Of a DNA stretch of 64,000 nt, positions 1-64,000 are shown in pieces. The stretch lies in the NCBI GenBank assembly GCA_009923445.1, contig RFTN01000003.1, positions 65,260 through 129,259 on the forward strand, read 5' to 3'. The translations under genes and the position numbers were made by a program. The notes beneath the pieces were generated by a model. That model searched no databases and was not told where the DNA came from. It saw only the letters and a list, made by a program, of their open reading frames with translations. The DNA is from a bacterium. Lineage in GTDB: Bacteria > Patescibacteriota > Saccharimonadia > Saccharimonadales > SZUA-47. Numbering within the stretch: position 1 is the stretch's first letter; each line of letters opens with the position of its first letter.

Positions 1-968
1 CAAAGTTGTCTTAAGTATTCATCTTGATTTAAATTGTCAGGACATGGAAATGGGGGAAGCAATGGCTTGTTTAAAATATTGTATTCTTCACATAAATCAG
101 CAACAAAGTTAGTATTATCTATTTCTTCCTCGGTATGAAGACTATTCATCTCTTCTTGAGATAAAATGTGAAAATTATCTGATGTGAAAAAGCAACCCAA
201 TGGTACTTCTTCATTATTACTAATTTTTCGACTAATATCTGGTAAAGTTGTTTTTAGATTATTACAAAGTAGAATTCTTTGATCTATAGCGTCTTGTTTT
301 TCAGCATAGTGTGCATCTGGGGTGCAAACAATTTTAGTATTAGTTTTTTTACCAAGTTCTCTTATAACATCTGTTAGGTCTTTTTGTATCGGGGTATTAT
401 TAACATCCATTAATTGGGCTTCTAAAAAGATATTATTAGAACCAAAAATATCTTTGAGACTATTTATAGTATCAACTCCAATATTAGACCAATCTTTAGA
501 TATTGTATTATTATTCATTATTTTATCGGCTACCAAAGACCCAAGGTGGCCACAAATACCAAGCAGATTACCGTCACAGAATGGCGCTAAACGCTCAAGA
601 TTGAGGCGTGGCTTGTAATAATAAAAATCCGACCTGTTAGACTCTGAAACCAAACGTATTAAATTTTTCCAACCTTGAAGGTTTTTGGCCAATATTAAAA
701 AATGTGTTAAATTCCTATTAGTTTCATCTTGTATGATGGGGTCTTTATCACACAAATAAATTTCACACCCCAATATTGGCTTAATTCCATTTTGTTTCAT
801 CTCTGTGTAAAATTTCACAGCCCCGGCTATATTTCCATGGTCAGTTAATGCACAAGCTGATGCCCCTATATCTAAACATCTTTTAGCTATGGTTTTAGGC
901 TTACTTAAACCATCTAGCAAAGAATACATTGAGTGACAATGTAAAGGAATATATTTTTTATTTGTCAT
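1..968 (-). CDS. dnaE: DNA polymerase III alpha subunit (DnaE-like), N-terminal PHP domain; gene continues past window start
   Basis: Absent from ORF track (no stop inside window). Own translation from ATG at 968: MTNKKYIPLHCHSMYSLLDGLSKPKTIAKRCLDIGASACALTDHGNIAGAVKFYTEMKQNGIKPILGCEIY, the HxH..S.LDG / TDHGN PHP signature of DnaE. ATGA start-stop overlap with upstream gene. Confidence 0.85.
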   Translation of the reverse strand, partial: MTNKKYIPLHCHSMYSLLDGLSKPKTIAKRCLDIGASACALTDHGNIAGAVKFYTEMKQNGIKPILGCEIYLCDKDPIIQDETNRNLTHFLILAKNLQGWKNLIRLVSESNRSDFYYYKPRLNLERLAPFCDGNLLGICGHLGSLVADKIMNNNTISKDWSNIGVDTINSLKDIFGSNNIFLEAQLMDVNNTPIQKDLTDVIRELGKKTNTKIVCTPDAHYAEKQDAIDQRILLCNNLKTTLPDISRKISNNEEVPLGCFFTSDNFHILSQEEMNSLHTEEEIDNTNFVADLCEEYNILNKPLLPPFPCPDNLNQDEYLRQL

Positions 969-1963
969 TCTGCACTTCCTGGCGCTTTGTACTTACCCAC
1001 AGTATAACCTGGAACAGTGTACTGTGCAACAACATTTTTTATGCCTTTGAGTTCGATATCATGTTTAACTTGTTCACACTTAGTCATATAAGAATCTTTT
1101 TTACATACCTGGCCCTCCCTGTATTCTGCTACTGGGGGTATTTGACTATTATCAAATGTGGTTTTGCCGAAATGGCACAATTTATTACATTTCCATGTTT
1201 TATTAAGCTTGGGTTTTTGTGTATTTTTTATAATTTCAAATTTTGATCTAAGCATTTGTTCTGTTTGTGCAAGATCTTTTTTATCAAAACAAATGGAAAA
1301 AGCTCCGCCGTCGTTTATAAAATTAATGGAAACCATACAATGATCAATATCAGGATATAAATGACTAGCAGCATAATGATATATTCTGAGTTGAGGATCT
1401 TGTTGTAATTTTTCCAATGTTTTTTCCTGCCCTGTCGCCCAATCTAATCGGCGTCCAGTTTTCCAATCAATAATTTCCATAGTTTTATCATCAACCCTGG
1501 TAATTAAGTCTATAGTTCCTTTGATAGCTAAATTGCCTTCAAGAGGACCTTCTGAAGTATCATATTTATATTTTGCCCACGGTTTTGCAATCTCAATATC
1601 AAAATGTTGTTCTGGACATATGATGTCTCTATTTCTTGGATCAAACATTCCATTGTTATATTCTAGAGCTTTATAAACCCAAGAGTGACAATCTTTATAG
1701 TCTTTGACCTCCCACTCATGGTGGGTAAATTTGCTAGTATAGTAATTATATACTTTTTCTATAATGGTATTTAAATTATATTTATTTACTAAAACTTTTC
1801 CAATAATATCATCAATAAAAAAATCTTCTTTGTTTTGTATGTTTAATTTAACATATGCTAGTATTTCTAATACTTTATGTACTATGGTGCCTTTATCCGC
1901 CTTTTTATTGGAAGGAGAACGATACCCTAAAACATACTCCATGAAATATTGATGCTCACACAT
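965..1963 (-). CDS. PD-(D/E)XK nuclease, Cas4/RecB-exonuclease-like
   Basis: 332 aa; core motif GTIDLITRVDDKTMEIIDWKTGRR; N-terminal Cys (MCEHQ) plus C-terminal CNKLC..C..C cysteines as in Cas4-type Fe-S nucleases. Confidence 0.6.
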   Translation of the reverse strand: MCEHQYFMEYVLGYRSPSNKKADKGTIVHKVLEILAYVKLNIQNKEDFFIDDIIGKVLVNKYNLNTIIEKVYNYYTSKFTHHEWEVKDYKDCHSWVYKALEYNNGMFDPRNRDIICPEQHFDIEIAKPWAKYKYDTSEGPLEGNLAIKGTIDLITRVDDKTMEIIDWKTGRRLDWATGQEKTLEKLQQDPQLRIYHYAASHLYPDIDHCMVSINFINDGGAFSICFDKKDLAQTEQMLRSKFEIIKNTQKPKLNKTWKCNKLCHFGKTTFDNSQIPPVAEYREGQVCKKDSYMTKCEQVKHDIELKGIKNVVAQYTVPGYTVGKYKAPGSAE

Positions 1964-2001
1964 AGAGTGTGTAGCGTAGCTGGAGCTTCTTATGTATGTA
2001 A

Positions 2002-2589
2002 TTATAATTTTAGTATTCCTTTATTAGATAGAAAACGATATATTTCTTTATTTTTTTCTTCTATGGTCATAGAAGTATTAAATACTATATAATCAAATTT
2101 ATGCCAATCATAATTATGTTTATCTAAAGCTATTTCAGCAGGAGCGTTGGAGTTGAATGGGTCTAGAGCCAATCTGATAACATGCCCACCGTATGCTTTA
2201 ATTGAATCAACCTCGTTTGGAAATCTACAATCTGGTATAATAGCAATATCAAGATTATCTTGTTTAATTTTATTGATAGTAGCATCTATCCATACATTGT
2301 TTTTTAATTTACGAAAAATGCTGGTGCCAATAATTTCCATAGCTTCTCTTGCTGTAAGTTGTTTATCGTCCCACACTAAATCGGTTAAGGTATTTTTGTT
2401 CTCATCTGTGCCATAACATTGATCATATGTTAGGCCTAAAATATTCATGCAAATATCTTTTTTCAGAGGATCAGCAAAATTATATATCTTATATGTTATA
2501 TCTTTATTATTAATTAAAGAAACAACATAATCAGCAGCTGTACTTTTTCCCGACTGTTTTCTGCCTGAGAATGCTAATATTTTAGTCAT
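2002..2589 (-). CDS. deoxynucleoside monophosphate kinase (T4 gp1-like)
   Basis: P-loop FSGRKQSGKSTAADY; REAMEIIGTSIFR..NVW and IIPDCRFPNE motifs resemble the T4 dNMP kinase family. Confidence 0.6.
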   Translation of the reverse strand: MTKILAFSGRKQSGKSTAADYVVSLINNKDITYKIYNFADPLKKDICMNILGLTYDQCYGTDENKNTLTDLVWDDKQLTAREAMEIIGTSIFRKLKNNVWIDATINKIKQDNLDIAIIPDCRFPNEVDSIKAYGGHVIRLALDPFNSNAPAEIALDKHNYDWHKFDYIVFNTSMTIEEKNKEIYRFLSNKGILKL

Positions 2590-3739
2590 ATAGTTTTTCT
2601 AATATGGGTTTAATTTCTGTATTTATTTCTTCTGTGGTCATTTCCCCAATATCCGGTTTAGATATTTTGGGAATATAAATTCTGTATGTATGACTACATC
2701 TTTCTTTGATTTTTTGTGCTGCTGCAAATCCGGCTTCATCATTATCAGTTAATATTACAAGGTTCATAGCTCCAGAGGAATCTAGAAAAAACTTTTGTCT
2801 ATCACTTAATGAAGATCCAAATATAGCAACACTATTATGAATACCGTTTTCCTCTAATCTCCATACATTACCCGGACTTTCTACGATAATAACAGTAGAT
2901 GTTTTCAATATATAATCTTTTGCAAACCAAAAGTTGTAAAGATGGTTTTGGCTTTTAAAATCTATATTATGCTTCCATTTAGAAAATTTCCAAGCTGATT
3001 CATGATTTGGACAATCATTTTGAGGATCATGAAAACTTTTACAGTTGCTGCATTTCTCAAAAATACTTCGTCCGGTACATCCTATCATATTTGTATAGTC
3101 ATTATTATATATTGGTACCACAATCCTATTATACATTTCTTTATTAGGATTAGAACATAGGCCAACATCATATTTAATTAATATCTCTTTCGAATAACCT
3201 CTATCAATATAGTATTGTGCTGGAATATCTAAACTTTTTTGTACAGCATCTCTGGTGATACCGCTGCTTTGCTTATTTTGTTTTTCATTATTAATATAAT
3301 GTACTACATTAGCAAAGCTTTTCTTTTCTATATCAGATTTGGAAACTTTTAATTTACTGAGATCTTGTTTTGTAAAAGATAAAGCAAAATCTAGAGCTTC
3401 TTGAAAAGAACACTGATTATCTCCTGGTTTATTCCATCCATAGTTTCTATTGGATAAAACACCTCTAATAAAACCAAGAATAGAACCTTTAAATATCTTT
3501 TCACAACCATGGGTTCTGCATATCCAATTACCTCTGTAGTGTTCGCCATCGGGGTATATATTGATTGCAGATACATTGTCCCCATTATGGATTGGACAAG
3601 ACATTGTGATCATTTTTGGATTAGTTTTGTACTCAATACCGAAAACATCCAATAAGTTTTCAATATTATCACAAACTAGGTCACAAATAATCTTTAGTTT
3701 AGCTTGATCAATTGAACGGGATCGCTTCATTGTTTTCAT
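2582..3739 (-). CDS. DnaG-type DNA primase
   Basis: Zinc finger CPIHNGDN...CRTHGC followed by TOPRIM motifs VESPGNVWRL and ILTDNDEAG. Confidence 0.8.
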   Translation of the reverse strand: MKTMKRSRSIDQAKLKIICDLVCDNIENLLDVFGIEYKTNPKMITMSCPIHNGDNVSAINIYPDGEHYRGNWICRTHGCEKIFKGSILGFIRGVLSNRNYGWNKPGDNQCSFQEALDFALSFTKQDLSKLKVSKSDIEKKSFANVVHYINNEKQNKQSSGITRDAVQKSLDIPAQYYIDRGYSKEILIKYDVGLCSNPNKEMYNRIVVPIYNNDYTNMIGCTGRSIFEKCSNCKSFHDPQNDCPNHESAWKFSKWKHNIDFKSQNHLYNFWFAKDYILKTSTVIIVESPGNVWRLEENGIHNSVAIFGSSLSDRQKFFLDSSGAMNLVILTDNDEAGFAAAQKIKERCSHTYRIYIPKISKPDIGEMTTEEINTEIKPILEKLYD

Positions 3740-5165
3740 CGTCTACTATAAATCCGTCTTGTGGTTTTTTAATATTGTTTACAATCTCTAGTCTAGTTTT
3801 ACCTTCAATGATCTTGGCACACCAGCCTTTCATATGACAATTAATATAATCGTTATCATCTAATCCTCCTCCATGCCTACTGATTAGCGGAACTAATTTT
3901 CGATTCCCATTATCTGGACCATCCTCTGCTATTTCTTCATCACTTTTCCTCTTAAAGATACTAAAGTTACTACATAACCATATAATTCTATCAGACCCGC
4001 TAGCAGTATCGGTGCTCTCCTTTGTTATACCGTCTCTATTTAATTGTATAAAAGCCATAATTGGAACTTTATATCTTACAGCAAAATTATGTAAACTGGT
4101 CATCATAAATCCTAATACCTGGTATTCTTTCAGGTCTTGGCTAATACCAGCACTATCCATTAGTTTAAGATAGTCATAAAAAATCACACAATCTTTAGCA
4201 CTACCATCTGGATTTAATCCCACATCTTTCATAATCCAGCGTCTCATTATTGCTAATTGTTCTTCAAAAGGTTTACCAGCAATAGAATGATGATAAAAAT
4301 TCATACTTTTTAGCTGATTAACAGCTTCATTAATTTTAATCTTATTAGATGCAGATTCGCTAAATTTTCCTGTTTCAATAACATTGATTTCTGTTTCAGT
4401 CATCATTGCTAAAATTCTATTTATATGATCATTTTTTGTCATTTCAGTATCCATATTTAATACTGGAATACCTAATTTAGCGATATTATAACCCATATTA
4501 TCAGACAATAATGTTTTACCAGTTTTGGGTCTAGCAGCAATCACGTTTACTGTACCTTTTCTAAGTCCTCCTCCAATAGCTTGATCATAAACAGGAAATC
4601 CAGTAGAAATCCCCACCTGATCAATCTTATTTTCTTCTAGGTATTTAATATAATCATCTAGTCCATCCCCGACTGTTTTGGGATGATTTTCTGTGCCATC
4701 ATTAATTAAAGAAGAAAAATTAAATACTGTATCTTCGGCTATAGATACTATATTTGTAATAGGTTCAGTTCCTGTTACTTCTAATAGTTTATCTTTAGCT
4801 TCTTCTAGTTGATTTCTTAATAGACGAGCAATTTCTAATTTTCTAATTTTAGCAGCAAATTTTCTTACATTTTCTATATTTACTGGAAAATCTAAGATAG
4901 CCTTAAGGTGTTGGGCCTCTTCTTTTTTGCTCAGAATATTGGATACTCCAATTTCTTGAGCCATAGAATAGATAGATGCAATATCTATTGTGGCATTTTG
5001 CTCTTTTTCGCAAATCTCCTTAATACATCTATAAATAATATTATTACTATCTATAGTAAAAGAAGATGCCTGGATAATATCTGCAACATCTATATAAGCA
5101 TCTTTACCATATTTACATATACCAGCTAATACGGCTCTCTCTGCTGCCGGGTCACACAAAATCAT
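3708..5165 (-). CDS. dnaB: replicative DNA helicase (DnaB family)
   Basis: 485 aa; N-terminal AAERAVLAGI DnaB motif, Walker A IAARPKTGKT, RecA-like C-terminal domain (IQLNRD). Confidence 0.85.
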   Translation of the reverse strand: MILCDPAAERAVLAGICKYGKDAYIDVADIIQASSFTIDSNNIIYRCIKEICEKEQNATIDIASIYSMAQEIGVSNILSKKEEAQHLKAILDFPVNIENVRKFAAKIRKLEIARLLRNQLEEAKDKLLEVTGTEPITNIVSIAEDTVFNFSSLINDGTENHPKTVGDGLDDYIKYLEENKIDQVGISTGFPVYDQAIGGGLRKGTVNVIAARPKTGKTLLSDNMGYNIAKLGIPVLNMDTEMTKNDHINRILAMMTETEINVIETGKFSESASNKIKINEAVNQLKSMNFYHHSIAGKPFEEQLAIMRRWIMKDVGLNPDGSAKDCVIFYDYLKLMDSAGISQDLKEYQVLGFMMTSLHNFAVRYKVPIMAFIQLNRDGITKESTDTASGSDRIIWLCSNFSIFKRKSDEEIAEDGPDNGNRKLVPLISRHGGGLDDNDYINCHMKGWCAKIIEGKTRLEIVNNIKKPQDGFIVDDENNEAIPFN

Positions 5166-5180
5166 ATTTTTCCTTTTAAA

Positions 5181-5558
5181 TTATCCTGCTGAAATAGCGC
5201 ACTTGTTGCACTTATACCTGTCAATTGACTCTATAATAGACGGATCGACCATATCTGTCCTGTGACAAACTCTACAAGAAACCTCTATTGGTTTGAAAGC
5301 TTCTCTGCGAGGTGTTGGAGATAATGATCTAGTTAGTTTTTTATCAATAGCAATGTCTTCTTTGTGCATGTTAATTTCTGGCATATTATCAAATTTATTG
5401 ATATTTTTTTTACCAGATGAAGACGATCTTGATTTTTTACCACTTTTTGTTTTTTTAACAACAGGGGTGTTGTCCGGTTCCTCTTCTGTTTCGCTGTGTT
5501 CCAAACCCTTTTGTAGTATAGCAATTAATGCTTTTATATCATCATTATTAAGAGCCAT
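5181..5558 (-). CDS. hypothetical protein with C-terminal zinc ribbon
   Basis: 125 aa, Lys/Ser-rich centre, CRVCHRT...CNKC at C-terminus; packed between neighbours. Confidence 0.45.
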   Translation of the reverse strand: MALNNDDIKALIAILQKGLEHSETEEEPDNTPVVKKTKSGKKSRSSSSGKKNINKFDNMPEINMHKEDIAIDKKLTRSLSPTPRREAFKPIEVSCRVCHRTDMVDPSIIESIDRYKCNKCAISAG

Positions 5559-6036
5559 GCTTCACCTTTGTCTTTTGAACAGATAGAATAATATCAGATA
5601 AATTTTTTAATGAGTTTGCAAGATAAGATAGCCTATCAGATCTTTGTTTAGCATACTTTTTTATATTATTTAAACTATTAGCTTTATCATTATGCTTAAT
5701 GGCTTGTATAGATTTTTCTATATATCCGTATCCCTTATAATTGTTGATTTCGTCTGCAATAACTTCTTTGATACTTTCTTCTGCCCAATTATATCTTGCT
5801 AATTCTCTATTAATAGTTCTTTGTGTATGGAAAGAAAATTGTGCCAATCTATATGAAATTTGCGCACAGTCTTCTGGACTCAATTTTTCAATAGTATCTC
5901 TATTCATTGATAAATATTCATTTAGTTCTGAAGACGGTAGACCATCAGCTTTGTATTCCGATAACCCTATGCTTTGCTCATACTCATCTAATACGCTGTC
6001 CCAATATTGCAGATCTTCTTTCGCTGTTTTACTCAT
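5548..6036 (-). CDS. hypothetical protein (replication module)
   Basis: 162 aa ORF overlapping both neighbours by a few nt; no motif recognised. Confidence 0.45.
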   Translation of the reverse strand: MSKTAKEDLQYWDSVLDEYEQSIGLSEYKADGLPSSELNEYLSMNRDTIEKLSPEDCAQISYRLAQFSFHTQRTINRELARYNWAEESIKEVIADEINNYKGYGYIEKSIQAIKHNDKANSLNNIKKYAKQRSDRLSYLANSLKNLSDIILSVQKTKVKHGS

Positions 6037-6439
6037 CTGATAACCTCTTATTCCATTCTTCTATATTTTCATTATAGGGTAGGATAATTTGTTTAATCAT
6101 ATTAATTTCACACCATTCTGTTTTTTCTTTATCTCTTTTTTGAGCTTTTAGAAAACCCAACATATTATTGTGATAAAATGGTACAAATTTATAGTGTTGC
6201 TCACCATGAACTTCAATACAAGTTTTTGTTAATGGTAAATAAAAGTCTAGATATAAAACCTCTGAACGCCGTAATTGTATGGGTACTTCTTCCAAAATTT
6301 GTAAAGTTGGATATTTATTAGTAATCAATTCTCTGGCTTGTAAATGTAAACTCGATCTATTGGAGGTTCTTCCTTTAGACATATTTCCAGTTAAATGCCA
6401 TTGATGAGTATTACCATCTAAATCTTTTATCAGGCTCAT
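6029..6439 (-). CDS. DUF559/Vsr-like PD-(D/E)XK endonuclease (possible homing endonuclease)
   Basis: Motif LYLDFYLPLTKTCIEVHGEQHY matches the D..(I/V)E(V)(D/H)G.QH core of Vsr/DUF559-type nucleases; inserted between helicase and recombinase genes. Confidence 0.45.
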   Translation of the reverse strand: MSLIKDLDGNTHQWHLTGNMSKGRTSNRSSLHLQARELITNKYPTLQILEEVPIQLRRSEVLYLDFYLPLTKTCIEVHGEQHYKFVPFYHNNMLGFLKAQKRDKEKTEWCEINMIKQIILPYNENIEEWNKRLSDE

Positions 6440-7449
6440 TTTATGCCCATAGTCTCTTTTACTGTTTTAAGTAAAGTTTGATATACTTCAGGATTATCTA
6501 CTAAATATTGTCTAATTTTTTCTGTACCTTGAAATTTTGGCTTATCTTCTAAACTAGTCAAAGTATACCAAGCGCCTCCTTTATGAATTAATCCTATATC
6601 AGAAGCAAGCTGCACTAATTCCATTTGTTTATCTATTCCTTGTCCATATCTGAGATAGCTAGTAATACTTGCTCCCGGAGGACCAAGAGCAGAACATACT
6701 ACTTGCCATTCTATTTCCTGTCCTATTTGTGTACTATCAGCACTTAAAATCCATGGTTTAAAACTTTTAGCCCTTAACTTGATATCTGTTTGGTAAGCTA
6801 TAGCCTGACCACTTTTCTCTTTAAATTCTGCACCATATCCCGTGGGATTACCCATTAAGTGTGTGATACCAATAACAATATTTTTATTAACTGGAATAAC
6901 ATTCGCTACCTTACGACAGAATTTAGCTAATAATTTAGCTCCATCTGCTCTTTGCATTTTATCCATATCACTAGTAATTTCAGCTTCAGTACATAAAGCA
7001 GAATAAGAGTCTATAATAAGTATGGATCCTGGTATTTCATTAATAATTCTTTCAGCAATTTGTAGATATTCTTCGCCGTGTAAAATTTTACCTTGTTGAG
7101 AACCTATAACATGAAACTTATCTAAGTTCAAGCCTACTATGCCTTCAAGATCTCTTTTTTTCAATCTACCTTCGATGTTTAAGTAATACACTTCCCTACC
7201 ATCTTTAAAAGAACCATAAGCATATTCAGGTCTTTGGGCTGTTGCACAAAAATCTAAAGAAGATGTTGTTTTACCACACTTAGGTTGTCCTGTTAATACT
7301 ACAAAACTACCCTCGGGAATACCTCCATTTAAGACAATATCTAGAGATGGACTAACTGGAATAGTAATGACTTTTCTATCTACAACAGCATTACCTGTGA
7401 GAATAATATCATCGCCAAAATTTTTTAATACATCTTCTTTAAAACTCAT
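6436..7449 (-). CDS. RecA-superfamily recombinase (UvsX/RadA-like)
   Basis: 337 aa; Walker A GQPKCGKTT, Walker B ILIIDSYSAL, overall RecA-core layout. Confidence 0.8.
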   Translation of the reverse strand: MSFKEDVLKNFGDDIILTGNAVVDRKVITIPVSPSLDIVLNGGIPEGSFVVLTGQPKCGKTTSSLDFCATAQRPEYAYGSFKDGREVYYLNIEGRLKKRDLEGIVGLNLDKFHVIGSQQGKILHGEEYLQIAERIINEIPGSILIIDSYSALCTEAEITSDMDKMQRADGAKLLAKFCRKVANVIPVNKNIVIGITHLMGNPTGYGAEFKEKSGQAIAYQTDIKLRAKSFKPWILSADSTQIGQEIEWQVVCSALGPPGASITSYLRYGQGIDKQMELVQLASDIGLIHKGGAWYTLTSLEDKPKFQGTEKIRQYLVDNPEVYQTLLKTVKETMGIK

Positions 7450-7867
7450 TGTCTAAATCCTTTAATCTTGAAATAATATTGTTTTGTTGCTGTGTTTGTC
7501 GAAAAATCTTCTTATCTGATCTATCTATAGAAATAGACAGGTCTTTATTCTGTGAGTCTAATTGCTTTTGTTCTTCCTCTATTAATGGTATTAAGTGTGG
7601 CGCTCTTAAAGAATATATTTTAGCTGCTTTCTTATTATTTAGTGCTTTAACAATAGCAGTGTCTGAATATGTTTTTAAAAGCTTATGGGCAGATGCTATC
7701 TGATTACGATAATATGCTGACCAATCTTTGGTAATCCAAAACTTATAGTGTAGATCTTGTTTATTATTATATGCTTTTCTTTCACATATTATTTCAGTAA
7801 TATATTGTGCGGCAGAAACCGTTTTACCGTTTGAGTATTTTGAAGGATACTTGTTTGGTTTTCTCAT
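7439..7867 (-). CDS. hypothetical protein
   Basis: 142 aa basic ORF, co-directional, overlaps downstream start; no motif recognised. Confidence 0.45.
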   Translation of the reverse strand: MRKPNKYPSKYSNGKTVSAAQYITEIICERKAYNNKQDLHYKFWITKDWSAYYRNQIASAHKLLKTYSDTAIVKALNNKKAAKIYSLRAPHLIPLIEEEQKQLDSQNKDLSISIDRSDKKIFRQTQQQNNIISRLKDLDNEF

Positions 7868-7876
7868 GCCATTATA

Positions 7877-8203
7877 TTAGTTTCCGCGAGGTCTAAAGAT
7901 AGCGTTTCTTGCTGTTCGAGAAATCACGTTACCCATATTCTTAATAACCTCGTCTCCTTTTGTTGACGCGGCTTGTGTCATAATGCTAACGCCTTTATTA
8001 TTAGATTGAGTTTTATTTAGCACTAATTCATTATCAGTTGAAGAAATATTTGTAGGAATACTATTGTTTTTAGATAACTGTAAAACATTCTCTACTTGTT
8101 TTTTAGTTAATCCTATTTCTTTAGCAATGGTTTTAGTTTCCATTTGTAGCACAGAATGTAGGTACTTAACCGCATATTCATGTATCTTTGTTACTTTTGT
8201 CAT
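7877..8203 (-). CDS. putative HTH DNA-binding protein
   Basis: 108 aa; N-terminal TKTIAKEIGLTKKQVENVL looks like a helix-turn-helix. Confidence 0.4.
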   Translation of the reverse strand: MTKVTKIHEYAVKYLHSVLQMETKTIAKEIGLTKKQVENVLQLSKNNSIPTNISSTDNELVLNKTQSNNKGVSIMTQAASTKGDEVIKNMGNVISRTARNAIFRPRGN

Positions 8204-8610
8204 CAGAGCAACTCCCTTTCTGCATTATTAAGCCATGCTATATTTTTAGTTCTTAAAAAGGTAACATATTGATCAAAAATACCTTTATTCACTTCTTTAA
8301 AAACCCACTCATTTTTACCAATTTTAGCTAAGAATTTTGATTCTTTCCCTTCTGAGTACATTCCAATAGGATTGTAGATTCTACCATAAGTACCTACTTT
8401 AATAAAAAATTTTGTGGATAATGAGGTTTCAATAATTTTAGCAAGTGTTTTTGATGTTTCTTTAGTAAGTCTAGGATTATTATCTTGATCTAAATAATCG
8501 TGTTCTCCAAGCACACAATAATATGTTTCTTTACGATTCACATTATTGGGTTTAGATGGATTAGGATGAAATATAAAGTCTTTATTTGCTTCAGTCATTA
8601 TTATACCCAT
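8203..8610 (-). CDS. hypothetical protein
   Basis: 135 aa ORF abutting neighbours; no motif recognised. Confidence 0.45.
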   Translation of the reverse strand: MGIIMTEANKDFIFHPNPSKPNNVNRKETYYCVLGEHDYLDQDNNPRLTKETSKTLAKIIETSLSTKFFIKVGTYGRIYNPIGMYSEGKESKFLAKIGKNEWVFKEVNKGIFDQYVTFLRTKNIAWLNNAERELL

Positions 8611-8951
8611 TTTGTTTTAATTTTTGGACGATTGACTCTTGACATACCTTTTGGTAATTGTTTGTTAGTTGGTTTTTCTTTGTAATCATTGTGCTTACGT
8701 TTTAAATGTTCTTTTTCGTCATCGCTCATTCTGTCTGTATTTCTCAAAGCAAGATCTCCAATAGTTTTAAGTTCAGAATCTGATTTTTTAACAGATGCGG
8801 ATTGGGTTGCTACATCATCTATATATAGTCTATATATATGTTTATTAGACTTACAATATTCGCAAGGGGCGGCATCATTGTAGTCTTTAATCCTACATAC
8901 TAATTCGTATTTTTTTTTACATTTTTCACAAAAAAAGGTATATATTGGCAT
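8601..8951 (-). CDS. FmdB-type zinc-ribbon protein
   Basis: Start moved to ATG at 8951 (MPIYTFFCEKCKKKYE...CEYCKS = FmdB CxxC..CxxC ribbon); TAATG overlap with the HNH gene stop. Confidence 0.55.
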   Translation of the reverse strand: MPIYTFFCEKCKKKYELVCRIKDYNDAAPCEYCKSNKHIYRLYIDDVATQSASVKKSDSELKTIGDLALRNTDRMSDDEKEHLKRKHNDYKEKPTNKQLPKGMSRVNRPKIKTKWV

Positions 8952-9532
8952 TATAAATAAGCTTCCGGTATATAGCATAGCCATTCATTAGGTACGTCTG
9001 ATCTTATCTTATTGAGCTGATCGGTGATCGGCAAGTATTTATAATTTTTCTTTGGTGCTATTGGTAAATTTTTAAGAGGCATATTAGCTTGTTTAGGTGT
9101 TCTACTACCTTTTTTCCTGTTGCAATTAACACAAGCTGTAACTATATTAGTCCAATTTGTTGGTGACAAAGATGAGATATTGGGCCACATAGATTTAGGA
9201 ATAACATGATCATATGTTAAATAACTAATACTAGGACTAGATCCACAATATTGACAAGTATAATTATCTCTAATATAAATATTTTTTCTAGAGAACTTTA
9301 CAGTATTATTATTAATTCTATAATATTTATTGGTTTTGGTTACAGCTGGTATGGGATATTTTTTATTATTTGCACCTAAAATAAAATCATTTTTATAAAA
9401 ATCAATAATTTCAAGTCCTAGATTAGTATTTTCATATTTAATTGACCAAACCATAGCTTTCTTCCAACTAATAATACCAAGTGGACTATAGTCAGAATTT
9501 AAAACTAGACATTTAGCGTTTTGTTGGTTCAT
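8951..9532 (-). CDS. HNH endonuclease
   Basis: CQYCG...YDHVIPKS...NIVTACVNCNRKKGSRTP is a classic HNH motif. Confidence 0.8.
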   Translation of the reverse strand: MNQQNAKCLVLNSDYSPLGIISWKKAMVWSIKYENTNLGLEIIDFYKNDFILGANNKKYPIPAVTKTNKYYRINNNTVKFSRKNIYIRDNYTCQYCGSSPSISYLTYDHVIPKSMWPNISSLSPTNWTNIVTACVNCNRKKGSRTPKQANMPLKNLPIAPKKNYKYLPITDQLNKIRSDVPNEWLCYIPEAYL

Positions 9533-10244
9533 TTTCGTAAGAGTCTAATCTAGCAATAATTTTACCAATAATTGGATGTCTAATTATATCAGTAAAATCT
9601 AATTTACAAATTCCTATTCCTTCTACATCTGTGAGAGCCTGTGTTATATTATAGAACCCTCCCTGCATATGTCTAATGAGGTCAGATTGGCTTGTATCTC
9701 CGGTTAATACCATTTTGCTATTGTTACCTATACGAGTTAACAACATTTTAATCTGATCATATGAAGCATTCTGACACTCATCCGCAACAATAAAAGAGTT
9801 GTGGAAATTACGCCCTCTCATTAAACCCAATGGAACTATCTCAATTTTATTATTAGTTTTTAAACTATTATACTGAGCAGCTGGAATGAAGTGATGTACT
9901 TCGTCTAATAACGGCAAAAGATATGGATGTAGTTTTTCTTCTGCTGTGCCGGGTAGATATCCAATTTTTTCTCCGCTTTCCACCACTGGTCTGGTAATAA
10001 TAATTTTCTTAACTTTATCATCTAATAAATATTCCAAAGCCATACCAATAGCAATATGGGTTTTCCCTGATCCTGCAACGCCTTGACAAAAAGTAATATG
10101 GTTTTCAGCTACTGTTCTAATATATTCTTTTTGATTTTCTGTTCTAGGTTTTAATCTGTTTCTATAAGTTTGAGGAATATTAAGTTCATTGGTAAGATCG
10201 ATTGTTTTGTTTTTCTTTTTGGAATTTTTATTATTTTTTCTCAA
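9513..10244 (-). CDS. phoH: PhoH-like ATPase
   Basis: CQGVAGSGKTH Walker A, FIVADECQN, VLTGDTSQSD motifs; TTG start at 10244 preceded by AAGGA. Confidence 0.9.
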   Translation of the reverse strand: MRKNNKNSKKKNKTIDLTNELNIPQTYRNRLKPRTENQKEYIRTVAENHITFCQGVAGSGKTHIAIGMALEYLLDDKVKKIIITRPVVESGEKIGYLPGTAEEKLHPYLLPLLDEVHHFIPAAQYNSLKTNNKIEIVPLGLMRGRNFHNSFIVADECQNASYDQIKMLLTRIGNNSKMVLTGDTSQSDLIRHMQGGFYNITQALTDVEGIGICKLDFTDIIRHPIIGKIIARLDSYENEPTKR

Positions 10245-10312
10245 TTGTTATCCTTTGCTATAGAGATGGATGTACCAAGAATACATTATAGTACACCGTT
10301 TACTACAGCTGA

Positions 10313-10741
10313 TTAGGATATACCACTAGAACCAAACCCATTATTTGATCTTGTTGTCTCAGATAAACTATCCGCACAATCAAAGCTGAGAGGATGATAT
10401 GTTTCAAAAATAATTTGGGCTATCCTATCGCCAATATTAATTGTAAAAGCATTTTCTTTATCTGTATTATACAAAACGACCCCTATGGTTCCTCTGTAAC
10501 CGGGATCAATCACCCCGGCCAAAACATCCACCCCATTTTTAAAAGCTAAGCCCGATCTAGGAGCTATTCTTCCGTATATATTATTATCTGGCATTTCAAT
10601 TACTATACCAGTATTGACCAATGCTCTGCTTAATGGTGGTATAGTCATAGCATCTACAGAATATAAATCTGCACCAGCATCTGATAAATTTGCTCTAGTT
10701 GGAATTTTTGCATCCTTATGTACTTTCTTAACTTTAATCAT
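10313..10741 (-). CDS. dut: dUTP diphosphatase
   Basis: Motifs AGADLYS, PRSG, GVIDPGYRG, C-terminal GFGSSG; start moved to ATG 10741 with GAGGGA upstream. Confidence 0.9.
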   Translation of the reverse strand: MIKVKKVHKDAKIPTRANLSDAGADLYSVDAMTIPPLSRALVNTGIVIEMPDNNIYGRIAPRSGLAFKNGVDVLAGVIDPGYRGTIGVVLYNTDKENAFTINIGDRIAQIIFETYHPLSFDCADSLSETTRSNNGFGSSGIS

Positions 10742-10746
10742 ATTAA

Positions 10747-12396
10747 TTATCCCTCGCATGATGTACAGGTTAAAATATTTCTTACCAATTCTTGAGCAGG
10801 GTTGGATGATCTTTGATAATAAAAACTTTTAATACCATTTTCCCATCCATAGATCAAGAGATCACTAACGCTTTTTGCTGGACAATTTGGTGGAATCATT
10901 AGATTTAATGAAATTGCTTGATCAACATATTTTTGTCTTTGTATATTTTGAATCACAATTTCTTTTTGACTAATTTCACCAAAAGTTTTAAATACATCTT
11001 TTTCTTCTTGTGTCAAAAAATCTAAATGTTGTACAGACCCTCCTCTGACTAATATGCTTTTCCAAACATCCTCTTTGTCTTGGTCTTTATGTTTTAATAT
11101 TTGTTTAAGATATGGATTTTTATATGTAAAACTGCCCTTGGCCAATTTTTTCACAAAGTAGTTTGAATTTAAAGGTTCTATGGATGGACTGACTTGCCCT
11201 AAAATAAAAGAACTGCTCGTGGTGGGCGCCACAGCTAACGTAGTGACATTTCTGCGACCATAGCCCTTGAGTAATTCTGGTTCTCCAAATTTGTCGGCTA
11301 ATTCTTTAGTGGCTATATCGGCTTTTTCTCTAATAGTTTTCCATATTTCAATATTCCAGGATTTAGCCAGCATAGACTCGAAGCCTATATTCTTTGATTG
11401 TAGAAAAGAATGCCATCCTAACACACCCATGCCTAGTGCTCTTTGATTTTTAGCAAAATTGTGCGCGGTTTCCATAAATTTAATATTATGGGTTTTTTGG
11501 ATAAATTCTTCATTAACAGTATCCAAGAAATAAATCAGAGTTTGTATCGCATCAGTCTTACTAATCTCTTCCCAATGTAATAGATTCAAAGAAGATAAAA
11601 CACAAACAAAAGAATTATTCTCATCTGAAGATAAGGCTATTTCACTACAAAGATTACTACTATGGATGGTTAAATTTTTATCCTTATATACCTGTGGACT
11701 ATTATTATTAGTAGTATCCTTAAATACTATATATGGATATCCTGTTTCAAATCTTTTTTGTATAACTTTAGCCCAAATTTTTCTTTTATCTTTATTTCCC
11801 TCTATCATACTTTTCATCCATTCATCAGTAATGGTAACACCAATACTCATATTCTGGATACTATGTCCTTCAGATCTGATTTGCAAAAACTCCTCGATAT
11901 CAGGATGTTCTACGGGAAGATACGCTGCAAAAGATCCTCTACGAGCAGATCCTTGTGATACTACTTCTGCAACTTTATCAAACATTTCCATAAAATGCAC
12001 AGGACCACTAGATTCTCCGCCAACACTGATAGAAGATCCTCGTGGCCTTAAATCACCAAAATAACCACTGGTTCCACCACCAAGCTTACTCATCATTCCT
12101 ACTTCAGCTACTTTACTTAAAATGCTCTCCATAGTATCTGATAAATAAGAATTAAAACAAGATACTGGTAGTCCTCTATCGTTTCCAAAGTTTGTCCATA
12201 CTGGAGTAGCTAAAGAATAAAATCCTCTACTCATATAGTCTTCGAACTTATCTGCAAATCCAGCAATACCCAGAATTTTTTCAGATGTTTCGGCTATATG
12301 TCTTATTCTTTGTTCTGGAGTTTCTCCATGTTTTAAATATCCTCTTTCTAGAAAGATACGACTATGAGAATTTAGCCAATAGTACTTCTTATGCAT
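10747..12396 (-). CDS. nrdA: ribonucleotide reductase class I large subunit (short form, no ATP cone)
   Basis: 549 aa; active-site SSNLCSEIAL, C-terminal CTSCEG redox pair; adjacent to an NrdB gene. Confidence 0.9.
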   Translation of the reverse strand: MHKKYYWLNSHSRIFLERGYLKHGETPEQRIRHIAETSEKILGIAGFADKFEDYMSRGFYSLATPVWTNFGNDRGLPVSCFNSYLSDTMESILSKVAEVGMMSKLGGGTSGYFGDLRPRGSSISVGGESSGPVHFMEMFDKVAEVVSQGSARRGSFAAYLPVEHPDIEEFLQIRSEGHSIQNMSIGVTITDEWMKSMIEGNKDKRKIWAKVIQKRFETGYPYIVFKDTTNNNSPQVYKDKNLTIHSSNLCSEIALSSDENNSFVCVLSSLNLLHWEEISKTDAIQTLIYFLDTVNEEFIQKTHNIKFMETAHNFAKNQRALGMGVLGWHSFLQSKNIGFESMLAKSWNIEIWKTIREKADIATKELADKFGEPELLKGYGRRNVTTLAVAPTTSSSFILGQVSPSIEPLNSNYFVKKLAKGSFTYKNPYLKQILKHKDQDKEDVWKSILVRGGSVQHLDFLTQEEKDVFKTFGEISQKEIVIQNIQRQKYVDQAISLNLMIPPNCPAKSVSDLLIYGWENGIKSFYYQRSSNPAQELVRNILTCTSCEG

Positions 12397-12416
12397 TTAT
12401 TATATTCCATTCTAAT

Positions 12417-13391
12417 TTAATTAAATAGATCGTCTACGTCAAAACTTTGAGAAGACTTTGCATACTCTACAGGACGAGAGTGGAAAAAGTCTGACATATT
12501 ATTTCCTAAGACTTGTTCATCAAACCACGATGTTTTAGATATCATCTCCTGATCAACCTCAAAAATAGGATCATATCCAATTTGTTTTAGAGAATCATTC
12601 ATTCTGTTTTTAATAAATTCTTTGAGTAACTCAGAGTTCAATTTTTCGTGTTGGTGTCCATTTACTATCCATTCCACAATTTGACACTCGTATTTTACAG
12701 CATCTCTGGCTTCATGCTCTATTTTCTTTTGAAGTTCTTCATCAAATAATTCTGGATGTTCAGCTTTAATTGTATTAATAATTTTGATACCAATCATAGC
12801 ATGTAAATTTTCTTCTCTGGAAGTATATTCAACTTGCTTATTAGTATCTTTAAGAAGATTTTTGTATCTACCGAACCAACTGATAGTATAAAATTGAGAA
12901 AACAGTGCTATATTTTCAACAAATAATGTAAATAAAATTAATGAATATATAAACTGTTTTTTATTATCAGTATGAAATTTATGTAGGTGTTTTCTTAAAT
13001 AGTTGACTCTACCTTGAATCAAGTCTAATTTCAGGATTTGATCAAAACTATCTTCTATTCCTAGAACCTCTAATAGTCTCTCATAAGCATCACCATGAAT
13101 AACTTCAACATTGGCCATTACATAACCCATATCATTAAGTGACGGGTGTGGTAAATTATCTCCTAGTTTGGCCCAGAACTTCTTAACACTAATTTCTAAT
13201 TGTCCAATTGTTGATAATGCCCTAATGACAATCTGCTGTTCTTGTTCTGTTAAATTAACTTTAAAATCTTGTACATCACTACTAAAATTAAATTCTCTAT
13301 GAGTCCAAAATCCATTGTGCATAGCTTCGATAAAGTCTTGGGTCCATGAATATAAATCTGGCTTTCTTGTAATTTGTTCTTGAAAAATCAT
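12417..13391 (-). CDS. nrdB: ribonucleotide reductase class I small subunit
   Basis: 324 aa; di-iron ligand motifs EVIHGDAY and EENLHAM, ferritin-like layout, acidic C-terminus. Confidence 0.9.
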   Translation of the reverse strand: MIFQEQITRKPDLYSWTQDFIEAMHNGFWTHREFNFSSDVQDFKVNLTEQEQQIVIRALSTIGQLEISVKKFWAKLGDNLPHPSLNDMGYVMANVEVIHGDAYERLLEVLGIEDSFDQILKLDLIQGRVNYLRKHLHKFHTDNKKQFIYSLILFTLFVENIALFSQFYTISWFGRYKNLLKDTNKQVEYTSREENLHAMIGIKIINTIKAEHPELFDEELQKKIEHEARDAVKYECQIVEWIVNGHQHEKLNSELLKEFIKNRMNDSLKQIGYDPIFEVDQEMISKTSWFDEQVLGNNMSDFFHSRPVEYAKSSQSFDVDDLFN

Positions 13392-13397
13392 AATATT

Positions 13398-13544
13398 TTA
13401 CTTTTGGTTAATGAGTGTTAAAAAACCTATAATGGTCATATATATAAATTGATGATTGATATTTTCAGTAGTAGCACCATTATACATTGAGTATAAAAGA
13501 TAAAATACTGAAACATAGAACAAACCAGCGTTTATTAGTTTCAT
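13398..13544 (-). CDS. small hydrophobic protein (48 aa), below ORF-track cutoff
   Basis: Own translation MKLINAGLFYVSVFYLLYSMYNGATTENINHQFIYMTIIGFLTLINQK; ATGA overlap with dCMP deaminase stop; two hydrophobic segments. Confidence 0.35.
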   Translation of the reverse strand: MKLINAGLFYVSVFYLLYSMYNGATTENINHQFIYMTIIGFLTLINQK

Positions 13545-13999
13545 AATACACCACTCAGCCATTGTAAATTCGGTTCAACTTTATAAATTTCCATACCACT
13601 CATTGATATAAATAAATCAAATCTTTGTTTTGCATCGCTATCAAATAAATGGGTTCCATGATCATCGATCATATAAACTTTTCTAATTCCTTCTTGCCAC
13701 AAAGCTATGATGCAATCATTACAACATTGGCCTGTCACATATGCTATGCCATTATCTGGTCTAACCACACAATTAGACAAAGCATTTCTTTCACTATGAA
13801 CCATCCAATGGTATTTATCGGGACGATTTTTTGGTAATTGGCTATCATCCAAACCTCTAGGAAAACCATTATACCCCACGCCTAGAATTCTATTATGTTG
13901 GTCTGTGATTACACATCCATGTTTAGTGTGAATATCATGGCTACGTTGTGATACAACCTTAGCCAATCCTAAGAAATAGTCAGTCCAGTTGGGTCTCAT
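13541..13999 (-). CDS. dCMP deaminase
   Basis: Zinc motifs HSERNAL and CCNDC in a 152 aa cytidine/deoxycytidylate deaminase-size protein. Confidence 0.85.
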   Translation of the reverse strand: MRPNWTDYFLGLAKVVSQRSHDIHTKHGCVITDQHNRILGVGYNGFPRGLDDSQLPKNRPDKYHWMVHSERNALSNCVVRPDNGIAYVTGQCCNDCIIALWQEGIRKVYMIDDHGTHLFDSDAKQRFDLFISMSGMEIYKVEPNLQWLSGVL

Positions 14000-14037
14000 G
14001 ATCCCATATAGTATCAGAGATCACGAGATGGTCAAGA

Positions 14038-14286
14038 TCATTTTTGATTGAGTTTATTGTAAATCATCAATGTCAAAACACCACCAGCTACTCCCATAAA
14101 AATACCGGCTGGACTAATAGAATCATATTTACCTAAAAGATAGAGTATAGCACCGCCCATATATGATCCAGCCACGCCTAATGCTACTGTTTTGACAAAA
14201 TTAAAATTTTCATCTCCAGGAACTAGACTTTTGGCTATACTACCCACAAATAACCCATAAACACACCATACTAAAATACTAGACAT
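14038..14286 (-). CDS. GlsB/YeaQ/YmgE-family small membrane protein
   Basis: 82 aa; GLFVGSIAKSLVPG...ALGVAGSYMGGAILYLLG pattern typical of the transglycosylase-associated (YeaQ/YmgE) family. Confidence 0.6.
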   Translation of the reverse strand: MSSILVWCVYGLFVGSIAKSLVPGDENFNFVKTVALGVAGSYMGGAILYLLGKYDSISPAGIFMGVAGGVLTLMIYNKLNQK

Positions 14287-14677
14287 TTGCAGCCTCCACT
14301 AAAGTTTGTAATTCCTCTTCCGTGAGATTTTCTCCTGTATCTAACAAAGACGCTAAAATACTCATAGAATATTTATTATAATCATCCGGTTTCATTTCTC
14401 TGCGTAATACTTTTTTAATTCTCATTTTTGTAAACCATCCTCTGCGTTCACTATATGTTTTAATTTCTTCGCCATATAATTTATATTTTTCTTGAGCAGT
14501 AAAATCTTTAGATATTTTATTTTTATTACATTCTTGAATAATTCTGATACATGTTAGCATTATACTAATAATCATTAGAACTGTAATTATAGCAAAACCA
14601 TAAACCTCATCTTTTTCTACAGATGTTTTATCAAGTACTTTAATAGCAATAGCTTTAAGCTTTTCGTTATCTTTCAT
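14279..14677 (-). CDS. membrane protein
   Basis: 132 aa with one central hydrophobic helix (FAIITVLMIISIMLTCI). Confidence 0.45.
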   Translation of the reverse strand: MKDNEKLKAIAIKVLDKTSVEKDEVYGFAIITVLMIISIMLTCIRIIQECNKNKISKDFTAQEKYKLYGEEIKTYSERRGWFTKMRIKKVLRREMKPDDYNKYSMSILASLLDTGENLTEEELQTLVEAANV

Positions 14678-14679
14678 TT

Positions 14680-15042
14680 TTACTTTCTTCTAATAATGGT
14701 ACGAGGTTTACATTGTCCATTAATACAATGATTATTATTTTGTGGGACGGCGGGATTTATAGATATAATTTCTCCCACACTAATAGTGCCAGAACCCTTG
14801 TCTGGTTCACAATATTTACATTCTATTTTTTTAATTTTATCACCGCTTAAATACCATCCTTGTCCTTTACATACTGGACAATCTTTTCTTCTGTATTTAT
14901 GAACAATTTCGACTCCTTTGGCTTTAATTATACCACCAGCTAAAACCACAGGAGCAGTTGTTGAACCATTATAATCGGATGAGCCGAAAAGAATACTTGA
15001 AGCAACAAGAATTGTAAGAAATTTATTCATTATTCTCTCCAA
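14680..15042 (-). CDS. secreted/anchored protein with DnaJ-type CxxCxGxG zinc motif
   Basis: N-terminal signal-like FLTILVASSILFG; CPVCKGQG and CKYCEP motifs. Confidence 0.45.
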   Translation of the reverse strand: MERIMNKFLTILVASSILFGSSDYNGSTTAPVVLAGGIIKAKGVEIVHKYRRKDCPVCKGQGWYLSGDKIKKIECKYCEPDKGSGTISVGEIISINPAVPQNNNHCINGQCKPRTIIRRK

Positions 15043-15227
15043 GGTAGCGGTATAATATTGTTAATAGTGTCCACCACCCTTTTTAATGGCTTGGGTCTTT
15101 TAGGTTTAACAACAGGAGCGTCTATAACTTTTTCTGAATTTTTACTTAAAATTTTTGCTAGCTTAAGTATAAATCCTGTGATTAATACTATTAAACGATT
15201 AAGAGCTATTCTATCTATAATTCTCAT
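15030..15227 (-). CDS. small membrane protein
   Basis: 65 aa, N-terminal hydrophobic helix LIVLITGFIL, basic tail; SD-like CAGGAG upstream. Confidence 0.4.
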   Translation of the reverse strand: MRIIDRIALNRLIVLITGFILKLAKILSKNSEKVIDAPVVKPKRPKPLKRVVDTINNIIPLPWRE

Positions 15228-15281
15228 TTGGTGCTCCTGTAAAAATAGACTAACTATTAATACACCAAATTAAATATTAAA

Positions 15282-16208
15282 TTATAAATAGGTATCAAAT
15301 CCATAGTCGGGCAATTTTTGAAGTGGAAAGCCATCAAATCCACTAAAAGCATAGGACCCATTTTGACTTAACATACCTTCTGCAACATCAGCGTGGATCA
15401 AAAAAGACCCTTCTGGAATTGGACCCCATTCTGGATGACCTCCATCATTCCATTTGCCCCAGCTATTTTGTACTAAAAATACAGGTTCTCCTTGAGTATC
15501 ATCACAAGCTATCCAGGCCATACAATGACCCCAACTACCAGAAACTTTAGCAAAACCTCTTTTATCTCTTGTACTACTAAATCCATAATTAGAGCATACT
15601 GCTAAACCATATCCATTAGCTAAAGCGTCTCGTGCTTCTTCGACAGTTTTAACAAGACTTGTTGTTCTAATTTGGTGATCATTAGCAACATCTAAAACCT
15701 TATCTGGTAATCCTCGCCCACCCCATCCAGCCCCTAAACTACCGTTGTATTTACTAAAATCAACTACTCCGGGATAATTTTTACGAACCACAATACCGCC
15801 AATTTTGCTAACAAATTCAGCGGCTCTAGAGCAACTCATGCCTTCTCCACTAAAACCTCTAGCGCCATAAATTGCTTCTGTTGCACCTCTGGCTATCCAG
15901 GCTTCTCTTTCTTGATCAATATCTATTTCTACCGCTCTCGTAACATCACAAGCGTTTCGCGTTCCATGGCTTACACAATCTCCTACTGTTTGTCTTTCAT
16001 TGTAAGGATTTTTATCAAATTTTAACACACTCTTATATGGTGTTGATAGTTGCCCTTTGCCAGAATTTTTAATTTTTTTACTAGCATCTCCAAACAATGG
16101 ATATTTTAAAGTTTCCATTAAATGATCAAAATGGTGCTGTTCCCAAATACATCCAGAATAACCATTACGATATTTATTATACCATTCTTGTGGGGTTAGT
16201 CTTGGCAT
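15282..16208 (-). CDS. papain-like (C1 family-like) cysteine peptidase
   Basis: Q..GDCVSHG (catalytic Cys context), GHCMAW (His), VQNSWGKWNDGG (the NSWG..W..G papain signature). Confidence 0.7.
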   Translation of the reverse strand: MPRLTPQEWYNKYRNGYSGCIWEQHHFDHLMETLKYPLFGDASKKIKNSGKGQLSTPYKSVLKFDKNPYNERQTVGDCVSHGTRNACDVTRAVEIDIDQEREAWIARGATEAIYGARGFSGEGMSCSRAAEFVSKIGGIVVRKNYPGVVDFSKYNGSLGAGWGGRGLPDKVLDVANDHQIRTTSLVKTVEEARDALANGYGLAVCSNYGFSSTRDKRGFAKVSGSWGHCMAWIACDDTQGEPVFLVQNSWGKWNDGGHPEWGPIPEGSFLIHADVAEGMLSQNGSYAFSGFDGFPLQKLPDYGFDTYL

Positions 16209-16696
16209 TAGTTTAGTCTTTCATTAAGCGCCCAAGCTAAAGCATAAAACCCATCCATAGCTTTGGTCCTAAGTTCTGGAGATAAAACCAATACATCGTC
16301 ACCAATAGCTGCTACTATTACTTCTTTGCATTCTTTGGGTAAATTAGGATATTTCCCTTTTATGTTGATATTAAGCATATGGCCTGCGATACTATTAGCT
16401 TCACGAATTGCTTCGGTGTTTTTTATTACCTCATTCTCTCCATCTAGTCTAATTAATTCTCTAATATCTAAGTAAAGATCTCTTAATGTTCCAGCTTCAG
16501 CTTCAGTCATAGTTTTAGCTATAGCCGCAACATCTTGAGCTTCTTTTAAAATTTCTGGATCTTTTGGTGCAGACATCTTCATATGATTATTTACAGGCTT
16601 AGAAATATTTGGTAAGACTTGTGATAAGTCAAAGCTAGATAAACCAAATACTATGAGTAAACCAGCAACAACAAGAACTAAAGAATTATTTTTCAT
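16208..16696 (-). CDS. signal-anchored/secreted protein
   Basis: 162 aa, N-terminal LVLVVAGLLIVFGLSS hydrophobic segment. Confidence 0.45.
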   Translation of the reverse strand: MKNNSLVLVVAGLLIVFGLSSFDLSQVLPNISKPVNNHMKMSAPKDPEILKEAQDVAAIAKTMTEAEAGTLRDLYLDIRELIRLDGENEVIKNTEAIREANSIAGHMLNINIKGKYPNLPKECKEVIVAAIGDDVLVLSPELRTKAMDGFYALAWALNERLN

Positions 16697-17103
16697 ACTA
16701 CCCTATCCTCTTTTTTAGAGCATACATTAGGACTTAAAAATGGAAACATTTGATCAGCAACTTTGACAGCTTCGGAGCAGCCACTTTTTTCTGCTAAATC
16801 TCTTGTTTGTTTCCAACTAACAACAAGCTTAAAAAAAACATCATCCTTATTCAGATTATCTGTTTTAGGAACTACAACAGGATCAACCTTTGGTACAGAT
16901 ACAACTGGTAAAGCAACAGTATTCGCTGATATTAATTTTTTAATTTGCGAAACTACAGTGTTAAATAAATTAGTGACAGGGCTTAATTTATCCTTAAATA
17001 AAACCCATACTATCAAACCAACGCCAGCATAAAGGGCTAAATCGGTTGGTGTGGTACGACTACTAAATTCTTGAAAGCTTTCTGTAAAATTCATAAGTTT
17101 CAC
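16693..17103 (-). CDS. membrane protein
   Basis: 136 aa, one TM (LALYAGVGLIVWVLF); 4-nt overlap with downstream gene. Confidence 0.45.
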   Translation of the reverse strand: MKLMNFTESFQEFSSRTTPTDLALYAGVGLIVWVLFKDKLSPVTNLFNTVVSQIKKLISANTVALPVVSVPKVDPVVVPKTDNLNKDDVFFKLVVSWKQTRDLAEKSGCSEAVKVADQMFPFLSPNVCSKKEDRVV

Positions 17104-17106
17104 CTT

Positions 17107-17526
17107 TTATTTATCTGAAATTTTGGGAATATTATCTATGGTTGGGTCTACTGTGGACGGAGTATTAAAAATGCCTACATTCCTAAAAGTTGTAACCAAA
17201 GCATCAATTGATGAACTTGCTAGTATCATCAACAAAGATTTGATATACTGTCTTATAATAGGTTGAAGAATCTGAGGAACAAATGGGATATTTATTATCA
17301 CAAAAACACTATCATAAAACTGCGATACCATACCCATCGCTAAAGTTTTTTTATCTGCTCCTTTTAATTCAGGATTATTAATCTCTATACTTTGGATAAT
17401 ATCTGCAATTACAATCTGTAATAATTTCCATGCTTCGGATAAAGCTATATTAGTAGTATTACCCAAAGAGTTTTTAGTTTGTTGGATTAGTTGGTTTAAT
17501 AGTATTTGTAGATTTGCTTTTAACAT
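17107..17526 (-). CDS. hypothetical protein
   Basis: 139 aa ORF; overlaps upstream gene end by about 50 nt, start uncertain. Confidence 0.4.
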   Translation of the reverse strand: MLKANLQILLNQLIQQTKNSLGNTTNIALSEAWKLLQIVIADIIQSIEINNPELKGADKKTLAMGMVSQFYDSVFVIINIPFVPQILQPIIRQYIKSLLMILASSSIDALVTTFRNVGIFNTPSTVDPTIDNIPKISDK

Positions 17527-17806
17527 TTTTTTTTCTTCTATTTTTACGACTAGCTTCTTTTCTTTCTTCTTCAGATGCTGTTGCCCACCAAACTTCTTTT
17601 AATTGTGTTCGTCCTTTTATATATTTAAATAGTACTGTTAATTGACCAATAATAAGTATTGTTGCTTCAAGTCCTTTGCTGGTTTCTTGAATTAAATCTT
17701 CTTTTTGAGTATTGCTTTCTAATAATCCACAAAGATATAAACCACTAAAAATAAAACTAACTAATGTAAACCAAAATTCACTAGTACGATATCCAGGTTT
17801 AATCAT
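17474..17806 (-). CDS. putative holin-like membrane protein
   Basis: 110 aa; RTSEFWFTLVSFIFSGLYLCGLL then a second TM and a highly basic C-tail, a holin-like layout. Confidence 0.4.
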   Translation of the reverse strand: MIKPGYRTSEFWFTLVSFIFSGLYLCGLLESNTQKEDLIQETSKGLEATILIIGQLTVLFKYIKGRTQLKEVWWATASEEERKEASRKNRRKKNVKSKSTNTIKPTNPTN

Positions 17807-17856
17807 AATAGTAGTTTCTGTTAAAAATTAAATGTATAGTAAATAATACACCTAAT

Positions 17857-18159
17857 TTAATTATTAATTATCCAAGTATAAGTATTAGTATCTAATATTG
17901 CTTGTTCATTTGGCTTAGGAGGAATAAAAGCGTCTAAATTAGGATCATAATAAAACCCAATGCCCGCATAATTACCCCTATAAGGAACTCCACCATAAAG
18001 ATGTTGGTTATTTCTGGTGTTATAACTTGTTCTTTTGCAAACTTGTCCTCTAAAATCACCATAATATTTTTCCCAATCAATATCAAGTTCGCCCTCATCT
18101 CTGCCAACTATAACTTCTGTAACAAAGTTGTTCTCATCTAAAAATGCATAATGTGCCAT
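17857..18159 (-). CDS. hypothetical protein
   Basis: 100 aa ORF upstream of the fibre genes; no motif recognised. Confidence 0.45.
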   Translation of the reverse strand: MAHYAFLDENNFVTEVIVGRDEGELDIDWEKYYGDFRGQVCKRTSYNTRNNQHLYGGVPYRGNYAGIGFYYDPNLDAFIPPKPNEQAILDTNTYTWIINN

Positions 18160-18170
18160 AATTTTTCTCC

Positions 18171-19145
18171 TTAGCTAAATGTAATAGTATCTGTTCCTGC
18201 TGTAATATCTATAATAGTTTCATTTCCTGATGTGGATGCGGTGTATGTTAATCCAACCCCTATTGTATAATTTAAAGTTGATGAAAATCTGAATCCAACT
18301 CGCCCAGATCCGCCATTGGAAGGTACTAGTACATTTCCGTTATATCCTCCTCCTCCCCCGCCACCAGTATTGGTTGATCCTGCGGTTGATGATCTTGACG
18401 GGCTGTTGACAGCACCTGTGCCGCCTCCACCGGTTCCACCAGATCCGCTACTGCCAGATACGGAGGGTGCTCCTCCTCCTCCGCCACCACAAAAGGTATT
18501 ATTATTGGCCGGTGGATTGGCTGATGTATTTGGGATAGAAGAAGTTCTGCCGTTTCCGCCGCTGCCTGCGTTGTTGTTGCTGTTTGAGTTTCCGGCAGTA
18601 TTTGCTCCTCCTCCTCCGCTTGCAGCATTAAGGAATGATGATGATGTTAAAGAAGAGCCGCCATTATTTCCATACAAACCGGCTAATGCTTTGCCGCCAA
18701 GTCCAGTTCCAGCATGAGAAGCAGAGCCTCCTCCGCTTCCGCCATCTTTTCCAACCTTGAGTGCCGGTGTTCCTCCGGTGCCTCCGGAGCCTCCTCCAAT
18801 AGCATAATATATGTGAAACAAAGAAAAACCCCCAGAATTTGAAGGTGATCCAGTACTGTTTATTGCACCTCCAGCACCAACTGTTATATTGTATGGTGTA
18901 TCTAGAGATACACCTACCTCTAATTCAACAAAAGCTCCTGCTCCTCCTCCTCCTCCTCCTAATTCGACATTTCCGGAGTTAGTTCCTCCATATCCCCCCG
19001 GACCTCCTCCTCCCACCAATAAAACTTTTATAGTTTGCAAAGAATCAGACAACAAATCCCATGAATATCCATTCCAAGAATAAATTCTTCCATTCTGTCT
19101 TGATAATTGATTAGTTGTTGGACTGCTTGGAAAACTAAATGGCAT
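18171..19145 (-). CDS. glycine-rich fibre-like structural protein (paralog A)
   Basis: 324 aa; long GGGxGG/GGSGG tracts without G-X-Y periodicity; C-terminus IGVGLTYTAS...TAGTDTITFS shared with the next gene. Confidence 0.7.
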   Translation of the reverse strand: MPFSFPSSPTTNQLSRQNGRIYSWNGYSWDLLSDSLQTIKVLLVGGGGPGGYGGTNSGNVELGGGGGGAGAFVELEVGVSLDTPYNITVGAGGAINSTGSPSNSGGFSLFHIYYAIGGGSGGTGGTPALKVGKDGGSGGGSASHAGTGLGGKALAGLYGNNGGSSLTSSSFLNAASGGGGANTAGNSNSNNNAGSGGNGRTSSIPNTSANPPANNNTFCGGGGGGAPSVSGSSGSGGTGGGGTGAVNSPSRSSTAGSTNTGGGGGGGYNGNVLVPSNGGSGRVGFRFSSTLNYTIGVGLTYTASTSGNETIIDITAGTDTITFS

Positions 19146-19156
19146 AACTTATTTCC

Positions 19157-20014
19157 TTAACTAAATGATATGTTGTCTGTTCCGGCGGTAAATGTTAAAA
19201 CAGTATCAGAACCTGCAATTGCTGATGTATATGTTAATCCAACACCTATGGTTGTTCGCAAATATGATGGAAATCTTATAATAACAACTCCTGAACCACC
19301 CGATCCCGCTGTTATAAAACCAGTTGTACCACTGCCACCGCCACCACCGCCTCCTGTATTTGGTGAACCATTTGTCGCATTGGTGGTGGAACTTCCGCCA
19401 TCACCACCGCCGCCAGTACCACCAGTGCCGCCAGCAAATGTACTATTTCCACCGCCAGCCCCACCGCCAGCATATGTTGTCAGAGCCACGGGTATAGAAG
19501 AGCTTCTGCCAGATCCGCCGTTGCCACCAGCGGTTCCTGATGCCGCACCGCCAATAGAACCCGCTCCGCCACCGCCCCCTCCCCGCACGTTACCATTACC
19601 ATTTCCTCCTATATTTCCTTGTTGAGATGCAACGATATTTGATGATGAAACTGTTGAGGACAAAGCACCCCCGCCCGATCCTCCTCTAATAAAATTAGCA
19701 CTGCCATCTTGATAACCGCCACCTATGCAAATAATATTTGCAAATCTAGAGTTGCTTCCGAAGTTTCCGTTATTTGTACCTCCGGAACCTATGGTTATAT
19801 TGTAATTAGTGTTTAAAGTTACTCCAAAAGTTTGTTCCAGCATTCCACCCGCACCTCCGCCTCCTCTACCGTTGGAGCCGGCAGATCCATTTAAAGGACC
19901 GCCCCCACCAGCAACAACCAAAACCTGTACGCTATTAGTTTGTGTGGTGTTAAGAGATCCATAAGGAAGAGAAGACACCAGAGTTGTTCCGAATCCGAAA
20001 ATGCCGTTGTTCAC
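19157..20014 (-). CDS. glycine-rich fibre-like structural protein (paralog B)
   Basis: 285 aa; same Gly-rich architecture and C-terminus IGVGLTYTSA...TAGTDNISFS; GTG start in a GTGA overlap with upstream stop. Confidence 0.7.
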   Translation of the reverse strand: MNNGIFGFGTTLVSSLPYGSLNTTQTNSVQVLVVAGGGGPLNGSAGSNGRGGGGAGGMLEQTFGVTLNTNYNITIGSGGTNNGNFGSNSRFANIICIGGGYQDGSANFIRGGSGGGALSSTVSSSNIVASQQGNIGGNGNGNVRGGGGGGAGSIGGAASGTAGGNGGSGRSSSIPVALTTYAGGGAGGGNSTFAGGTGGTGGGGDGGSSTTNATNGSPNTGGGGGGGSGTTGFITAGSGGSGVVIIRFPSYLRTTIGVGLTYTSAIAGSDTVLTFTAGTDNISFS

Positions 20015-20394
20015 AGATCCGCTCCTAATGCTGTAACGTGAGTCGTTTGACTAACACTAGTGGTGGCTCTTACGCTCCATGATGCGCTTGGTAATATAAG
20101 ATTATTATAACTTGTGCTGACTCTAGTTTGTTGAACAGTGGATGACCCTGTTGCTGCGGCTATTGTAACTTCATCGAATAACCAGTAAGTTGAACCATCA
20201 TATAAAAATATTCTAACAATAGCTGCTGATGATGTGGCTGCACACTTTATCACAATTTCTGCTATTCTCGTACCCGTACTAGCTCCAGTAATAACTGTGC
20301 CAACGTTAGTTGGGGCTGTATACGAGCTATCTGCTGTAGCTATGGATACTGCACCTATTCTTGGTGTTGCTGCGAACGAAGGACTTGTAGCCAT
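20011..20394 (-). CDS. hypothetical structural protein
   Basis: 127 aa Ala/Ser/Thr-rich ORF inside the fibre operon, GGAGAAA ribosome-binding site upstream. Confidence 0.5.
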   Translation of the reverse strand: MATSPSFAATPRIGAVSIATADSSYTAPTNVGTVITGASTGTRIAEIVIKCAATSSAAIVRIFLYDGSTYWLFDEVTIAAATGSSTVQQTRVSTSYNNLILPSASWSVRATTSVSQTTHVTALGADL

Positions 20395-20407
20395 AAATTA
20401 TTTTCTC

Positions 20408-20854
20408 CTATCTAAAATTACTCCATAAATAAAGATTAATTGCTGCTTGAGCATTTGCTATTCCTCCCATTGGGGGACCAACTTCAACATATTGTGAACC
20501 AGTCCATTGATATAGTCTGCTGGTATCAGTTGCTAAATAATAAACTGATGTTGAGCCTGTTGCTGGAAAATTACTAGTAGTTGAATAAGATGCTATACTA
20601 TTTAAACCGCTAACACCAATAGTAGCTGTTGATCCATTAGAGCCTAAACTAATATTAATATTAGAACCACCTATTAATCCTGATGGTATTACTGAAGAGT
20701 ATGAAAGACTATTCCATGCTGAAGATCCATTTCCAATTTTAAAGAGTCCAGTATCACTTTCGTATCCTGGTTCTCCACTAGCTAATGTTGGATTACTACT
20801 ACTCCATTGGGAAGCTGTTCCCTTGCGTATAGTAATTAAATCATTAACTGGCAT
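20408..20854 (-). CDS. tail-fibre-like protein with HylP/Mtd-type N-terminal motif
   Basis: N-terminus IRKGTASQWSSSNPTLASGEPGYESDTGLFKIGNGSSAWNSL matches the R.G....W...NP.L..GE......KIGDG...W..L fibre N-domain. Confidence 0.6.
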   Translation of the reverse strand: MPVNDLITIRKGTASQWSSSNPTLASGEPGYESDTGLFKIGNGSSAWNSLSYSSVIPSGLIGGSNINISLGSNGSTATIGVSGLNSIASYSTTSNFPATGSTSVYYLATDTSRLYQWTGSQYVEVGPPMGGIANAQAAINLYLWSNFR

Positions 20855-20866
20855 AGCATCATCCTA

Positions 20867-22195
20867 TCAGGGGGTTCCACCATCAATAACACAATAATTT
20901 AGTGTTGTTGGACTATTAGCACTAGTACCACTAATAGTAGTAAGACCATTGATAGTTGTCAAAGAACCACCCAAAGAAACTGAACTAGATCCAATAGTAA
21001 CTGAACTATTAGCTAATTGATTATTATCTACGCCACCACTCTTAATACTAACTGCTCCAGAAGTTACATTAAAATCTCCACTATCAAAAGAAGCTATTCC
21101 TTTGGATGATGTTGACGCATCACTAATTAAACCAGATGTTACACCAGTAATTCTACCATAAGAATCTGATGTAACAGATTGTATAAATGATGAAGACGAT
21201 GAACCAGTACTATCAGATCTACTTATAGTAGCTAGATCTATAGAATCGCTATTAATTATTATTCTAGATGAACTAGCCGTACCAATATCTATTGTATTAC
21301 CATTTTTAGTTAAACCAGCTCCTGCTGTTATTTGACCAGCACCACTAAATTGTGTAAATACTAAGCCTGTTGTATCTAATGATATTGGATTATTAGTTGT
21401 TAACACCCAACCACTATCTGCATTGGCAGAGCCTTCTTCAACAAATGTAAACATACCAGCTGTAACTTCATTAGCAGAATCAGAATCACTAGAACGACTC
21501 CAATTACCAACGGCCACATCGTATATGCCATTTTGTGCATATGAGTTTTGATCTTTAACTAAAACTCTATCTCCAGCTACAACACTAACACCATCGATAG
21601 TTTGAACACCAGATAATGTAATATTTCCTGTTGTTGCCACCCTAACGCTTTGTTTAACGTCTAGTCCACTACGAATAGCATCAACATATGCTTTATTAGC
21701 AGCATCGCTATCCGCCGTAGGGGTAGCTAGTGAGGTTATTTTTTGATTATTGAAAGATACTGAGCTTGTGGGTGCGGCCATTTGATCTAGTCTATTTGTT
21801 CGCACCTGAGTATCAAAACCGGCTATATCACCAGCATTAGTAACAATGCCAGTATTAGTAATAGTATAAGTTCCATTACTATGAGATAAACTAATACCAG
21901 AACCAGCTGATAAAGGACTAGAAATATTTAGAGTATTATTTGCGTCATCATAAGTTTTAACAATACCATTACCAGCTATGATAAGATCGTTTACTCTATC
22001 ATCAATAATTTCATTTAATTCTGATGGTAGGGTTGTTGCCCAATCTAAACTACTCCATAGTGTTGATCCATCGCCAATTTTAAACTTTTTAAGAGTAGTA
22101 TCATATCCTATTTCACCCATTGATAGTGGGTCTGTGGATAATGCCCATTGAGTTGATGAGCCTCTTCGTAGTTGTACTTTTGTTTGAACTGGCAT
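20867..22195 (-). CDS. tail fibre protein
   Basis: 442 aa; N-terminus LRRGSSTQWALSTDPLSMGEIGYDTTLKKFKIGDGSTLWSSL (same motif), long Ser/Thr/Gly-rich shaft. Confidence 0.7.
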   Translation of the reverse strand: MPVQTKVQLRRGSSTQWALSTDPLSMGEIGYDTTLKKFKIGDGSTLWSSLDWATTLPSELNEIIDDRVNDLIIAGNGIVKTYDDANNTLNISSPLSAGSGISLSHSNGTYTITNTGIVTNAGDIAGFDTQVRTNRLDQMAAPTSSVSFNNQKITSLATPTADSDAANKAYVDAIRSGLDVKQSVRVATTGNITLSGVQTIDGVSVVAGDRVLVKDQNSYAQNGIYDVAVGNWSRSSDSDSANEVTAGMFTFVEEGSANADSGWVLTTNNPISLDTTGLVFTQFSGAGQITAGAGLTKNGNTIDIGTASSSRIIINSDSIDLATISRSDSTGSSSSSFIQSVTSDSYGRITGVTSGLISDASTSSKGIASFDSGDFNVTSGAVSIKSGGVDNNQLANSSVTIGSSSVSLGGSLTTINGLTTISGTSANSPTTLNYCVIDGGTP

Positions 22196-22217
22196 CTGAT
22201 TTCTCCGTTAATAATTC

Positions 22218-22460
22218 TTAGGGCGTACCGCAATCAAAATGATAATTATCTAGATAATGATTTAATCCAATAATTCTATTTACAGGATAGTCTGGTAGGT
22301 CACTAGGCAGTATTCTTTCTGTATTAATAATTTCAATATTAAATTGATCATATTTTTGTACTTCAATGTTATTTGAATTACCAACAAAATTTGTTTCAAT
22401 ATCTATAGTATACACTTGTGGCTCTAGGACTTCGACTATAAAATTGCTCATAGACTGCAA
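22218..22460 (-). CDS. hypothetical protein
   Basis: 80 aa; C-terminus NYHFDCGTP resembles the C-terminus NYCVIDGGTP of the following fibre gene. Confidence 0.45.
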   Translation of the reverse strand: MQSMSNFIVEVLEPQVYTIDIETNFVGNSNNIEVQKYDQFNIEIINTERILPSDLPDYPVNRIIGLNHYLDNYHFDCGTP

Positions 22461-22852
22461 TCCATATTAGAAGGTATTTGACTAAATCTTTTTACTATAG
22501 TAATTATACCATATAAAATACGAGTACTATATTTGCCGCCACCATCATATAAATCATCTGGACTTTGTAGTTCAAGATCATACTTGGCCGTATTAAAATT
22601 AAAACTATTAGTTGTAGATGTTGGAAATAATAGTGTTAATTTACCATTAGGTTCGTCTATTTCAAACCTATAAACTTCGTGATTATTATTGTTAGAAGAA
22701 AAGGTTTGGGTTGTGCTACTGCTTGTTCTCCACACCAATCTTGCACACCAACCTGTTAAATCCACAGGGATTCCTTCGGCATTTTTGTATACTAAAGATA
22801 ATCTAAAAGATGTTCCTTGTTCTATAGCGAAATCATACTTTGCTGCTGCCAT
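22448..22852 (-). CDS. putative virion structural protein (beta-sandwich-like)
   Basis: 134 aa; YDFAIEQGTSFRLSL..G.PVDLTGW.ARL pattern recalled from phage tail/baseplate accessory proteins (recall only). Confidence 0.4.
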   Translation of the reverse strand: MAAAKYDFAIEQGTSFRLSLVYKNAEGIPVDLTGWCARLVWRTSSSTTQTFSSNNNNHEVYRFEIDEPNGKLTLLFPTSTTNSFNFNTAKYDLELQSPDDLYDGGGKYSTRILYGIITIVKRFSQIPSNMDCSL

Positions 22853-22955
22853 AGGAATAATTGCCTTGTTTAAGATTTATAGTGTTGGTATGCTAATACT
22901 ACAGAGATACACCTAAACACTAAGATGATTAATGATTAATAATGGCCAATATAAA

Positions 22956-23639
22956 TTAGACAATTCCTAGTATAGAAGATCCATTAATGCCTTTTTCATA
23001 CTTGAACTTAACATTTCCATAAATACCAATAAAGCCACCTATGATCATAGTATGAGCAGATGTTAAAGAAAAAGTAGCGTCTCCAATTATTGCTCCTTGA
23101 TTGTAAGAATAATCATTGAATGTAGCATGTCGAGATACTTCAGCACTATTTATTGAATAATCATTAAATATAGCATCGAAAGTAACATACCACATGTTTA
23201 ATGATGAGTCATTAAAAGTTGCATTTGATACTGTTCCCGCATTTCTTGATGAGTCGTGAAAAGTAGCATAACCATTAATTGTAGTAGAGTTGTTTGAATT
23301 ATTATAGAATTGGCAATTTCCATTTATAGTGCCACCATTATATGCATAATTATAAAATGTAACATCTCCATTTACCACACCACTAACCTCACCAGCATTA
23401 AATATAAAACTATTTGCTGTAACATTAACAAAAGTATTAACATTAGCTTGACATGTAAAAGTATTAACTATTCTAGTAATATTTTCATTATCATATACGC
23501 TTCTATGAATAAAAACATTATCATTAGATGTTGGTAAAGCACTAGCTTGAACAGTAAAGCCTGAGTCACTCCACCAATTATTAAGATCACCCCATTCTCC
23601 TGAAAAACTATTAGAAGGATAGAAATATAAATTAGCCAT
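22956..23639 (-). CDS. beta-helix repeat protein (fibre/spike-like)
   Basis: 227 aa with about 19-20 aa degenerate repeats (ATFHDSSRNAGTVSN / ATFNDSSLNMWYV / AIFNDYSINSAEVSR / ATFNDYSYNQGAI). Confidence 0.5.
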   Translation of the reverse strand: MANLYFYPSNSFSGEWGDLNNWWSDSGFTVQASALPTSNDNVFIHRSVYDNENITRIVNTFTCQANVNTFVNVTANSFIFNAGEVSGVVNGDVTFYNYAYNGGTINGNCQFYNNSNNSTTINGYATFHDSSRNAGTVSNATFNDSSLNMWYVTFDAIFNDYSINSAEVSRHATFNDYSYNQGAIIGDATFSLTSAHTMIIGGFIGIYGNVKFKYEKGINGSSILGIV

Positions 23640-23959
23640 TATACACCATTAATTATAGGATTTGATCGGTGGTAAAATAAACCTTCTAAAACAGATGCTG
23701 GATTATCTCCGAGTAATTCTGTAATTCTGGATTCAATTTGAGCTTGAGTATAATCACCAATTTTATCATAATCTTCTTTATTCCAAAGAATTAGTGGTCG
23801 TGGTGCTGGTCTTATTAGAGCCGAAACAACTTTCATCTCACAATTATCTATAATTGTTATATTTAATTTATCTACAGTAATTGGATTAAAATTTTTAACT
23901 GTGCCATCATCTTTAGTTATACTAGGAAGGGTGATAGTAATTGAGTTTTGGAGTTTCAT
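23639..23959 (-). CDS. hypothetical protein
   Basis: 106 aa ORF, start-stop abutting the next gene. Confidence 0.45.
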   Translation of the reverse strand: MKLQNSITITLPSITKDDGTVKNFNPITVDKLNITIIDNCEMKVVSALIRPAPRPLILWNKEDYDKIGDYTQAQIESRITELLGDNPASVLEGLFYHRSNPIINGV

Positions 23960-23983
23960 GGTTTTTCTTTTTATTTTAATTTT

Positions 23984-25765
23984 TTAATAACCGGGTACAA
24001 AAGCCACAATATCCCACTTGTCTCTTCCCTGGTGGTATGTTGCGGCTAATATGTCCATTTTATTTACTGCGGCACTCCATGGTAATGGCGAAGTTGCACT
24101 ACTTGGAATATTAAATTTATTACCAAGAGTTACTGTGCGATTGCCAGTGCTGTCTTGAGTTATTCTCCAACGCAAAGTTTTACCATTAACCGGATTAGTT
24201 GGATTAGCTAGTGTGGTATTGCCTGTTAACGTAATATCAAAAATATCTCCAGAACTAGCGTCTGTATTTATAGTACTACTAAATGTTAAATTAACAACAG
24301 TTGTTGAGCCACCACCCAATACAGATGTTCCGTTGCTATCCAGAATATCGCCATCTATTGGTAATCTCAATTTGCCATCTGTACTAAACGTCCAGTGATT
24401 ATTATTTGAGTCTGTGCCAATAATAACATCCCCACCATTTTTTTCAATCTTTATATATTGATCATCATCACCCAAGTATAAATCAACAGTGGTTGGATCT
24501 CCAGATAATAGATGAACATGACTATGTTCTGAATTAGACATTCCATTATTAGTCACAGTAATATATTGACCAATGGGCATCCCATTAGATTCTTCAAAAT
24601 TATAATAGAGTGCTGGATCATTTTCGGTCTCTGTATTAGTTGACCTTATTCCATCAACACTCGTTAATGTTAGAGTAAATTCAGCAATATTGCTATCTGC
24701 TGGTATAGTCCAAGTAATATTTTGTGTCTCTGGAGCAGAAACGGTTGAGAAAGTTAGTTTTCCAGTTAGTGCTCGGCCTAATGATTGTGGGGTTACTCCT
24801 GTACCAGTAATAGTATAGTTTACTGTCCCAAAATAAGACCAGCTTTGTAGACTAACTGAAATTGTGATAGGATTACCATACTCAATATAATTACTAGTGC
24901 TCATCCCCCATATAGCTTGAGTAGGACGAATTACTAAACTTTGTCCAGAAGCTGCTGTGGGTGGCATTATAGAAACAGTATTATTTGTTTCGCTTAATAT
25001 GCTTCCTTCGGGTAGTGTTAAATTACCTTCTGAATCATAAACCCATCCTCTAGCATTAGAGGAAGCATGGGTATAAATCTTAAAAGAACTAGTCTGATCC
25101 ACAATTTGTATATTAGTTTCACCCTGATCGGCTTGACTTGCAATTAAGTTACCATTTGGTAGGGTTATGCTGCCATTTGAGCCAAAAGCCCAATTCTGAT
25201 TATTATTTTTGATTTCAACTTCACCACTATAGGTTGAATTAGTTTGACCAGGAATAGATAATCCAGTATCTTCTCCATTGGTAACCCATATCCCGCCATA
25301 AATGGGGCCGGTTTGTTCACCAGATTCATCTACTATAGTACCATCAGAAGATATAACCATACGACCAGTATCATGATAAATACTACCAACTTTTAATGTG
25401 CTAGGAGTTTGAGTATCATCATAACCATCTTCTTGACTATCTTGTATTAGAATACCTTTACCACTAAAAGCATTCATATCAAAAATCATATTACGATCAG
25501 CACCAATTAAAATATTACCATTATTATTAGTAGTAATAATTAAATCTTGATCATTATTAGCTGTGCTAATAGTTGATCCGTCAAAAACAATATCGCCCGT
25601 ATTAAGATTACTATTATTGTTATTACCAAGAAAAGTTTTAAGCTCATTTAATGATATTTTTTTGGTTGCGCCACCATTATTGGGGCTATCCATAAACAAA
25701 AATATATCATCATTACTTAGTTGACCACTACCATCTGGTAGATCTTTGATTTTTTTAATACTCAT
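23984..25765 (-). CDS. large tail fibre / receptor-binding-like protein
   Basis: 593 aa; N-terminus IKDLPDGSGQLSNDDIFLFMD...KKISLNELKTFL typical of phage fibre N-termini; Asn/Thr/Gly-rich. Confidence 0.6.
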   Translation of the reverse strand: MSIKKIKDLPDGSGQLSNDDIFLFMDSPNNGGATKKISLNELKTFLGNNNNSNLNTGDIVFDGSTISTANNDQDLIITTNNNGNILIGADRNMIFDMNAFSGKGILIQDSQEDGYDDTQTPSTLKVGSIYHDTGRMVISSDGTIVDESGEQTGPIYGGIWVTNGEDTGLSIPGQTNSTYSGEVEIKNNNQNWAFGSNGSITLPNGNLIASQADQGETNIQIVDQTSSFKIYTHASSNARGWVYDSEGNLTLPEGSILSETNNTVSIMPPTAASGQSLVIRPTQAIWGMSTSNYIEYGNPITISVSLQSWSYFGTVNYTITGTGVTPQSLGRALTGKLTFSTVSAPETQNITWTIPADSNIAEFTLTLTSVDGIRSTNTETENDPALYYNFEESNGMPIGQYITVTNNGMSNSEHSHVHLLSGDPTTVDLYLGDDDQYIKIEKNGGDVIIGTDSNNNHWTFSTDGKLRLPIDGDILDSNGTSVLGGGSTTVVNLTFSSTINTDASSGDIFDITLTGNTTLANPTNPVNGKTLRWRITQDSTGNRTVTLGNKFNIPSSATSPLPWSAAVNKMDILAATYHQGRDKWDIVAFVPGY

Positions 25766-25990
25766 TTAAGCTCCAATAATAGTTTGGTCATCTGTTAATC
25801 TTACAAAAATACCATTATAAAATCTATTTCCATACTTACTAGCAATATTACTAATAGTTGGTTTATTTTTAACATAATAATTATATGTATTATATTTGCC
25901 AGTAAAAGTAGTAGAGGTAACTACACTCCCATTTTTAACCGGATTTTCTAATATACTAGCTGTTATATCTGTGAATGGTCTGCTTGGCAT
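25766..25990 (-). CDS. hypothetical protein
   Basis: Start moved to ATG 25990 (MPSRPF...) with TAGGAGAAATTAAA upstream; 74 aa. Confidence 0.45.
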   Translation of the reverse strand: MPSRPFTDITASILENPVKNGSVVTSTTFTGKYNTYNYYVKNKPTISNIASKYGNRFYNGIFVRLTDDQTIIGA

Positions 25991-26041
25991 TTTAATTTCT
26001 CCTAATAGTTTACTTATAGTTATACACAATATTCCACTTAA

Positions 26042-26362
26042 CTAAGGTCTTTCAATTCTATCTTCTAAAGCTTCTAGGGTTTTGCCTAAAGTTGCTATTT
26101 GTATTTTAAGTTCATTCATTACATCAGTATTTCTTTGTAAAGCATTAGCAAATGCTGCTTGTGTTTCTTTATTAGTATTTAATCTTTCCATAATAAATTG
26201 TCTATCATGAATATATGGAGATTGAGTTTCAATCATATGAGCTACATCACTTTTAGTAGCCATATTACGACCAATAGTAACCCAAAAACCCAACATAGTA
26301 ACAATAATGCCAATACTGGTTGTAGCAATATTTTCCCAAAAATGAATAATAGTATCAGACAT
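26042..26362 (-). CDS. membrane-anchored coiled-coil protein
   Basis: Start moved to ATG 26362 (MSDTIIHFWENIATTSIGIIVTMLGFWV TM helix, then heptad-like C-terminus). Confidence 0.45.
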   Translation of the reverse strand: MSDTIIHFWENIATTSIGIIVTMLGFWVTIGRNMATKSDVAHMIETQSPYIHDRQFIMERLNTNKETQAAFANALQRNTDVMNELKIQIATLGKTLEALEDRIERP

Positions 26363-26447
26363 TATTACAGCCTTTCTATAAGAACTAAAAGCCAACGATA
26401 CTCAAGGCATCATTGGCTTTCTAGTATCGTAAAACTATACAGTATAA

Positions 26448-27260
26448 TCAATTAGTTTTGGGTTTGTAGTTTGATGTAACAGGAACTTTTGCCCCGGTCT
26501 TGAAAACAAGCTGACCAGGAAGATCTCTGGTTGGAGCGGCTGCGTTATCGGTAGCAAAAGTGTCTAATGTTACAGCAGGATAATTAGTATCAAATTTGCC
26601 GGTATAGATATTAAATTTACCAGCTCTCGCTGCTGTAGAAGTTTTACGAGTTCTAACAGATTGCACACTATTGATACTTTTTACTAGTTCTGGTCTAGCA
26701 GCGCCGCTTCTTAAAACAGTATTGCTAACACCACCTAATACAACTGTTACTTTCTTAGCAATTGGGCTTTGAGTGTTGTGAGCAAAAACTCCACCACTTA
26801 CTGCCTTATTAGCACTGTTATTATCAACAACTACTGAACCAACTACCTGTCTTTCGTTTTGATAAACTTTTGGAGAAACAATAAACTTTCTTTTTGGTCC
26901 AACATTACCACCATTTTTAATAGTACCACCATTATTTTTAGCTGTATTAGGAGCTGGACTTACTGGGCCACTTGTGGTTGTTGTTTGACCACTAGTGGTT
27001 GTTGGGGTAGTTAAATTAACATTACCATTAGCAAAAACACCACTGATGTTGGTTGTTCCATTTGGTAATGTGAATACGAAAGAACTACCAGTATACTTTG
27101 ATAGATAATCTACTGCTGCGACTTGTGAACCGTCGAGATAAATATACATGGTTGCAGGTAGCACATCGCCAGTAGCAAGAGTGGTATATGTGAGACTATA
27201 AGCAGCGGCAGCTACGATATTAACTTCGCCTTCGCTATATGGTGCTGTAATTGTTGGCAT
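26448..27260 (-). CDS. putative virion structural protein
   Basis: 270 aa, Ala/Thr/Ser/Gly-rich with a TTTSGQTTTTSG linker; AGGGG ribosome-binding site; followed by structured RNA-like repeats. Confidence 0.5.
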   Translation of the reverse strand: MPTITAPYSEGEVNIVAAAAYSLTYTTLATGDVLPATMYIYLDGSQVAAVDYLSKYTGSSFVFTLPNGTTNISGVFANGNVNLTTPTTTSGQTTTTSGPVSPAPNTAKNNGGTIKNGGNVGPKRKFIVSPKVYQNERQVVGSVVVDNNSANKAVSGGVFAHNTQSPIAKKVTVVLGGVSNTVLRSGAARPELVKSINSVQSVRTRKTSTAARAGKFNIYTGKFDTNYPAVTLDTFATDNAAAPTRDLPGQLVFKTGAKVPVTSNYKPKTN

Positions 27261-27315
27261 AGTTTTAAACCCCTAAATATTAGTTTGTTAATGGAAGCAA
27301 TAATGAATACACCAT

Positions 27316-27996
27316 CTATGTGGCATTTTTTCTTTTTTCCAATAAAAGTCTATTGAATTTTTTAAGAGAGTGTACAGATGTAAACCTTATGCCATATAGG
27401 CCGGTTTTTTCAATAATATTATAGTGACTATCCTGCCAAGTATTGCCAGTACAGTAGATATTAATATCTTTAGAATTTTCATATAAAAATACGGAAGCAA
27501 TAAGATTATCGGCTAAATTATCAATAAAATATCCACTAGAAGGAAAAATATTTCTAACATTATATGTGTCTAAAATTTCACACAACTTTTTCAAGCAGTG
27601 GTGGTCAAATACTCGATATTCCATGATATATCTAACTAATATATTATTTTGACTACAATATTCTGTAATATTTTTTATATCTTCTCTAATTTTGTCATAT
27701 TTTCTATTAGACGCTAAGTTTTGAGGCATGGAGATATCCACAGATGAACATCCAGCCTTGCCAGCCTGTTGAACAGCCGTTAATCTTGTTTTATGGTCAG
27801 AAACGCCAAGAGGATAGTCTATTAAACAAGAAAGACTTGTAATTTTAGGATTAATTAAATGTTTTATAGATTTTAAATAATAATACGGACAAGTGATAGA
27901 ATCTATAGAATTTGATTCAGATAAAACTTGTGCAACAATATTCTTAACTTCTATATCATTTTTGTCGGTATCTATAATAGCAAAATCTATTTTCAT
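27316..27996 (-). CDS. DeoC/LacD-like aldolase-fold protein, apparently lacking the Schiff-base lysine
   Basis: IDYPLGVSD...AGKAGCSSVDISMP aligns by eye with DeoC TNFPHGNDD...AYGADEVDVVFP. The DeoC FIKTSTG position reads NIFPSSG. Confidence 0.35.
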   Translation of the reverse strand: MKIDFAIIDTDKNDIEVKNIVAQVLSESNSIDSITCPYYYLKSIKHLINPKITSLSCLIDYPLGVSDHKTRLTAVQQAGKAGCSSVDISMPQNLASNRKYDKIREDIKNITEYCSQNNILVRYIMEYRVFDHHCLKKLCEILDTYNVRNIFPSSGYFIDNLADNLIASVFLYENSKDINIYCTGNTWQDSHYNIIEKTGLYGIRFTSVHSLKKFNRLLLEKRKNAT

Positions 27997-28664
27997 TATT
28001 TAATTTTTTTAATATAGCTCTTGATGTAATCTATGTTGGGAAATTTTTTTGTACCTAATATACCATCAGCAAATCCATAATGCACAGCTTCTTCTGCTGT
28101 TAATATCCAATCACATTTATTCGCTAGTTGTGAGACAATATGTTTTTTTGCCATCATTCTTTTCCAATTTTTTTCTTTATATATGCTACTATTCATACAC
28201 CGATCAGTAAATACGTCTATCATCTTGTCGCACTCTTTTTCATTCCATAATATACCAGCCGCTGCTGCTTTACTATGTTCTCCATCTAAACTGAACGACC
28301 CATAATGAATCATCATATTAGTATTGGGCATTAATATTCTGAGGTCAGCAGCCTGAAACAAAAAACTACTAGAAGATTCTGCTTTAGCATAAGCTATAAT
28401 GATTGTTGGTGCTTTAGAAAATTTAATAGCATCATACATACCTAAACAATCTTGCCAATCCCCTCCTGGCAAATGCATATGTATTAAAATTGGTTCTAAT
28501 GATAAAAGATTAAAATATCTAATATTTTTCTCAAACACCACGGCAGATCTATAATCAACCCCACCTTCTTCATTCTCTGAAATATGTGAATGAAGATATA
28601 TTTCTCTATTTTCTATATCTATATTATAATTATGTATATCACTTAGTATTTGATTAGTGTTCAT
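27996..28664 (-). CDS. ClpP-family (S14) serine protease-like protein
   Basis: ILIHMHLPGGDWQDCLGMYDAI...AKAESSSSFLFQAA...MIHYG...AEEAVHYGFADGIL parallels ClpP INSPGG..YD / GQAASM / MIHQP / A.EA..YGL.D. Confidence 0.6.
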   Translation of the reverse strand: MNTNQILSDIHNYNIDIENREIYLHSHISENEEGGVDYRSAVVFEKNIRYFNLLSLEPILIHMHLPGGDWQDCLGMYDAIKFSKAPTIIIAYAKAESSSSFLFQAADLRILMPNTNMMIHYGSFSLDGEHSKAAAAGILWNEKECDKMIDVFTDRCMNSSIYKEKNWKRMMAKKHIVSQLANKCDWILTAEEAVHYGFADGILGTKKFPNIDYIKSYIKKIK

Positions 28665-29124
28665 GATTATTTAGTATAGAATATAGTTTTTGATTGATTG
28701 AATTCATCACGATAGAATCGTCAAAACATTTACCAATAGCAATTCTAAACCTGTATCTAGTAAATACATCCAGGGTTTCGACACCATCTATTTGCTCTAT
28801 ATAATCAATAATATTATCTGATAAATTGAAATTAGAGTGACCTGTCCAAAAATTAAAAATACGACCAGACGCAGTATGTTCACTATAAGGAATAAGACCC
28901 ATTGGTGAAGCTATAACTTTTACTGGACGCCCCTTTATTATAGGCTTATTTTCTTCATCAATTTTGGTATCAATCATATGTTCATTTTCATAGTCTGTCC
29001 ATTTTGATTCTTCAGAATCATCGCCAAATGGATCCAACCATTTTTGCCAAATAATTAATGGCTCTTTTTTTATAGACATAAAAACACCCAGAATAGATAG
29101 GTTAAATCCATCAATAAGATACAC
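28654..29124 (-). CDS. hypothetical protein
   Basis: 156 aa from a GTG start; ATG at 29079 (MSIKKEP) is an alternative start. Confidence 0.4.
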   Translation of the reverse strand: MYLIDGFNLSILGVFMSIKKEPLIIWQKWLDPFGDDSEESKWTDYENEHMIDTKIDEENKPIIKGRPVKVIASPMGLIPYSEHTASGRIFNFWTGHSNFNLSDNIIDYIEQIDGVETLDVFTRYRFRIAIGKCFDDSIVMNSINQKLYSILNNHEH

Positions 29125-29154
29125 CCTGACTGATATTACTATATAGTAGTAATA

Positions 29155-29577
29155 CTACTTATTAGAACCAAGAAAAACATTTCTTGGACGTATAAATGGC
29201 CTATTATCAGATTTAGCCATTTTATTAGATTCTGAGTATTCTGGTTTAATTTCGTTATTAGATTCTGCTAAAATTAAACCCCAAGATATTAGTAGATGCT
29301 CTATGGCTGGTAGGAGTTCTGGTTGCTCCTTAGACATAGATACTAATAAATCTAGTATAGATTGCTCATAATTACCATTAATAATATTATACAACATGTG
29401 CGCAAACTTTTCACCAGATGTATGATCAGTATTATTAATTTCAATAGATATAGAAGGTCTATGAAAACCATCTAAAGAAAAAGTAATACTATTGCTATCT
29501 TTGATTAGTTTTTTGGGTGCAGGCACAGATGTTTGTTCAACTTTGAAAATATTCGTAAAAAAATCTTTAATACTCAT
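29155..29577 (-). CDS. hypothetical protein
   Basis: 140 aa ORF, 4-nt overlap with upstream gene. Confidence 0.45.
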   Translation of the reverse strand: MSIKDFFTNIFKVEQTSVPAPKKLIKDSNSITFSLDGFHRPSISIEINNTDHTSGEKFAHMLYNIINGNYEQSILDLLVSMSKEQPELLPAIEHLLISWGLILAESNNEIKPEYSESNKMAKSDNRPFIRPRNVFLGSNK

Positions 29578-29963
29578 TTCAGTTTCTGTATAACCTCTAA
29601 TATAATTGGAGCATATGGGGACTTCATGTTCAAAAAATCTAGTTCTATCCAGTGAGAATTAAAATTTTTGATTCCTTCCTTAATTAAAAAACCATATATC
29701 AAATTTAATGTGTTTTTCTTAGAAGATGAAATTAATTTAATATCTGTGGTAATTAATTGAGGAGCTAATTCTAGTTCATGGGTCATCAGAAAAGTACGCA
29801 TGAATTCAACAATATTGTTAGATAGATTATCAATATTTTTATTATTAATTTCTATACTAGGAAATATAATATTCTCAGGATTTAAAGATAGTATAAATAC
29901 TTGATTATTATTTATATTAGTAGTAATAACCAAGCACTGAGCAGACAGATTATACTTACTCAT
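29574..29963 (-). CDS. hypothetical protein
   Basis: 129 aa ORF, 4-nt overlap with the sigma-factor gene (translationally coupled). Confidence 0.45.
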   Translation of the reverse strand: MSKYNLSAQCLVITTNINNNQVFILSLNPENIIFPSIEINNKNIDNLSNNIVEFMRTFLMTHELELAPQLITTDIKLISSSKKNTLNLIYGFLIKEGIKNFNSHWIELDFLNMKSPYAPIILEVIQKLK

Positions 29964-30607
29964 ACTAATAATCCCCTCACAATATTTAGAGCCTTATTTA
30001 AGCCTTGTCGAACTGCTTCTCTAGTAATACCATACTTTTTACCAATTTGTTCAAAAGTATATGATTCAAAATAATATAAACGAATATAGTCTTTTTGTCT
30101 TTCTGTTAAACTGTCTAATGATAAAAGCTGATCGATAAGAGATGTTAGGTTTTGAAATTCTTCATTCTTCATCACGATATTATCTGGAGACTCGACTTTT
30201 GTATCTTTAGCTATAGTATAGAAATCATTTTTATCATCATCTGCGATATAGTCAAGAGAGTAAGCTTTAATTTTTTTAGACCTTTTATGATCTTTAGAAA
30301 CATAGGTTTGCATCGCCCATAAAGCACACTGATTTCTATATGAATATTTAGTCTTTTTTGCTCCGTTTAGACCACTACGATTTTCATCCCATCTCCAATC
30401 TGCCATCATAATTGCATTAGCAATAGATGCTATAGCATCTTCATCTTTTAGCATTTTAGTAGATAGTCCATTATAAAACTTAGGACCAAATTTAGAGATT
30501 GCCTTTTTAGCAAGAAGTAAGTAAGTTTTTAGATTATCAAATTTTATTGTACTATGATCTTTGTATTCTAGTTTTTGATCGCCTATACCATTAATTTGTA
30601 GTAGCAT
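29960..30607 (-). CDS. sigma-70 family RNA polymerase sigma factor
   Basis: C-terminal region-4 HTH LTERQKDYIRLYYFESYTFEQIGKKYGITREAVRQGLNKAL; start moved to ATG 30607 (AAGGAAACAA upstream), since the ORF-track N-extension is unsupported. Confidence 0.7.
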   Translation of the reverse strand: MLLQINGIGDQKLEYKDHSTIKFDNLKTYLLLAKKAISKFGPKFYNGLSTKMLKDEDAIASIANAIMMADWRWDENRSGLNGAKKTKYSYRNQCALWAMQTYVSKDHKRSKKIKAYSLDYIADDDKNDFYTIAKDTKVESPDNIVMKNEEFQNLTSLIDQLLSLDSLTERQKDYIRLYYFESYTFEQIGKKYGITREAVRQGLNKALNIVRGLLV

Positions 30608-30733
30608 TTGTTTCCTTTTTTGTAATCCTTGAAAGAAATGAGATCCTATACCAACCATCGACCATGAGAGGCTGGTAACTTTATAAATTACCAGACAGCA
30701 CAATAAAGTCAAGATGTCCTATAATCAATCGGT

Positions 30734-30913
30734 CTAATTTTCTTTAGTCAATTTTTTCCATTGCTCTGGATCGGGTCTATTCTTGTCTCCGGGTTTTGCT
30801 GGTCTATATTTTTTACCCATTCTGTCTTTTTTCTTTCGTATATTATCCCATAGCCCAGGTTTTGAACTAATAGTATTACAAACTTCAGTAAGAAGAGTAT
30901 GCATTCTGTCCAT
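30734..30913 (-). CDS. small conserved basic protein (59 aa), below ORF-track cutoff
   Basis: Own translation MDRMHTLLTEVCNTISSKPGLWDNIRKKKDRMGKKYRPAKPGDKNRPDPEQWKKLTKEN; the GLW.NI..K...G.K.R.PG motif is recalled from small phage proteins. Confidence 0.5.
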   Translation of the reverse strand: MDRMHTLLTEVCNTISSKPGLWDNIRKKKDRMGKKYRPAKPGDKNRPDPEQWKKLTKEN

Positions 30914-30920
30914 ATATTAC

Positions 30921-31490
30921 CTATGCTTGAATAGAGAGAAAGTTATCGAGACCCATTTGTTCAATTAGTTTTAGAAAACCTTCATATAGTATAATGCCAT
31001 CTTCACTGCCTTGTAGTAATGGAATCATAATATTTGCAGTGATTTCATCTCCAGCTGCTCTAGCGGCTACTATTGTGGCTCTTTCTGCTTGTGATGCTTC
31101 TTGTACAGATGCTAGATTATACTTTATCATAGCGATCATATCGTGACGTTTCCAAGAAGGAGGCTGAACGCTCAGTGGCTGATAATCAGCATCAAAAAAT
31201 TCTAGTCTTGATAGATTAATCATAGCATGTTCATGCTCTTGTTTTGCGTCCTCTTTAATTATTTCTGCTAATTTTTTATAGCCCCATCTATCTAAATGTA
31301 CTGCTTGAGCAGATAGTACTGTGGTTTGTTGCCAGTGGATATTTAATGATTTTTTGAGCAATTCTACTACATCATTCGACATGTAATTTTTAGCTTCTTG
31401 ATCTGATAACAGTTTATTATCACTAGCCATTATTGAACCTACTTTCTGATTAGTGTGTTCGGATAAAAGTTCTGAAATTGATTTAATCAT
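30921..31490 (-). CDS. bacterioferritin/ferritin-like four-helix-bundle protein
   Basis: AKQEHEHAMINLSRLEFF and C-terminal LKLIEQMGLDNFLSIQ parallel Bfr EMKHADRYIERILFL and LDLIQKMGLQNYLQAQ. Start uncertain (ATG 31490 or 31430). Confidence 0.6.
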   Translation of the reverse strand: MIKSISELLSEHTNQKVGSIMASDNKLLSDQEAKNYMSNDVVELLKKSLNIHWQQTTVLSAQAVHLDRWGYKKLAEIIKEDAKQEHEHAMINLSRLEFFDADYQPLSVQPPSWKRHDMIAMIKYNLASVQEASQAERATIVAARAAGDEITANIMIPLLQGSEDGIILYEGFLKLIEQMGLDNFLSIQA

Positions 31491-31494
31491 TTGA

Positions 31495-32013
31495 TCACCA
31501 TGCTTTACAAGCCCAGTAGCGGGCTTTCCATTTAGGGCCGGGACTATCACACCTCATTCTTGCTCTAAAGCTTTTACGACGTTCTGGATTATCTTTTTTA
31601 ATAGTCATATTAGGATCGCCAAAGCGCACTATAACAACTTTTCCTTTATCATTTTTTACATAAACAGCAAATTTTTTGGGACCATCTGGAGTTCTAAAGG
31701 GTTTATTAAGAGTTACTTTTTTACCATTCTTTTCTGCGGCCATAATCATATTATCATTTTCATCATAAACTTCTGACGCTTCAACATCGTATGTAAATTC
31801 ATCCCATTCATCATCCCATACGCAACCAGATATAAATAAATTATCATGAACTTCTTCTATTAAAGAAGACTCGCCTTTTTTCTTTGTTTGACTTAAACAA
31901 ATAGCTACTCTTTGTTTAGTATCTGTATGCTCCTTTTTCATTACAGGATCGCTCATACAATCAGATACAAACTTTTGTTTGTCTTCGTTTTTATTTGGTT
32001 TAGGTATAGGCAT
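31495..32013 (-). CDS. conserved phage protein
   Basis: Start moved to ATG 32013 (TAGGAGAT upstream): MPIPKPNKNEDKQKFVSDCMSD...QRVAICLSQ. C-terminus FGDPNM..K.NPERRKSFRARM.CD.PGPK.KARYW recalled as a recurrent phage family. Confidence 0.5.
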   Translation of the reverse strand: MPIPKPNKNEDKQKFVSDCMSDPVMKKEHTDTKQRVAICLSQTKKKGESSLIEEVHDNLFISGCVWDDEWDEFTYDVEASEVYDENDNMIMAAEKNGKKVTLNKPFRTPDGPKKFAVYVKNDKGKVVIVRFGDPNMTIKKDNPERRKSFRARMRCDSPGPKWKARYWACKAW

Positions 32014-32089
32014 ATAATATCTCCTATCAAGATATACACCAATAATAGATATTGGAAACAATCTCAATCAGAAATGTTTAGGTATAACA

Positions 32090-33145
32090 TTATTCAAAAA
32101 TACGATTATGAGTGTTATTAACCTGAATAAAAGTAGTTTTTTTACCAAAATCTTTTATTTTTGTTGCTCCAATATATGTACAAGCACTTCTTAATCCACC
32201 AAGAATATCTTGTACTATTTCTTCAGCGCCCCCTTTATATGGCACTATTACCGCCTTACCTTCTGAAGTTCTGTATTCTGCTACTCCATTATAGTGTTTG
32301 TGCATAGCTTCTTTGGAACTCATTCCATAAAATTTTAAACTAACTTTTTTAGATAGATCATACTGCCATTCTCCTTCGCACTCATTGGTTCCAGCAAACA
32401 TACTACCCAACATAACAAAGTCACTATTACCACCAAAAGCTTTACAAATATCACCCACCACTTTACAGCCACCATCACTACAAACATGGCCTCCAAGGCC
32501 GTGTGCGGCGTCAGCACATTCCATCACAGCACTCAATTGAGGATATCCTACGCCAGTTTTTAAACGAGTGGTACATACACTACCAGAACCTATACCAACC
32601 TTTACAATATCCGCCTGTCCGTGCATAATCAGTTCTTCGGTCATTTCTTGAGTAACAACATTACCAGCCATGATTACAGAGGCTGGAAATAGTTTTCTAA
32701 GTTTATGGGCTATTTTAACAAAATTTTCCGTATAACCATTAGCAACGTCTAAACAAATATTTGGATATGGTTTAAATTCTTGAATTTTAGTAAAAATATC
32801 TACTGTTTTATTAATATCTTTTTCGCTCGTACCAACACTATAAAAAACTAAATCTTTATTTATTTCATTATTGGAAGTATAAAAATCTATGTATTGTTGA
32901 GAGGAATAGTGTTTATGCAAACAAGTTATAAGCCCTTGTTGAGATAAAGTTTTTGCCATAGCAAAAGTACCAACGGTATCCATATTGGCTACCATAATAG
33001 GTATTATATTTAGCTTGCGTGGAGAGTATTTAAACCCAAATTCTCTATGAATACAAACTTCTGATCTGCTATTTAAAAATGATCTTTTAGGTCTTATTAA
33101 GACATCATCAAAATCTAGTTTAATTTCATTAATTATTTTTTGCAT
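32090..33145 (-). CDS. guaC: GMP reductase
   Basis: Near full-length match by eye to E. coli GuaC: DVLIRPKRS, ANMDTVGTF, DVANGY, VKVGIGSGSVCTTR, GYPQLSAV, DGGC, GGLRSACTY. Confidence 0.95.
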   Translation of the reverse strand: MQKIINEIKLDFDDVLIRPKRSFLNSRSEVCIHREFGFKYSPRKLNIIPIMVANMDTVGTFAMAKTLSQQGLITCLHKHYSSQQYIDFYTSNNEINKDLVFYSVGTSEKDINKTVDIFTKIQEFKPYPNICLDVANGYTENFVKIAHKLRKLFPASVIMAGNVVTQEMTEELIMHGQADIVKVGIGSGSVCTTRLKTGVGYPQLSAVMECADAAHGLGGHVCSDGGCKVVGDICKAFGGNSDFVMLGSMFAGTNECEGEWQYDLSKKVSLKFYGMSSKEAMHKHYNGVAEYRTSEGKAVIVPYKGGAEEIVQDILGGLRSACTYIGATKIKDFGKKTTFIQVNNTHNRIFE

Positions 33146-33152
33146 TATATAT

Positions 33153-33356
33153 TTAAACCTTTTTCATATATTTATCAGTATCGTCGCATATTGATTTATC
33201 ATTATAATCAAATCCAGTTTCGCTAACACAAATTTTAGGACCAGTAACCATGCCTTTGCCTTTGTAATGTTTTAATGCCGCTAGTATAGCGCTGGTTTCG
33301 TCTGGAGAATCTAATATAAATTTAATTTGACCAGACTTGATATAATATTTAGGCAT
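33153..33356 (-). CDS. hypothetical protein
   Basis: 67 aa ORF between guaC and the deoxyribosyltransferase-like gene. Confidence 0.45.
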   Translation of the reverse strand: MPKYYIKSGQIKFILDSPDETSAILAALKHYKGKGMVTGPKICVSETGFDYNDKSICDDTDKYMKKV

Positions 33357-33363
33357 AAAATAG

Positions 33364-33894
33364 TTACATAGAAAAAAAATACCATCTTTTATGAGTATCT
33401 ATATTTTCTGAATTATTAATATGTGTTAGATAATGTTTAATTTCATCCCATGTTGAAAAAATCATTTGATGAGGAATTGTGCCAAATAACCAATCAGGAG
33501 TATGTTCTTTACCTTGTACTGTGTGTATGATTATTGGTTTTTTCTGCCTATTAGCCCAAAATATTTCTTCTAGAGTACCACAAGGATGAGTATTAATATC
33601 TAAATTAACAATTAAAAAATCACTAATATCTACTAGTCTTAGATCAACAGAACGTATGGTTTTCATCATTGATGCAAGCTCGTCATATCTATGATGTTGT
33701 TTGAGTTTAGTTTTAATAAGATGCGTGTCTTTATCCTCTAATCCAATATCTGTTGGTTTACTAATAGGATTAAAAACAATGATGCCCATATCTTCTAAAA
33801 ATGGAGTAATAGCATCTCTCCATGTTGTGCCACGATCAGGAACTCGATCAATGGCGCCAGCTAGATAAACCCTTTGATTTTTTAGTCTGTTCAT
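33364..33894 (-). CDS. nucleoside 2-deoxyribosyltransferase-family protein
   Basis: N-terminal RVYLAGAID and later HPCGTLEEIFWANRQKKPIIIH fit the NDT/Rcl-like Rossmann family pattern. Confidence 0.55.
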   Translation of the reverse strand: MNRLKNQRVYLAGAIDRVPDRGTTWRDAITPFLEDMGIIVFNPISKPTDIGLEDKDTHLIKTKLKQHHRYDELASMMKTIRSVDLRLVDISDFLIVNLDINTHPCGTLEEIFWANRQKKPIIIHTVQGKEHTPDWLFGTIPHQMIFSTWDEIKHYLTHINNSENIDTHKRWYFFSM

Positions 33895-33920
33895 ATTGTC
33901 CTATGAGTTGCTTGCTCTAT

Positions 33921-33949
33921 ATGATAGGGTTCAAAAACCTATATGTCAA
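33921..33949 (-). promoter_or_regulatory. sigma70-like promoter TTGACA-17-TATCAT
   Basis: Minus strand reads ctcTTGACAtataggtttttgaacccTATCAT about 27 nt upstream of the ATG at 33894. Confidence 0.6.
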
Positions 33950-34039
33950 GAGCAAACACTAGGCTTCTCCACCCCATTTACTACAACAAGCTCATAGCTG
34001 TTGAGGAGACGGCGTGGTTGTAGTTGTAGTATTATATCG

Positions 34040-35080
34040 TTAACAACCCATACTAGCCGATGAACCATCGCCATTTCTACAATGTTCACAGCAATCAGCC
34101 TCTGATGAATGTAAATAAGGGTTGGAATAATATATACTATATATATCAGATATACACTCATTATGAGATATGGTGTCTATGGAGTTTATAGGAGGAAATA
34201 CTATTGGTTTACATGACCATTGTCTGATACCAGCCTTTGTTTGTGTTAGATCATCAGGATCCCCAGAACATAAACTACCATAAATGTATACATTATGTGG
34301 ATTGCTATTAGTGCATGATTCGTAGCTTTTATTGGGAACACATGTAATATACTTACCTGTATCAGAATCAAAATTAAAACAAGCGGATGTGTTTGGGCAA
34401 GAATCTGATTCGTTATATAGCGGGTAATAGTATGATGGTATAGGACTAGGTAAGAAAGGACTATAACGACTTATTGGTTCTAATGGATTTCCTTCATCGT
34501 CTAAACCAGGACAGTATTTCACAACCACAATAGGTGTTGGATAGCATATATTTTCTATACCGAAAAATGGGCAAGTAGAACCTACACCCAACCATTGTGG
34601 ATCAGCAGATGGTGGCTTGCTCATACATTCACCGTATTCAATTTCATCACAATAGACTTCTCCACCCCATTTATTACAACAAGCTCCCATAGCTGTTGGA
34701 GACGGTGTGGTTGTAGTTGTAGTTGTAGTTGTAGTATTAGGAGTATCAAAACAATAATCTTTAGATTGTAAATGGTTTTTACAAGCTTTCATTTGTTGGT
34801 CATCTTCTATTGGAGTAAAGACAGCTACAATTCCATCAAGTTTATCCCAATCCTCACACCATTGAATATGAACACCTTCATAACAATTATGAGTATCATT
34901 ATTCAAATTATTTATACAACATGTTCCTATGTTGGGTCCGAGATAAGGCGCTGGTGTTGTCGATGTTGTAGTGGTGGTTGTAGTGGTGGTAGTTGTGGTA
35001 GTTGTGGTAGTTGTGGTAGTAGTTGTCGTACTAGTACAAAGTTTTCCAAAATCTGGATCAGTATTTTTTTTAACAACCAT
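34040..35080 (-). CDS. Thr-rich, Cys-rich modular protein (family member 1)
   Basis: 346 aa; two uninterrupted poly-Thr tracts flanking GTCC/GACC cysteine modules; C-terminal Cys-rich region. Confidence 0.7.
   Translation of the reverse strand: MVVKKNTDPDFGKLCTSTTTTTTTTTTTTTTTTTTTTTTSTTPAPYLGPNIGTCCINNLNNDTHNCYEGVHIQWCEDWDKLDGIVAVFTPIEDDQQMKACKNHLQSKDYCFDTPNTTTTTTTTTTPSPTAMGACCNKWGGEVYCDEIEYGECMSKPPSADPQWLGVGSTCPFFGIENICYPTPIVVVKYCPGLDDEGNPLEPISRYSPFLPSPIPSYYYPLYNESDSCPNTSACFNFDSDTGKYITCVPNKSYESCTNSNPHNVYIYGSLCSGDPDDLTQTKAGIRQWSCKPIVFPPINSIDTISHNECISDIYSIYYSNPYLHSSEADCCEHCRNGDGSSASMGC
34953..35035 (-). repeat. poly-threonine coding tract (ACN codon run)
   Basis: Plus strand ggt/tgt/agt triplets uninterrupted; encodes more than 25 consecutive Thr. 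Confidence 0.9.
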
Positions 35081-35097
35081 AATTATTCTTCACTATA

Positions 35098-35331
35098 TTA
35101 AGTATAATTTTGAAAATTTAATCTTGGTGGACGAGTAGTCACAACTACAGGCATATCTGTTATATCGTTATTTAATAGCCAATAATCAAAATATATTACA
35201 ATTTCATTATTTTCTGAGTCTGGTATAGGAACAAAAACACTATAATTATTAATATCAAAATACCCACTAAATCTATATGTAGAATAAATTTTATTTTGAT
35301 TTTTAAATGTAATTTTATTATTAGTATACAT
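35098..35331 (-). CDS. hypothetical protein
   Basis: 77 aa ORF in the fibre-family cluster. Confidence 0.4.
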   Translation of the reverse strand: MYTNNKITFKNQNKIYSTYRFSGYFDINNYSVFVPIPDSENNEIVIYFDYWLLNNDITDMPVVVTTRPPRLNFQNYT

Positions 35332-35335
35332 AGCT

Positions 35336-36322
35336 TTATATAAATTTTGCGTTATCTTCTTTACAACTGTCTATTAATCTATCATTTTTTTGTATATCGA
35401 GAATTTTTCTTGTTCGTTTTACCATTAGTTTCCATCCTGGAGTTATTATAATGCTTTTTCTCCCACAATCATCAACACAAAGTATTGTAGCATCTTTTCT
35501 ATTTATTTCTATTCTATCTACTACGGTTACTCCAGCATTCAAATTAAATAAATTTAATTGTTTATTATATGCAGTATCATCTATAGTCATATCTACATTA
35601 GCACCAATATTATCAGAATCATAATACCATTCTAAAACATTGTTATTATTAAACGCTGTATAAACTTCAATATTAAATTTATAGGTTTCTGTTTTAACTG
35701 GAGTTGTATATTTTTTAATTTCTCTTTTAAAACTATTTTTAGGGATAGAAATAACAGATAAATCAGTTATGTCTGAACAAGATACTCCTACTTGTGAAAC
35801 CCAATCTGGATATCTAGCATTACTTTGACCATAAAAATTTGGTAATGGTATTTCTTCTAAATAATATTCTCGTGTAACTTCTTGTTTTATTATAACATCG
35901 GTTACTGTTTTTATTGTTTCTTGCCATACTAAATTACTTCTTATGTTTGCAGGTAAATAGTTTGGCAAAGCGCCTCCAACAGAACTGCCACTAGGAAAAA
36001 CAGGTTTACATGTGCTAATAAAAATTTTTAATTTTCTAATAGATTCTAGTCTTTTTTCATTTAACATCACTGATTTAACATAGTCTCTATTGCATTTATA
36101 ATATTCTTTAAGGTCTTCTTTATTGTTAGGTTTTATTAATACTAATCCTTCTCCATCTGTTTTTGCTTTACAGAAACGGTTACAAAAATCACATGGGACA
36201 GGTCTTGTATTATCTTCATAATATTCTCTAACAGCGCTCTGATAGTCATCCATAGCTGTATCAAAAAATTTGAGTTTCAAATTTATTTGTCTTTCAAATT
36301 TTTCTGAACATGATATTGTCAT
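35336..36322 (-). CDS. hypothetical protein
   Basis: 328 aa ORF; no motif recognised. Confidence 0.5.
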   Translation of the reverse strand: MTISCSEKFERQINLKLKFFDTAMDDYQSAVREYYEDNTRPVPCDFCNRFCKAKTDGEGLVLIKPNNKEDLKEYYKCNRDYVKSVMLNEKRLESIRKLKIFISTCKPVFPSGSSVGGALPNYLPANIRSNLVWQETIKTVTDVIIKQEVTREYYLEEIPLPNFYGQSNARYPDWVSQVGVSCSDITDLSVISIPKNSFKREIKKYTTPVKTETYKFNIEVYTAFNNNNVLEWYYDSDNIGANVDMTIDDTAYNKQLNLFNLNAGVTVVDRIEINRKDATILCVDDCGRKSIIITPGWKLMVKRTRKILDIQKNDRLIDSCKEDNAKFI

Positions 36323-36333
36323 ATATTATTTCT

Positions 36334-36519
36334 TTATTTAGTATAAATTTTTTGACCCAAATTCAAATTAATAATAGGGGCAACATATGGAATTTCTTTT
36401 AATCTGTATACATGAGAAGTTTCAGCCACTACTGAGGGATAAGCCGGTTTGTTATTAATAACAAAAATTTGCTGACGATTATTAATAATGCCAGACGGAT
36501 GACTAATATATGGAATCAT
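36334..36519 (-). CDS. hypothetical protein
   Basis: ATG 36519 (MIPYISHPSG) with AAGGA upstream is preferred over the ORF-track GTG at 36549. Confidence 0.4.
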   Translation of the reverse strand: MIPYISHPSGIINNRQQIFVINNKPAYPSVVAETSHVYRLKEIPYVAPIINLNLGQKIYTK

Positions 36520-36581
36520 TATGGTGTCCTTAGTGGTTGTTGACACCACTTAATACACTATAAAAGATTTTTATAAAAGAA

Positions 36582-36728
36582 TTATTGATCTATTTGATCA
36601 AAGAATAAGAAACTTGCTAAATTTTTACTGGGACTAATGCCAGATTTTAGGCCATTTTTGACTAAATGAATTCTTTGTAATCCGTCATATATTCCAATAA
36701 AACAAGCTATAATCAATAAAAAATACAT
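36582..36728 (-). CDS. possible small membrane protein (48 aa)
   Basis: Own translation MYFLLIIACFIGIYDGLQRIHLVKNGLKSGISPSKNLASFLFFDQIDQ fills an otherwise empty gap; no clear ribosome-binding site. Confidence 0.3.
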   Translation of the reverse strand: MYFLLIIACFIGIYDGLQRIHLVKNGLKSGISPSKNLASFLFFDQIDQ

Positions 36729-36732
36729 AATA

Positions 36733-36957
36733 TTATTCTGTTAGTGGTGATGATGATAGTACAACTTCAACTCCATCATGGTCCATAACAACGGTTGAAA
36801 TAACGCCCTGTACAGATTCTATTGTGTTAAGAATATCTCTAGGATTTTGATTATTATATAACTCGGAAGCTAAAGCTCTAACATTATTTTCTGACTCAGA
36901 AGATGATGTTGTAACATTAACTTTAAAAGTGTTTAAATCTACAGTAAGACTTGGCAT
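36733..36957 (-). CDS. hypothetical protein
   Basis: 74 aa ORF, co-directional. Confidence 0.4.
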   Translation of the reverse strand: MPSLTVDLNTFKVNVTTSSSESENNVRALASELYNNQNPRDILNTIESVQGVISTVVMDHDGVEVVLSSSPLTE

Positions 36958-36967
36958 TGTTTCTCCT

Positions 36968-37261
36968 TTATGTTTGATTATTAATAGTATCTATAACTAC
37001 TGATGAAATTAAATTATATATTTCTTGTTTTTCTTCATTAGAATACCCCATTTTTAAATCAGGGGTTTGTTCTAATTCGAATCCAGGATAATATTTATTG
37101 CATAAAGCACCAATAAATTTTACACTAATTCTATCATCCACAACCTTTTTATTATCCAATATATATTTTATTTTATTAATAATATCTTCATCTTCATGAT
37201 ACTTATTTTGCAATCTATTACACAACCAACTTAAAAAATTAGCACATTCAATGTTATTCAT
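36968..37261 (-). CDS. hypothetical protein
   Basis: 97 aa ORF with GGAGG 7 nt upstream and its own promoter-like site. Confidence 0.5.
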   Translation of the reverse strand: MNNIECANFLSWLCNRLQNKYHEDEDIINKIKYILDNKKVVDDRISVKFIGALCNKYYPGFELEQTPDLKMGYSNEEKQEIYNLISSVVIDTINNQT

Positions 37262-37280
37262 GCCAAATCCTCCGTAAGCT

Positions 37281-37309
37281 AGTGTAACTTATGGGTGCAT
37301 ATCGGTCAA
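37281..37309 (-). promoter_or_regulatory. sigma70-like promoter TTGACC-17-TACACT
   Basis: Minus strand atTTGACCgatatgcacccataagtTACACT, then GGAGG and ATG 37261. Confidence 0.5.
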
Positions 37310-37311
37310 AT

Positions 37312-37854
37312 TTATTTTTTATTATCATATACAAAAACGTCAGTATTAGTCCAAATATCATCAATTAAATAGCTAATAAAACCCCAATTACCACCAGCTA
37401 GACCGCTACCAAATTTTGGAGCATGTATCTGAATATTATTATCTTTTTTATTATCTTGAATATATTTAACAATATTCACCATACATCTACATAATGCTAA
37501 ATAATTTAGAGGCCTCTTATTATTTTTAGAAATTAAACCATTTTGCGCAATCATATTACAAAAAACAATTTCAGAATTATTTTTTAGACTATTAGGAATA
37601 TTAATAAATTGAGTATAACCAAGGTTTCTTTTTAAGAAAGATGGTCCGAGCATATGGTAGTTATCTTTGACTATTGGATATTTTCTAGCTACAGCACCAG
37701 CAAAACCAGCACCAAAAGCATCAACATTATTGCAAACGTGTGGAACTAGTACTGTTAAACTGTGATTATTTTTAATGAGATTATCTATATGGTTAAATAG
37801 ATCATCTTTAATTAAATTAAAATTATATTGATTGTTTATTGTTGAAATGGGCAT
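37312..37854 (-). CDS. macro domain protein (ADP-ribose binding/hydrolase family)
   Basis: VLVPHVCNNVDAFGAGFAGAVARKYP and IHAPKFGSGLAGGNW match macro-domain motifs (N..g.mGaGiA; G.GlaGg.W). Confidence 0.65.
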   Translation of the reverse strand: MPISTINNQYNFNLIKDDLFNHIDNLIKNNHSLTVLVPHVCNNVDAFGAGFAGAVARKYPIVKDNYHMLGPSFLKRNLGYTQFINIPNSLKNNSEIVFCNMIAQNGLISKNNKRPLNYLALCRCMVNIVKYIQDNKKDNNIQIHAPKFGSGLAGGNWGFISYLIDDIWTNTDVFVYDNKK

Positions 37855-37888
37855 AATACTTCTCCATTGAATGGTTTCACCATATCAA

Positions 37889-37916
37889 ATAATAAGAGTT
37901 CCAATAGAGAAGTCAA
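37889..37916 (-). promoter_or_regulatory. possible sigma70-like promoter TTGACT-16-TATTAT
   Basis: Minus strand atatTTGACTtctctattggaactctTATTAT upstream of the macro-domain gene (GGAGA ribosome-binding site). Confidence 0.35.
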
Positions 37917-37931
37917 ATATGTAATTTTTAA

Positions 37932-39065
37932 TCAACATCGTGAGGCATCAGGATAAGGAGAACCTCCACTATTGATACATGAACTATAGCTGGTATACGA
38001 ACACAATTCATTTTTTTTGCAATATACAGCAAAATCACAACCGTTGTATGCGTCATATGCTTGTGCGCATGTTATAGGCTCTTTAGTTATTTTATCAAAA
38101 TAAGGAGTTCCACCTAATAATGAGCATAATAGAACGGTAACATCCAAACAACTTGGTAAAAGTATCATTAAATAATCATGACAACAAGCAGTTACAGGGT
38201 TTGGGGCTAATGTGGTTGTTCCAGCAAGAGTGGTTGTTGGTACATTCTCTGGAGTAAAAATAGGCGGGGAGTTTGAATCATTAGGCAATTCCCATTTATA
38301 ATTACCTATAATATTTGGAAATGGTATTGTGCCAGTGAGACCATATATGAATATACCTCCATCCACACATTCTTCTGCTGAGGATGCTGTGACACATATT
38401 GGAGCTATGTCAGGATTAAAAGGATCTTCAGAATCAAAACTACAACACCAGGCTGTTTGTGGGCAAGAACCACACCCTGTTGTACCATTATTTTTAACAA
38501 ACCTATTATTTTCTGGAGTATTTTGTTCATATTTATTATTATTTTGATCAAATTGATATGTATTATTACAATTATTAGGATTAGAACAATAAAATCCTCT
38601 TTTATCCGTACACTCTGCACAATTACCTACAATTTCACCAACACATTGAAGCGATGAATCAACTTCAGTACAAGTTCCGTTAGGTTCGCAGCATTTTACT
38701 TTTGGGCAAACACTAACATCTACACAAGTTGGAACTATAACGCCCCCAGCATTGATACAGTCTTGTGGAGGTATATTATCACTACATGTACTAGACGAAG
38801 GATAACAACATGATATTGGTTGTGGTGTTGTAGTAGTTGTAGATGTTGTGGTTGTGGTAGTTGTGGTTGTGGTTGTGGTTGTGGTTGTGCTAGTTGGACA
38901 TTCATCTGCCCATATATTATAGCTTCTATTAGCATTGTTTTGTGGAGATTCTTGTTCACACCATTCTTGTGTTGATCTATTGATAGTGTCTATTAGTTGT
39001 CTATCTTTATCATATTGACAACATTTTTTAATAGTTATACATGGTTGAGATGTGGTAGTTGGCAT
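37932..39065 (-). CDS. Thr-rich, Cys-rich modular protein (family member 2)
   Basis: 377 aa; poly-Thr tract then dense cysteine modules (ISCCYPSS, KVKCCEPNG, AWCCSFDS, TACCHDY). Confidence 0.7.
   Translation of the reverse strand: MPTTTSQPCITIKKCCQYDKDRQLIDTINRSTQEWCEQESPQNNANRSYNIWADECPTSTTTTTTTTTTTTTTTSTTTTTPQPISCCYPSSSTCSDNIPPQDCINAGGVIVPTCVDVSVCPKVKCCEPNGTCTEVDSSLQCVGEIVGNCAECTDKRGFYCSNPNNCNNTYQFDQNNNKYEQNTPENNRFVKNNGTTGCGSCPQTAWCCSFDSEDPFNPDIAPICVTASSAEECVDGGIFIYGLTGTIPFPNIIGNYKWELPNDSNSPPIFTPENVPTTTLAGTTTLAPNPVTACCHDYLMILLPSCLDVTVLLCSLLGGTPYFDKITKEPITCAQAYDAYNGCDFAVYCKKNELCSYTSYSSCINSGGSPYPDASRC
38821..38895 (-). repeat. poly-threonine coding tract
   Basis: Uninterrupted ggt/tgt/agt triplets on the plus strand; about 24 Thr in a row. 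Confidence 0.9.
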
Positions 39066-39075
39066 AATGGTTTTC

Positions 39076-40686
39076 CTATGCTATATTGATTGGGCCTAAT
39101 GATAAGTTATTACCAAAAATATAAGCTAAATGTGTTGGTACAGACTGTCCATTGATGGTATAGTTAACTTGCGGATCTCCAAGAGCTTCTTCCCAAGATA
39201 TTCTATGTCTTAATACTCCGTCTACTAATTTAGTTTCATTATTTGATATTGATCCTGAGCCATTAAAAGCGTCTATAGTAGCAGCAAAATCATATGATCT
39301 AAACCACGAAGTAAACCCTGCAAAGCTAGTATTTCCTGCAACAAGAGGAGTTATATATTTATATAATTGTACTGTTTCAATTAAATATTTTTTAAAATAA
39401 AAGTTATTATAAGCAGCTTTAAGGGTTGCTGTATTAATTCCATTTTTAATAATAATATTTTCATTACTATCTTTATAGTCATATAAACTATTTATAATAA
39501 TATCATCATTTGATTGTTTAGTATCATTAACCCATTGTTTATATATTTTAGATGCTTCACAAATATTTATATAATAAGATCGACATCTAATCCAATGATT
39601 CATAAAAATAGCCTGTTGGATAATTTCTTTTTGATCACTATTGAAATCTAAGATTGACGCTCCAAACTGAGAGTGTAAAATATTCAAATTAATGTTTCTG
39701 GGCCATCCATCGGGAAATAATGATTGTACTATATCGTCTACAGGATAGCCGTCCTCTGTCCAACCAAACCAAGGATCTTTTAAGGCTTGTTTGATAGACG
39801 GAATACTCCATTGCCATGTATTATTTTGTGGGGTCAAACTAGGTTCTGGAGTCGTAGTGGTTATATTATCTGTACATGCTAGAGAATTCCATCCAGTAAT
39901 ATATGAATTATTATTAGTAATATCAGATAAAGATGCTATATAGTTTTTAATTATATTTTTACCTTCAGAATCATTATTGATAAAGCTATATACTTTATTA
40001 TTATTGATATAGTCATTATGTGTTGTGTTGTTAGGTTCTGTAGTTTGATAAATAAAATTAGATTGTGATAAAAAGCTTTCATAATCAGCAATCATTCTTT
40101 TTTTAGGCTGATCTTTGGGAAAAGAAGAATTTGAAATATATTTCATTACTTCAAAAATATAACCACCAACTTTTTCAAGTTTACAAATATTATTTAATAT
40201 AAACATGCCTTCGGTCATAATAACGCTGGTTGTATCATATGTATTATCTATATTATTTTTTTTAATTCCTAACCCTCTGTGTTGTTTTGTTTCACATTGC
40301 CAACCCAATGGATTACCAAATACTATAAGATTTTCAATAAATAAATTCCCAGGAGCATATAAAGCATTTATTCTTTTACCCCATACAGAAGATATTGTTC
40401 CACCAAATTCTGGTTTAAGTTTTTCAATATATAATAATGTATAATGTGTTTCTCCCACAGGTATAAATAAATTTTCTGCTAAAAAATGTCTGTTATACCA
40501 TTCATTTACAAAAGTATCACTAATTGAAAAGGATGGTAGCGTATACGGTGGCCATGTCCAATAAGTATCTGGTGGTCCTTGGGGTGTTGGAACAGTACAG
40601 CATCCGCCGACGATACCATTATTTTGGTCTGAACCATTACCTCCACCGCCTCCTAAAATAGTTATTTTATTTGATTTAATAGTCAT
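39076..40686 (-). CDS. hypothetical protein (536 aa)
   Basis: Long ORF between family members 2 and 3; N-terminal GGGGGNG..GGCC, no recognised domain. Confidence 0.55.
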   Translation of the reverse strand: MTIKSNKITILGGGGGNGSDQNNGIVGGCCTVPTPQGPPDTYWTWPPYTLPSFSISDTFVNEWYNRHFLAENLFIPVGETHYTLLYIEKLKPEFGGTISSVWGKRINALYAPGNLFIENLIVFGNPLGWQCETKQHRGLGIKKNNIDNTYDTTSVIMTEGMFILNNICKLEKVGGYIFEVMKYISNSSFPKDQPKKRMIADYESFLSQSNFIYQTTEPNNTTHNDYINNNKVYSFINNDSEGKNIIKNYIASLSDITNNNSYITGWNSLACTDNITTTTPEPSLTPQNNTWQWSIPSIKQALKDPWFGWTEDGYPVDDIVQSLFPDGWPRNINLNILHSQFGASILDFNSDQKEIIQQAIFMNHWIRCRSYYINICEASKIYKQWVNDTKQSNDDIIINSLYDYKDSNENIIIKNGINTATLKAAYNNFYFKKYLIETVQLYKYITPLVAGNTSFAGFTSWFRSYDFAATIDAFNGSGSISNNETKLVDGVLRHRISWEEALGDPQVNYTINGQSVPTHLAYIFGNNLSLGPINIA

Positions 40687-40697
40687 ATTATAAATTC

Positions 40698-43682
40698 CTA
40701 ATTAGTGGTTGGTGCTAAAGTGGTTGTTGGGGCTACCGTTGTTGTAGGTCTTATTGTTGTGGTTGGAACTACCGTTGTTGTAGGTGTAATTGTTGTTGGA
40801 GCTACCGTTGTTATAGGAGCTATTGTTGTTGGGGCTACCGTTGTTGTAGTTGGTGGACAATTAATACTATTACACATTACATTAGCATAAAACTGTTCAT
40901 TAGGACCATCACAAATTGGTCTAGGTATATTATCAGCACAATAATAATCATTAGCACCATTACGGAGACAACATGCTCCTGGTGATTGCGTGGTTGTTGT
41001 TGATGTAGTGGTTGTTGATGTTGTTGATGTTGTTGATGTAGTGGTTGTTGTTCTGTTAAAACCTGTCTCTCCGCAATTTGGTATGGCTGGACTTGAAGTT
41101 GTACTGGTAGGAGACAATCTTGTTGGGCATTTAAGAACTAGAGTATCCTCATATGCAAAATCAAGAAAAACTTGTATAGTTATAACTCCTCTGGTTGGAT
41201 GCGTAAACTGCAAGTTAACAGGAACACCCAGTTGATTTTGCCATTCTTCTATTGTGCTTTGTGGCATTGGAGAATTTGACGATTTAATGATTCTAAAGTA
41301 TGAATTATCACTATAATCAATAGTGAAATTTCTCCACACATTATAATTTTGTTCTGGACTTCTAGCAGGATTATCTATAATAAAACTATTATCTCCGACT
41401 AATGAAGATATATTTAATTCATCAAAACAATAATTATCTCTTATGGGTATATTTGACACATTACAATCACAATTATCAGTTTCTGATGTCGGATCTGGAT
41501 ATACACAAACATCTCCAAAAGGAGGAGAATAATATTCTAAAGCAGTTAAGGAATAATCACATCCTGGCAAATTGGTGCGTTTGTAAACTATATTAAACGA
41601 ACCTAGAGATTGGGTGCTGCATTTCTGCCAACAAGCACAATTTATCGGGGTAGATGTTGTTGGAACAACAGTTGTAGATGTTGTTGTGCTAGTGGTTGTT
41701 GTAGTATTAGGTCCACAATTAATATCATCACAAATAGCATTAAGATAAAAAGTAGCATTATAATTATTAATACAAATTAATTGAGGTATATTGTTAGCAC
41801 AATAATAATTATTTTGATTATTTACACAGCATGCTCCAAACGGAGGCGGTGTAGTTGTGGTCGTTGCACAAAAATTAATATCTGCACAAGACTGTTGAGG
41901 ATAAAAAGTTTTCTTAAATGGTCCAGTACCACCGCCTGTACAAAGAGGCTGTCTAATATTATCATAACAAAGAGCGGGAACTCCCTCTCCATCGCCGTTA
42001 CAACACGCTCCAAAACATCTACTACTTGGTAATGCCTCGTTACACTCTTGTTCAGAAATGTATTCGCCACCTGTTTCAATATAAGATGGTAATTGATAAC
42101 AATAGGCCATAACCTCTATTTGATCACCACAATTAATAGACCATCTCTTAGGAACATTAGTTGTTGAGGTTGTGCTTGTAGTCGTGGTGGTTGTGGTCGT
42201 TGTGGTCGTTGTGGTCGTTGTGCTAGTGGTTGTGGTCGTTGTGGGAATAGTTGTTGTAGAAGTCGTACCGCCACCGCACATATTCATACTACACATTTTA
42301 GTAGCAAAAAATACAGAAAATAGACTTGCTGGCAATGGAGCACTACACTGTTGTTTAGTAAGATTATTTACACAATCCATGTATGTCATACTACCATCTA
42401 TTGGATTAACAACAAAATAACAACATGCTCCTGGTACTGATGGTGAAATTGTAGTTGTAGTTGTAGTTGTAGTTGTAGATGTTGCGGGAGGCTGAGTGGT
42501 AGTTGACGTTGCAGCTGGTGTGGTGGTTGTTGTACGACTATCATAAGTAAGACTATTTGTAATAACCTCATTTGTACTTGTTTGATTTGATCCACCGATA
42601 TTATATATTATTCTAACTTTAAAAATAACAGTACCAGAAAAATATTGATTATTATTTAATGGAAATATTGGGAAAGCATATACCGTATTTGGTAAACGTG
42701 CTAAATCTGATGTCATATTACCATATATAGTTTTATAGTATGGTGATTGTTCGGATGTCATCCAAATACCAGAAATATTATAAGAAACATAAACTCTAAT
42801 ATATCCTATATTTGTAGAATATGACGATATTGGTAAACAAGCATTATTATATCTTAATTGTATTGATGCAATGGGTTCTCCTGGGATACTAGGCTTATCA
42901 TCGAACCATCCTGCATTAGCAGTAATAATTGAACACTTATCATCACTGAATGGTGGAATAGTGGTTGTAGGTCCGCTAGTAGTGGTAACTCCGCTGGTTG
43001 TGGTAACTCCGCTGGTGGTGGTAACTCCGCTGGTTGTGGTAACTCCGCTGGTTGTGGTAACTCCGCTGGTGGTGGTAGGTCCGCTAGTAGTTGTAACTCC
43101 GCTGGTTGTGGTTATATTAGCCGTAGTTGTGGGAGCGAGAGTGGTGGAAGAACAAAATTGATAATTATATACCCCTGGAAAATCTATCCATGGACTAATA
43201 GGACCATTAATATTAAATAGATAAAATTCAACACTAATAGATCTAATTCTAAATATTAAACTATTATTATTTAATGGTAATTCTATATATACGGTATATA
43301 TTCCGCCGCCGGTGGTGTCGGCTTTAACAAACCTTCTATCAAAAACAGAAAAATTAATAATATTAATAGCTTCTATTTCAAAAGCTTTAATATTAGTATT
43401 AATGTTTGGATGAGCAAATTTTAGTACTATATATTTTACATTTTGTTGCGGACTAGATAAATTGTCGTAACATCCAATAGAAATAATTTTTGGAGGAGGT
43501 AATTCTGTTGTTGGTGTTTCGGTGGTTGTGACCCCTCTGGTAGTTGTAACTCCGCTGGTTGTGGTAACTCCGCTGGTGGTGGTAACTCCGCTGGTTGTGG
43601 TAACTCCGCTGGTTGTGGTAACTCCGCTGGTTGTGGTAACTCCGCCCAGGATGTAACATCTGTACCATCTCCTAAAGACCAA
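40698..43682 (-). CDS. giant Thr/Cys-rich modular fibre protein, distal part (probably the 3' portion of a single roughly 1,880-codon gene)
   Basis: 994 aa from a weak TTG start. Alternates TSG[VP]TT linkers, beta-sandwich-like modules and four G-A-C-C cysteine modules. Its frame is -1 relative to the upstream ORF. Confidence 0.7.
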   Translation of the reverse strand: MVFRRWYRCYILGGVTTTSGVTTTSGVTTTSGVTTTSGVTTTSGVTTTRGVTTTETPTTELPPPKIISIGCYDNLSSPQQNVKYIVLKFAHPNINTNIKAFEIEAINIINFSVFDRRFVKADTTGGGIYTVYIELPLNNNSLIFRIRSISVEFYLFNINGPISPWIDFPGVYNYQFCSSTTLAPTTTANITTTSGVTTTSGPTTTSGVTTTSGVTTTSGVTTTSGVTTTSGVTTTSGPTTTIPPFSDDKCSIITANAGWFDDKPSIPGEPIASIQLRYNNACLPISSYSTNIGYIRVYVSYNISGIWMTSEQSPYYKTIYGNMTSDLARLPNTVYAFPIFPLNNNQYFSGTVIFKVRIIYNIGGSNQTSTNEVITNSLTYDSRTTTTTPAATSTTTQPPATSTTTTTTTTTISPSVPGACCYFVVNPIDGSMTYMDCVNNLTKQQCSAPLPASLFSVFFATKMCSMNMCGGGTTSTTTIPTTTTTTSTTTTTTTTTTTTTTTSTTSTTNVPKRWSINCGDQIEVMAYCYQLPSYIETGGEYISEQECNEALPSSRCFGACCNGDGEGVPALCYDNIRQPLCTGGGTGPFKKTFYPQQSCADINFCATTTTTPPPFGACCVNNQNNYYCANNIPQLICINNYNATFYLNAICDDINCGPNTTTTTSTTTSTTVVPTTSTPINCACWQKCSTQSLGSFNIVYKRTNLPGCDYSLTALEYYSPPFGDVCVYPDPTSETDNCDCNVSNIPIRDNYCFDELNISSLVGDNSFIIDNPARSPEQNYNVWRNFTIDYSDNSYFRIIKSSNSPMPQSTIEEWQNQLGVPVNLQFTHPTRGVITIQVFLDFAYEDTLVLKCPTRLSPTSTTSSPAIPNCGETGFNRTTTTTSTTSTTSTTTTSTTTTQSPGACCLRNGANDYYCADNIPRPICDGPNEQFYANVMCNSINCPPTTTTVAPTTIAPITTVAPTTITPTTTVVPTTTIRPTTTVAPTTTLAPTTN
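40701..40855 (-). repeat. approx. 24-nt coding repeat (TTVAPTTx C-terminal tail)
   Basis: Encodes TTVAPTTIAPITTVAPTTITPTTTVVPTTTIRPTTTVAPTTTLAPTTN at the protein C-terminus. Confidence 0.8.
42158..42268 (-). repeat. poly-Thr/Ser coding tract
   Basis: gtcgtggtggttgtggtcgttgtggtc... encodes TTTTTSTTTTTTTTTTTTTTTSTTSTT. Confidence 0.9.
42958..43130 (-). repeat. 18-nt tandem repeat array 1 (ggtaactccgctggttgt; TSGVTT linker)
   Basis: About 9 near-identical in-frame units read directly from the sequence. Confidence 0.95.
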
Positions 43683-46336
43683 AACCTAACTCTCCAGTAA
43701 TAACCATTTTGAATATTACTCAACACAAAAACACTTGTACGATTACTTTCTATAGTATATATAGCTTCATCTATCCAAGAAATACCATTATCCATACTTT
43801 TCTGTAGTTGAATGCCTACATTAAAATTATTAATATTATTAATTATTAAATTTTTATTAACTCTATTTATTAAAGGAGGAGTAATATTTCCTATATTATA
43901 AATATAATTAGTGCTCCAAGCACTTGGTATAACACCATTAATATCATATGCTCGTGCTCTCCATAATGACGGAGTATTAACTGCTGTTGTAGTATAATTA
44001 CCACTATTAGCTAGTATATTAATAAAATCTACATCATTCCAAGATAAGCCGTTGTCAAAACTTCGTTGTACTTGACAATTAACTGTAAAATCGTTTATAT
44101 TAAACAAATATGTGTTAGATAGTGCTTGACCAGGAAAATCTGGATTAGCCCTTAGTATTGGCGGAACAATATTAGTAGAAACATTAGGATCAGTATAAGA
44201 TATATATGGAGTAATTATACTATTACTATATATCGGATTATTTTGATTATCATAATACATCATGGTTATTCTGAATCTAGCACCACCAGAATATCCACTT
44301 ATTGATGGAAATACGGCTTGTGTATATACTTTAAAGTTTAAATATGATGTAGTTAATGTAGTATTCAATATCCAATTATTGGTATTAACAATATTGTATT
44401 CAATATAATAATATATTGATCCTATATTTGAACTAGGAATACTTGGTACAGAACAATTATCATAAGACAAATCAATCTGCGCTAGCTGTATCGATGAAAT
44501 ATTATTGGACGCAAGCCATGAAGGAGTCGCTGAAGATATTAAACAACTTCCTATTGCTCTTGTCGTTGTGGTGGTAACATTAGCTGTTGTTGCTCCGCTG
44601 GTGGTGGTAACTCCGCTGGTTGTGGTAACTCCGCTGGTTGTGGTAACTCCGCTGGTTGTGGTAGGTCCGCTGGTTGTGGTAACTCCGCTGGTTGTGGTAG
44701 TTACTCCTGCGGTGGTTGTTGGAGCGGGACTAAATTGCAAAGAGATGTTATCATTAATTAAAGGTGTTTTGTTAATAGCTAAAATTCTATTAACTCTATC
44801 TATACCAGTAATAGTTGTATTTGATGGTATCCCCGATCCAAAAACTATATCTCGAACTTTTACATTGTTTAAATTATTGTTATTATCTTGAGTAATAATA
44901 ATTATATTGATACTTGGACTAATTTGTCCTATGATAGTATTTAAAGATGTAGATAAAAATAATGTTTCTAATTGTTGTGTTTCAGTTGTATTATTACTAA
45001 TTTTAATATAATTATCATTAGAATTATTAATATAAGTAATAACAGTATTTTCTGGTATACCAGAACCAGATATTGTTGAACCCAATTTAATTTTATTAAT
45101 ATCATTAGGTTCAACAAAAATAATATTAGTATTAATGCTATATGTGCCTAAAAAAGAAACCAATGGGCCAGACGTTGTTGTTGGACCAGTACTTGTTCTT
45201 GTTGTTTCACAAGTACAAGAATCACAATAGAATGTGGTTCCAGATGAACAATTTATAACAGGATAAAAAATATTTCCTGTACAATTATATGTAGGACATG
45301 GTGGGACCGTAGTAGTTGTGCTGGTGGTGGGGCCGCTGGTGGTGGTGGGGCCGCTGGTGGTGGGGCCGCTAGTTGTGGTAACGTTACTAGTAGTAGTAGT
45401 AGTAGTAGTAGGTATATTAGTTGTGGTTGTTGTAATAATTATACTAGAATTACAATCAGCATTATTACATGTTTTGAACGGTTTAAAAATTGTGCTAATT
45501 GTTTGTGGTCTTGGAATATTACATTCTGACTCTAACATTTCTTGACAATCAAAATATTGTTGTCCACCATTACTAGTATTCAAGTAGAAACAGCAAGAAC
45601 CCATTACTGACTGACTATTAATAATAGCTGAACCAGCAGTAATATTATTAATTGATGATAATACCGTAAATTCTGCTGAATTAATAACTTTATTTACAAC
45701 ATATTGGCCCACAGCAGTATTACCAGTAATAGGATAAAAATTAATAGTTTGACCAGTTATTAAATTATGATTATTTAATTGACAAGTTATAACAGATGCT
45801 TGTTGGCTATAATTTATCTGATAATCAGTGGGGGCTTTGTAAATAACATATGGAGTAAAATCATTTTTATGTTGAAATAAATAAGTATTAAATTTAATTA
45901 AAGAAGATAAAGAATTAATATTAGACAATGGATTATAGGAAATAAATCCTGAACCAAAAGAATTTATTGCATATATTTTTGTAATTTTATTATCAAAAAT
46001 AGAGTCTTTAAGAACTAAATTTTCACCATAATAAGTAATAATTTCTAAATTTTTTCTAGCAACTATGAACGAAGGAGGTTCTACTTGTTGAAACCCAGAA
46101 GGTATCGATAGACTATACGGAGAAGAATCAAAGCTTTGAATTATTACAGATTGGTATTTTTGCAGAGATGATAGTGAATTAATATTAGATTCTGGAGAAT
46201 ATGATACGAATCCGCTGCCAGCATTATTGCTGCCGTAAACTCTTACTAAGCGACTATTCTCTGACCCGTTAAGATCCTGTATATTTACCTGATCATATAG
46301 CCATTGAACAAAAGATATTGGCCGATTTATTTGCAT
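43436..46336 (-). CDS. giant Thr/Cys-rich modular fibre protein, proximal part
   Basis: 966 aa; duplicated N-terminal modules, one G-S-C-C cysteine module, TSGVTT linkers, and two FN3-like modules (YWRVRF..G.G..VTSW) at the end before the frame change. Confidence 0.7.
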   Translation of the reverse strand: MQINRPISFVQWLYDQVNIQDLNGSENSRLVRVYGSNNAGSGFVSYSPESNINSLSSLQKYQSVIIQSFDSSPYSLSIPSGFQQVEPPSFIVARKNLEIITYYGENLVLKDSIFDNKITKIYAINSFGSGFISYNPLSNINSLSSLIKFNTYLFQHKNDFTPYVIYKAPTDYQINYSQQASVITCQLNNHNLITGQTINFYPITGNTAVGQYVVNKVINSAEFTVLSSINNITAGSAIINSQSVMGSCCFYLNTSNGGQQYFDCQEMLESECNIPRPQTISTIFKPFKTCNNADCNSSIIITTTTTNIPTTTTTTTSNVTTTSGPTTSGPTTTSGPTTSTTTTVPPCPTYNCTGNIFYPVINCSSGTTFYCDSCTCETTRTSTGPTTTSGPLVSFLGTYSINTNIIFVEPNDINKIKLGSTISGSGIPENTVITYINNSNDNYIKISNNTTETQQLETLFLSTSLNTIIGQISPSINIIIITQDNNNNLNNVKVRDIVFGSGIPSNTTITGIDRVNRILAINKTPLINDNISLQFSPAPTTTAGVTTTTSGVTTTSGPTTTSGVTTTSGVTTTSGVTTTSGATTANVTTTTTRAIGSCLISSATPSWLASNNISSIQLAQIDLSYDNCSVPSIPSSNIGSIYYYIEYNIVNTNNWILNTTLTTSYLNFKVYTQAVFPSISGYSGGARFRITMMYYDNQNNPIYSNSIITPYISYTDPNVSTNIVPPILRANPDFPGQALSNTYLFNINDFTVNCQVQRSFDNGLSWNDVDFINILANSGNYTTTAVNTPSLWRARAYDINGVIPSAWSTNYIYNIGNITPPLINRVNKNLIINNINNFNVGIQLQKSMDNGISWIDEAIYTIESNRTSVFVLSNIQNGYYWRVRFWSLGDGTDVTSWAELPQPAELPQPAELPQPAELPPPAELPQPAELQLPEGSQPPKHQQQNYLLQKLFLLDVTTIYLVRNKM
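43520..43646 (-). repeat. 18-nt tandem repeat array 2 (same unit), in the overlap of the two giant ORFs
   Basis: About 7 units. Read as TSGVTT in the 40698..43682 frame and as AELPQP in the 43436..46336 frame. Confidence 0.95.
44563..44722 (-). repeat. 18-nt tandem repeat array 3 (same unit)
   Basis: About 7 units ggtaactccgctggttgt with minor variants. Confidence 0.95.
45305..45440 (-). repeat. degenerate Thr/Ser/Gly/Pro linker repeat array 4
   Basis: tggtggggccgctggtgg units then (agt)n; encodes TTSGPTTSGPTTTSGPTTSTTTT. Confidence 0.85.
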
Positions 46337-46393
46337 GATATACCATGTCGTTATATACTATATAAATACACGATACACTACACCAAAAATATA

Positions 46394-46654
46394 TCATGAG
46401 ATTGTATTAATTTTGTCCCATTTATTTATAGGACATTGTTGATCACCCCAAGCTAATTTATTCATAAAAATTTTACGATCATTAACAAAACAACCACATT
46501 GTAAACATTGGTTATTTTTAGTGTCGAAAAATTCACATGTACGACAAATACCAAACCTGTATAATATTTGTTCTTTTGATGCTTTAGGGTATCCCGAATA
46601 GATATGCCAAAATAAAGATATTAAAAAATTTTTAACTTGATATGGTTTGATCAT
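46394..46654 (-). CDS. small cysteine-rich (zinc-binding-like) protein
   Basis: 86 aa; CRTCEFF...CLQCGC...CPINKW. Confidence 0.45.
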   Translation of the reverse strand: MIKPYQVKNFLISLFWHIYSGYPKASKEQILYRFGICRTCEFFDTKNNQCLQCGCFVNDRKIFMNKLAWGDQQCPINKWDKINTIS

Positions 46655-46916
46655 TTTGTTTAAATTCTTTTAATGACAAAATATTACCATCAATATCTCT
46701 ATAATAGAGATCTAATAGATCAACCATAGTATTAGCGTCTAACCATTGACTATATCCATTTTCAAAATTCAAACATAGTTTTTTTGTTTGGCTTTTATTA
46801 ATTTTAAAATCAGCAGATAAAAAATATTTATTATTATTATATAAAAAAATACTTCCTGGAACTAATTCCTCTAAATATTTCATTATGTAGATTCCCAATC
46901 TTCCCAAGCTTCCCAA
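46632..46916 (-). CDS. hypothetical protein
   Basis: 94 aa ORF overlapping both neighbours. Confidence 0.4.
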   Translation of the reverse strand: MGSLGRLGIYIMKYLEELVPGSIFLYNNNKYFLSADFKINKSQTKKLCLNFENGYSQWLDANTMVDLLDLYYRDIDGNILSLKEFKQNDQTISS

Positions 46917-47068
46917 GCTTCATCAGCTCTTGATTCTTCGATTCTTTTTTTAAGCTGTTTTTTAGCTTTATTCATAAATTTCTGTTCTTCTGAAATATCT
47001 TTCTTCGAACGATTGTGGTTTTGAAGACTTTGCCTTCTGCTGTCTTTTCTATTTTCGGGGTCTTTCAT
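46883..47068 (-). CDS. small highly charged protein
   Basis: 61 aa Lys/Glu-rich ORF directly downstream of a strong promoter. Confidence 0.45.
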   Translation of the reverse strand: MKDPENRKDSRRQSLQNHNRSKKDISEEQKFMNKAKKQLKKRIEESRADEAWEAWEDWEST

Positions 47069-47107
47069 TTTATTCGTTGATTAAGTGATAATTTGTGTAT
47101 ATAGAGT

Positions 47108-47136
47108 ATATTACGTCATCGTTTCTGGCTTGTCAA
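47108..47136 (-). promoter_or_regulatory. sigma70-like promoter TTGACA-17-TAATAT
   Basis: Minus strand gccTTGACAagccagaaacgatgacgTAATAT, about 40 nt upstream of ATG 47068. Confidence 0.6.
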
Positions 47137-47159
47137 GGCTAAATTAAAATTTCTATCAC

Positions 47160-47188
47160 TTGCAAGATTGCTAGCTTCAGAATAATAT
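47160..47188 (+). promoter_or_regulatory. sigma70-like promoter TTGCAA-17-TAATAT for the plus-strand glycosyltransferase operon
   Basis: Plus strand cTTGCAAgattgctagcttcagaaTAATAT, followed by GGGAGG (47200-47205) and ATG 47217; divergent from the minus-strand promoter. Confidence 0.5.
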
Positions 47189-47216
47189 TGTGCAGGTCCG
47201 GGAGGTTAATACATAT

Positions 47217-47981
47217 ATGCAGAACACTATAGGGATTGCTATTGTTTGTACAAATGCATACTTTATTCTTGGTATAAGATTTATCAAAAAGTTCATGTAT
47301 CATTATAAAGGCAGTGCTGATATTATTTTTTATATTTTCACAGACACCGACCCGTCAGAATATCTTGTAAATATTCCATATAAATATATTCATAATGAAC
47401 ACAAAAGCTGGGTTGATGGTACTAATTCTAAATTTGAAAATATAATTAAATTATATCAAGAAAATTGTGATTATTTATTCTATTTTGATGCTGATACAAA
47501 TATTACTAGGCCTTTTGATGAAACATGGTTTATTGGTGATCTTGTTGCTGGCGAGCACTACAACAATAGGAGTTACGCTATTGACATTAAAAACAAACCT
47601 TTCGAAAGAAATCCAAAGTCAAAAGCTTGTGTGCCACTTGGTTCACCAAGAACGCAAACTTATTGTTATGGAGCATTTTTTGGTGGAAAAAAAGATAATG
47701 TTATTAACATGTGTAAAACTTTAAAAGAAAATCAAATCGCTGATAAATTAATTAATTTTGAACCATGCTGGAATGATGAAAGCTATCTAAATAATTATTT
47801 TCATTATCATGATGTGACTATTGTGCCTTCTGATAAATTTGCGTTTGGGGTTAGCGATAAAGGTGGAATAGGAGACACAAGAGATATGAAACTACAAACA
47901 GAAAAATATAAACAAATATTGCTAACACAACCAGACAAACCATTCGAGTTACATAATAAAGAAATTCTATTCATAGACTAG
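47217..47981 (+). CDS. GT6-family glycosyltransferase (ABO / alpha-1,3-GalT-like)
   Basis: CDYLFYFDADTNI, FERNPKSKACVP, YCYGAFFGG and EPCWNDESYLNNYF parallel bovine a3GalT VDFLFCMDVDQVF, YERRKESAAYIP, YYHAAIFGG and EAQWHDESHLNKYF. Start moved to ATG 47217. Confidence 0.75.
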   Translation: MQNTIGIAIVCTNAYFILGIRFIKKFMYHYKGSADIIFYIFTDTDPSEYLVNIPYKYIHNEHKSWVDGTNSKFENIIKLYQENCDYLFYFDADTNITRPFDETWFIGDLVAGEHYNNRSYAIDIKNKPFERNPKSKACVPLGSPRTQTYCYGAFFGGKKDNVINMCKTLKENQIADKLINFEPCWNDESYLNNYFHYHDVTIVPSDKFAFGVSDKGGIGDTRDMKLQTEKYKQILLTQPDKPFELHNKEILFID

Positions 47982-47982
47982 T

Positions 47983-49305
47983 ATGTTTAATACATTTTTT
48001 GAAACTATAGATAGTACTGATCAATTAAGTATTAAATATACTAATCTTTATTATCTAGATAATCAATTTTGGTATTTTACTACTGACCCAAAAGAAAAAC
48101 CTCCATATGTTAATAAGTGGACCAATACCTATGGATGGAGACCCAACATCAAAATATTTGATAGTCAAAGTAATATACAAACTTTTTTAACATACAATTA
48201 TCCAAACATTGAGAGTATTTCACTTGGCCTATTAAGCGATAATCTTTGGTACGGAAATGTCGGACACGCCTTATTTGATGGTCTATACCCAGTATATTTA
48301 GCATCTGTAAAATTTGGATACGACGATTCTCCATTTGTATATCTAACGAATGATTGGACTAATAACAAAGTAACTGCTGATGAAGCAATACGACTATTTT
48401 CTAAAACTAAACAGATACTTAACTATCCTAAAATAGATAGAAATATTATTTTTAATACTTTAATATGTGGTACCGGAAACACTGGTAATAGAGTTATATC
48501 CAAACAATATACATTGTATGGTAAAAAATATGATGCTATCTATAAGTTTAAAAAACGAATAATGCAAACTTGTGGGGCTGAACATGATAGATTAATCAAT
48601 AGTCCTATTCAAGGTATTATAGTCCATAATAAAAGATATAGTGTAGAAGAACAAAAAATTATAGATAATGTTATAGAATATTTTAATACTCAACAAAATA
48701 TTATACAAATAAAATATATTGACTGGGCTAAATTTAATTGCTTTAGCGATCAAATGAAATTTTTACAAAATATAGATCTCTATATTACAGGTCCTGGTAC
48801 TGGTATGATGTATATGCCTTTTCTTAAAAATGGTGCAATTAATATAAATCTAGGATATATAGAGCATACCCAAACCAATACTGCGAGACCTAATATAAAA
48901 ATATTAAATAGTCATCATGATGATCATATATTTCCTGGATGGATGGAACAATCAGTATGCGCTGGAGCCGATTACGTTAGCACACTATACTATGATAGAT
49001 TTAAATATAATAATATAGACTATAAATATTTAATTAGCCTTATTGAAGATAGTATAAATTTAATTCAATCTAAAACTAAAAGAAATACTAATCATAACAT
49101 AGATGCGCTAGTATTTATTGAATATTGCAATAATGTGGATAATGCAGACGAACTTTGCGCATACTTGACCGACATGGGGTTTTTTATAGAGTTATTTGTC
49201 AATGAACACCCATATGCCATACCAAAACATATGGTGGATATAAATCTATTAAGAAAAATAAAAGATAAATTTGGAATGGATCGCAAATATGAAATTAAAA
49301 CCTAG
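47983..49305 (+). CDS. putative glycosyltransferase (GT61/DUF563-like)
   Basis: 440 aa; GHALFDGLYPVY near the N-domain and IIVHNKRYSVEEQ...DQMKFLQNIDLYITGPGTGMMYMPF resemble GT61 layout (H..D, R...N..E, s..eq...., G.G). Assigned by recall only. Confidence 0.4.
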   Translation: MFNTFFETIDSTDQLSIKYTNLYYLDNQFWYFTTDPKEKPPYVNKWTNTYGWRPNIKIFDSQSNIQTFLTYNYPNIESISLGLLSDNLWYGNVGHALFDGLYPVYLASVKFGYDDSPFVYLTNDWTNNKVTADEAIRLFSKTKQILNYPKIDRNIIFNTLICGTGNTGNRVISKQYTLYGKKYDAIYKFKKRIMQTCGAEHDRLINSPIQGIIVHNKRYSVEEQKIIDNVIEYFNTQQNIIQIKYIDWAKFNCFSDQMKFLQNIDLYITGPGTGMMYMPFLKNGAININLGYIEHTQTNTARPNIKILNSHHDDHIFPGWMEQSVCAGADYVSTLYYDRFKYNNIDYKYLISLIEDSINLIQSKTKRNTNHNIDALVFIEYCNNVDNADELCAYLTDMGFFIELFVNEHPYAIPKHMVDINLLRKIKDKFGMDRKYEIKT

Positions 49306-49316
49306 CAAAGATATAC

Positions 49317-50234
49317 TTAGATCACCGGATATAGTATACCATATCCCTCATATTCTTTTTTGCCTGCGTATTTTGGATCAGATAGATGCTTTGACAGCTT
49401 TTTAAAAATATCTATATAGTCATCAGACGTAGCAAGTTTTGTTTTATTATTAATATTATGAGACAGCAAAAGACTAGCACAACCAACAGCGAATGGATTA
49501 CTCATACTAGTTCCGCTCATAATAGCATAACCATTATTTGGTACAGTACTTACTATCTCATGCCCTGGTGCTAAAAAGTCTAGTTCTTCACCAGAACAAG
49601 AAAAAGATGTCCTATTAAAATTTTTATCAATGGCTCCAATACATATTACTTCTGAATATTTAGCTGGATACATAATAGGAGATCTTTCTCCAGCATTACC
49701 AGCAGCACAAAATGTTACTATTCCTTTACTAGCAGCATATTTTATAGCTTTTTCTATACCAATAAATGGAGAAGGAGAACCCAAAGACATAGTAATAAAG
49801 TCCGCTCGGCGATCCGCTGCATAAATCACAGCCTTTGCTATGGCTTCTGGATCACCCTGTCCTTCATCATTAAGAGCCTTGAGAGGCATTATTTTAGTTT
49901 CTGGAGCAACACCCACCATACCTTTATTGTTGTTGCAGGCGGCGATTGTTCCACTGACATGAGTACCATGACCATTGTGGTCGGTTGGGTCTTGACCTAA
50001 CTCTATGAAATTTTTACCTTCTATTATATTATCTTTTAAATCATTATGATTGAGATCACATCCAGTGTCAATTACGGCAACAACAACGCCTCTGCCCGTC
50101 GCATAATTCCATAAATTTTGTATGTCAAATTTAGTAATCTCCCATCCTAAATACTGCCCACTATCACTAGATAAACCGTGCAAATCTTCTCTTTCATAAG
50201 GCAATAAACCCCAACTATTTTTTCTTCTGCGCAT
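49317..50234 (-). CDS. subtilisin-like (S8) serine protease
   Basis: Catalytic triad motifs VAVIDTGCD (Asp), HGTHVSGTIAA (His), GTSMSNPFAVG (Ser). Confidence 0.85.
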   Translation of the reverse strand: MRRRKNSWGLLPYEREDLHGLSSDSGQYLGWEITKFDIQNLWNYATGRGVVVAVIDTGCDLNHNDLKDNIIEGKNFIELGQDPTDHNGHGTHVSGTIAACNNNKGMVGVAPETKIMPLKALNDEGQGDPEAIAKAVIYAADRRADFITMSLGSPSPFIGIEKAIKYAASKGIVTFCAAGNAGERSPIMYPAKYSEVICIGAIDKNFNRTSFSCSGEELDFLAPGHEIVSTVPNNGYAIMSGTSMSNPFAVGCASLLLSHNINNKTKLATSDDYIDIFKKLSKHLSDPKYAGKKEYEGYGILYPVI

Positions 50235-50979
50235 TTTGCGTCTCCTTAATAGTATTTTCTATCCATTCAATATGATAGCTAATTCTGGTGTGTCCACTTT
50301 CATCTCCATATGAAGCGTCACCTTTTTTATCCCTAGCAAATAAACAAGAATTTATTCCTGCTAATTTATTATTAATAAATAAACCACCGCCGCTATCTCC
50401 TCCTGCTATTAAAAATTCTAATTCTGTTTTATCAGATTCCAAAGAAGGAGAACATATTAACATATTTTTTTCAATTTTATCTATTATATTAGAGCCTGCC
50501 CTCCTTTTTCCATCGTCTTTGTGAAACCCTGTATTAAAGTCTCCCGTTAAACCAAAACCAGACATATAGCATATTCGTCCCACTTCATCATTAGTATTAT
50601 ATAATTTTGGATAAATATCTAAATCTAAACTATTATCTAGTATTAATATTGCAATATCATTACAATCAAAATCATTATTCTTGAAATTAGGATGTTGTAT
50701 AACTTTATTTACAGAATATACTTTATTATTATAATCTATAAAACATCCTTTGGATTTATCTACAATATGTGCTGCTGTTAATATATAATTTGGACTGATA
50801 GCTACTGCTGACCCAAAAAATAAATCATCATTTTGATATTGTCCTATTATTTTTAGAACATATTTAAATTTTGATCCAAATTCAATATGTTTAGTATCAT
50901 CAGTAGATGGAGATATAGTACCACTATAACTAGTAGCACTAAATAATATAGAATATATTAATACCAGTATAAAAACCAT
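50215..50979 (-). CDS. trypsin-like (S1) serine protease with signal peptide
   Basis: LTAAHIV (His), NDIAILIL (Asp), GDSGGGLF (Ser); N-terminal MVFILVLIYSILFSATSYSG signal-like segment. Confidence 0.8.
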   Translation of the reverse strand: MVFILVLIYSILFSATSYSGTISPSTDDTKHIEFGSKFKYVLKIIGQYQNDDLFFGSAVAISPNYILTAAHIVDKSKGCFIDYNNKVYSVNKVIQHPNFKNNDFDCNDIAILILDNSLDLDIYPKLYNTNDEVGRICYMSGFGLTGDFNTGFHKDDGKRRAGSNIIDKIEKNMLICSPSLESDKTELEFLIAGGDSGGGLFINNKLAGINSCLFARDKKGDASYGDESGHTRISYHIEWIENTIKETQNAQKKK

Positions 50980-51018
50980 ATACTGCCCTCAATATTGAAA
51001 TTATTTTTACTTTATTAA

Positions 51019-51102
51019 ATACACTACAATCGACTTTAATATTAATATCTATTCCTTTTAATATGAATAAAAAGGAAAGAAATGACCGATTGTAGTATTA
51101 CA
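51019..51102. other. nested inverted repeats in the ruvB-protease intergenic region
   Basis: actacaatcg (51023-51032) pairs with cgattgtagt (51088-51097). Inner ttcctttt (51052-51059) pairs with aaaaggaa (51070-51077). Confidence 0.6.
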
Positions 51103-51137
51103 GAGGCAGTAAATTATTTTAGATTGACAGTATAGTT

Positions 51138-52034
51138 TTATTGCATAGTGCCTATAACTCTACCTTTTGGGGTTCTATGCACATATCCGGCCCTAACTAA
51201 AAATGGCTCAATACTGTTTTCAATAGTTTCAATAGCTATGCCACTTAAAGATGAAATACTTTTTAGTCCCAGAGCATTACCTTTTGCTTTTACTAATACT
51301 TCCAAATACAATCTATCATAAACGTCTAGTCCTCTATAATCAATTCCCTGACTATTAAAAATTTCATCAATATTTACTTCTTTATCTTTATAGAAAGAAA
51401 TATAATTTTTATACCACTGGAGTCTGGCATTTAAAATTCTTGGTGTTCCCTTGCTTCTTTTTGCTATCTCCAAAAGATCATCTTCAGAAACATTTAGTCC
51501 GAGTTTTGTGGCGTTCAATCCGGCTAGTTTAGCTAGTTCATCACAACTATAAAAGGATAAATGTTCCTTAATAGTAAATCTATCATAAAATGGTTGGCTT
51601 AAACGTCCACCACTAGTAGTAGCACCAACAATAGTAAATACTGGTAAATCTATTGTTTCTGGCTTATCTTCAATTGTAATATTTAATACAAAATCTTCCA
51701 TTACAGGATACAAAAATTCTTCTACAATCTTGGGAAGTCTATGAATCTCATCAATAAACAATACTGATCTTGGCGCAATACCCATTAAATATGGTAAAAT
51801 ATTTTTAATACTACGAATATTTGCGGCGTTTACAACATGAAGGTTTGCATTGAGTTCGTTTGCTATAGCACCCGCTATTGTAGTTTTACCAAGGCCAGGA
51901 GGCCCATCAATTAAAGTATGAGGCATCACGCCAGATGAATTTAAACAACCGTGCGAGACAATCCTCAGACGTTGTACAACTTCAGCTTGACCGATAATAT
52001 CATTAAACGATGCTGGTCTGATAGAGTTTGACAT
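51138..52034 (-). CDS. ruvB: RuvB-like Holliday junction branch-migration ATPase
   Basis: IRPASFNDIIGQ, GPPGLGKTT, VLFIDEIHRL, EEFLYPVMEDF, TIVGATT and FYDRF track E. coli RuvB motif for motif. Confidence 0.85.
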   Translation of the reverse strand: MSNSIRPASFNDIIGQAEVVQRLRIVSHGCLNSSGVMPHTLIDGPPGLGKTTIAGAIANELNANLHVVNAANIRSIKNILPYLMGIAPRSVLFIDEIHRLPKIVEEFLYPVMEDFVLNITIEDKPETIDLPVFTIVGATTSGGRLSQPFYDRFTIKEHLSFYSCDELAKLAGLNATKLGLNVSEDDLLEIAKRSKGTPRILNARLQWYKNYISFYKDKEVNIDEIFNSQGIDYRGLDVYDRLYLEVLVKAKGNALGLKSISSLSGIAIETIENSIEPFLVRAGYVHRTPKGRVIGTMQ

Positions 52035-52036
52035 AA

Positions 52037-52444
52037 TTAGTTCCTCAATGATTCCAATGTTTGTTTAACCAAAATAGTTAGATCATCAACTTGATTTTTT
52101 TCATATGATTTTTTTATAATGTCTGATGCTTCAGATTTAGTAAAACCATAATTTGTTAAAGTGGTAATAGCCTTTGTCAGTAGTTCTTCTGAAATACTTT
52201 TTTGAACTGTATCTGAAACGTCTGTTGTATTAGTTTTAGTTTTTATTTCCGGCTTATGAAATTTTAACTTAAAACCAGCAATTCTTTTAACTTTAAAAAC
52301 GTTTCCACAGTAACATACTGTTTTAAAGTTTTTAGTTGAAGCTTCTTTATAAGATAACCAATGATCTTGACCACATTTTGGACATCTATACTTTAGATGA
52401 ATATCATTATCAATCGGTTTCTGGATTTTGTTTTTTAATATCAT
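52037..52444 (-). CDS. Zn-ribbon protein with RuvA domain-III-like C-terminus
   Basis: N-terminal CPKCG...CYCGNVF ribbon. C-terminal AITTLTNYGFTKSEASDIIKKS...LVKQTLESL aligns by eye with RuvA domain III ALVALGYKPQEASRMVSKI...LIREALRAAL. Confidence 0.5.
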   Translation of the reverse strand: MILKNKIQKPIDNDIHLKYRCPKCGQDHWLSYKEASTKNFKTVCYCGNVFKVKRIAGFKLKFHKPEIKTKTNTTDVSDTVQKSISEELLTKAITTLTNYGFTKSEASDIIKKSYEKNQVDDLTILVKQTLESLRN

Positions 52445-52838
52445 TTTCTTTTACCCAAAAAATAAAGTCATTTGTTTTTTCATCAAATGCCGTTTCCAAC
52501 AATCCGTCATTAACTAATTTATTTAGTATATTACTTATCATTCTACTATTAAAAGCTTCTAGTATTTTGGTAAGTATTTTATCATTAATGTAATGCTCTA
52601 GAAGTTTAGTACGCCTATTAACTTTTGTTTTGATAAAGTTTTTGACTATGATCTCGCACTCATTAAAAGTTAACGTATTATCCATTTCTGTTTTTTCCGG
52701 CCCTGTTAAAGATAACATACTAGTAAAAGAATCTGGAGAACTTTGGTTCATTTCTCCAAAAAACTTAAAGACTAGTTTTCTTGCATGATCTATAAATTCT
52801 CGTAAATCTTTTATAAGATACCATTCACTATTTTTCAT
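52410..52838 (-). CDS. hypothetical protein
   Basis: 142 aa ORF; no motif recognised. Confidence 0.45.
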   Translation of the reverse strand: MKNSEWYLIKDLREFIDHARKLVFKFFGEMNQSSPDSFTSMLSLTGPEKTEMDNTLTFNECEIIVKNFIKTKVNRRTKLLEHYINDKILTKILEAFNSRMISNILNKLVNDGLLETAFDEKTNDFIFWVKENDIKKQNPETD

Positions 52839-52847
52839 AACTTATTC

Positions 52848-53255
52848 CTAATTAAGAATATCAAACATATTCTTATAATAGTGTGGCTGTTTTAAAAAGT
52901 GAACAGCATTAGATTTCAGATGATTCAAATACATACCATCAATAGGATCATGTATAAAATATTTTTTCTTCCATACTTTAACATTATCATAGTTATTCCC
53001 CAAATACTGGAAGGAATTACCCTTACCAGCATTGGAGAAGTAACTATTCACAGGAAATGACTTATTCGGAAAACCGCCAATATACCATACGTTTGGAGAA
53101 GTTTCAACTATATTATTCAAAGCGTCATATAACATTTTACCCCAAGCGTCCCAAGCTGTTGGATCGAACTTAAAATAGTGTTTATACTTTTTCTCTAAAT
53201 CATCCTGACTATCGTCATAATCATAATCATCTCCATAATCATAATCTTCGTGCAT
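52848..53255 (-). CDS. hypothetical protein with Asp/Tyr-rich N-terminus
   Basis: 135 aa; MHEDYDYGDDYDYDDSQDD leader. Confidence 0.45.
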   Translation of the reverse strand: MHEDYDYGDDYDYDDSQDDLEKKYKHYFKFDPTAWDAWGKMLYDALNNIVETSPNVWYIGGFPNKSFPVNSYFSNAGKGNSFQYLGNNYDNVKVWKKKYFIHDPIDGMYLNHLKSNAVHFLKQPHYYKNMFDILN

Positions 53256-53260
53256 AGAAT

Positions 53261-53473
53261 TTACCTATAAAATCTATTTTGAGGAACTCCATTACGAGGA
53301 ACTACCCAGCTAGGCTTAACAGGAAACTCATTGATTTTTTTTAGAAACTTCTTCTTGTGTTGCATAACAATGCTGGGCTTAAAATAAGTTCCGTCATCAT
53401 TTCTACCAGCATCCATATCACAAAAACAGCAAGTAAATTGCTTGATAGCATAAATTAGTACTGATTCTGCCAA
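53261..53473 (-). CDS. hypothetical protein
   Basis: 70 aa ORF overlapping the rIIB stop by 19 nt. Confidence 0.4.
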   Translation of the reverse strand: MAESVLIYAIKQFTCCFCDMDAGRNDDGTYFKPSIVMQHKKKFLKKINEFPVKPSWVVPRNGVPQNRFYR

Positions 53474-54324
53474 TCATCCTCATCATCTTCATCTTCATCG
53501 ATATCTTCTTCGTCATCTTCATACTCTTCTGAGTCATTCCATGCCCAGCTATATTCATGATCATAATCATCCTCGTCCTCGTAGTCATCAAAATTTGATG
53601 AATAAAGAGGCTTGAGTAGTTCGCCCTGATATTCTCCAACTACTTCATATCGGCAAGTACGAAGCTTCTCATAATTACAATCACTAGGAACGCTAACCAC
53701 ATCCTTGGGATTAATCTTAACGATAACAATCTTATCACCATTCTCAAGACTTCCGTAACCAGCAACATAATTCAATGCACCAGCATGAAGTCCATCAGAA
53801 CAGCCTCTAGCACGATTATCATCAACCTTTGCTCGTTGCATAGTAACAACTTGACCAACACTATTATCAAATACTCCACGATACTTATCCTTATAATCAC
53901 TACGAACAGCCTTATAAGCTAGAAAGTGACCGTCCTCAGTAATTGGCAGATGTTCATGCTCAAGGAAATCATAAAGCTCCTTTTGACTCTGCATACTAGG
54001 ATTTTCCATAAGATTATTCAGAAAATTAACAAGAGGTTGAAATGGCAGTCCCTTGCTCATAAACTCTAGAATTCTCTTACTAATACTACCATGAACAGGT
54101 TCTCCCTCATAAGTAACCTGACCATTCTTAATCTCCACAAGACCATCGCTAAAAGACGCAACAGCCTTTTCAACATCCACAATCTCTACCAATTCTTCCT
54201 CTGTTGCTGTAGGAAGAACATCCAGAATCATCTTATAGTTAATATGATCTGGCAAAACCTGATAACTCTGATTATTAAGAACCAGCGTCAAATTACCATC
54301 CACAAACATAAACGGAACGCTCAT
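53455..54324 (-). CDS. rIIB: rIIB-like protein with polyacidic C-terminal extension
   Basis: FLNNLMENPS, ITEDGHFLAYKAVRSDY, CSDGLHAG and KLRTCRYEVV parallel T4 rIIB FLENLLENPS, ITEDGYFYAWKVVRSNY, CSRGLHVC and KMRTCQYEVV. TAGGAG ribosome-binding site. Confidence 0.85.
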   Translation of the reverse strand: MSVPFMFVDGNLTLVLNNQSYQVLPDHINYKMILDVLPTATEEELVEIVDVEKAVASFSDGLVEIKNGQVTYEGEPVHGSISKRILEFMSKGLPFQPLVNFLNNLMENPSMQSQKELYDFLEHEHLPITEDGHFLAYKAVRSDYKDKYRGVFDNSVGQVVTMQRAKVDDNRARGCSDGLHAGALNYVAGYGSLENGDKIVIVKINPKDVVSVPSDCNYEKLRTCRYEVVGEYQGELLKPLYSSNFDDYEDEDDYDHEYSWAWNDSEEYEDDEEDIDEDEDDEDDWQNQY

Positions 54325-54370
54325 AATCCAACTCCTAAGAAATTAAAGTTTCGATACCTGTGATACTACT

Positions 54371-54398
54371 ATTTTACACTAATCGTCAAACTTGTCAA
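54371..54398 (-). promoter_or_regulatory. sigma70-like promoter TTGACA-16-TAAAAT
   Basis: Minus strand cccTTGACAagtttgacgattagtgTAAAAT between the rIIA stop and the rIIB start. Confidence 0.55.
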
Positions 54399-54419
54399 GG
54401 GGTCTTGAGAAATTCCAGA

Positions 54420-57107
54420 CTACTTGATAAGACTACTCAACTGAATTTTAAATAGGTCAATATTTTCCTGACTCATTTGAGTTATCCAGTTTTTACTATT
54501 ATTATAGTAAGAACGAGTATCATCAAGTTGACTAATAGGATTCTTCTTACCAAGATCAGATATATCGCCACTCACTTGATGGATTCCCATAATAAACTTA
54601 ATCATAGGATTCTGATCAATAAGCCTTTTAAGGCTATCTCTAATATCCTTGATGGTCCATGTTTTTAGTTTATTGTTAGAATCTCCACGAATGATCTTCA
54701 AACAATCCACACCCTTATCAGCATTAGCCCCAACATACAAACAATTGGTTATCAAGTTTGCTAAAGTATTGTATGCAATGTTAGCAGAACGAATATCCTT
54801 TGGTTCAACAGAATCCATGCCCATACCCTTCATAATATTTGAAATATGAGCAAAGTAATCAGATTGATTAAATCTTTCAATTCTAAATGTTGAATCATGA
54901 ACAGTCTTAGCAAAGAATTCCGTAATCATACTCTTATTCAAGATATCTACCATGTCTTGATTTTTGATAAATTTTACATAATCCAATCCAAAGATATTTA
55001 GAATATGGAACAAAAACTGTTTTTCCGTTGAACCATAATTATTATACCTATAAGAACCAGACTGTTCTTCCTGACTATGATAAAAGTCTTTCTTGCACGA
55101 CTCTACAAGACCATTAAAAGATTCCAACTTAGTAAAATGCTTGGAGGCTACAACCTTTAGTTGACGTTTAAAAAAGGTATTGAAGCTAACAAGATTGTAT
55201 CCTTCATTCTTCAGTTTCTTAACAAAAGCATTTTTGATCGCATAGATTTTATTATCTCCAGCCAAATCTTTTACAATACTATTTAGTCCAGCATCAGTAA
55301 AGATGCGAGAAATATTTTGGATTTCTGGACAATCACTATCCGCTTCTGTTTTATAACGAAGCATAGGAACATAAATAATTTCATCCTGTTCCAGAAAATC
55401 TTCCAACTCATCTTCTGTAAGCATCTTAAGATATGTAGCATCATTGTATGGATTAGTAATACTCTTACTATCCTTATCATGTCCATAGATAAAGAATACA
55501 TCTTGATCGCTGACACTACCCTTACTGTTTTTAACACTAGTTTTACGAGGGCCAGTATGCTGAGTCAAATGTTTGTAGTCTGAAACCCTGAGAATATTTT
55601 CAGATCCAACATCTTCTATCAACTTATCAAAACCTTCGATACTTTTAGTATGATCCTTGGTATCAAGCATCATATAAGCAAAACAGTCATTTTGATTGCA
55701 ATACTTGGTCAGAATCTTCTTTGCTGTTTCTTCACCCTTAACATCACAAACAAAGAAAGCCATTTTACCAGACTTCTTAACATTATTCCAGTAACTATAG
55801 CCCTTACCTGTCAATGTCTCATGGTGAATCTTATCTGTAAGAGCCACCATTCGTCGTGACCTAAAACCAGCAGTCTTATAATTAAAAACGTAAAGACTCT
55901 TACCAGCAGGAATTTTATATTCCAAGTCATTTCCAGAATTAATAGAATGATCCTTACCCTTAGAGTCAGTCCATGATGCACCAACTCCCCAACCACCAGC
56001 AAGTTCATTCATAGTATAATAAAGAGTGATAGCTTCTACTTTTGTCTTTGCCTCTTGAATCTTCTTAGAAAACTCCTGTTTCATTTCCATGTAGATTTCT
56101 TGAGTCTTTTTACGCAAAGACTTAATGACATCCTTAGTATATTGCAAACCTTCTCTGGAAACATCCATTTCCAGTTCACCAATACCAAAGTCCAGTTCAA
56201 GATAAAGACCGGAGTTAATAATCTCACTAACAAAACTCTTCCAGCTATCAATATCTGCTTTTTGGAAAGCCCTATTCCACTTCTGAATATGGTCTGGCAT
56301 TTCCTCTTTTTCTTGACCGATAATCTGTGCTGTTTGCACAGGGTATGCAATATTGCCCATGATAGCGATCACACCACTATCAATACGGTGATAACTATTC
56401 GGATAGTATTGAGTATCATTATTCAATCGGCAAACCCTCCACCCATCACCACTAATAACAATATTGGTATTGCTATACTTGTGATCTTGAAGATTTTTAT
56501 GAAGACCACCCTCAATAATAGGCTTCATTCTAAAGTAATGGAAAATCCTCTTAGCCTTATCACTAAACTCTTGGAAATCATGTTGCTTTACAGCAAAGCT
56601 AATTTCCAGACCATTAGGCTCAGATGTGTTTGATGTATTAAAGAGATTAAGAGTAGGCACACCATTTTCATCAATAGCAGCAACATAAGTATACTTCTTA
56701 CCATTAAAATAAGAAGCTGTTGTGAAACTCTTTGTATAGGCAAATGGACTCTTGGAACCTAGACCAAGGCAACCAACAAAATCATTACTATCATTCTTAT
56801 TTGAAGCACCGTATGTGGTATACAGGTTCTCCATATCTTCTTGACTAAGCCCAGTACCATAATCCCTCACCATAAAAGTTGGGTTAGCAGCAGTCGGCAA
56901 AGTTACCTTAAAAGGATTCTTATTGCCAGCAGAAATATGACTATCATAAGCATTAGTTGACAACTCACGAATAGCCGCCATTACCTTATCAGAATAAAGA
57001 GAATCTGAAAGGATTTTAAACATTTTGCTGGTTTGAGCAATATTAAACTGATTCCTGCTTGCAACCCCGGCACTATGAGTATCAATCGTCTTATCTGCCA
57101 ACTTCAT
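54420..57107 (-). CDS. rIIA: rIIA-like protein (N-terminal GHKL/HATPase domain)
   Basis: FKILSDSLYSDKVMAAIRELSTNAYDSH, VRDYGTGLS and GCLGLGSKSPF parallel T4 rIIA [37 protein letters not shown] and GGFGLGSKSPF. Confidence 0.9.
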   Translation of the reverse strand: MKLADKTIDTHSAGVASRNQFNIAQTSKMFKILSDSLYSDKVMAAIRELSTNAYDSHISAGNKNPFKVTLPTAANPTFMVRDYGTGLSQEDMENLYTTYGASNKNDSNDFVGCLGLGSKSPFAYTKSFTTASYFNGKKYTYVAAIDENGVPTLNLFNTSNTSEPNGLEISFAVKQHDFQEFSDKAKRIFHYFRMKPIIEGGLHKNLQDHKYSNTNIVISGDGWRVCRLNNDTQYYPNSYHRIDSGVIAIMGNIAYPVQTAQIIGQEKEEMPDHIQKWNRAFQKADIDSWKSFVSEIINSGLYLELDFGIGELEMDVSREGLQYTKDVIKSLRKKTQEIYMEMKQEFSKKIQEAKTKVEAITLYYTMNELAGGWGVGASWTDSKGKDHSINSGNDLEYKIPAGKSLYVFNYKTAGFRSRRMVALTDKIHHETLTGKGYSYWNNVKKSGKMAFFVCDVKGEETAKKILTKYCNQNDCFAYMMLDTKDHTKSIEGFDKLIEDVGSENILRVSDYKHLTQHTGPRKTSVKNSKGSVSDQDVFFIYGHDKDSKSITNPYNDATYLKMLTEDELEDFLEQDEIIYVPMLRYKTEADSDCPEIQNISRIFTDAGLNSIVKDLAGDNKIYAIKNAFVKKLKNEGYNLVSFNTFFKRQLKVVASKHFTKLESFNGLVESCKKDFYHSQEEQSGSYRYNNYGSTEKQFLFHILNIFGLDYVKFIKNQDMVDILNKSMITEFFAKTVHDSTFRIERFNQSDYFAHISNIMKGMGMDSVEPKDIRSANIAYNTLANLITNCLYVGANADKGVDCLKIIRGDSNNKLKTWTIKDIRDSLKRLIDQNPMIKFIMGIHQVSGDISDLGKKNPISQLDDTRSYYNNSKNWITQMSQENIDLFKIQLSSLIK

Positions 57108-57147
57108 CTTGTTTCTCCAAAAGTGTTATCGTTCCAGTGATGGTCTA

Positions 57148-57176
57148 AGTATACCATCGGCAATAGGTCTTGTCAA
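57148..57176 (-). promoter_or_regulatory. sigma70-like promoter TTGACA-17-TATACT
   Basis: Minus strand aggTTGACAagacctattgccgatggTATACT, then TTGGAGAA and ATG 57107; the -35 element overlaps the upstream stop codon. Confidence 0.65.
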
Positions 57177-57418
57177 CCTTCACTTTGTTTTTTGCTTGCT
57201 CTCACAATACTAATGTATCCAAAATAAATCGGAATCAAACCTAAATACCAGAGAGGAGCAACCGTACAACAAAAATTAATTCCTATTAATATACATACTA
57301 TTCCCAATAAATGAATTAAAAAAGATGGAAATCCAATCCTAACTAAACAGTATGTTATTGGTCCGATTAGAATAGTAAATAATAAAATTATAGATACTAA
57401 TAAAGCTAGACTAGCCAT
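57173..57418 (-). CDS. small multi-pass membrane protein
   Basis: 81 aa, three hydrophobic segments. Confidence 0.5.
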   Translation of the reverse strand: MASLALLVSIILLFTILIGPITYCLVRIGFPSFLIHLLGIVCILIGINFCCTVAPLWYLGLIPIYFGYISIVRASKKQSEG

Positions 57419-57726
57419 TATAAATTTTCTTCATCCTCATCTTCATTTTCTGGCTCATAAGAAACATCATCATAAGGCGTCCATTCGCTATTTTCTTCTC
57501 CCTCATAATCTTCAGAATTTTCTTCTTCCTCCAGCATAATTGTAAAAGTATTCATAATTTCTAAAATTTGTTCAATTTTATCATTAATACTTTGAATTTG
57601 AGTATTAATATGCTTGATGCTTCTTTTTAAGTCATTCATGTCTCTAGATATATGATTCTCCATGTTATGGATTTCTTTATTATTAGCTAAAACATTTTTA
57701 ATAATATTATCAATATCTTTAGACAT
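57418..57726 (-). CDS. coiled-coil protein with acidic C-terminal tail
   Basis: 102 aa; C-terminus EEEENSEDYEGEENSEWTPYDDVSYEPENEDEDEENL. Confidence 0.45.
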   Translation of the reverse strand: MSKDIDNIIKNVLANNKEIHNMENHISRDMNDLKRSIKHINTQIQSINDKIEQILEIMNTFTIMLEEEENSEDYEGEENSEWTPYDDVSYEPENEDEDEENL

Positions 57727-57736
57727 TTCAGCCTCT

Positions 57737-58042
57737 TTATTTTAGGCGCTTATATTCTTTAATATCACCATTCTCAATTATTTTTTTATCTTCATATGAT
57801 TCGGCCACACGACGATAAAACTCTTGCTTAATATTTTCTAATACACCAGTAACCATAGCAATTTTAGGATATGAAACCTCTCCTATTAAATCTCCTAAAA
57901 TCCTAGAAAAAGAATAGTTTATATCTCCAAGAATACTGGCAAATTCAGTATTATTCATATTTTCTCTAAGTTTTAAGCATTTGGTCATTTGCTCAATACA
58001 ATCATTCAAGTGTTCACGATGATCTTCTTTGATATAGGGCAT
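57737..58042 (-). CDS. hypothetical protein
   Basis: 101 aa ORF. Confidence 0.45.
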   Translation of the reverse strand: MPYIKEDHREHLNDCIEQMTKCLKLRENMNNTEFASILGDINYSFSRILGDLIGEVSYPKIAMVTGVLENIKQEFYRRVAESYEDKKIIENGDIKEYKRLK

Positions 58043-58054
58043 ATTTAGTCCTTT

Positions 58055-58573
58055 TTAATAATCTGTGCAATTACACTCATATTTTAAACAATAACAACAT
58101 TTAGGCCCAGGGTCAGGATTAGACCAAGCATTAGCATATCCATCAAAACTTTCCTTACCAGTATCAATACAAACAACTTTGGGTTTTCCTTTTCTTTTAA
58201 TATAGCCAATATTTGAATAGTGGCAATCCCAAAATTTTAATGCCGCCTTGCTCCAAATTTTGTCAACCAGATTTTGTATTTGTCTATAAGATACTGTACC
58301 ATGTTGGGCTAATTCAGTAACAAAACCCCATCCACTAATCTCAGGATTCCATCCTTCGACAGACTGAGCGTATTTAAGCTTGATGGTTTTGCTAAGTACT
58401 TTAGGGGCTAGATCAAATTTAGATAATTTAAGCTGAACTTTTCTAGCATATTCAGCTTTTTTCTTTGATGAAAATTCCTTAAAGCCTATAGAGTCATAAT
58501 TTAAAATAGGATACAATTGAGCAGAACCGCCCTCATGGAACCAATCATCATTATTAATTAAATAATCATTCAT
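58055..58573 (-). CDS. possible minimal protein-kinase-like fold protein
   Basis: HEGGSAQLY (Gly-loop-like), GFKEF (Lys), WDCHYSNIGY (D.H..N catalytic-loop-like), VVCIDTG (DFG-like); C-terminal CCYC..C.C cluster. Motif-level only. Confidence 0.35.
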   Translation of the reverse strand: MNDYLINNDDWFHEGGSAQLYPILNYDSIGFKEFSSKKKAEYARKVQLKLSKFDLAPKVLSKTIKLKYAQSVEGWNPEISGWGFVTELAQHGTVSYRQIQNLVDKIWSKAALKFWDCHYSNIGYIKRKGKPKVVCIDTGKESFDGYANAWSNPDPGPKCCYCLKYECNCTDY

Positions 58574-58886
58574 GATAATAATATTCCTGCGCTTTATTTC
58601 CGGTTAGATGTTCTACTATAGAAATAGCTTCTTCTAAATTATCAGTAACTAATATTTTAGATGATGATTGAACGAAGCCTATTTTAAAACTTCCATAAAC
58701 AGCATAAAATGGTTCCCCTATCATTTCTTCATCATCATAATATTCTTCAGCACTTTTAATGCTTTCAACAATTACTCCACCTTCATAGTCAGTAATTTCT
58801 CTTTCTGTGATTATCTCAAAGCTTCTAAAGTGAGAAGCGTTGTTACCAGTATTGAGACAAAAACCCTGGTAGAATCTATTGTTCAT
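58566..58886 (-). CDS. hypothetical protein
   Basis: 106 aa ORF overlapping neighbours. Confidence 0.45.
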   Translation of the reverse strand: MNNRFYQGFCLNTGNNASHFRSFEIITEREITDYEGGVIVESIKSAEEYYDDEEMIGEPFYAVYGSFKIGFVQSSSKILVTDNLEEAISIVEHLTGNKAQEYYYHE

Positions 58887-59142
58887 TGTTGATTTGCTTG
58901 TAGAGAGGAACTACTTTAGTCTGATCTACATAAGGATTATTTTGAAGCCTTAAATCAAAAAGATCATTACGATCATTGGTTTTAGCCCATGCCGCCGGTT
59001 GTTCAAAAGATTGTTTATAAAATTCTATTTCTTTTCTTAGTCTTTTCAATTCATCTTTTGCATTATTAATCCAAAAACGATCAGCACCACTAGCCCAAGC
59101 AAAATCTATAATAGCATCTAACGGATGTGCGTTTTTATCCAT
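58876..59142 (-). CDS. hypothetical protein
   Basis: Start moved to ATG 59142 (MDKNAHPL...). The ORF-track N-terminal 17 codons translate the tRNA gene and its flank. Confidence 0.45.
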   Translation of the reverse strand: MDKNAHPLDAIIDFAWASGADRFWINNAKDELKRLRKEIEFYKQSFEQPAAWAKTNDRNDLFDLRLQNNPYVDQTKVVPLYKQINNEQ

Positions 59143-59168
59143 ATAATAATCCTTTTTTATTTTTTCAG

Positions 59169-59241
59169 TAGGAGCGGTGGGATTCGAACCCACACTTGAA
59201 GGATTTTAAGTCCTTTGACTCTGCCGTTGGTCTACGCTCCC
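59169..59241 (-). tRNA. tRNA, anticodon UAA (reads UUA/UUG, nominally Leu), class I (short variable arm)
   Basis: Hand-folded 73-nt cloverleaf GGGAGCG-TA-GACC..AGTC-A-AAGGA-CTTAAAA-TCCTT-CAAGT-GTGGG-TTCGAAT-CCCAC-CGCTCCT-A. It has U8, A14, GG in the D loop, TTCGAAT T-loop and A73; no encoded CCA. Confidence 0.85.
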
Positions 59242-59331
59242 ATATTATTCTTGACTACATAAATTGGAGGTTAAGTATATTTATAAATCTGTATCCCCTA
59301 ATAAGATGTAGCCAAGAATATATGATTGAAA

Positions 59332-59613
59332 TCAACCCCCAGCATGAGCCTTGAGGCGACGAACCACTTCTGCCATAGCTTCAACATTATCAACAGTCTT
59401 AACTGGCTTGGCACGTTCCATCGTAGGAAGTTCCTCGCCCTTCTTAGCAAGAGCAGCCTTTGTACGAGCATAACGAGCCATAGTACTTGCAATCTTCTGT
59501 CCCGTCTTAGCTGCGATCTCAGCATAAGTCTTGCTAGAAAAAACTGCCTCCAGAAACTTCTCATCAGAGCAACGAATACGCTTCTGCTTTTCAACCGTAT
59601 TTACATCAGACAT
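59332..59613 (-). CDS. small basic Ala/Lys-rich protein, possible HTH DNA binder
   Basis: Start at ATG 59613 with GGAGGT 6 nt upstream; MSDVNTVEKQKRIRCSDEKFLEAVFSSKTYAEIAAKTGQKIASTMARYAR... Locally GC-richer, so several frames are open. Confidence 0.6.
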   Translation of the reverse strand: MSDVNTVEKQKRIRCSDEKFLEAVFSSKTYAEIAAKTGQKIASTMARYARTKAALAKKGEELPTMERAKPVKTVDNVEAMAEVVRRLKAHAGG

Positions 59614-59688
59614 AATAACCTCCAAATACTTTCCAATGTTTGTCTTAGCAAGTCGGTCACGCGACCAACACTTTGCTACGACTTCTGT

Positions 59689-59717
59689 ATTCTACTATGC
59701 TGTATCGGCGTTGTCAA
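59689..59717 (-). promoter_or_regulatory. sigma70-like promoter TTGACA-17-TAGAAT
   Basis: Minus strand ctaTTGACAacgccgatacagcatagTAGAAT, followed by a roughly 75-nt leader before GGAGG-ATG 59613. Confidence 0.65.
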
Positions 59718-59728
59718 TAGTCGATCTT

Positions 59729-59762
59729 GAAAAAAAAAATGGGTCTGAACTCATTTTTTATT
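59729..59762 (-). terminator. possible weak intrinsic terminator
   Basis: Minus RNA AAAAAUGAGU-UCAG-ACCCAUUUUU followed by a U-run (plus-strand A10 at 59730-59739). The stem has one mismatch and overlaps the stop codon of 59751..60566. Confidence 0.35.
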
Positions 59763-60566
59763 GTAGTCAACAAAAATTCCATCAAACTCTAGTTTTAAAA
59801 AGTCTCTGATTCCTTGTGCGTCAGGGTGTTTTAATAAAGCTTGCAGCAAACGATCCTGTTCACCATAATGGAAATGTTCAATGCCAGAACCAGTATTGAA
59901 AACTTTTTCTGCTCTAATCAAATTATATTTAATAAAGCATTTTAATTGAGTATTATTTTCCCAAAAAACAGGGTTTATATTTTTAATAGCTAATGCAAAA
60001 GCAGCAGTATATATACTAAATTCTAATGCTCCAGAAACAGCATTAGTTTTTTCTAAAGGTAAATTATTGTTATAGTCATCAATAGCACATTCCGCACCTA
60101 AAATATAGCAATTCCATTCATCTAATATGTATGTTGGAGTATCATCCCAATGTTGTATTTGATCGACCATATATAATTTATATCGACTAGATTTTAGTAT
60201 CTCAGGAATATAATTTTTTATATGTCTGATTTTAATATTGGGGGGTTCATCAATAATTACAGCTTTGTTTTTTAAACAATAGAAAACATTTACTGGTTTG
60301 TACAGAATTTTTCTATAATAATTTCTTAATTCATTATGTATGTAGTGTCCAGTTTCATGTACATCAGTATATCTACTATTGGTAGACTCTATTAATTGTG
60401 GTTTTATATGAGAAAGAACATCAGCATAAACAGACTTAATTACCTTAGAAGAATTATATGGTGTAACATGGATGAAAGATAATCCTTCAAAAGAATCATT
60501 AGAGTAGGCGTGTTGTATATTTATATAAAACAATAGTACCATGAAAATAATTATTTTAAAATTCAT
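59751..60566 (-). CDS. secreted HExxH-motif protein (putative zinc metallopeptidase)
   Basis: Signal-like MNFKIIIFMVLLFYINIQHAYS; YTDVHETGHYIHNE contains HExxH. Confidence 0.4.
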   Translation of the reverse strand: MNFKIIIFMVLLFYINIQHAYSNDSFEGLSFIHVTPYNSSKVIKSVYADVLSHIKPQLIESTNSRYTDVHETGHYIHNELRNYYRKILYKPVNVFYCLKNKAVIIDEPPNIKIRHIKNYIPEILKSSRYKLYMVDQIQHWDDTPTYILDEWNCYILGAECAIDDYNNNLPLEKTNAVSGALEFSIYTAAFALAIKNINPVFWENNTQLKCFIKYNLIRAEKVFNTGSGIEHFHYGEQDRLLQALLKHPDAQGIRDFLKLEFDGIFVDYNKK

Positions 60567-60594
60567 GGTACTCTATCCTAGATTGATTGATTAA

Positions 60595-60777
60595 TTATTC
60601 TTCATTTGGTAATACTAAAGCCAATAATAAATAAATCCAAAATACTAAACTTCCACTTAATATTGTGCCTAATATAAAAATGACCCTAAGAATAGATACA
60701 TCAATATTTAAATATTTGGCTAATCCACCACAGACGCCGAATAAAGTACGATTTTTAGACTTTGCCAGTTTATTCAT
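60595..60777 (-). CDS. PspC-domain membrane protein
   Basis: 60 aa; LFGVCGGLAKYLNIDVSILRVIFILGTIL then a TM helix, the PspC domain signature. Confidence 0.7.
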   Translation of the reverse strand: MNKLAKSKNRTLFGVCGGLAKYLNIDVSILRVIFILGTILSGSLVFWIYLLLALVLPNEE

Positions 60778-61051
60778 TATCTAGTTTCACTTTGACTATA
60801 ATATAGTTTGGATTATCTTGATCTATTAAATCTATATTTGTAACCCTTCCTCTGCCTAAAAAGTCTTTGCCAATGTGAATGAATGGTCCGCACTCAAAAT
60901 CCATATAGCTAATAGAATATTCGTTTTCTCCTCCAATTTTAACCTTATTAAATTCACCTTCAATTAAAAATTGATTATCAGTAATTTGAGTTAGAATTAG
61001 TTGTTTATCTTTTTTATAATAAGATATATTAGACACAAACAGACTCATCAA
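60770..61051 (-). CDS. hypothetical protein
   Basis: 93 aa ORF. Confidence 0.45.
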   Translation of the reverse strand: MMSLFVSNISYYKKDKQLILTQITDNQFLIEGEFNKVKIGGENEYSISYMDFECGPFIHIGKDFLGRGRVTNIDLIDQDNPNYIIVKVKLDNE

Positions 61052-61229
61052 TCATAGGTGGATTTTCTTTATTTTTTGACGTTAAACCCATAAGAACGTC
61101 TTTTAGTATGTTATTTTCATTTTCTAATTGATTAATAATATCTTCAGCTTGAGACAAAGCAACTTGTAAGTATTTAACTTTATTTGCTAACTCATCAGCT
61201 ATATAACTAGTCATAGTTTTAACTACCAC
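61029..61229 (-). CDS. small coiled-coil protein
   Basis: 66 aa; GTG start 5 nt after GGAGG. Confidence 0.45.
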   Translation of the reverse strand: MVVKTMTSYIADELANKVKYLQVALSQAEDIINQLENENNILKDVLMGLTSKNKENPPMIDESVCV

Positions 61230-61272
61230 ATTAACCTCCTTGGTAAATGGCTATTATATTATACACCGATAT

Positions 61273-61554
61273 CTATTCTAGATCTAGAGCATTAAGGAAG
61301 TTTTTTAAATCTAAGAGTTGTTTCTTGTTAAGTATGATTTGATCAGCATATGGTTTTTTATGTATCAAAACTCTATAACAATATTTTAAACGCTGCCAAA
61401 ATGACATCTTATATTCGTATGATTTTATATGTTCATAAATTGCAAAATCAGCAATATCAATTTCATGATCATATTCAATAGTTAAAATTTCACTTTTACA
61501 ATCACAAGGAATAAAAACGGTCTTATTTTCTTTTAGATTTGTTACGCTTCCCAT
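61273..61554 (-). CDS. hypothetical protein
   Basis: 93 aa ORF. Confidence 0.45.
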   Translation of the reverse strand: MGSVTNLKENKTVFIPCDCKSEILTIEYDHEIDIADFAIYEHIKSYEYKMSFWQRLKYCYRVLIHKKPYADQIILNKKQLLDLKNFLNALDLE

Positions 61555-61642
61555 GTTTAAAAATCCTATCGTAGTTTTTAGACCAAGTTTTATAGTCTAC
61601 ACTTTTCGGACGAGGACTAGATCCCTTGCCATTTTGACTCAT
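61523..61642 (-). CDS. small conserved basic protein (39 aa), below ORF-track cutoff
   Basis: Own translation MSQNGKGSSPRPKSVDYKTWSKNYDRIFKHGKRNKSKRK; GGAGG 8 nt upstream. The GSSPRP..V....(W/F)..N(Y/W)D.IF motif is recalled from many small phage ORFs. Confidence 0.5.
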   Translation of the reverse strand: MSQNGKGSSPRPKSVDYKTWSKNYDRIFKHGKRNKSKRK

Positions 61643-61645
61643 TTT

Positions 61646-62344
61646 TTAATCCTCCAGCACAAAACTCCAGTATCTACTATCTTCTTTCTTTTGAAGATTA
61701 TCCCAATAGATAGATCGTGCAATATAGGACGGTACTTTTAGTTTCCCGCAATTTACCATCCAGTGTCGCTCCATTTTTTTATAAATAGCAGAACCAATCT
61801 TACTTTTATTATATTTGAGAGCCTCTACATCGTAAAGTCTCAATTGATGAATATCTCCACAAAGAATTCTAGCTTCATTGGGATGAATCATCTCCAAAGC
61901 AAAACTAATTTTAGCCAATCCTATACCGCTAATCTTATCAAGAATACTATCTCTTTTCTTCACATGATACTTTTTGGTAGTTAGATAAAAATCTTTTGGA
62001 TTAGCCCAAAACTTTTGACTAAAATCCCAAATATAATTAGTTCTATTATTGTGTAGTCCTACTCCACTCTTATGGAGTTTTTCAAGGAGAGTTTCTTTGT
62101 TATCAATCCACCCATTAAAATTTTTGATAGCATTATAGCCCTTCACATTACCCTGCCAAGTAGTATGAACAGAACAATAAGCAAAAAGATAACGACGAAA
62201 AATATCGTCATTATTCTTAGGACGAACACTCTCCCAGTAGTCCTTATAAGCCACTACCTTATCTTTAGGGAAAGTCTTAAAAAACTCATCTGCCTTAGAG
62301 GTATTCATTACAACCGGCTTTTTTTCAAGAACTTCTTCAGTCAT
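61646..62344 (-). CDS. HhH-GPD-type DNA glycosylase-like protein
   Basis: ISGIGLAKISFALEMIHPNEARILCGDIH (helix-hairpin-helix plus Asp). Start moved to ATG 62344 because the ORF-track start lies inside the promoter -10 element. Confidence 0.5.
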   Translation of the reverse strand: MTEEVLEKKPVVMNTSKADEFFKTFPKDKVVAYKDYWESVRPKNNDDIFRRYLFAYCSVHTTWQGNVKGYNAIKNFNGWIDNKETLLEKLHKSGVGLHNNRTNYIWDFSQKFWANPKDFYLTTKKYHVKKRDSILDKISGIGLAKISFALEMIHPNEARILCGDIHQLRLYDVEALKYNKSKIGSAIYKKMERHWMVNCGKLKVPSYIARSIYWDNLQKKEDSRYWSFVLED

Positions 62345-62381
62345 ATTTGCTCCAATATTTGATTCCAAAGTGTATGCTACC

Positions 62382-62410
62382 ATTCTACACTAACAGTATC
62401 GGCTTGTCAA
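62382..62410 (-). promoter_or_regulatory. sigma70-like promoter TTGACA-17-TAGAAT
   Basis: Minus strand tacTTGACAagccgatactgttagtgTAGAAT just after the ligase stop. Confidence 0.65.
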
Positions 62411-62421
62411 GTACCTATTCT

Positions 62422-63738
62422 TTAGAATGTTCTAGCAGAACCGTGCAAAATTTTAAAAGTTGGAAAGCGTAAACTTATGCCGCCATCTTGATTTTGACTC
62501 TCACTAAAATATTGTACGGTAATAATTTTTCCTAAAATTTTCTTAGGATTCTTATAAAATTCCTGTCGTTGCTCAATACTAAAACCAGAACCAACCCTAA
62601 CATCATAACCTTTATGCTTAATAGTTACACAACTTAGCATAATTTCTTCATTTTCAGCACCATCTTTAACATAGCGGAATGGACCCATTTCTGTATCGAC
62701 TACCTCATATTCATCGTCAAAAAACTTTTTAACTTTCAGTAGGTCTTTACTACGCTTACCTTTATATGGTTCGTCTGCTCGTAGCATAACTCCTTCCCAG
62801 CCATAATCAGCAGCTTCTTTAACCCACTCTTGAAAATGCTCATCATTATGAATCAATTCTTGTTCAAGAAAGGTAAGGCACGAACATTCGTTCTTAGTCA
62901 TAATCTCTGTCAAATTTGCCAAACGAATAGAATAAGGACGATTTTTTTCACCATTCTTTCTGTAAAACTCATCATGCGTAATCATATCAAAAATCTTAAA
63001 GGACGGATTAGGAATAGTATGATCTTTCTTTTTCAGTTGTTTCATAATTCCTTGAAAGTCCTCATTACCATCTTCATCAACAAGACAAAGTTCTCCATCA
63101 AGAACTACATTGGTAATGTTAAGAGCCTTAATGCCATCAGAAACAATACCAAGAGTATCAAACTCTTTTCCTGTACGGGAGTAGAAAGTAGGGTTGCCAT
63201 TAGTATCAACAATAGCGATACATCTAGCACCGTCAATTTTTCTACTAACATACCATCCATCCTTCCAATCTACAAGTTTAGGCTCATATTTATCTGCTAA
63301 AGCAACACTAAATTCTGGAATAAGGTCTGGAATAGCTTTATTGATAATCTTATCCCCAGCACGGGTTTTCAAGTCTTTATCAATAATACAATAAATAAGT
63401 TCTTCGATATTGTCTTTCTTGGACTGACTATCAATAAAAGTATGAATTGCTCCGATAGCATCATGACCAGTAATTTGGCGGTTCTTTAGATCATCAAGAA
63501 GATCAAAGAAATTATTATAACTCTTACCTCTCAATGAATTTTTCTTCTTCAGATTATCGCTGGTTACATTATATTGCCACAACGGATGATATGTATAGAG
63601 CAAAATATTCTTAGCAAATTGTGCTGATGCTGTTTGATGATTACAATAATCCTCAATAATACCTTGCTTATCTATAGTGCTGCTTGTAGCCCTAAGATCA
63701 CGAACCATCCCCCAAACATAATTAAAATCGTGAGTCAT
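62422..63738 (-). CDS. ATP-dependent DNA ligase
   Basis: 438 aa; motif I VSRKIDGARC (KxDG), later DGELC and EGVMLR motifs, OB-like C-terminus; AGGAGA ribosome-binding site. Confidence 0.85.
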   Translation of the reverse strand: MTHDFNYVWGMVRDLRATSSTIDKQGIIEDYCNHQTASAQFAKNILLYTYHPLWQYNVTSDNLKKKNSLRGKSYNNFFDLLDDLKNRQITGHDAIGAIHTFIDSQSKKDNIEELIYCIIDKDLKTRAGDKIINKAIPDLIPEFSVALADKYEPKLVDWKDGWYVSRKIDGARCIAIVDTNGNPTFYSRTGKEFDTLGIVSDGIKALNITNVVLDGELCLVDEDGNEDFQGIMKQLKKKDHTIPNPSFKIFDMITHDEFYRKNGEKNRPYSIRLANLTEIMTKNECSCLTFLEQELIHNDEHFQEWVKEAADYGWEGVMLRADEPYKGKRSKDLLKVKKFFDDEYEVVDTEMGPFRYVKDGAENEEIMLSCVTIKHKGYDVRVGSGFSIEQRQEFYKNPKKILGKIITVQYFSESQNQDGGISLRFPTFKILHGSARTF

Positions 63739-63764
63739 TCCAAATTTCTCCTGTGTGTCTGGCT

Positions 63765-63793
63765 AGTATAGCATACGATACTCTCTTTGTCAA
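63765..63793 (-). promoter_or_regulatory. sigma70-like promoter TTGACA-17-TATACT
   Basis: Minus strand tacTTGACAaagagagtatcgtatgcTATACT upstream of the ligase. Confidence 0.65.
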
Positions 63794-63800
63794 GTATCGG

Positions 63801-64000
63801 TTATTTACGATTTGGCCTTGAGAGAAAATAATTCATAGCATTAACAATTCCCTCTAAATTATCTCCTAATTTACCGATACCAGTATTGCATTTATCGCAT
63901 AACCATCCTCTAAAACTGTCATCATCATGATCATGATCCAAGGCCCATTTGATAGGATTTTTTTTACAACACTCACACACACTTGGTTTTGGTGGTGCTT
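63801..64000 (-). CDS. endonuclease VII-family (T4 gp49-like/HNH-related) protein, C-terminal part; start beyond window end
   Basis: Absent from ORF track. Own translation ..APPKPSVCECCKKNPIKWALDHDHDDDSFRGWLCDKCNTGIGKLGDNLEGIVNAMNYFLSRPNRK*, the C..C...DHDH...RG.LC..CN..G signature. Confidence 0.75.
   Translation of the reverse strand, partial: APPKPSVCECCKKNPIKWALDHDHDDDSFRGWLCDKCNTGIGKLGDNLEGIVNAMNYFLSRPNRK

Follow-up and report, generated by a model that had tools for sequence, protein, structure and literature searches.

Two overlapping reading frames in a phage genome as probable halves of one giant modular gene with an out-of-frame deletion

Reading frames and modules at the locus

On the minus strand of the window (the whole stretch of 64,000 nucleotides that was analysed) two long reading frames overlap, and the features belonging to them are collected in Table 1. 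ORF1 (43436..46336, 966 aa) ends its last folded module with ...YWRVRFWSLGDGTDVTSW and then continues as AELPQPAELPQP... until a stop at 43436. ORF2 (40698..43682, 994 aa from a TTG) lies in the -1 frame (equal to +2) relative to ORF1, and this frame is open from a TAG close to the TTG. The break point is located immediately after the tryptophan codon 43646-43648, the last residue of the tandem FN3-like module, where the minus strand reads tcc tgg gcg gag tta. A -1 frame break at the junction of an FN3-like module and a linker had been described in the initial annotation and is confirmed by the translations of the open reading frames, with which all of its sequence-level statements agree. Three-frame translation of the 18-nt repeat following the break yields AELPQP in the frame of ORF1 and GVTTTS in that of ORF2. 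The latter reading had been proposed to be the one used by the other copies of the repeat, and the same is indeed found in arrays A and C, both of which are also open as AELPQP in the corresponding off-frame.

Table 1. Features at the locus of the frame break
Feature	Position	Strand	Basis or remark
Proximal 897 codons: N-terminal domain, Cys-rich module, Thr linkers, beta module, tandem FN3-like pair ending ...TDVTSW	43646..46336	-	Translation; 100% identity to scaffold_296 (L006); homologues of aa 2-245 and aa 706-897
Array A, same 18-nt repeat as array B, read GVTTTS within ORF1	44593..44699	-	TRF; translation
Tandem FN3-like beta-sandwich pair, Asp-box-like S-x-D-N-G-x-S-W motifs, last folded unit before the break	43646..44239	-	Homologue alignment, AF2, Foldseek
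Mechanical TTG start of ORF2 (43680-43682) and GGAGAG (43690-43695), 7 nt upstream	43680..43695	-	Inside YWRVRF codons
TAG closing the downstream frame on its 5' side	43686..43688	-	Limits the sites possible for any frame change
Deletion junction	between 43644 and 43645	-	76 nt extra in the sister assembly (94 nt if a further 18-nt unit is counted); 1 nt of microhomology
Array B, 18-nt tandem repeat (GGAGTTACCACAACCAGC, 6.1 copies), encoding GVTTTS linker in the downstream frame	43537..43645	-	TRF; three-frame translation
ORF1 out-of-frame tail, AELPQP x6 ... NKM*	43436..43645	-	Translation
Distal ~982 codons, -1 frame: GVTTTS linker, beta modules, four Cys-rich GACC... modules, Thr/Pro-rich C-terminus	40698..43643	-	Modules paralogous to those of ORF1; 100% identity to L002/L001 from 42478 downward
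Array C, same 18-nt repeat as array B, read GVTTTS within ORF2	42972..43112	-	TRF; translation

Besides the linker repeat ORF1 and ORF2 have two module types in common, with z = 11.2 and 14.0 for the linker-free modules against 1000 shuffles; this shuffle test was used instead of BLASTP of ORF1 against ORF2, where composition correction made the E-values non-significant. An AlphaFold2 model of residues 700-897 (pLDDT 76.6) yielded two six-strand blocks, and the best matches of a Foldseek search against the PDB were tandem FN3 pairs (E = 5e-5 to 1e-3, probability about 1.0), the TM scores being only about 0.3 because the interdomain angle differs. A weak Pfam match to Reelin_subrepeat-B was found in the same region. 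The label FN3-like of the initial annotation is borne out by the model and its fold matches, the predicted fold being consistent with a seven-stranded Ig-like sandwich matching solved FN3 domains.

In all seven homologous module pairs with further sequence the terminal ...SVSxW is followed by an in-frame Thr/Pro linker within about 10 residues, and none of the homologues ends at the module. Searches of ORF2 against the 23 retrieved homologues with phmmer and blastp gave no match, and none of these 23 was shown to have both ORF1-type and ORF2-type modules. No close relative carrying the gene intact and at full length was found: among 50,697 phage records megablast and tblastn retrieved no close relative of the gene, and neither the module nor the left junction flank was detected when IMG/VR, JGI metagenomes, and GTDB genomes were scanned with patterns and proteins. 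When 5.8 billion proteins were searched by word index with a junction-spanning fusion of 448 aa, no match was obtained; the search missed even the identical partial ENA product, and the database seems to be without proteins cut at contig ends. Exact look-up of ORF1 returned no record, and nothing was found in the literature under the sample and assembly accessions.

The neighbouring genes code for glycosyltransferases, proteases, a clamp-loader-like AAA protein, and rIIA/rIIB. The label fibre is a guess from the architecture, as searches of Pfam, PHROG, and PDB sequences gave no match, the weak one to Reelin_subrepeat-B apart, and neither homology to a known fibre family nor a tail or baseplate position was found. 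From the adjacent glycosyltransferase genes one might infer glycosylation of the Thr linkers, and a glycosylated appendage of the virion is one possible role of the protein. Downstream of rIIB, at 53454/53455, lies a second locus, which occurs in four deletion states (0, 283, ~339, and 421 nt) in four otherwise identical assemblies, with microhomologies of 0-2 nt.

A segment missing from the window

An independent assembly of the same phage, scaffold_296 of ENA ERZ28577356 (L006/L011), is 100% identical to the window over 12.6 kb. From 56233 to 43646 of the window the identity is 100% except for a 421-nt segment and a 76/94-nt segment of the scaffold, neither of which has a copy anywhere in the window. 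The shorter one comprises 76 nt of unique sequence (TATTATCC...CCACCAG, scaffold positions 13011-13086), which is missing from the window at 43644/43645. In the 94-nt register scaffold positions 13105-13154 perfectly match 43644..43595 of the window, and both lengths are 3n+1. The sequence across the extra segment is TCCTGGGTATTATCC, and the junction itself reads ACATCCTGGGCGGAGTTACC in the deleted version of the window and ACATCCTGGGTATTATCCGT in the intact one. The missing segment is read in frame in the scaffold as ...TDVTSW-VLSVPLTTTTSTTRTPTTTNRPTTTS-GVTTTSGVTTTS..., and ORF1 is open there from its ATG for 945 codons to the contig end, reading ...GDGTDVTSWVLSVPLTTTTSTTRTPTTTNRPTTTSGVTTTSGVTTTSGVTTTSGVTT. 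The peptide expected at the junction is WVLSVPLTTTTSTTR in the intact gene and WAELPQP in the deleted version. Comparison with related contigs had been proposed as a check of the frame break, and this one reads through the junction, the frame of ORF1 leading into the GVTTTS linker.

Splicing scaffold positions 10319-13154 in silico to 43594..40698 of the minus strand of the window yielded a single open reading frame of 1,910 aa, or of 1,904 aa in the 76-nt register. Scaffold_296 is the only other assembly covering the junction and ends 68 nt beyond the extra segment, inside the repeat array; continuity from array B to the distal half rests on the window's own assembly and on the 18-nt units being unable to shift the frame.

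Very probably ORF1 and ORF2 together make up one gene of about 1,900 codons, split by an out-of-frame deletion and encoding a modular phage surface or fibre-like protein rich in Thr linkers. The scaffold has a collinear version without the break, with 100% identity in the flanks and a difference in length not divisible by three; the single gene put forward in the initial annotation is supported by the read-through in the scaffold and by the one frame obtained on splicing. In such a gene the window would have lost the first part of the linker after the tandem FN3-like pair, namely the 76 nt that code for VLSVPLTTTTSTTRTPTTTNRPTTTS, in the simplest case together with one 18-nt repeat unit. As the lost length is 3n+1, all downstream sequence would come to lie in the -1 frame. 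The upstream frame would then run out of phase through the repeat until a stop occurs by chance, and the distal half would lack a start of its own, with nothing recoding the message. The AELPQP tail of ORF1, an out-of-frame reading of the repeat, results from the deletion and does not count as a separate coding region.

Other explanations of the frame break

The break had been attributed to a single nucleotide, one G missing at 43642-43645 by an indel or a homopolymer sequencing error, and adding one G there does restore the frame arithmetically, with ...TSWAGVTTTS or ...TSWGGVTTTS as the continuous reading. The sister assembly, however, differs by unique, in-frame, linker-like sequence and not by one nucleotide, the run at the break is only GGG, and comparison of the rest of the window with four other assemblies, along more than 50 kb, shows no indel, all of which makes a missing G very improbable. 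Phase variation had also been considered, but the 18-nt unit keeps the frame, and the break comes from loss of unique sequence and not from a change in repeat number. Nor was a homopolymer tract for transcriptional slippage or phase variation found at the break: the longest runs in the overlap are GGGG (43535) and AAAAA (43491), no run reaches 6, and no A/T run of at least 6 occurs between the TAG and the stop at 43436. Programmed -1 frameshifting or transcriptional slippage, joining the two frames or yielding a short and a long product, would fit their overlap in -1 configuration and the use of -1 frameshifting in phage tail genes such as lambda G/GT. However, a scan of 43436-43690 found no slippery heptamer X XXY YYZ in any frame, as had been stated before, and the downstream RNA is less structured than its shuffles (MFE -13.5 kcal/mol against a shuffle mean of -21.6, z = +2.9; 200 of 200 shuffles fold at least as well), with no stable stem-loop or pseudoknot downstream of the break. 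With an uninterrupted version in the same phage (scaffold_296) and continuous homologues, programmed frameshifting was rejected and its probability is practically negligible.

An intended pair of genes, in which a proximal fibre ends in the Pro-rich AELPQP tail and a distal protein (M/L-VFRRWYRCYILGGVTTTS...) is initiated separately, is hardly to be expected either. The start of ORF2 had been described as a TTG without a ribosome-binding site; the TTG stands, but the SD-like GGAGAG precedes it at a spacing like that of real genes of the phage. As its bases are codons of the conserved YWRVRF motif, this start signal is probably fortuitous, and a promoter and terminator scan between the two frames gave nothing above shuffle expectation. 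The designed truncated fibre suggested in the initial annotation is not supported, its tail being an off-frame reading of a repeat which is read GVTTTS in the other two arrays; the intact allele and the homologues, none of which ends at the module, likewise speak against two genes. Conversely the window could be right and the scaffold wrong, its 76 nt being a chimeric insertion from elsewhere, as the extra segment is present in one assembly only, close to the end of that contig within the repeat. Against this, the segment is without a copy elsewhere in the window and is in frame without a stop, with a T/P-rich lead-in like those before the other arrays and in the homologues. An arbitrary insertion would restore the frame in about one of three cases and would much less likely also read as a linker, which leaves a chimeric scaffold with little probability. 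As another assembly of the phage is intact at this point, the break is to be put down to an ordinary deletion or a defect of assembly rather than to recoding.

Origin of the deletion and relation to known systems

For the deletion in the single gene there is about an even chance that it is an allele truly present in the phage population, which the assembler followed. A local error of assembly or gap closing is a serious possibility as well, if short of even; the gene is rich in repeats, and all other assemblies break in it. Towards such an artefact point five other contigs which end inside the gene, at 41908, 42478, 44670, 46038, and 46063, and the region 42478-43521, which is traversed by the window only; no contig spanning the deleted junction was found besides the window. 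The deletion heterogeneity downstream of rIIB slightly favours real heterogeneity. A wider reading, rather unlikely, is that the break belongs to a set of several genuine and recurrent deletion alleles, poor in microhomology, which segregate in an otherwise clonal T4-like phage population and include four or more alleles downstream of rIIB. A subpopulation with truncated fibres (with the proximal half alone, or with a distal half started anew at the fortuitous SD-TTG) would then coexist with the full-length form and alter adsorption or host range.

Split or frameshifted tail-fibre and large repeat-containing genes in phage and metagenome assemblies (pseudogenes or local misassemblies) resemble the present case in having two long adjacent reading frames in different frames for one protein, a break adjoining a tandem repeat, and an intact sister sequence. 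Their usual cause is a homopolymer indel or a change in repeat copies, whereas here 76-94 nt with unique sequence are missing, with 1 nt of microhomology. The lambda gpG/gpGT type of -1 frameshifting has the overlap in -1 configuration and the virion-type gene in common with the locus, which nevertheless neither works in this way nor belongs to the type, having no slippery heptamer, no stimulatory structure, no conserved frameshift, and an intact allele. Strings of FN3/Ig-like modules on phage fibres and decoration proteins such as T5 pb4 show the same tandem FN3-like beta-sandwich modules, and T5 tail-tip chains are among the fold matches; the present protein differs by the lack of a Pfam or PHROG membership match, by long Thr-rich linkers and Cys-rich modules of about 50 aa, and by its glycosyltransferase neighbours. 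T4 Hoc is another phage decoration protein with FN3/Ig-like modules. In mucin-like or cellulosome-type proteins folded modules are likewise separated by Thr/Pro linkers from short tandem DNA repeats, whereas here the family is a phage-encoded orphan and glycosylation of the linkers is suggested only by the neighbouring genes.

For annotation, ORF1 and ORF2 should be treated as one disrupted gene, and no recoding mechanism is needed. The same population is unusual in its deletion heterogeneity at the second locus. The intact protein of about 1,910 aa is recoverable from the window together with scaffold_296, and the gene is that of a nearly orphan, giant modular protein built from an N-terminal domain, FN3-like pairs, Cys-rich modules, and GVTTTS linkers.

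Frame break and sister assemblies

The frame break described in the initial annotation, the two reading frames involved and their readings of the 18-nt repeat were all recovered in the window where they had been placed. The last folded module of ORF1, the proximal half of the giant gene, terminates in ...YWRVRFWSLGDGTDVTSW, and the distal half, ORF2, lies in the -1 frame relative to ORF1. The TTG start of ORF2 was likewise found. The statement that it has no ribosome-binding site did not hold, as GGAGAG is located 7 nt 5' of the TTG at a spacing resembling real ribosome-binding sites of this phage; the same bases double as codons of the conserved YWRVRF motif. Promoter and terminator motifs between ORF1 and ORF2 were not above shuffle expectation.

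Features of the giant gene and its surroundings (window coordinates unless another sequence is named)
Feature	Position	Strand	Remark
ORF1	43436-46336	-	966 aa, ATG start
ORF2	40698-43682	-	994 aa, TTG start
Trp codon of the last folded ORF1 module	43646-43648	-	
TAG from which the ORF2 frame is open	43686-43688	-	
Array B (18-nt unit)	43537-43645	-	AELPQP x6 in ORF1 frame, then stop at 43436; GVTTTS in ORF2 frame
18-nt array within ORF1	44593-44699	-	GVTTTS in ORF1 frame
18-nt array within ORF2	42972-43112	-	GVTTTS in ORF2 frame
Five Cys-rich modules	40698-46336	-	one in ORF1 half, four in ORF2 half
Glycosyltransferase-like genes	47190-49305	+	GT6-like, weak GT61-like
Peptidase_S8 and trypsin-like protease genes	49317-50979	-	adjoining
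Mtd_N-domain proteins	20867-22195 and 20408-20854	-	within 18000-22195
rIIB-downstream locus, scaffold_296			full length
rIIB-downstream locus, window	53454-53455 (L016 3872-4496)		minus 421 nt; start of a 143-aa gene removed
rIIB-downstream locus, RGZS01000089.1			minus ~339 nt; right breakpoint that of the window within 2 nt
rIIB-downstream locus, RHBH01000084.1			minus 283 nt
tRNA-like element	L006 2794-2876		inside the 421-nt segment absent from the window

Sister assemblies were located by exact-protein look-ups of neighbouring genes. Public assemblies of the same phage are scaffold_174 and scaffold_296 of ENA ERZ28577356, Logan contigs of SRR8075950 and contigs in three NCBI MAGs, and throughout the covered parts these are 100% identical to the window except for single bases at 36559 and 19333. 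The giant gene is hard to assemble, since five sister contigs end inside it (at 41908, 42478, 44670, 46038 and 46063). Scaffold_296 (L006/L011) is the sole contig found to cross the junction, carrying ORF1 from its ATG onwards. Past ...acatcctgg it continues with gtattatccgtaccactaacaactacaacatcaactactagaacaccgaccacaactaacagaccaaccaccaccagc and then with ggagttaccacaaccagc repeats up to the contig end, which in the ORF1 frame yields ...TDVTSW VLSVPLTTTTSTTRTPTTTNRPTTTS GVTTTSGVTTTSGVTTTSGVTT. A global alignment of L006 with the window is identical from 56233 to 43646 except for two segments which are absent from the window, and present nowhere else in it: 421 nt at 53455/53454 and a second one at 43645/43644. 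Because the array is periodic, the length missing at this junction can be 76 nt or longer by whole 18-nt units; in the 94-nt register the last 50 nt of L006 agree with the window at every base. All candidate lengths equal 3n+1, the observed frame offset, and the breakpoints share a microhomology of just one G. The single-base lesion originally proposed is contradicted by a difference of this size.

When L006 10319-13154 is joined to window positions 43594..40698 of the minus strand, an uninterrupted reading frame of 1,910 aa results (1,904 aa in the 76-nt register), and with a unit of 18 nt any copy number of the array preserves it. ORF1 and ORF2 have in common a beta module of ~125 aa (z = 11.2) and a Cys-rich module of ~55 aa (z = 14.0, both versus 1000 shuffles), and also the linker repeat. 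When 1.84 billion representative proteins were searched exhaustively with HMMER, 22 distant relatives emerged, falling into two groups. The first matches the N-terminal domain (aa 2-245); among its members is a protein of 1,378 aa that has Cys-rich modules and Thr linkers. The second matches the pair of tandem modules (aa 706-897). Wherever a homologous module pair has further sequence behind it (seven of seven cases), a Thr/Pro-rich linker follows in frame at most ~10 residues after the terminal ...SVSxW, which is the arrangement of scaffold_296, not that of the window. The single-gene model is upheld by the intact read-through in scaffold_296, the reconstructed reading frame and the arrangement in the homologues. 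The frame break is an out-of-frame deletion, biological or assembly-made, in one long gene.

Origin of the deletion

The frame break is neither a single-base event nor a recoding device. Programmed -1 frameshifting was rejected, as the frame change is missing from the sister assembly, the RNA downstream of the junction has less structure than any of 200 shuffled sequences (z = +2.9), and a scan from the TAG to the ORF1 stop confirmed the reported lack of an X XXY YYZ heptamer. Transcriptional slippage and homopolymer phase variation do not fit the longest runs, GGGG and AAAAA, both of which lie away from the break, and variation in repeat number fits neither the 18-nt unit nor the loss of unique sequence; the suggestion of a phase-variable mutation fails on these same points. 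A purposeful truncated fibre with a Pro-rich AELPQP tail was also dismissed: the tail arises when the repeat, which encodes GVTTTS in its other copies, is read off frame, and the frame concerned is open by chance in the other arrays too.

Of the origins left by the initial annotation, a homopolymer error was discarded, and a genuine mutation and an assembly error were both retained. We consider the chance that the deletion is a real allele to be about even. In its favour, the locus just downstream of rIIB occurs in four states among four assemblies that are otherwise 100% identical, with a microhomology of 0-2 nt in each deletion. Judging by how De Bruijn-graph assemblers work, they cannot create junction k-mers of their own, so the simplest view of these states is that they are variants supported by reads; the same may be true of the fibre junction. 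Short-read k-mers would also be able to span array B only in a shortened version (109 nt). An assembly artefact is a serious contender at somewhat short of even: the lesion adjoins a tandem repeat, every other assembly is broken within this gene, the stretch 42478-43521 is crossed by the window alone, and elsewhere the window is essentially without differences from the other assemblies. The remaining probability is spread over other rivals.

Modules of the giant protein

An AlphaFold2 model of aa 700-897, based on a 10-sequence alignment, contains two predicted beta-sandwich modules (pLDDT 76.6), each with an Asp-box-like SxDNGxSW motif. The label FN3-like from the initial annotation holds for this modelled pair, because its top structural hits in PDB are tandem FN3 pairs, namely IL-31R D1D2, neogenin FN5-6 and the integrin beta4 pair; the hits include T5 tail-tip chains as well. 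Sequence searches of Pfam, PHROG and PDB gave no match for the giant protein apart from a sub-threshold Reelin_subrepeat-B in Pfam. The gene neighbourhood is not a tail module, and the designation as a fibre is tentative.

The Cys-rich modules, ~45-55 aa long with the pattern G-[AS]-C-C ... C ... C ... C ... C, matched no Pfam or PHROG family; similar GACC modules occur in P0020, the 1,378-aa distant homologue. Another observation concerns the MAG contig L008 (RHBH01000297.1), which agrees with the window between 48687 and 45740, ~199 codons into ORF1, and then diverges into an unrelated, convergently oriented collagen-like gene of G-x-x repeats (L008 2949-3658). Either the contig is chimeric or it represents a mosaic variant of the fibre.

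Phage context and deletion heterogeneity

The window belongs to a densely packed, AT-rich (~32% GC), T4-like phage and encodes rIIA, rIIB, a clamp-loader-like AAA protein, ribonucleotide reductase, DNA ligase and Mtd_N-type fibre proteins; no close cultured relative was found. Beside the Mtd_N genes lies an unusually GC-rich stretch (0.456 at 18-20 kb versus ~0.32 elsewhere) with Gly-rich GGTGGTGGC repeats, into which the single-base difference at 19333 falls. The protease pair, with the clamp-loader-like gene on one side and the glycosyltransferases on the other, is unusual for a T4-like phage. The two glycosyltransferase-like genes are divergent from the giant gene and upstream of it, and a 70%-identity relative (P0023, Logan ERR4869718) carries GT10-like and Fringe-like genes at this position (L019 728-2432). 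As such genes flank the giant gene in both, we infer that the Thr-rich GVTTTS linkers may be O-glycosylated. The tRNA-like element downstream of rIIB has a clear GGTTCGATTCC T-arm and scores 26.6 bits with the Rfam tRNA model, under the gathering score of 29; ARAGORN called no tRNA in the 421-nt segment.

An out-of-frame deletion of this sort is ordinary; what stays of interest is the giant modular protein, an orphan, together with the deletion heterogeneity seen in this phage population.

Follow-up and report, generated by a model that had tools for sequence, protein, structure and literature searches.

The window (the whole stretch of 64,000 nucleotides that was analysed, which comes from a lake-water phage) contains a cassette of two adjacent glycosyltransferase-like genes. 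Both ORFs lie at the positions originally given for them. Their coordinates, together with the motifs and signals discussed below and those of four neighbouring proteins rich in Thr and Ser, are collected in Table 1.

Table 1. Coordinates of the cassette genes, their motifs and signals, and the candidate acceptor proteins in the window
Feature	Position	Strand	Details
TTGCAA-17-TAATAT, promoter proposed earlier	47160..47188	+	TTGCAA 47160-47165, TAATAT 47183-47188
GGGAGG Shine-Dalgarno	47200..47205	+	11 nt upstream of ATG 47217
GT6-family glycosyltransferase	47217..47981	+	254 aa from ATG; minimal GT-A catalytic domain
DxD motif codons, D91-A92-D93	47487..47495	+	Aligned with DVD of bovine alpha-1,3-GalT
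Donor-sugar pocket motif codons, Y151-G-A-F-F-G-G157	47667..47687	+	Aligned with MGAFFGG of human GTB
W185-N-D-E188-S codons with essential Glu	47769..47783	+	Aligned with WHDES of alpha-1,3-GalT and GTB
ORF2, distant GT61-like GT-B glycosyltransferase	47983..49305	+	440 aa
966-aa protein, candidate acceptor	43436..46336	-	(TTTSGP/TTTSGV)n mucin-like repeats; three small ORFs between protein and cassette
994-aa Cys-rich protein, candidate acceptor	40698..43682	-	20.5% Thr, many poly-Thr linkers
377-aa Cys-rich protein, candidate acceptor	37932..39065	-	One poly-Thr tract
346-aa Cys-rich protein, candidate acceptor	34040..35080	-	Poly-Thr tracts

The product of the first gene had been assigned to glycosyltransferase family GT6 and the profile searches agree. 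It scores 64.3 bits against Pfam PF03414 (gathering score 25; E = 1.1e-17; profile positions 75-286 of 313), which places it inside the family, and it is matched by phrog_3317 (E = 3e-20). A phmmer search of the PDB aligns its residues 3-212 with alpha-1,3-GalT (2e-12), BoGT6a (1e-11) and GTA/GTB (approximately 1e-10). The database entry identical to this protein carries the name 'hypothetical protein'. GTG at position 47190 is an alternative start, which would give a product of 263 aa.

It had also been proposed that the DAD of this protein is homologous to the DVD of the vertebrate enzymes, and the HMMER alignment confirms this: the segment FYFDADTNI (residues 88-96) is matched column for column, with high posterior values, to FCMDVDQVF of bovine alpha-1,3-GalT. 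The D91-A92-D93 columns also match DVD of P-SSM2 (FDVD) and DAD of S-8S53 (LDAD). The donor-pocket motif YGAFFGG is invariant across the clade of the window GT6, which scores 33.5 bits with GTB-type chains compared with 31.6 bits for GTA-type chains. Residues D187, E188 and S189 are shared by all nine aligned sequences (clade, cyanophage and bovine). We take E188 to be the counterpart of E317 in alpha-1,3-GalT and of E303 in GTA/GTB. Judged from these alignments, the gene product is a GT6-family enzyme in which the DxD, the essential Glu and a donor pocket like that of GTB ('GAFFGG') are intact. The donor is predicted to be Gal rather than GalNAc, from the Gly-Ala pocket common to GTB, and metal dependence is predicted from the DxD and the precedent of PaGT6.

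The GT-A core can be aligned over approximately 210 residues with the vertebrate GT6 enzymes (bovine alpha-1,3-GalT and human GTA/GTB). These share with the window GT6 the DxD and the W-x-D-E-S segment, and the 'GAFFGG' pocket is identical to that of GTB. Alignment to the catalytic domain of alpha-1,3-GalT starts at residue 4 and, unlike its vertebrate relatives, the window enzyme has no N-terminal transmembrane segment or stem, while its last 40 residues are left unaligned by the HMM. It is presumably cytoplasmic, whereas the vertebrate enzymes are Golgi-lumenal. There is also no C-terminal membrane-binding domain, the C-terminus being short and, by inspection, neither amphipathic nor basic-hydrophobic. 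In this respect, and in having a DxD, it is unlike the Bacteroides-type BoGT6a, a metal-independent member of the same family with a similar score, which has NAN in the place of DxD and a membrane-binding domain at its C-terminus (PMC3961637, PMC3516806).

A GT6 clade from phage, marine metagenomes and Parachlamydia, with a minimal domain and DxD, was described in 2012 (Thiyagarajan et al., PMC3516806). This 'clade 1' (P-SSM2, marine-metagenome homologues and PaGT6 of Parachlamydia acanthamoebae) resembles the window GT6 in its minimal catalytic domain of approximately 230-260 aa, its intact DxD, the absence of a C-terminal membrane-binding (BHB) domain and its carriage by phage. PaGT6 needs Mg2+ or Mn2+ (PMC3516806). 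The window protein is 27-31% identical to that of P-SSM2, 23-29% to that of S-8S53 and 25% to bovine alpha-1,3-GalT, and its donor pocket, YGAFFGG, differs from the AGGFNGG of P-SSM2. With an identity to P-SSM2 only slightly above that to the bovine enzyme, the window GT6 clade may represent a deep branch of its own in which the DxD is retained.

The original prediction regarded the retention of a DxD as noteworthy and GT6 genes in phages as rare. Neither view survives. The DxD is invariant in all 120 of the nearest clusters at 90% identity and, among the 150 nearest at 50% identity, is present in 131 (with NAN in 2). It is normal for phage GT6, as in P-SSM2, S-8S53 and the 2012 clade. GT6 occurs in 70 cultured phage records, the clade of the window GT6 alone accounts for 113 IMG/VR loci, and there are 1784 GT6 clusters at 50% identity. 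A DxD-bearing phage GT6 is the published rule and not an exception, and is already in the literature.

The second gene, ORF2, had been described as GT61-like, a description that stands although the relationship is distant. Its score against PF04577 is 17.8 bits, under the gathering score of 27, and for this reason we call it 'GT61-like' and not a member of GT61. Matches to PF04577 are found in 14 of 26 ORF2 homologues at E < 0.01 (best 1.6e-6), and the ORF2 family profile matches EOGT (E = 3.5e-4) in its catalytic region, including the G-x-G-x-G nucleotide-binding segment. When the AF2 model (pLDDT 95) was compared with the PDB using Foldseek, the top 16 matches were all POMGNT2 (3e-12 to 4e-11), with the next at 1e-3; fold matches in BFVD include proteins named 'Glycosyltransferase 61'. 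On the evidence of the model, ORF2 is a GT-B enzyme. Among solved structures it stands nearest to two GT61 enzymes, POMGNT2, whose role is to extend protein O-mannose, and EOGT, which acts on Ser/Thr of proteins. The resemblance to POMGNT2 has a TM of approximately 0.5 (E approximately 3e-12) and sequence identity to the two enzymes is 11-13%. Unlike them, ORF2 lacks an FnIII or EGF-recognition module and has additional domains at both ends, a beta domain at the N-terminus and a helical one at the C-terminus.

The ATG of ORF2 lies one base after the TAG stop of GT6 and its translation is probably coupled to that of GT6. A GT6 gene is found directly upstream of ORF2 in 17 of 19 ORF2-anchored IMG/VR loci, the pairing is also present in loci L024-L026 and L278, and natural GT6-ORF2 fusions (688-690 aa) occur with the domain order seen in the window. 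GT6 and ORF2 are a conserved two-enzyme unit that is sometimes fused. We found no description of such a pair, with its fusions, in the literature searched. Only 16 of 78 GT6-anchored loci carry ORF2, so GT6 function does not require it. A tblastn search with ORF2 found nothing in 50,697 phage records, and therefore no cultured relative carries ORF2; megablast of positions 46000-50500 against the same records was also without a match. A pattern scan for ORF2 relatives across 185,579 species-representative genomes, able to detect close relatives only, found none.

The cassette had been noted as opposite in strand to the rest of the window. It is the only plus-strand unit, all other gene-like ORFs of at least 90 aa being on the minus strand. 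The idea that this orientation is unique to the present phage was rejected, as the site has an identically oriented cassette in loci L276-L278. The cassettes of most other lineages are co-directional with their neighbours. The GGGAGG proposed as a ribosome-binding site is present and credible, given that a Shine-Dalgarno core is found upstream of 37 of 81 window genes (46%) compared with 8.7% of random 17-mers. As for the cassette having its own promoter, the sequence is there. It agrees with the consensus at 8 of 12 positions (the scanner threshold is 9 of 12) and the region contains 21 promoter-like sites compared with 26.4 +/- 4.9 in shuffles, without enrichment; the proposed promoter is therefore no better than chance. 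It lies in the divergent intergenic region (148 bp), where the minus strand has a stronger candidate, TTGACA-17-TAATAT at 47136-47108. A plus-strand terminator for the cassette was not found, and the stop of ORF2 is 11 bp from the convergent S8 stop.

The content of this site varies between related phages. The cassette is missing from 13 loci with rIIA-rIIB-RuvB-Trypsin-S8 synteny (for example, in L111-113 S8 continues straight to the homologue of 46394-46654). In other loci different genes occupy the same site: a rhamnosyl-O-methyltransferase, a PLOD-GT-like protein, GT25, a PF11397 GlcNAc-T and HtrL in L110; GT25 in L115; GT6 paired with a methyltransferase in L276 and L277; and GT6, ORF2 and an FkbM methyltransferase in L278. 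The cassette sits in a hypervariable, opposite-strand 'glycosylation island' adjoining the phage S8 and trypsin-like protease genes. An exchangeable island of this type in this phage lineage was not found described in the literature searched. The earlier term 'moron-like' fits in so far as the cassette is present or absent among syntenic relatives; foreign base composition and temperate carriage are not seen. The GC content is 0.29-0.31 across the cassette and 0.29-0.34 in the flanks, so that base composition is not foreign. The window includes rIIA/rIIB and replication genes, as in phages of the rIIA/rIIB-encoding lytic type, and no integrase turned up among approximately 40 larger window ORFs scanned.

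Next to the island lie the proteins that are rich in Thr and Ser. Defining a poly-S/T ORF as one in which some 30-aa stretch contains 70% S+T or more, the window has only four and all are at 34.0-46.3 kb, abutting the cassette. In L276 and L277, a homologue of the 966-aa protein with (PTTTDG)n repeats occupies the same position beside GT6. The poly-Thr proteins of the window have no PHROG or Pfam structural-family match, and the window's 536-aa structural-looking protein (39076-40686) gave no relatives when used as an IMG/VR anchor. BLASTP with a low-complexity filter, comparing the four large proteins of the window with the ORFs of cassette loci, gave no match and no shared globular homology, and the poly-S/T proteins are thus not orthologous across lineages. 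Poly-S/T proteins of related loci carry adhesin-type domains (Fib_succ_major and DUF5977) and one neighbour has a phage tail-tip domain. These indications of an exposed-structural-gene context come from related loci only; the poly-Thr proteins of the window itself are putative virion proteins.

We have counted poly-S/T ORFs within 10 kb of GT6 after dereplication. They occur in 22 of 59 GT6-clade loci (37 have none within this distance) compared with 0 of 52 control loci from the same lineage, comprising PhoH-anchored (0/44) and S8-anchored (0/8) loci (Fisher p approximately 1e-7). The gene order C11-C1-C5(polyS/T)-C0-GT6-(C2 or ORF2) is recurrent. A within-family comparison was made using 49 dereplicated loci that share C11-C1-C5 synteny, in which C5 is an orthologous fibre-like family. 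A poly-S/T tract is present in C5 in 8 of the 10 loci that have C0 immediately downstream but in only 1 of the 39 that do not (p = 8.6e-7; odds ratio approximately 150). For GT6, the corresponding counts are 4/4 and 4/37 (p = 7e-4). C0 is phrog_4417, a previously unannotated family that comprises over 3600 clusters at 90% identity; its fold is that of a GT-A glycosyltransferase, and its HDCD is invariant. A sequence-profile comparison of the C0 family with the PDB gave no match, and C0 was identified by fold search alone. The literature searched contained no description of a statistical link between the cassette and mucin-like tracts. A GDP-mannose 4,6-dehydratase is found near GT6 in 17 loci, which is compatible with either a phage-protein or a host-glycan target.

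A cassette placed beside proteins with Thr/Ser runs suggests that the phage sugar-coats its own proteins. The reading that we prefer, and to which we would give an even chance, is that the GT6/ORF2 cassette O-glycosylates the phage's own mucin-like proteins, with the acceptors and donor named here as candidates. Both enzymes, having no signal peptide, transmembrane segment or membrane-binding tail, would be soluble and cytoplasmic and would act sequentially on the poly-Thr/Ser tracts of the large Cys-rich fibre-like proteins at 34.0-46.3 kb. The inverting GT61-like ORF2 would add or extend a beta-linked sugar on Thr/Ser, and the retaining, Mn2+/Mg2+-dependent GT6 would then cap the sugar of ORF2 with an alpha-1,3-linked hexose, predicted to be Gal. 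Exposed phage proteins would thereby acquire a coat of mucin-like O-glycans, and cassette swapping at the site would generate glycan variation between related phages.

Several points stand against this model. The association is spatial and compositional, and transferase cassettes and fibre genes may both gather in variable accessory regions. The GT6-clade loci with no poly-S/T ORF within 10 kb, the small share of GT6 loci that carry ORF2 and the lack of a structural-family match for the window's poly-Thr proteins, all reported above, also count against it. In addition, the acceptors of characterised GT6 enzymes are beta-Gal(NAc)-terminated glycans and not peptides; at least one earlier sugar would therefore be needed before GT6 acts. 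The closest functional analogy is found in mycobacteriophages, whose capsid and tail-tube proteins are glycosylated by phage-encoded enzymes (Freeman 2023, as cited in PMC12619734). There, according to the same source, the phage transferases lie beside structural genes and the glycans are on exposed virion proteins. The transferase families, hosts and lineage are different, however, and the glycans are located on the C-termini of capsid and tail-tube subunits, whereas the sites proposed here are long mucin-like poly-Thr/Ser tracts in large fibre-like proteins.

The main alternative is that GT6 and ORF2 remodel the host surface by modifying lipid-linked LPS O-antigen or capsule precursors during infection. 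This could benefit the phage by blocking superinfection or by preventing adsorption of progeny to debris. It agrees with the way in which cyanophage and bacterial GT6 have been read, as host-surface modifiers (PMC12801897, PMC3516806), and with the bacterial enzymes BoGT6a and PaGT6, which make blood-group A-like antigen on H-type acceptors (PMC3516806). GT6 clusters with GT2, GT1, GT11, an epimerase and GT25 in P-SSM2, and with an epimerase, GT11 and a sugar pyrophosphorylase in S-8S53; GDP-mannose dehydratase, Capsule_synth and GT25 are also found near members of the window clade. The genomic partners differ: a GT11/GT2/GT1/epimerase polysaccharide cluster in the cyanophages and, in the window clade, methyltransferases, C0 or the GT61-like enzyme, with poly-S/T proteins alongside. 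The window cassette encodes neither a priming transferase, flippase or polymerase nor a nucleotide-sugar enzyme; it has no GT11 partner to provide an H-type acceptor, and its GT6 is without the C-terminal membrane-binding domain of the LPS-acting bacterial enzymes (PMC3516806). Remodelling of host glycans would also leave unexplained why tract and transferase co-vary inside one orthologous fibre family, and we consider it rather unlikely.

We think it improbable that the enzymes act on some other acceptor (a host protein, a small molecule or a cell-wall polymer) and that their proximity to poly-Thr proteins simply reflects a shared, recombination-prone accessory region. The site is indeed a hot spot at which unrelated cassettes are exchanged, and many loci of the clade have no nearby poly-S/T ORF. 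However, the within-family comparison, which controls for module and lineage, still gives the high odds ratio reported above, and the closest relatives at the same site again have an adjoining Thr-repeat protein.

The glucosyltransferases that act on T4 DNA belong to CAZy families GT63 and GT72, and no member of GT6 or GT61 is known to us to have DNA as its acceptor. Both points count against DNA hypermodification, in which the enzymes would add sugars to hydroxymethylated pyrimidines of the phage DNA to evade restriction. Lytic phages do glycosylate their DNA, and the glycans can contain several sugars (Pyle 2024, as cited in PMC12619734); the window phage is of a lytic type. A Pfam scan of 30 window ORFs, however, revealed no thymidylate-synthase-like protein or dCMP hydroxymethylase, and, with the cassette present in some close syntenic relatives and absent from others, a chemistry affecting all of the phage DNA would have to have been gained and lost repeatedly. 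We regard this reading as highly improbable.

O-glycosylation of the phage's own mucin-like proteins can be extended to a wider proposal, which we put forward tentatively and with somewhat more doubt than confidence. Many aquatic phages would make 'phage mucins', poly-Thr/Ser fibre-like proteins that are O-glycosylated in the host cytoplasm by C0/phrog_4417, DxD-type GT6, the GT61-like enzyme and methyltransferases. GT6 would finish the glycan with an alpha-Gal or blood-group-B-like cap, and cassettes would be swapped at the hypervariable island to diversify the glycan coat.

If the link between cassette and tract is causal, it would name a concrete acceptor for phage GT6, the role of which has been a matter of conjecture ever since the sequencing of P-SSM2. 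Virion glycosylation would then extend beyond mycobacteriophages to phages that abound in fresh water and the sea, and phrog_4417, a very large unannotated family, would gain a function. If the phage-mucin proposal is true, the phage GT6 clade would acquire a function after some 20 years, and the proposed ancestor of the vertebrate ABO and alpha-Gal enzymes would be tied to protein O-glycosylation and not to LPS synthesis.

The product of the GT6 gene is correctly assigned. In a profile search it scored 64.3 bits against Pfam Glyco_transf_6 (E = 1.1e-17; gathering score 25), which keeps it inside GT6, and it also matches phrog_3317. Residues 3-212 align with the PDB sequences of bovine alpha-1,3-galactosyltransferase (2e-12), Bacteroides ovatus BoGT6a (1e-11) and human GTA/GTB (~1e-10). 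FYFDADTNI falls on bovine FCMDVDQVF, which makes D91-A-D93 the homologue of DVD in the vertebrate enzymes, as had been proposed by eye; WNDES falls on WHDES, the site of the essential Glu. The catalytic motifs are intact, and D91, D93, D187, E188 and S189 are invariant in a multiple alignment of clade members, two cyanophage GT6 and the bovine core. The enzyme consists of the catalytic domain alone, without an N-terminal membrane or stem region and without a C-terminal membrane-binding domain. Its donor-pocket segment reads YGAFFGG (MGAFFGG in human GTB) and GTB-type chains score slightly higher than GTA-type chains. Since the pocket is GTB-like and the Gly/Ala pair at GTA/GTB positions 266-268 has an established role in donor choice, we would predict Gal rather than GalNAc as the donor sugar.

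The original prediction presented the DxD motif as an oddity and phage GT6 as rare, and neither view held, although the observation itself and the family calls did. Phage GT6 have been grouped with metal-dependent members (Thiyagarajan et al. 2012, PMC3516806; Pham et al. 2014, PMC3961637), and DxD is the published norm; the former study split GT6 into three clades and reported that PaGT6 requires Mg2+ or Mn2+. The motif is FDVD in P-SSM2 GT6 and LDAD in S-8S53 GT6. All 120 nearest 90% clusters carry DAD and, among the nearest 150 50% clusters from a library of 1.84 billion proteins, 131 carry DxD and 2 NAN. GT6 is encoded in 70 cultured phage records, a member of the window's clade in 113 IMG/VR stretches, and the clade profile retrieves 1784 clusters at E <= 1e-3. 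As first framed, the finding of a GT6 with DxD was already known. The window enzyme shares the defining architecture of clade 1 GT6 and is 27-31% identical to P-SSM2 GT6, 23-29% to S-8S53 GT6 and 25% to the bovine core.

In many representatives of the GT6 clade (P0361-P0508) the GT6 domain is fused to other domains in proteins of 460-1263 aa, at one end or the other or as a duplicate (for example, P0367, 992 aa; P0442, 1263 aa; P0438, 1191 aa; P0449, two GT6 domains), and the GT6 of two loci (L008 and L009) has 475 aa and a further domain at its C-terminus. Some GT6-clade contigs (L122, L123, L147, L171) are binned in IMG/VR as giant-virus MAGs (names GVMAG-...). Either these are mis-binned phage contigs or large eukaryotic viruses have members of the clade too.

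ORF2 begins 1 base after the GT6 gene, so the two are probably translationally coupled. Its catalytic motifs are also intact. Pfam GT61 gives it 17.8 bits, below 27. GT61 is nevertheless matched by 14 of 26 ORF2 family members, the family profile finds EOGT in PDB (3.5e-4), and POMGNT2, a GT61 enzyme, accounts for the top 16 structural matches of the AlphaFold model (pLDDT 95; 3e-12 to 4e-11, next match 1e-3). A viral structure library yielded matches to proteins of giant viruses and to phage proteins that bear the name 'Glycosyltransferase 61'. On profiles and predicted fold we file ORF2 as GT61-like: the likeness first suggested stands, membership of GT61 does not. The pairing is real. In 17 of the 19 IMG/VR loci with an ORF2 relative, the gene immediately before it on that strand is GT6, and the GT6 stop codon usually overlaps the ORF2 start; the arrangement recurs in long metagenome contigs, and there are single proteins of 688-690 aa in which the GT6 domain is joined to the ORF2 domain in this order. 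It is not reciprocal, ORF2 being present in only 16 of 78 GT6-anchored loci. No ORF2 relatives were found in cultured phages. A pattern scan able to pick up only close relatives also found none among 185,579 representative genomes of bacteria and archaea.

All credible genes of the window except GT6 and ORF2 lie on the minus strand, and ORF2 converges on the S8 protease gene, with 11 bp between the two stops. This two-gene cassette had been called a moron-like operon. Its accessory nature is well supported: it is missing from 13 IMG/VR loci with rIIA-rIIB-RuvB-trypsin-S8 synteny, in three of which a homologue of the 86-aa CxxC protein comes straight after S8. The proposed promoter fares less well, since the hexamers exist upstream of GT6 but agree with the consensus at only 8 of 12 positions, and the region shows no excess of promoter-like sites. 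No plus-strand terminator was found after ORF2, and base composition does not set the cassette apart from its surroundings. GGGAGG is a plausible ribosome-binding site because SD cores precede 46% of window genes compared with 8.7% of random positions.

Exactly at the cassette's site, different opposite-strand cassettes are found in other relatives. In the closest relatives of the GT6 (71% identity) the gene has the same site and orientation but a methyltransferase as partner, and a 63%-identity relative carries GT6, ORF2 and an FkbM methyltransferase, flanked on either side by more sugar-related genes. The site beside the S8/trypsin-like protease genes is therefore a hypervariable glycosylation island, of which the cassette represents one allele. 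Island contents across relatives also include FkbM and class-23 methyltransferases and Capsule_synth. The protease pair, whose trypsin-like member has a signal-peptide-like N-terminus, is kept across the phage lineage and directly flanks the island. The 86-aa protein, probably zinc-binding to judge from its motifs, has homologues beside the island in several relatives (L111-113, L115/116). In 17 GT6-clade loci (L136-L181 group) a GDP-mannose 4,6-dehydratase (PF16363, E = 1e-111) is encoded 1-2 genes downstream of GT6, which suggests that the glycan of these phages contains 6-deoxyhexose units.

Coordinates of features in the window and in related phage loci (L-numbers)
Feature	Coordinates	Strand	Remarks
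Tail-fibre-assembly-like protein	18171-19145		in 45%-GC region
Gly_rich_2 (PF21722) protein	19157-20014		in 45%-GC region
Match to head-decoration and tail-fibre PHROGs	20867-22195
ClpP-like protease	27996-28664
Sigma-70 region-4 protein	29960-30712
Ferritin-like protein	30921-31550
IMPDH/GMP-reductase homologue	32090-33145
Nucleoside 2-deoxyribosyltransferase-like protein	33364-33894
Poly-Thr or (TTTSGP/V)n ORFs	34040-35080, 37932-39065, 40698-43682, 43436-46336	minus	tracts between Cys-rich modules
86-aa protein	46394-46654	minus	paired CxxC motifs (CRTC...CLQCGC...C)
GT6 glycosyltransferase, 254 aa	47217-47981	plus	Pfam Glyco_transf_6, phrog_3317, PDB alignments
ORF2, GT61-like, 440 aa	47983-49305	plus	sub-threshold Pfam GT61, family profile, fold
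Subtilisin-like S8 and trypsin-like proteases, side by side	49317-50234 and 50215-50979	minus
tRNA-Leu(TAA)	59168-59241
L110 cassette	L110:8916-14647		rhamnosyl O-methyltransferase, PLOD-GT-like, GT25, PF11397 GlcNAc transferase (1e-73), HtrL/YibB
L115 cassette	L115:8922-11889		GT25
L121 cassette	L121:9434-16595		family names listed for the island come from other loci
L276 cassette	L276:1587-3066
L278 cassettes	L278:7862-10638 and 11616-15962
C0 (phrog_4417)	L182:9039-9995; L024:8333-9292		also in 31 GT6-clade loci
GDP-mannose 4,6-dehydratase, example	L181:3904-4983

The matching record is a lake-metagenome contig whose NCBI assembly is labelled 'bacterium' and in which the GT6 product is entered as 'hypothetical protein'. 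Judged by its genes (rIIA, rIIB, RuvB-like ATPase, RecA/UvsX-like recombinase, DnaB-like helicase, primase, both ribonucleotide reductase subunits, PhoH, DNA ligase, sigma-70 region-4 protein and one tRNA-Leu), the window (32% GC) is a large phage of lytic type. With the tRNA, the sigma-70 protein, the IMPDH/GMP-reductase homologue and the ClpP-like, ferritin-like and nucleoside 2-deoxyribosyltransferase-like proteins, its auxiliary gene set is unusually rich for 64 kb. Positions 18000-20000 have 45% GC compared with ~32% elsewhere.

No ORFs of the 64-kb window other than the four poly-Thr/Ser ORFs beside the cassette reach 70% Ser+Thr over 30 residues (ORFs that do are called poly-S/T ORFs below). 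Two of the four, of 966 aa (43436-46336) and 994 aa (40698-43682), share 247 nt (43436-43682) within the 18-nt repeat CTGGTTGTGGTAACTCCG, with further copies at 42972-43112 and 44593-44699. The overlap copy reads AELPQP in the 966-aa frame and TTSGVT, as elsewhere, in the 994-aa frame; the two ORFs are probably one gene of ~1900 aa, split by a frameshift or assembly error in the repeat. In the closest relatives the equivalent position is taken by a homologue of the 966-aa protein whose repeats are (PTTTDG)n. Adhesin-type domains occur in the poly-S/T proteins of related loci, and a phage tail-tip domain in one of their neighbours.

Cassette-bearing loci contain 25 poly-S/T ORFs in 378 kb. There are none in 1224 kb of 80 PhoH-anchored loci of the same phage lineage, where the cassette is also absent. 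After dereplication, poly-S/T ORFs are present in 22 of 59 GT6-clade loci, compared with 0 of 44 PhoH and 0 of 8 S8 loci (Fisher p ~1e-7). Because these controls lie in replication modules, a stricter test was run within synteny. Many GT6-clade loci share the gene order C11-C1-C5-C0-GT6 (protein families recurring beside GT6), where C5 is fibre-like with a poly-S/T tract. With the N-terminal domain of C5 as anchor, 80 loci of C11-C1-C5 synteny were collected (49 evaluable after dereplication). The tract is present in C5 in 8 of 10 loci with C0 directly downstream versus 1 of 39 without (p = 8.6e-7), and in 4 of 4 loci with GT6 versus 4 of 37 without (p = 7e-4). The mucin-like tract thus comes and goes with adjacent sugar-transferase genes inside one orthologous family. 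C0, located between the fibre-like gene and GT6, is a family of >3600 clusters at 90% identity that carries the label 'unknown function' and has no Pfam match. All PDB matches of its model (pLDDT 87) are GT-A glycosyltransferases, including UGGT, XXYLT1, LgtC, glycogenin and COLGALT1, and an HDCD motif is invariant; C0 is accordingly modelled as a GT-A glycosyltransferase fold.

The most likely mechanism, to which we give about even credence, is that GT6 and ORF2 glycosylate the phage's own poly-Thr/Ser proteins. Both products would be soluble and act on these proteins in the cytoplasm. The GT61-like enzyme would add or extend a beta-linked sugar, the metal-dependent GT6 would then cap it with alpha-1,3-Gal, and exchange of cassettes would vary the resulting glycan coat. 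Mycobacteriophage virion glycosylation provides a precedent (Freeman 2023, as cited in PMC12619734). Cyanophage GT6 genes lie in polysaccharide-type clusters with GT11, GT2, GT1 and epimerases and are usually taken to modify host LPS or capsule; for the present cassette we regard this role as possible but doubtful. That the enzymes and the tract proteins reside together in an accessory region by coincidence, with some other acceptor, seems improbable. DNA glycosylation finds no support among the 30 window ORFs scanned with Pfam and is very improbable indeed.

As far as the searchable literature shows, the GT6/GT61-like pairing, the exchangeable island and the link with mucin-like proteins are undescribed. 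Together they make phage GT6 function testable.

Follow-up and report, generated by a model that had tools for sequence, protein, structure and literature searches.

The DNA described here, a stretch of 64,000 nucleotides that we refer to as the window, is from an uncultured water phage with a RuvB DNA motor of its own. Immediately upstream of ruvB this phage encodes a small protein whose C-terminal ~50 residues are, as judged from sequence profiles and a structural model, homologous to RuvA domain III, and the pair points to a stripped-down, so far undescribed form of the RuvAB branch-migration machine. We favor the interpretation, to which we assign a probability of roughly 0.6, that the small protein is a "mini-RuvA" in which domain III has been kept and a zinc ribbon takes the place of domains I and II, and which would dock on and stimulate the phage RuvB as an accessory. 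The features concerned are the following.

51138 to 52034, minus strand: RuvB, 298 aa (open reading frame list; Pfam, NCBIfam NF000868 and hairpin alignment against bacterial RuvBs).
52042 to 52046, minus strand: GAGGA, Shine-Dalgarno-like motif for ruvB, read from the sequence, inside the 3' end of the small ORF.
52037 to 52444, minus strand: small ORF, 135 aa (open reading frame list).
52040 to 52192, minus strand: three-helix RuvA domain III homologue, residues 85-135 of the small protein (profiles, hhalign, HMM, Foldseek).
52193 to 52258, minus strand: Lys/Thr-rich linker, residues 63-84 (low pLDDT, gap-rich alignment columns).
52259 to 52444, minus strand: putative basic zinc-ribbon domain, residues 1-62 (alignment, AlphaFold2, Foldseek, charge tally).
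52410 to 52838, minus strand: up142, a gene for 142 aa that was overlooked in the sequence-only reading and shares 35 nt with the small ORF.
6436 to 7449, minus strand: UvsX/RecA-like recombinase (PHROG 97, UvsX-like recombinase, E 6.6e-39).
63801 to 64000, minus strand: C-terminal portion of a Holliday-junction resolvase resembling endonuclease VII (motif identified by eye), truncated by the window edge.

The sequence-only reading of this DNA had called the RuvB homolog unambiguous, and our searches agree. The protein matched the Pfam profiles RuvB_N (9.6e-44), AAA_lid_4 (3.1e-9) and RuvB_C (6.5e-17), each covered nearly end to end, which correspond to an AAA+ large domain, a lid and a C-terminal winged helix. 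It passed the curated cutoff of the RuvB equivalog model NF000868 (293.2 bits against 282) and fell below that of the older TIGR00635 (268 bits against 299). Walker A (GPPGLGKT), Walker B (FIDEIH), the arginine-finger region (YDRF) and sensor 2 (GTPRI) could all be read in the translation, as could the RTPKGR motif of the winged-helix (RuvB_C) domain. Alignment also showed that the presensor-1 β-hairpin, the RuvA-binding element of RuvB, is retained, with both strands conserved and about 4 residues fewer at the tip than in the bacterial proteins. Phage RuvB appears to be rare among catalogued phages: a PHROGs search with the window protein returned no RuvB family, and the 9 loci inspected from 34 RuvB matches in INPHARED were all of bacterial type, as judged by bacterial-type flanks or a canonical ruvA (8 carried canonical ruvA; the ninth came from the end of a Streptococcus prophage record). 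Their use here was limited to supplying diverse RuvA sequences. A survey of jumbo phages likewise described phage RuvC that is not coupled to a RuvB-like ATPase (PMC7824862).

As had been noted from the sequence, the 135-residue gene lies directly upstream of ruvB on the minus strand, its TAA stop (52039 to 52037) being followed by 2 nt and then by the RuvB ATG (52034 to 52032). This spacing, together with the location of the GAGGA motif inside the small ORF, implies translational coupling to ruvB. By its sequence conservation the small ORF is a real gene: it has 51 homologues (41-62% identical), 187 loci in IMG/VR and, among 1.84 billion representatives, 459 clusters at 50% identity, and the family alignment has C21, C24, C44, C46, G100, L125, K127 and L130 as invariant residues. 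INPHARED gave no match to the small protein at the DNA level or by tblastn, and a scan of GTDB genomes with the family alignment gave 2, both on short MAG contigs that offer no clue to the host. A BFVD fold search returned generic viral zinc ribbons only, with no two-domain match. We dropped a reading of the cassette as a defence system, for which PADLOC gave only generic P-loop or noise-level matches. A promoter and terminator scan of the cassette did not rise above shuffled expectation, and our literature search found no paper that combined RuvA domain III, a zinc ribbon and phage.

The C-terminus of the small protein reads, as quoted earlier, AITTLTNYGFTKSEASDIIKKS...LVKQTLESL, and the proposal that it matches RuvA domain III was borne out by several comparisons. 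A family profile searched against the PDB had as its best match 1ixs_A, the T. thermophilus domain III from the RuvA-RuvB complex (E 9e-4), and when the profile was broadened to three lineages the top 7 matches were all RuvA (E 1.5e-5 to 0.09), with UBA domains far lower (e.g., 2g3q, E 0.9). Alignment by hhalign to 12 diverse RuvAs gave probabilities of 88-92%, with E-values of 2.9e-6 and 5.5e-7 (the latter at 92.3%), and placed 49-52 columns on RuvA residues 149-200. In the reverse direction, a RuvA HMM run against all 480 six-frame segments of the window matched the small ORF and nothing else, over RuvA positions 127-199 (E 5e-6). The top NCBIfam match of the protein was TIGR00084, ruvA, at 6.7e-4, with 19 bits against a cutoff of 85.

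With the Pfam RuvA_C profile (PF07499), the window protein gave no match at E ≤1, and 3 of 34 family members matched weakly (best, 0.093). For the divergent member from the phage lineage L107, RuvA_C was the top Pfam match (1.4e-4), and its 22.7 bits were followed by 17.9, 16.1, 15.9 and 14.8 bits for other divergent members; in no member does the RuvA_C score reach the gathering score of 24 bits. Weak Pfam matches to WIYLD, UBA_3 and RecX_HTH1 were also seen.

Structure prediction is consistent with the profile results. AlphaFold2 places three helices in the domain, at residues 86-98, 103-116 and 122-134 (pLDDT about 80-90), and Foldseek superimposed it on RuvA domain III at an rmsd of 1.3-1.8 Å (1ixs_A, 1.8 Å with a TM-score of 0.76; 7oa5 and 2ztc, 1.3 Å). 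The raw Foldseek E-values of the RuvA matches were weak (0.2-1.6), owing to the short length of the domain (about 50 residues). The alignment sets L96, Y99, G100, F101 and L130 of the phage protein against L167, L170, G171, Y172 and L199 of E. coli RuvA, and the RuvA-invariant positions are conserved in the phage family. L96 is leucine in 33 of 34 sequences; position 99 is tyrosine in 30 and phenylalanine in 4 of the 34, which is a conservative change from RuvA L170 and not an identity. In RuvA, the substitutions L167A and L170A abolish RuvB activity in vivo and leave junction binding unaffected (PMC2628435), and it is domain III that the RuvB hairpin binds (PMC2628435; PMC9477746).

The rest of RuvA is missing from the window. 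The sequence-only reading had noted no canonical RuvA nearby, and the RuvA HMM indeed detected neither domain I (OB fold) nor domain II (two helix-hairpin-helix motifs) in any of the six-frame segments. Canonical RuvA is nearly absent from IMG/VR as a whole, at 4 loci, none of them on contigs of the small-gene clade. Compared with bacterial RuvA of about 200 residues, the phage protein thus has the three-helix domain III and a linker resembling the flexible one between RuvA domains II and III, and lacks the tetramerizing OB fold and domain II, in place of which there is a predicted four-cysteine zinc ribbon of ~60 residues. Its best match in both sequence and structure is isolated domain III (1IXS, T. 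thermophilus, with RuvB; cryo-EM structure 7PBL and related ones), to which it is 14-21% identical over the aligned region, and from which it differs by Tyr or Phe at the L170 position and by a 2-residue insertion before the last helix. The gene arrangement is also that of bacterial ruvAB operons, in which ruvB directly follows the gene to which it is translationally coupled, and the presensor-1 hairpin is found in the phage RuvB as in its bacterial counterpart. Bacterial domain III binds a hydrophobic RuvB surface formed by helix α3 and the β-hairpin, and serves as nucleotide-exchange factor and anchor (PMC9477746).

Residues 1-62 have, by alignment and model, the architecture of a zinc ribbon with two cysteine pairs on rubredoxin-like β-hairpin knuckles, the binding of metal being putative. 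The motifs CPKCG (residues 21-25) and CYCG (44-47), which the sequence-only reading had recognized as an N-terminal zinc ribbon, supply the pairs C21/C24 (CxxC) and C44/C46 (CxC), all four invariant in the family, and AlphaFold2 models four β-strands, residues 21-50 having pLDDT of about 90-96. The domain has a mean net charge of +9 across the family, and Foldseek matched it only to small zinc ribbons (ribosomal zinc-ribbon proteins, ZitP). The Thr/Lys-rich linker of that reading was also recovered; it is predicted to be disordered (pLDDT <50 for residues 71-80) and ranges from 6 to 48 residues across the family, in variable, gap-rich columns.

Two features of the zinc ribbon speak against the mini-RuvA reading: a monomeric ribbon has no evident means of recognizing a four-way junction, and the closest folds are generic. 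A second reading, which we regard as less likely than not, takes RuvA domain III as a portable "RuvB-recruitment tag" that has been moved onto a monomeric zinc ribbon and is used with a small winged-helix-like protein. The motor would then work independently of a RuvA tetramer and be aimed not at classical Holliday junctions but at other substrates, for example the forks or D-loops of recombination-dependent replication.

The gene pair is conserved: ruvB lies just downstream of the small gene in 80 of 80 loci, and the two are separated by -32 to +5 nt in all 71 complete loci, a linkage that within the main clade is confounded by general synteny; the flanking gene content of these loci varies by kilobases. 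The pair of zinc-ribbon/domain III protein and RuvB was found, moreover, in three diverged phage lineages that span 33-45% GC. In L106 and L107 (GC 40-43%) the zinc-ribbon/domain III protein lies beside ruvB among neighbors different from those in the window, and the L107 RuvB is 44% identical to the window RuvB; in L194 (GC 45%) it lies near ruvB. The other phage RuvB lineages (L104, L105, L142/L153/L156, L184, L196-L209) had no detectable domain III-like or RuvA-like neighbor. Also, the small gene is missing from at least 15 distinct loci in the main clade, where ruvB is intact and its hairpin unchanged, and these losses are scattered on the RuvB tree, which indicates several independent events.

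Repeated loss of the small gene alongside an intact ruvB argues for an accessory, of a stimulatory or targeting kind, and not for an essential subunit or an obligatory replacement of RuvA. The sequence-only reading had offered the protein as a possible minimal RuvA substitute, an adaptor that recruits or activates RuvB through a different DNA-binding module. Of that proposal, the domain III homology, the absence of RuvA, the coupling to ruvB and the linkage to it in several lineages have held; an obligatory RuvA role has not, and in its dispensability in several related phages the small gene is unlike RuvA.

The phage cassette of the main clade further differs from bacterial ruvAB in having a third conserved gene, up142. 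All main-clade loci examined have it adjacent to ruvB, even where the small gene is missing, and its association with ruvB in that clade is more constant than that of the zinc-ribbon gene. AlphaFold2 predicts a compact α/β protein (pLDDT 82, pTM 0.71) that is possibly of winged-helix type: its top Foldseek matches belong to the MarR family (MepR, HucR, RovA) and are weak (E 0.06-0.6, TM 0.2-0.26, rmsd >10 Å), a profile search of the PDB gave AdcR, also weakly (E 0.88), and PDB sequences gave no match below E 0.29. We considered up142 as a split-off RuvA domain I/II and rejected this, with an hhalign probability of 0.1%.

In a further reading, the zinc ribbon would not bind DNA itself but the co-translated, winged-helix-like 142-residue protein, the true DNA or junction binder, and the small protein would only bridge it to RuvB, so that the three proteins together would form an analogue of RuvA. 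The three genes overlap or abut in all complete main-clade loci, up142 is in all members of the clade, and its predicted fold has DNA-binding MarR-type winged helices as top matches. Its conserved C-terminal PETD-type tail occurs in 73 of 93 distinct up142 sequences from genomes with the small gene and in 2 of 15 from genomes without it, a correlation that is confounded because the tail codons overlap the small-gene start and deletion of the small gene would remove both. We nevertheless consider such a three-part assembly rather unlikely, for L106/L107 and L194 have the zinc-ribbon/domain III protein and no up142 homologue, and up142 resembles a winged helix only weakly (TM about 0.25, E ≥0.06).

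A host-directed role, in which the domain III mimic would target host RuvB, titrating it from host RuvA or redirecting it and thereby controlling host recombination or repair while the infection lasts, seems to us improbable. Such a role would suit the fact that RuvA binds RuvB through domain III alone (PMC2628435; PMC9477746), and some lineages do without the small gene, as is often the case with accessory genes for host takeover. Yet in 71 of 71 loci tight translational coupling ties the gene to the phage's own ruvB, the two are co-inherited in three diverged lineages, every locus examined has phage ruvB next to or near it, and the phage RuvB has kept the docking hairpin.

Least probable of all is that the domain is a generic UBA-like three-helix bundle with no RuvB-related role, in an unrelated zinc-ribbon regulator that sits beside ruvB through conserved synteny only: small three-helix domains are common, weak matches to other Pfam families were seen, the curated RuvA_C threshold is passed by no member, and RuvB persists where the small gene is lost, but RuvA was the specific top match in four independent libraries or methods with UBA far below it, the RuvA-invariant and RuvB-activating positions are conserved, and the pairing survives in lineages with different neighboring genes.

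For the mini-RuvA reading we propose the following mechanism. The domain III-like module would bind the phage RuvB physically, docking where its presensor-1 β-hairpin forms a hydrophobic surface, and would there tether the RuvB hexamer and stimulate its nucleotide cycle and ATPase, as bacterial RuvA domain III does. The basic zinc ribbon may anchor the complex either directly on DNA or through a partner bound to DNA, of which the co-translated 142-residue protein would be the likeliest if it plays any role here. So placed, the RuvB motor could drive branch migration or fork remodelling in the recombination-dependent replication of the phage, acting in concert with the window's own recombinase (UvsX-like) and resolvase (endonuclease VII-like).

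Both of those genes had been pointed out in the sequence-only reading. The RecA-like gene was confirmed by its PHROG 97 match, and the resolvase fragment holds by a motif matched by eye: its translation reads ...CECCKKNPIKWALDHDHDDDSFRGWLCDKCN..., with the pattern C-x2-C ... LDHDH ... RGWLCDKCN, which resembles the motif of T4 endonuclease VII, the likeness being one of motif only. It is likely the resolvase partner of the pathway. The window also encodes rIIA, rIIB and an ATP-dependent DNA ligase. With the recombination toolkit of T4 (UvsX, UvsW, endonuclease VII, rIIA/rIIB) it shares a UvsX-like recombinase, rIIA, rIIB, the ligase and the endonuclease VII-like fragment. In T4, branch migration is carried out by the SF2 helicase UvsW, and T4 is not known to have a RuvB; the window phage, in contrast, has an AAA+ RuvB with its putative mini-RuvA.

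A large clade of phages, then, pairs RuvB with a protein in which, of RuvA, only the domain that docks on RuvB appears to remain. Provided that the pair is functional, it would be a natural minimal system for observing the effect of domain III alone on the RuvB nucleotide cycle. The current lever model proposes that anchoring to the four-fold RuvA core is needed for force generation (PMC9477746), and a functional pair would test that need. Should the portable-tag reading prove true, the same pair would be a minimal natural system in which RuvB activation is separated from junction recognition. A widespread family of hypothetical proteins, and possibly its 142-residue neighbor too, acquires a function that can be tested.

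The small gene, whose 135-aa product consists of a zinc ribbon, a linker and a RuvA domain III-like C-terminus, was found immediately upstream of ruvB on the minus strand, where the sequence-only reading had placed both ORFs. That reading had overlooked a third gene of the cassette, the 142-aa neighbour.

51138..52034, minus strand: RuvB ORF, 298 aa, identified by Pfam and NCBIfam
52037..52444, minus strand: small ORF, 135 aa, with 2 nt between its end and the RuvB ORF
52410..52838, minus strand: 142-aa gene, overlapping the small ORF by 35 nt

The designation of the 298-aa protein as an unambiguous RuvB was borne out. It is complete, with Pfam matches to RuvB_N (9.6e-44), AAA_lid_4 (3.1e-9) and RuvB_C (6.5e-17), it exceeds the cutoff of the NCBIfam RuvB equivalog NF000868 (293 vs 282 bits), and Walker A/B, arginine finger and sensor 2 motifs are all legible in its translation. 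A GAGGA motif can be read within the small ORF, 7 nt to the 5' side of the RuvB ATG. Judged by gene content, the surroundings of the cassette are those of a phage: rIIB and rIIA lie directly upstream (PHROG, 4.7e-73 and 9.4e-115), and the window (33% GC) also encodes a DnaB-like helicase, a primase, a ribonucleotide reductase, an ATP-dependent ligase and, where a RecA-like gene had been noted earlier (6436..7449), a UvsX-like recombinase (PHROG match). The ATP-dependent DNA ligase gene (62422..63738) adjoins, at 63801..64000 on the minus strand, what we take to be the C-terminal portion of an endonuclease VII-like resolvase, cut at the window edge and recognized by eye from the motif CECC...LDHDH...RGWLCDKCN.

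Several other features of this region were observed. At 52848..53255 (minus strand) lies the gene for another 135-aa protein, whose N-terminus is very acidic and rich in Asp and Tyr (MHEDYDYGDDYDYDDSQDD...); it has no match in Pfam, PHROGs or NCBIfam, and related loci, for example L122, L125 and L159, conserve it in the interval between rIIB and the ruvB cassette. Just 3' of ruvB, the segment 49317..50979 (minus strand) encodes two adjacent predicted peptidases, one trypsin-like (254 aa, with an apparent signal peptide) and one subtilisin/S8-like (305 aa), a pairing that is unusual for a phage replication region and is kept in related phages (Pfam Trypsin and Peptidase_S8 in locus L090). An actin-like gene (Pfam Volactin/MreB_Mbl), absent from the window, is inserted 3' of ruvB in L090 (11966..12970), L122 (5257..6255) and L159 (5238..6239); an HNH-like gene follows it (Pfam HNH, weak, in L090), and a small membrane protein is encoded ahead of it in L122 and L159. 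Very large ORFs of 994, 966, 593 and 536 aa, located in 40698..46336, 23984..25765 and 39076..40686 (all minus strand), had no PHROG match at E <= 1e-5.

A single-sequence Pfam search of the small protein did not detect RuvA domain III, and no family member reached the Pfam RuvA_C gathering score. However, all tests more sensitive than Pfam point to RuvA specifically. The family profile, compared with all PDB sequences, matched best to T. thermophilus RuvA domain III (1ixs_A, E 9e-4); after the profile was broadened with divergent lineages, the top seven PDB matches were all RuvA (1.5e-5 to 0.09), and the nearest UBA domain stood at E 0.9. Alignment by hhalign with 12 diverse RuvAs gave a probability of 88%, later 92%, over 49-52 columns (RuvA 149-200). 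Conversely, of all 480 six-frame segments of the window, a RuvA HMM matched the small ORF alone (E 5e-6, RuvA positions 127-199), and among 18,950 NCBIfam models TIGR00084 ruvA ranked first for the small protein (6.7e-4). The best PDB matches by Foldseek were likewise RuvA chains, with rmsd 1.8 Å and TM 0.76 for 1ixs_A and rmsd 1.3 Å for 7oa5 and 2ztc. Thus the earlier description of the C-terminus as domain III-like holds, and we consider it very probable (about 0.9) that this domain is homologous to RuvA domain III. The likeness is confined to domain III, at the profile level and below the curated Pfam threshold; tests for domains I and II found neither, and the small protein does not count as a RuvA.

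The residues that are invariant in a RuvA alignment, L167, L170, G171, Y172 and L199 (E. coli numbering), correspond to L96, Y99, G100, F101 and L130 of the small protein. In 34 phage family members, position 96 is Leu in 33, and positions 99 (Tyr/Phe), 100 (Gly), 101 (Phe/Tyr) and 130 (Leu) are kept in all. The L167A and L170A changes in RuvA abolish RuvB activity in vivo and leave junction binding unaffected (PMC2628435). RuvA domain III docks on a hydrophobic RuvB surface formed by helix α3 and the presensor-1 β-hairpin, where it acts as nucleotide-exchange factor and anchor (PMC9477746). The hairpin is L135-L152 in E. coli RuvB (PMC2628435); the phage RuvBs retain both of its strands (LNITI / ETIDL), with a tip that is usually four residues shorter. 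As had been noted, no canonical RuvA lies nearby: the RuvA HMM found no domain I or II within the 64-kb window. A scan of 2.9 million IMG/VR contigs for the two most conserved RuvA motifs gave only four loci, none on contigs of the main clade, the window's own syntenic group.

Homology searches indicate that the small protein belongs to a genuine family, with 51 homologues of 41-62% identity and an identical copy annotated merely as 'hypothetical protein' on a 141-kb contig of a 'bacterium' MAG. Its profile matched 459 clusters at E <= 1e-3 among 1.84 billion representatives. The best 150 of these (80-184 aa) match nearly the whole profile, and therefore share the architecture, save two short members of 80 and 110 aa in which the match is confined to the zinc-ribbon half. 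There were 187 loci in IMG/VR, only two matches in 185,579 species genomes, both on short MAG contigs, and none in the cultured phages of INPHARED. In the alignment, the N-terminal part is a zinc ribbon whose four cysteines (C21, C24, C44 and C46) are invariant, and a linker varying from 6 to 48 residues separates it from a conserved C-terminal block. The AlphaFold2 model (pLDDT 81) shows the zinc ribbon as four-stranded, followed by a disordered segment and three helices at 86-98, 103-116 and 122-134. The zinc-ribbon domain is basic, with a mean net charge of +9. The INPHARED records inspected among those matched by RuvB (H2-H35, e.g. CAKLQF020000007.1, MN180249.1 and OR844993.1) contain typical bacterial ruvA-ruvB operons set among housekeeping genes such as purL, tolQ and RNase HII, and such segments appear to be host DNA or wrongly assigned contigs rather than phage genes.

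All 80 IMG/VR loci found via the small protein have RuvB (66-86% identical) downstream on the same strand, and the spacing between the two genes was -32 to +5 nt in 71/71 complete loci; the next conserved gene lies between about 100 nt and >3 kb from ruvB, with inserted genes that vary by genome. Because loci found in this manner constitute one syntenic clade, scans seeded with RuvB are the stronger evidence for linkage. They revealed the same architecture in three lineages outside the main clade, and the pairing therefore is older than the split of these lineages.

L106: 107-kb contig, GC 43%; 120-aa zinc ribbon-linker-domain III protein directly upstream of ruvB
L107: 125-kb contig, GC 40%; 123-aa version overlapping ruvB; neighbours differ
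L194: 126-kb contig, GC 45%; 120-aa version; two inserted genes before ruvB, one an RNA ligase

The L107 RuvB is only 44% identical to that of the window, and the best Pfam match of its small protein is RuvA_C (1.4e-4). In a different phage lineage (L142, L153 and L156, IMG/VR contigs of 110-144 kb), the genes after that of a divergent RuvB-like ATPase (sensor motif AATN instead of GATT) encode two paralogous membrane proteins. By eye, their N-termini (e.g. AIQEIANQLGITVDAVTKEV) loosely resemble a helix-turn-helix or domain III; the HMMs of RuvA and of the phage domain III do not match these proteins.

The expected linkage thus extends to related phages, but the small gene is not universal in the main clade. 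In 15 distinct loci the 142-aa gene abuts an intact ruvB directly, and no zinc-ribbon or domain III ORF occurs within 3-4 kb. The 15 loci are scattered over at least six distinct positions of a neighbour-joining RuvB tree and differ in their deletion junctions, which implies repeated loss; about one in five loci found via RuvB lack the gene (10/62 in one scan set, 7/21 in another), and the RuvB hairpin is apparently unaltered in them. Since the small gene was lost repeatedly while ruvB stayed intact, the small protein is an accessory, unless a copy has been relocated elsewhere in those genomes. Of the proposed minimal RuvA substitute, the domain III homology stands, while the gene itself is apparently dispensable in several related phages.

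All main-clade loci examined have the 142-aa gene together with ruvB, a more constant linkage than that of the zinc-ribbon protein. Its AlphaFold model is confident (pLDDT 82, pTM 0.71), with a weak MarR-type winged-helix resemblance; a relationship to RuvA domains I/II was ruled out. A conserved PETD-type C-terminal tail occurs in 73/93 sequences whose genome also has the small gene, but in only 2/15 whose genome lacks it. The codons for this tail overlap the small-gene start, and one deletion could therefore remove both.

Of three alternatives less probable than the mini-RuvA reading given below, the likeliest is that the small protein is a connector, the DNA-binding part being the 142-aa protein. 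A decoy aimed at host RuvB is disfavoured, as the small gene is strictly coupled to the phage's own ruvB. A coincidental, merely UBA-like resemblance of the C-terminus is also disfavoured, given the specificity of the RuvA matches and the conserved interface residues.

We found no earlier description of a zinc ribbon joined to RuvA domain III: no paper in our literature search combined these two with phage, PHROGs had no matching family, and BFVD no structural counterpart of the small protein. A jumbo-phage survey described phage RuvC resolvases as not coupled to RuvB-like ATPases (PMC7824862). The best-supported reading is that the small protein is a mini-RuvA. Its domain III-like module would dock on the RuvB hairpin surface and stimulate or tether the motor, and its basic zinc ribbon would serve as the anchor, either to DNA or to the 142-aa protein. 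On this reading the phage system would work like RuvAB, and RuvB may then power branch migration or fork remodelling, acting with the UvsX-like recombinase and the putative resolvase of the endonuclease VII type.
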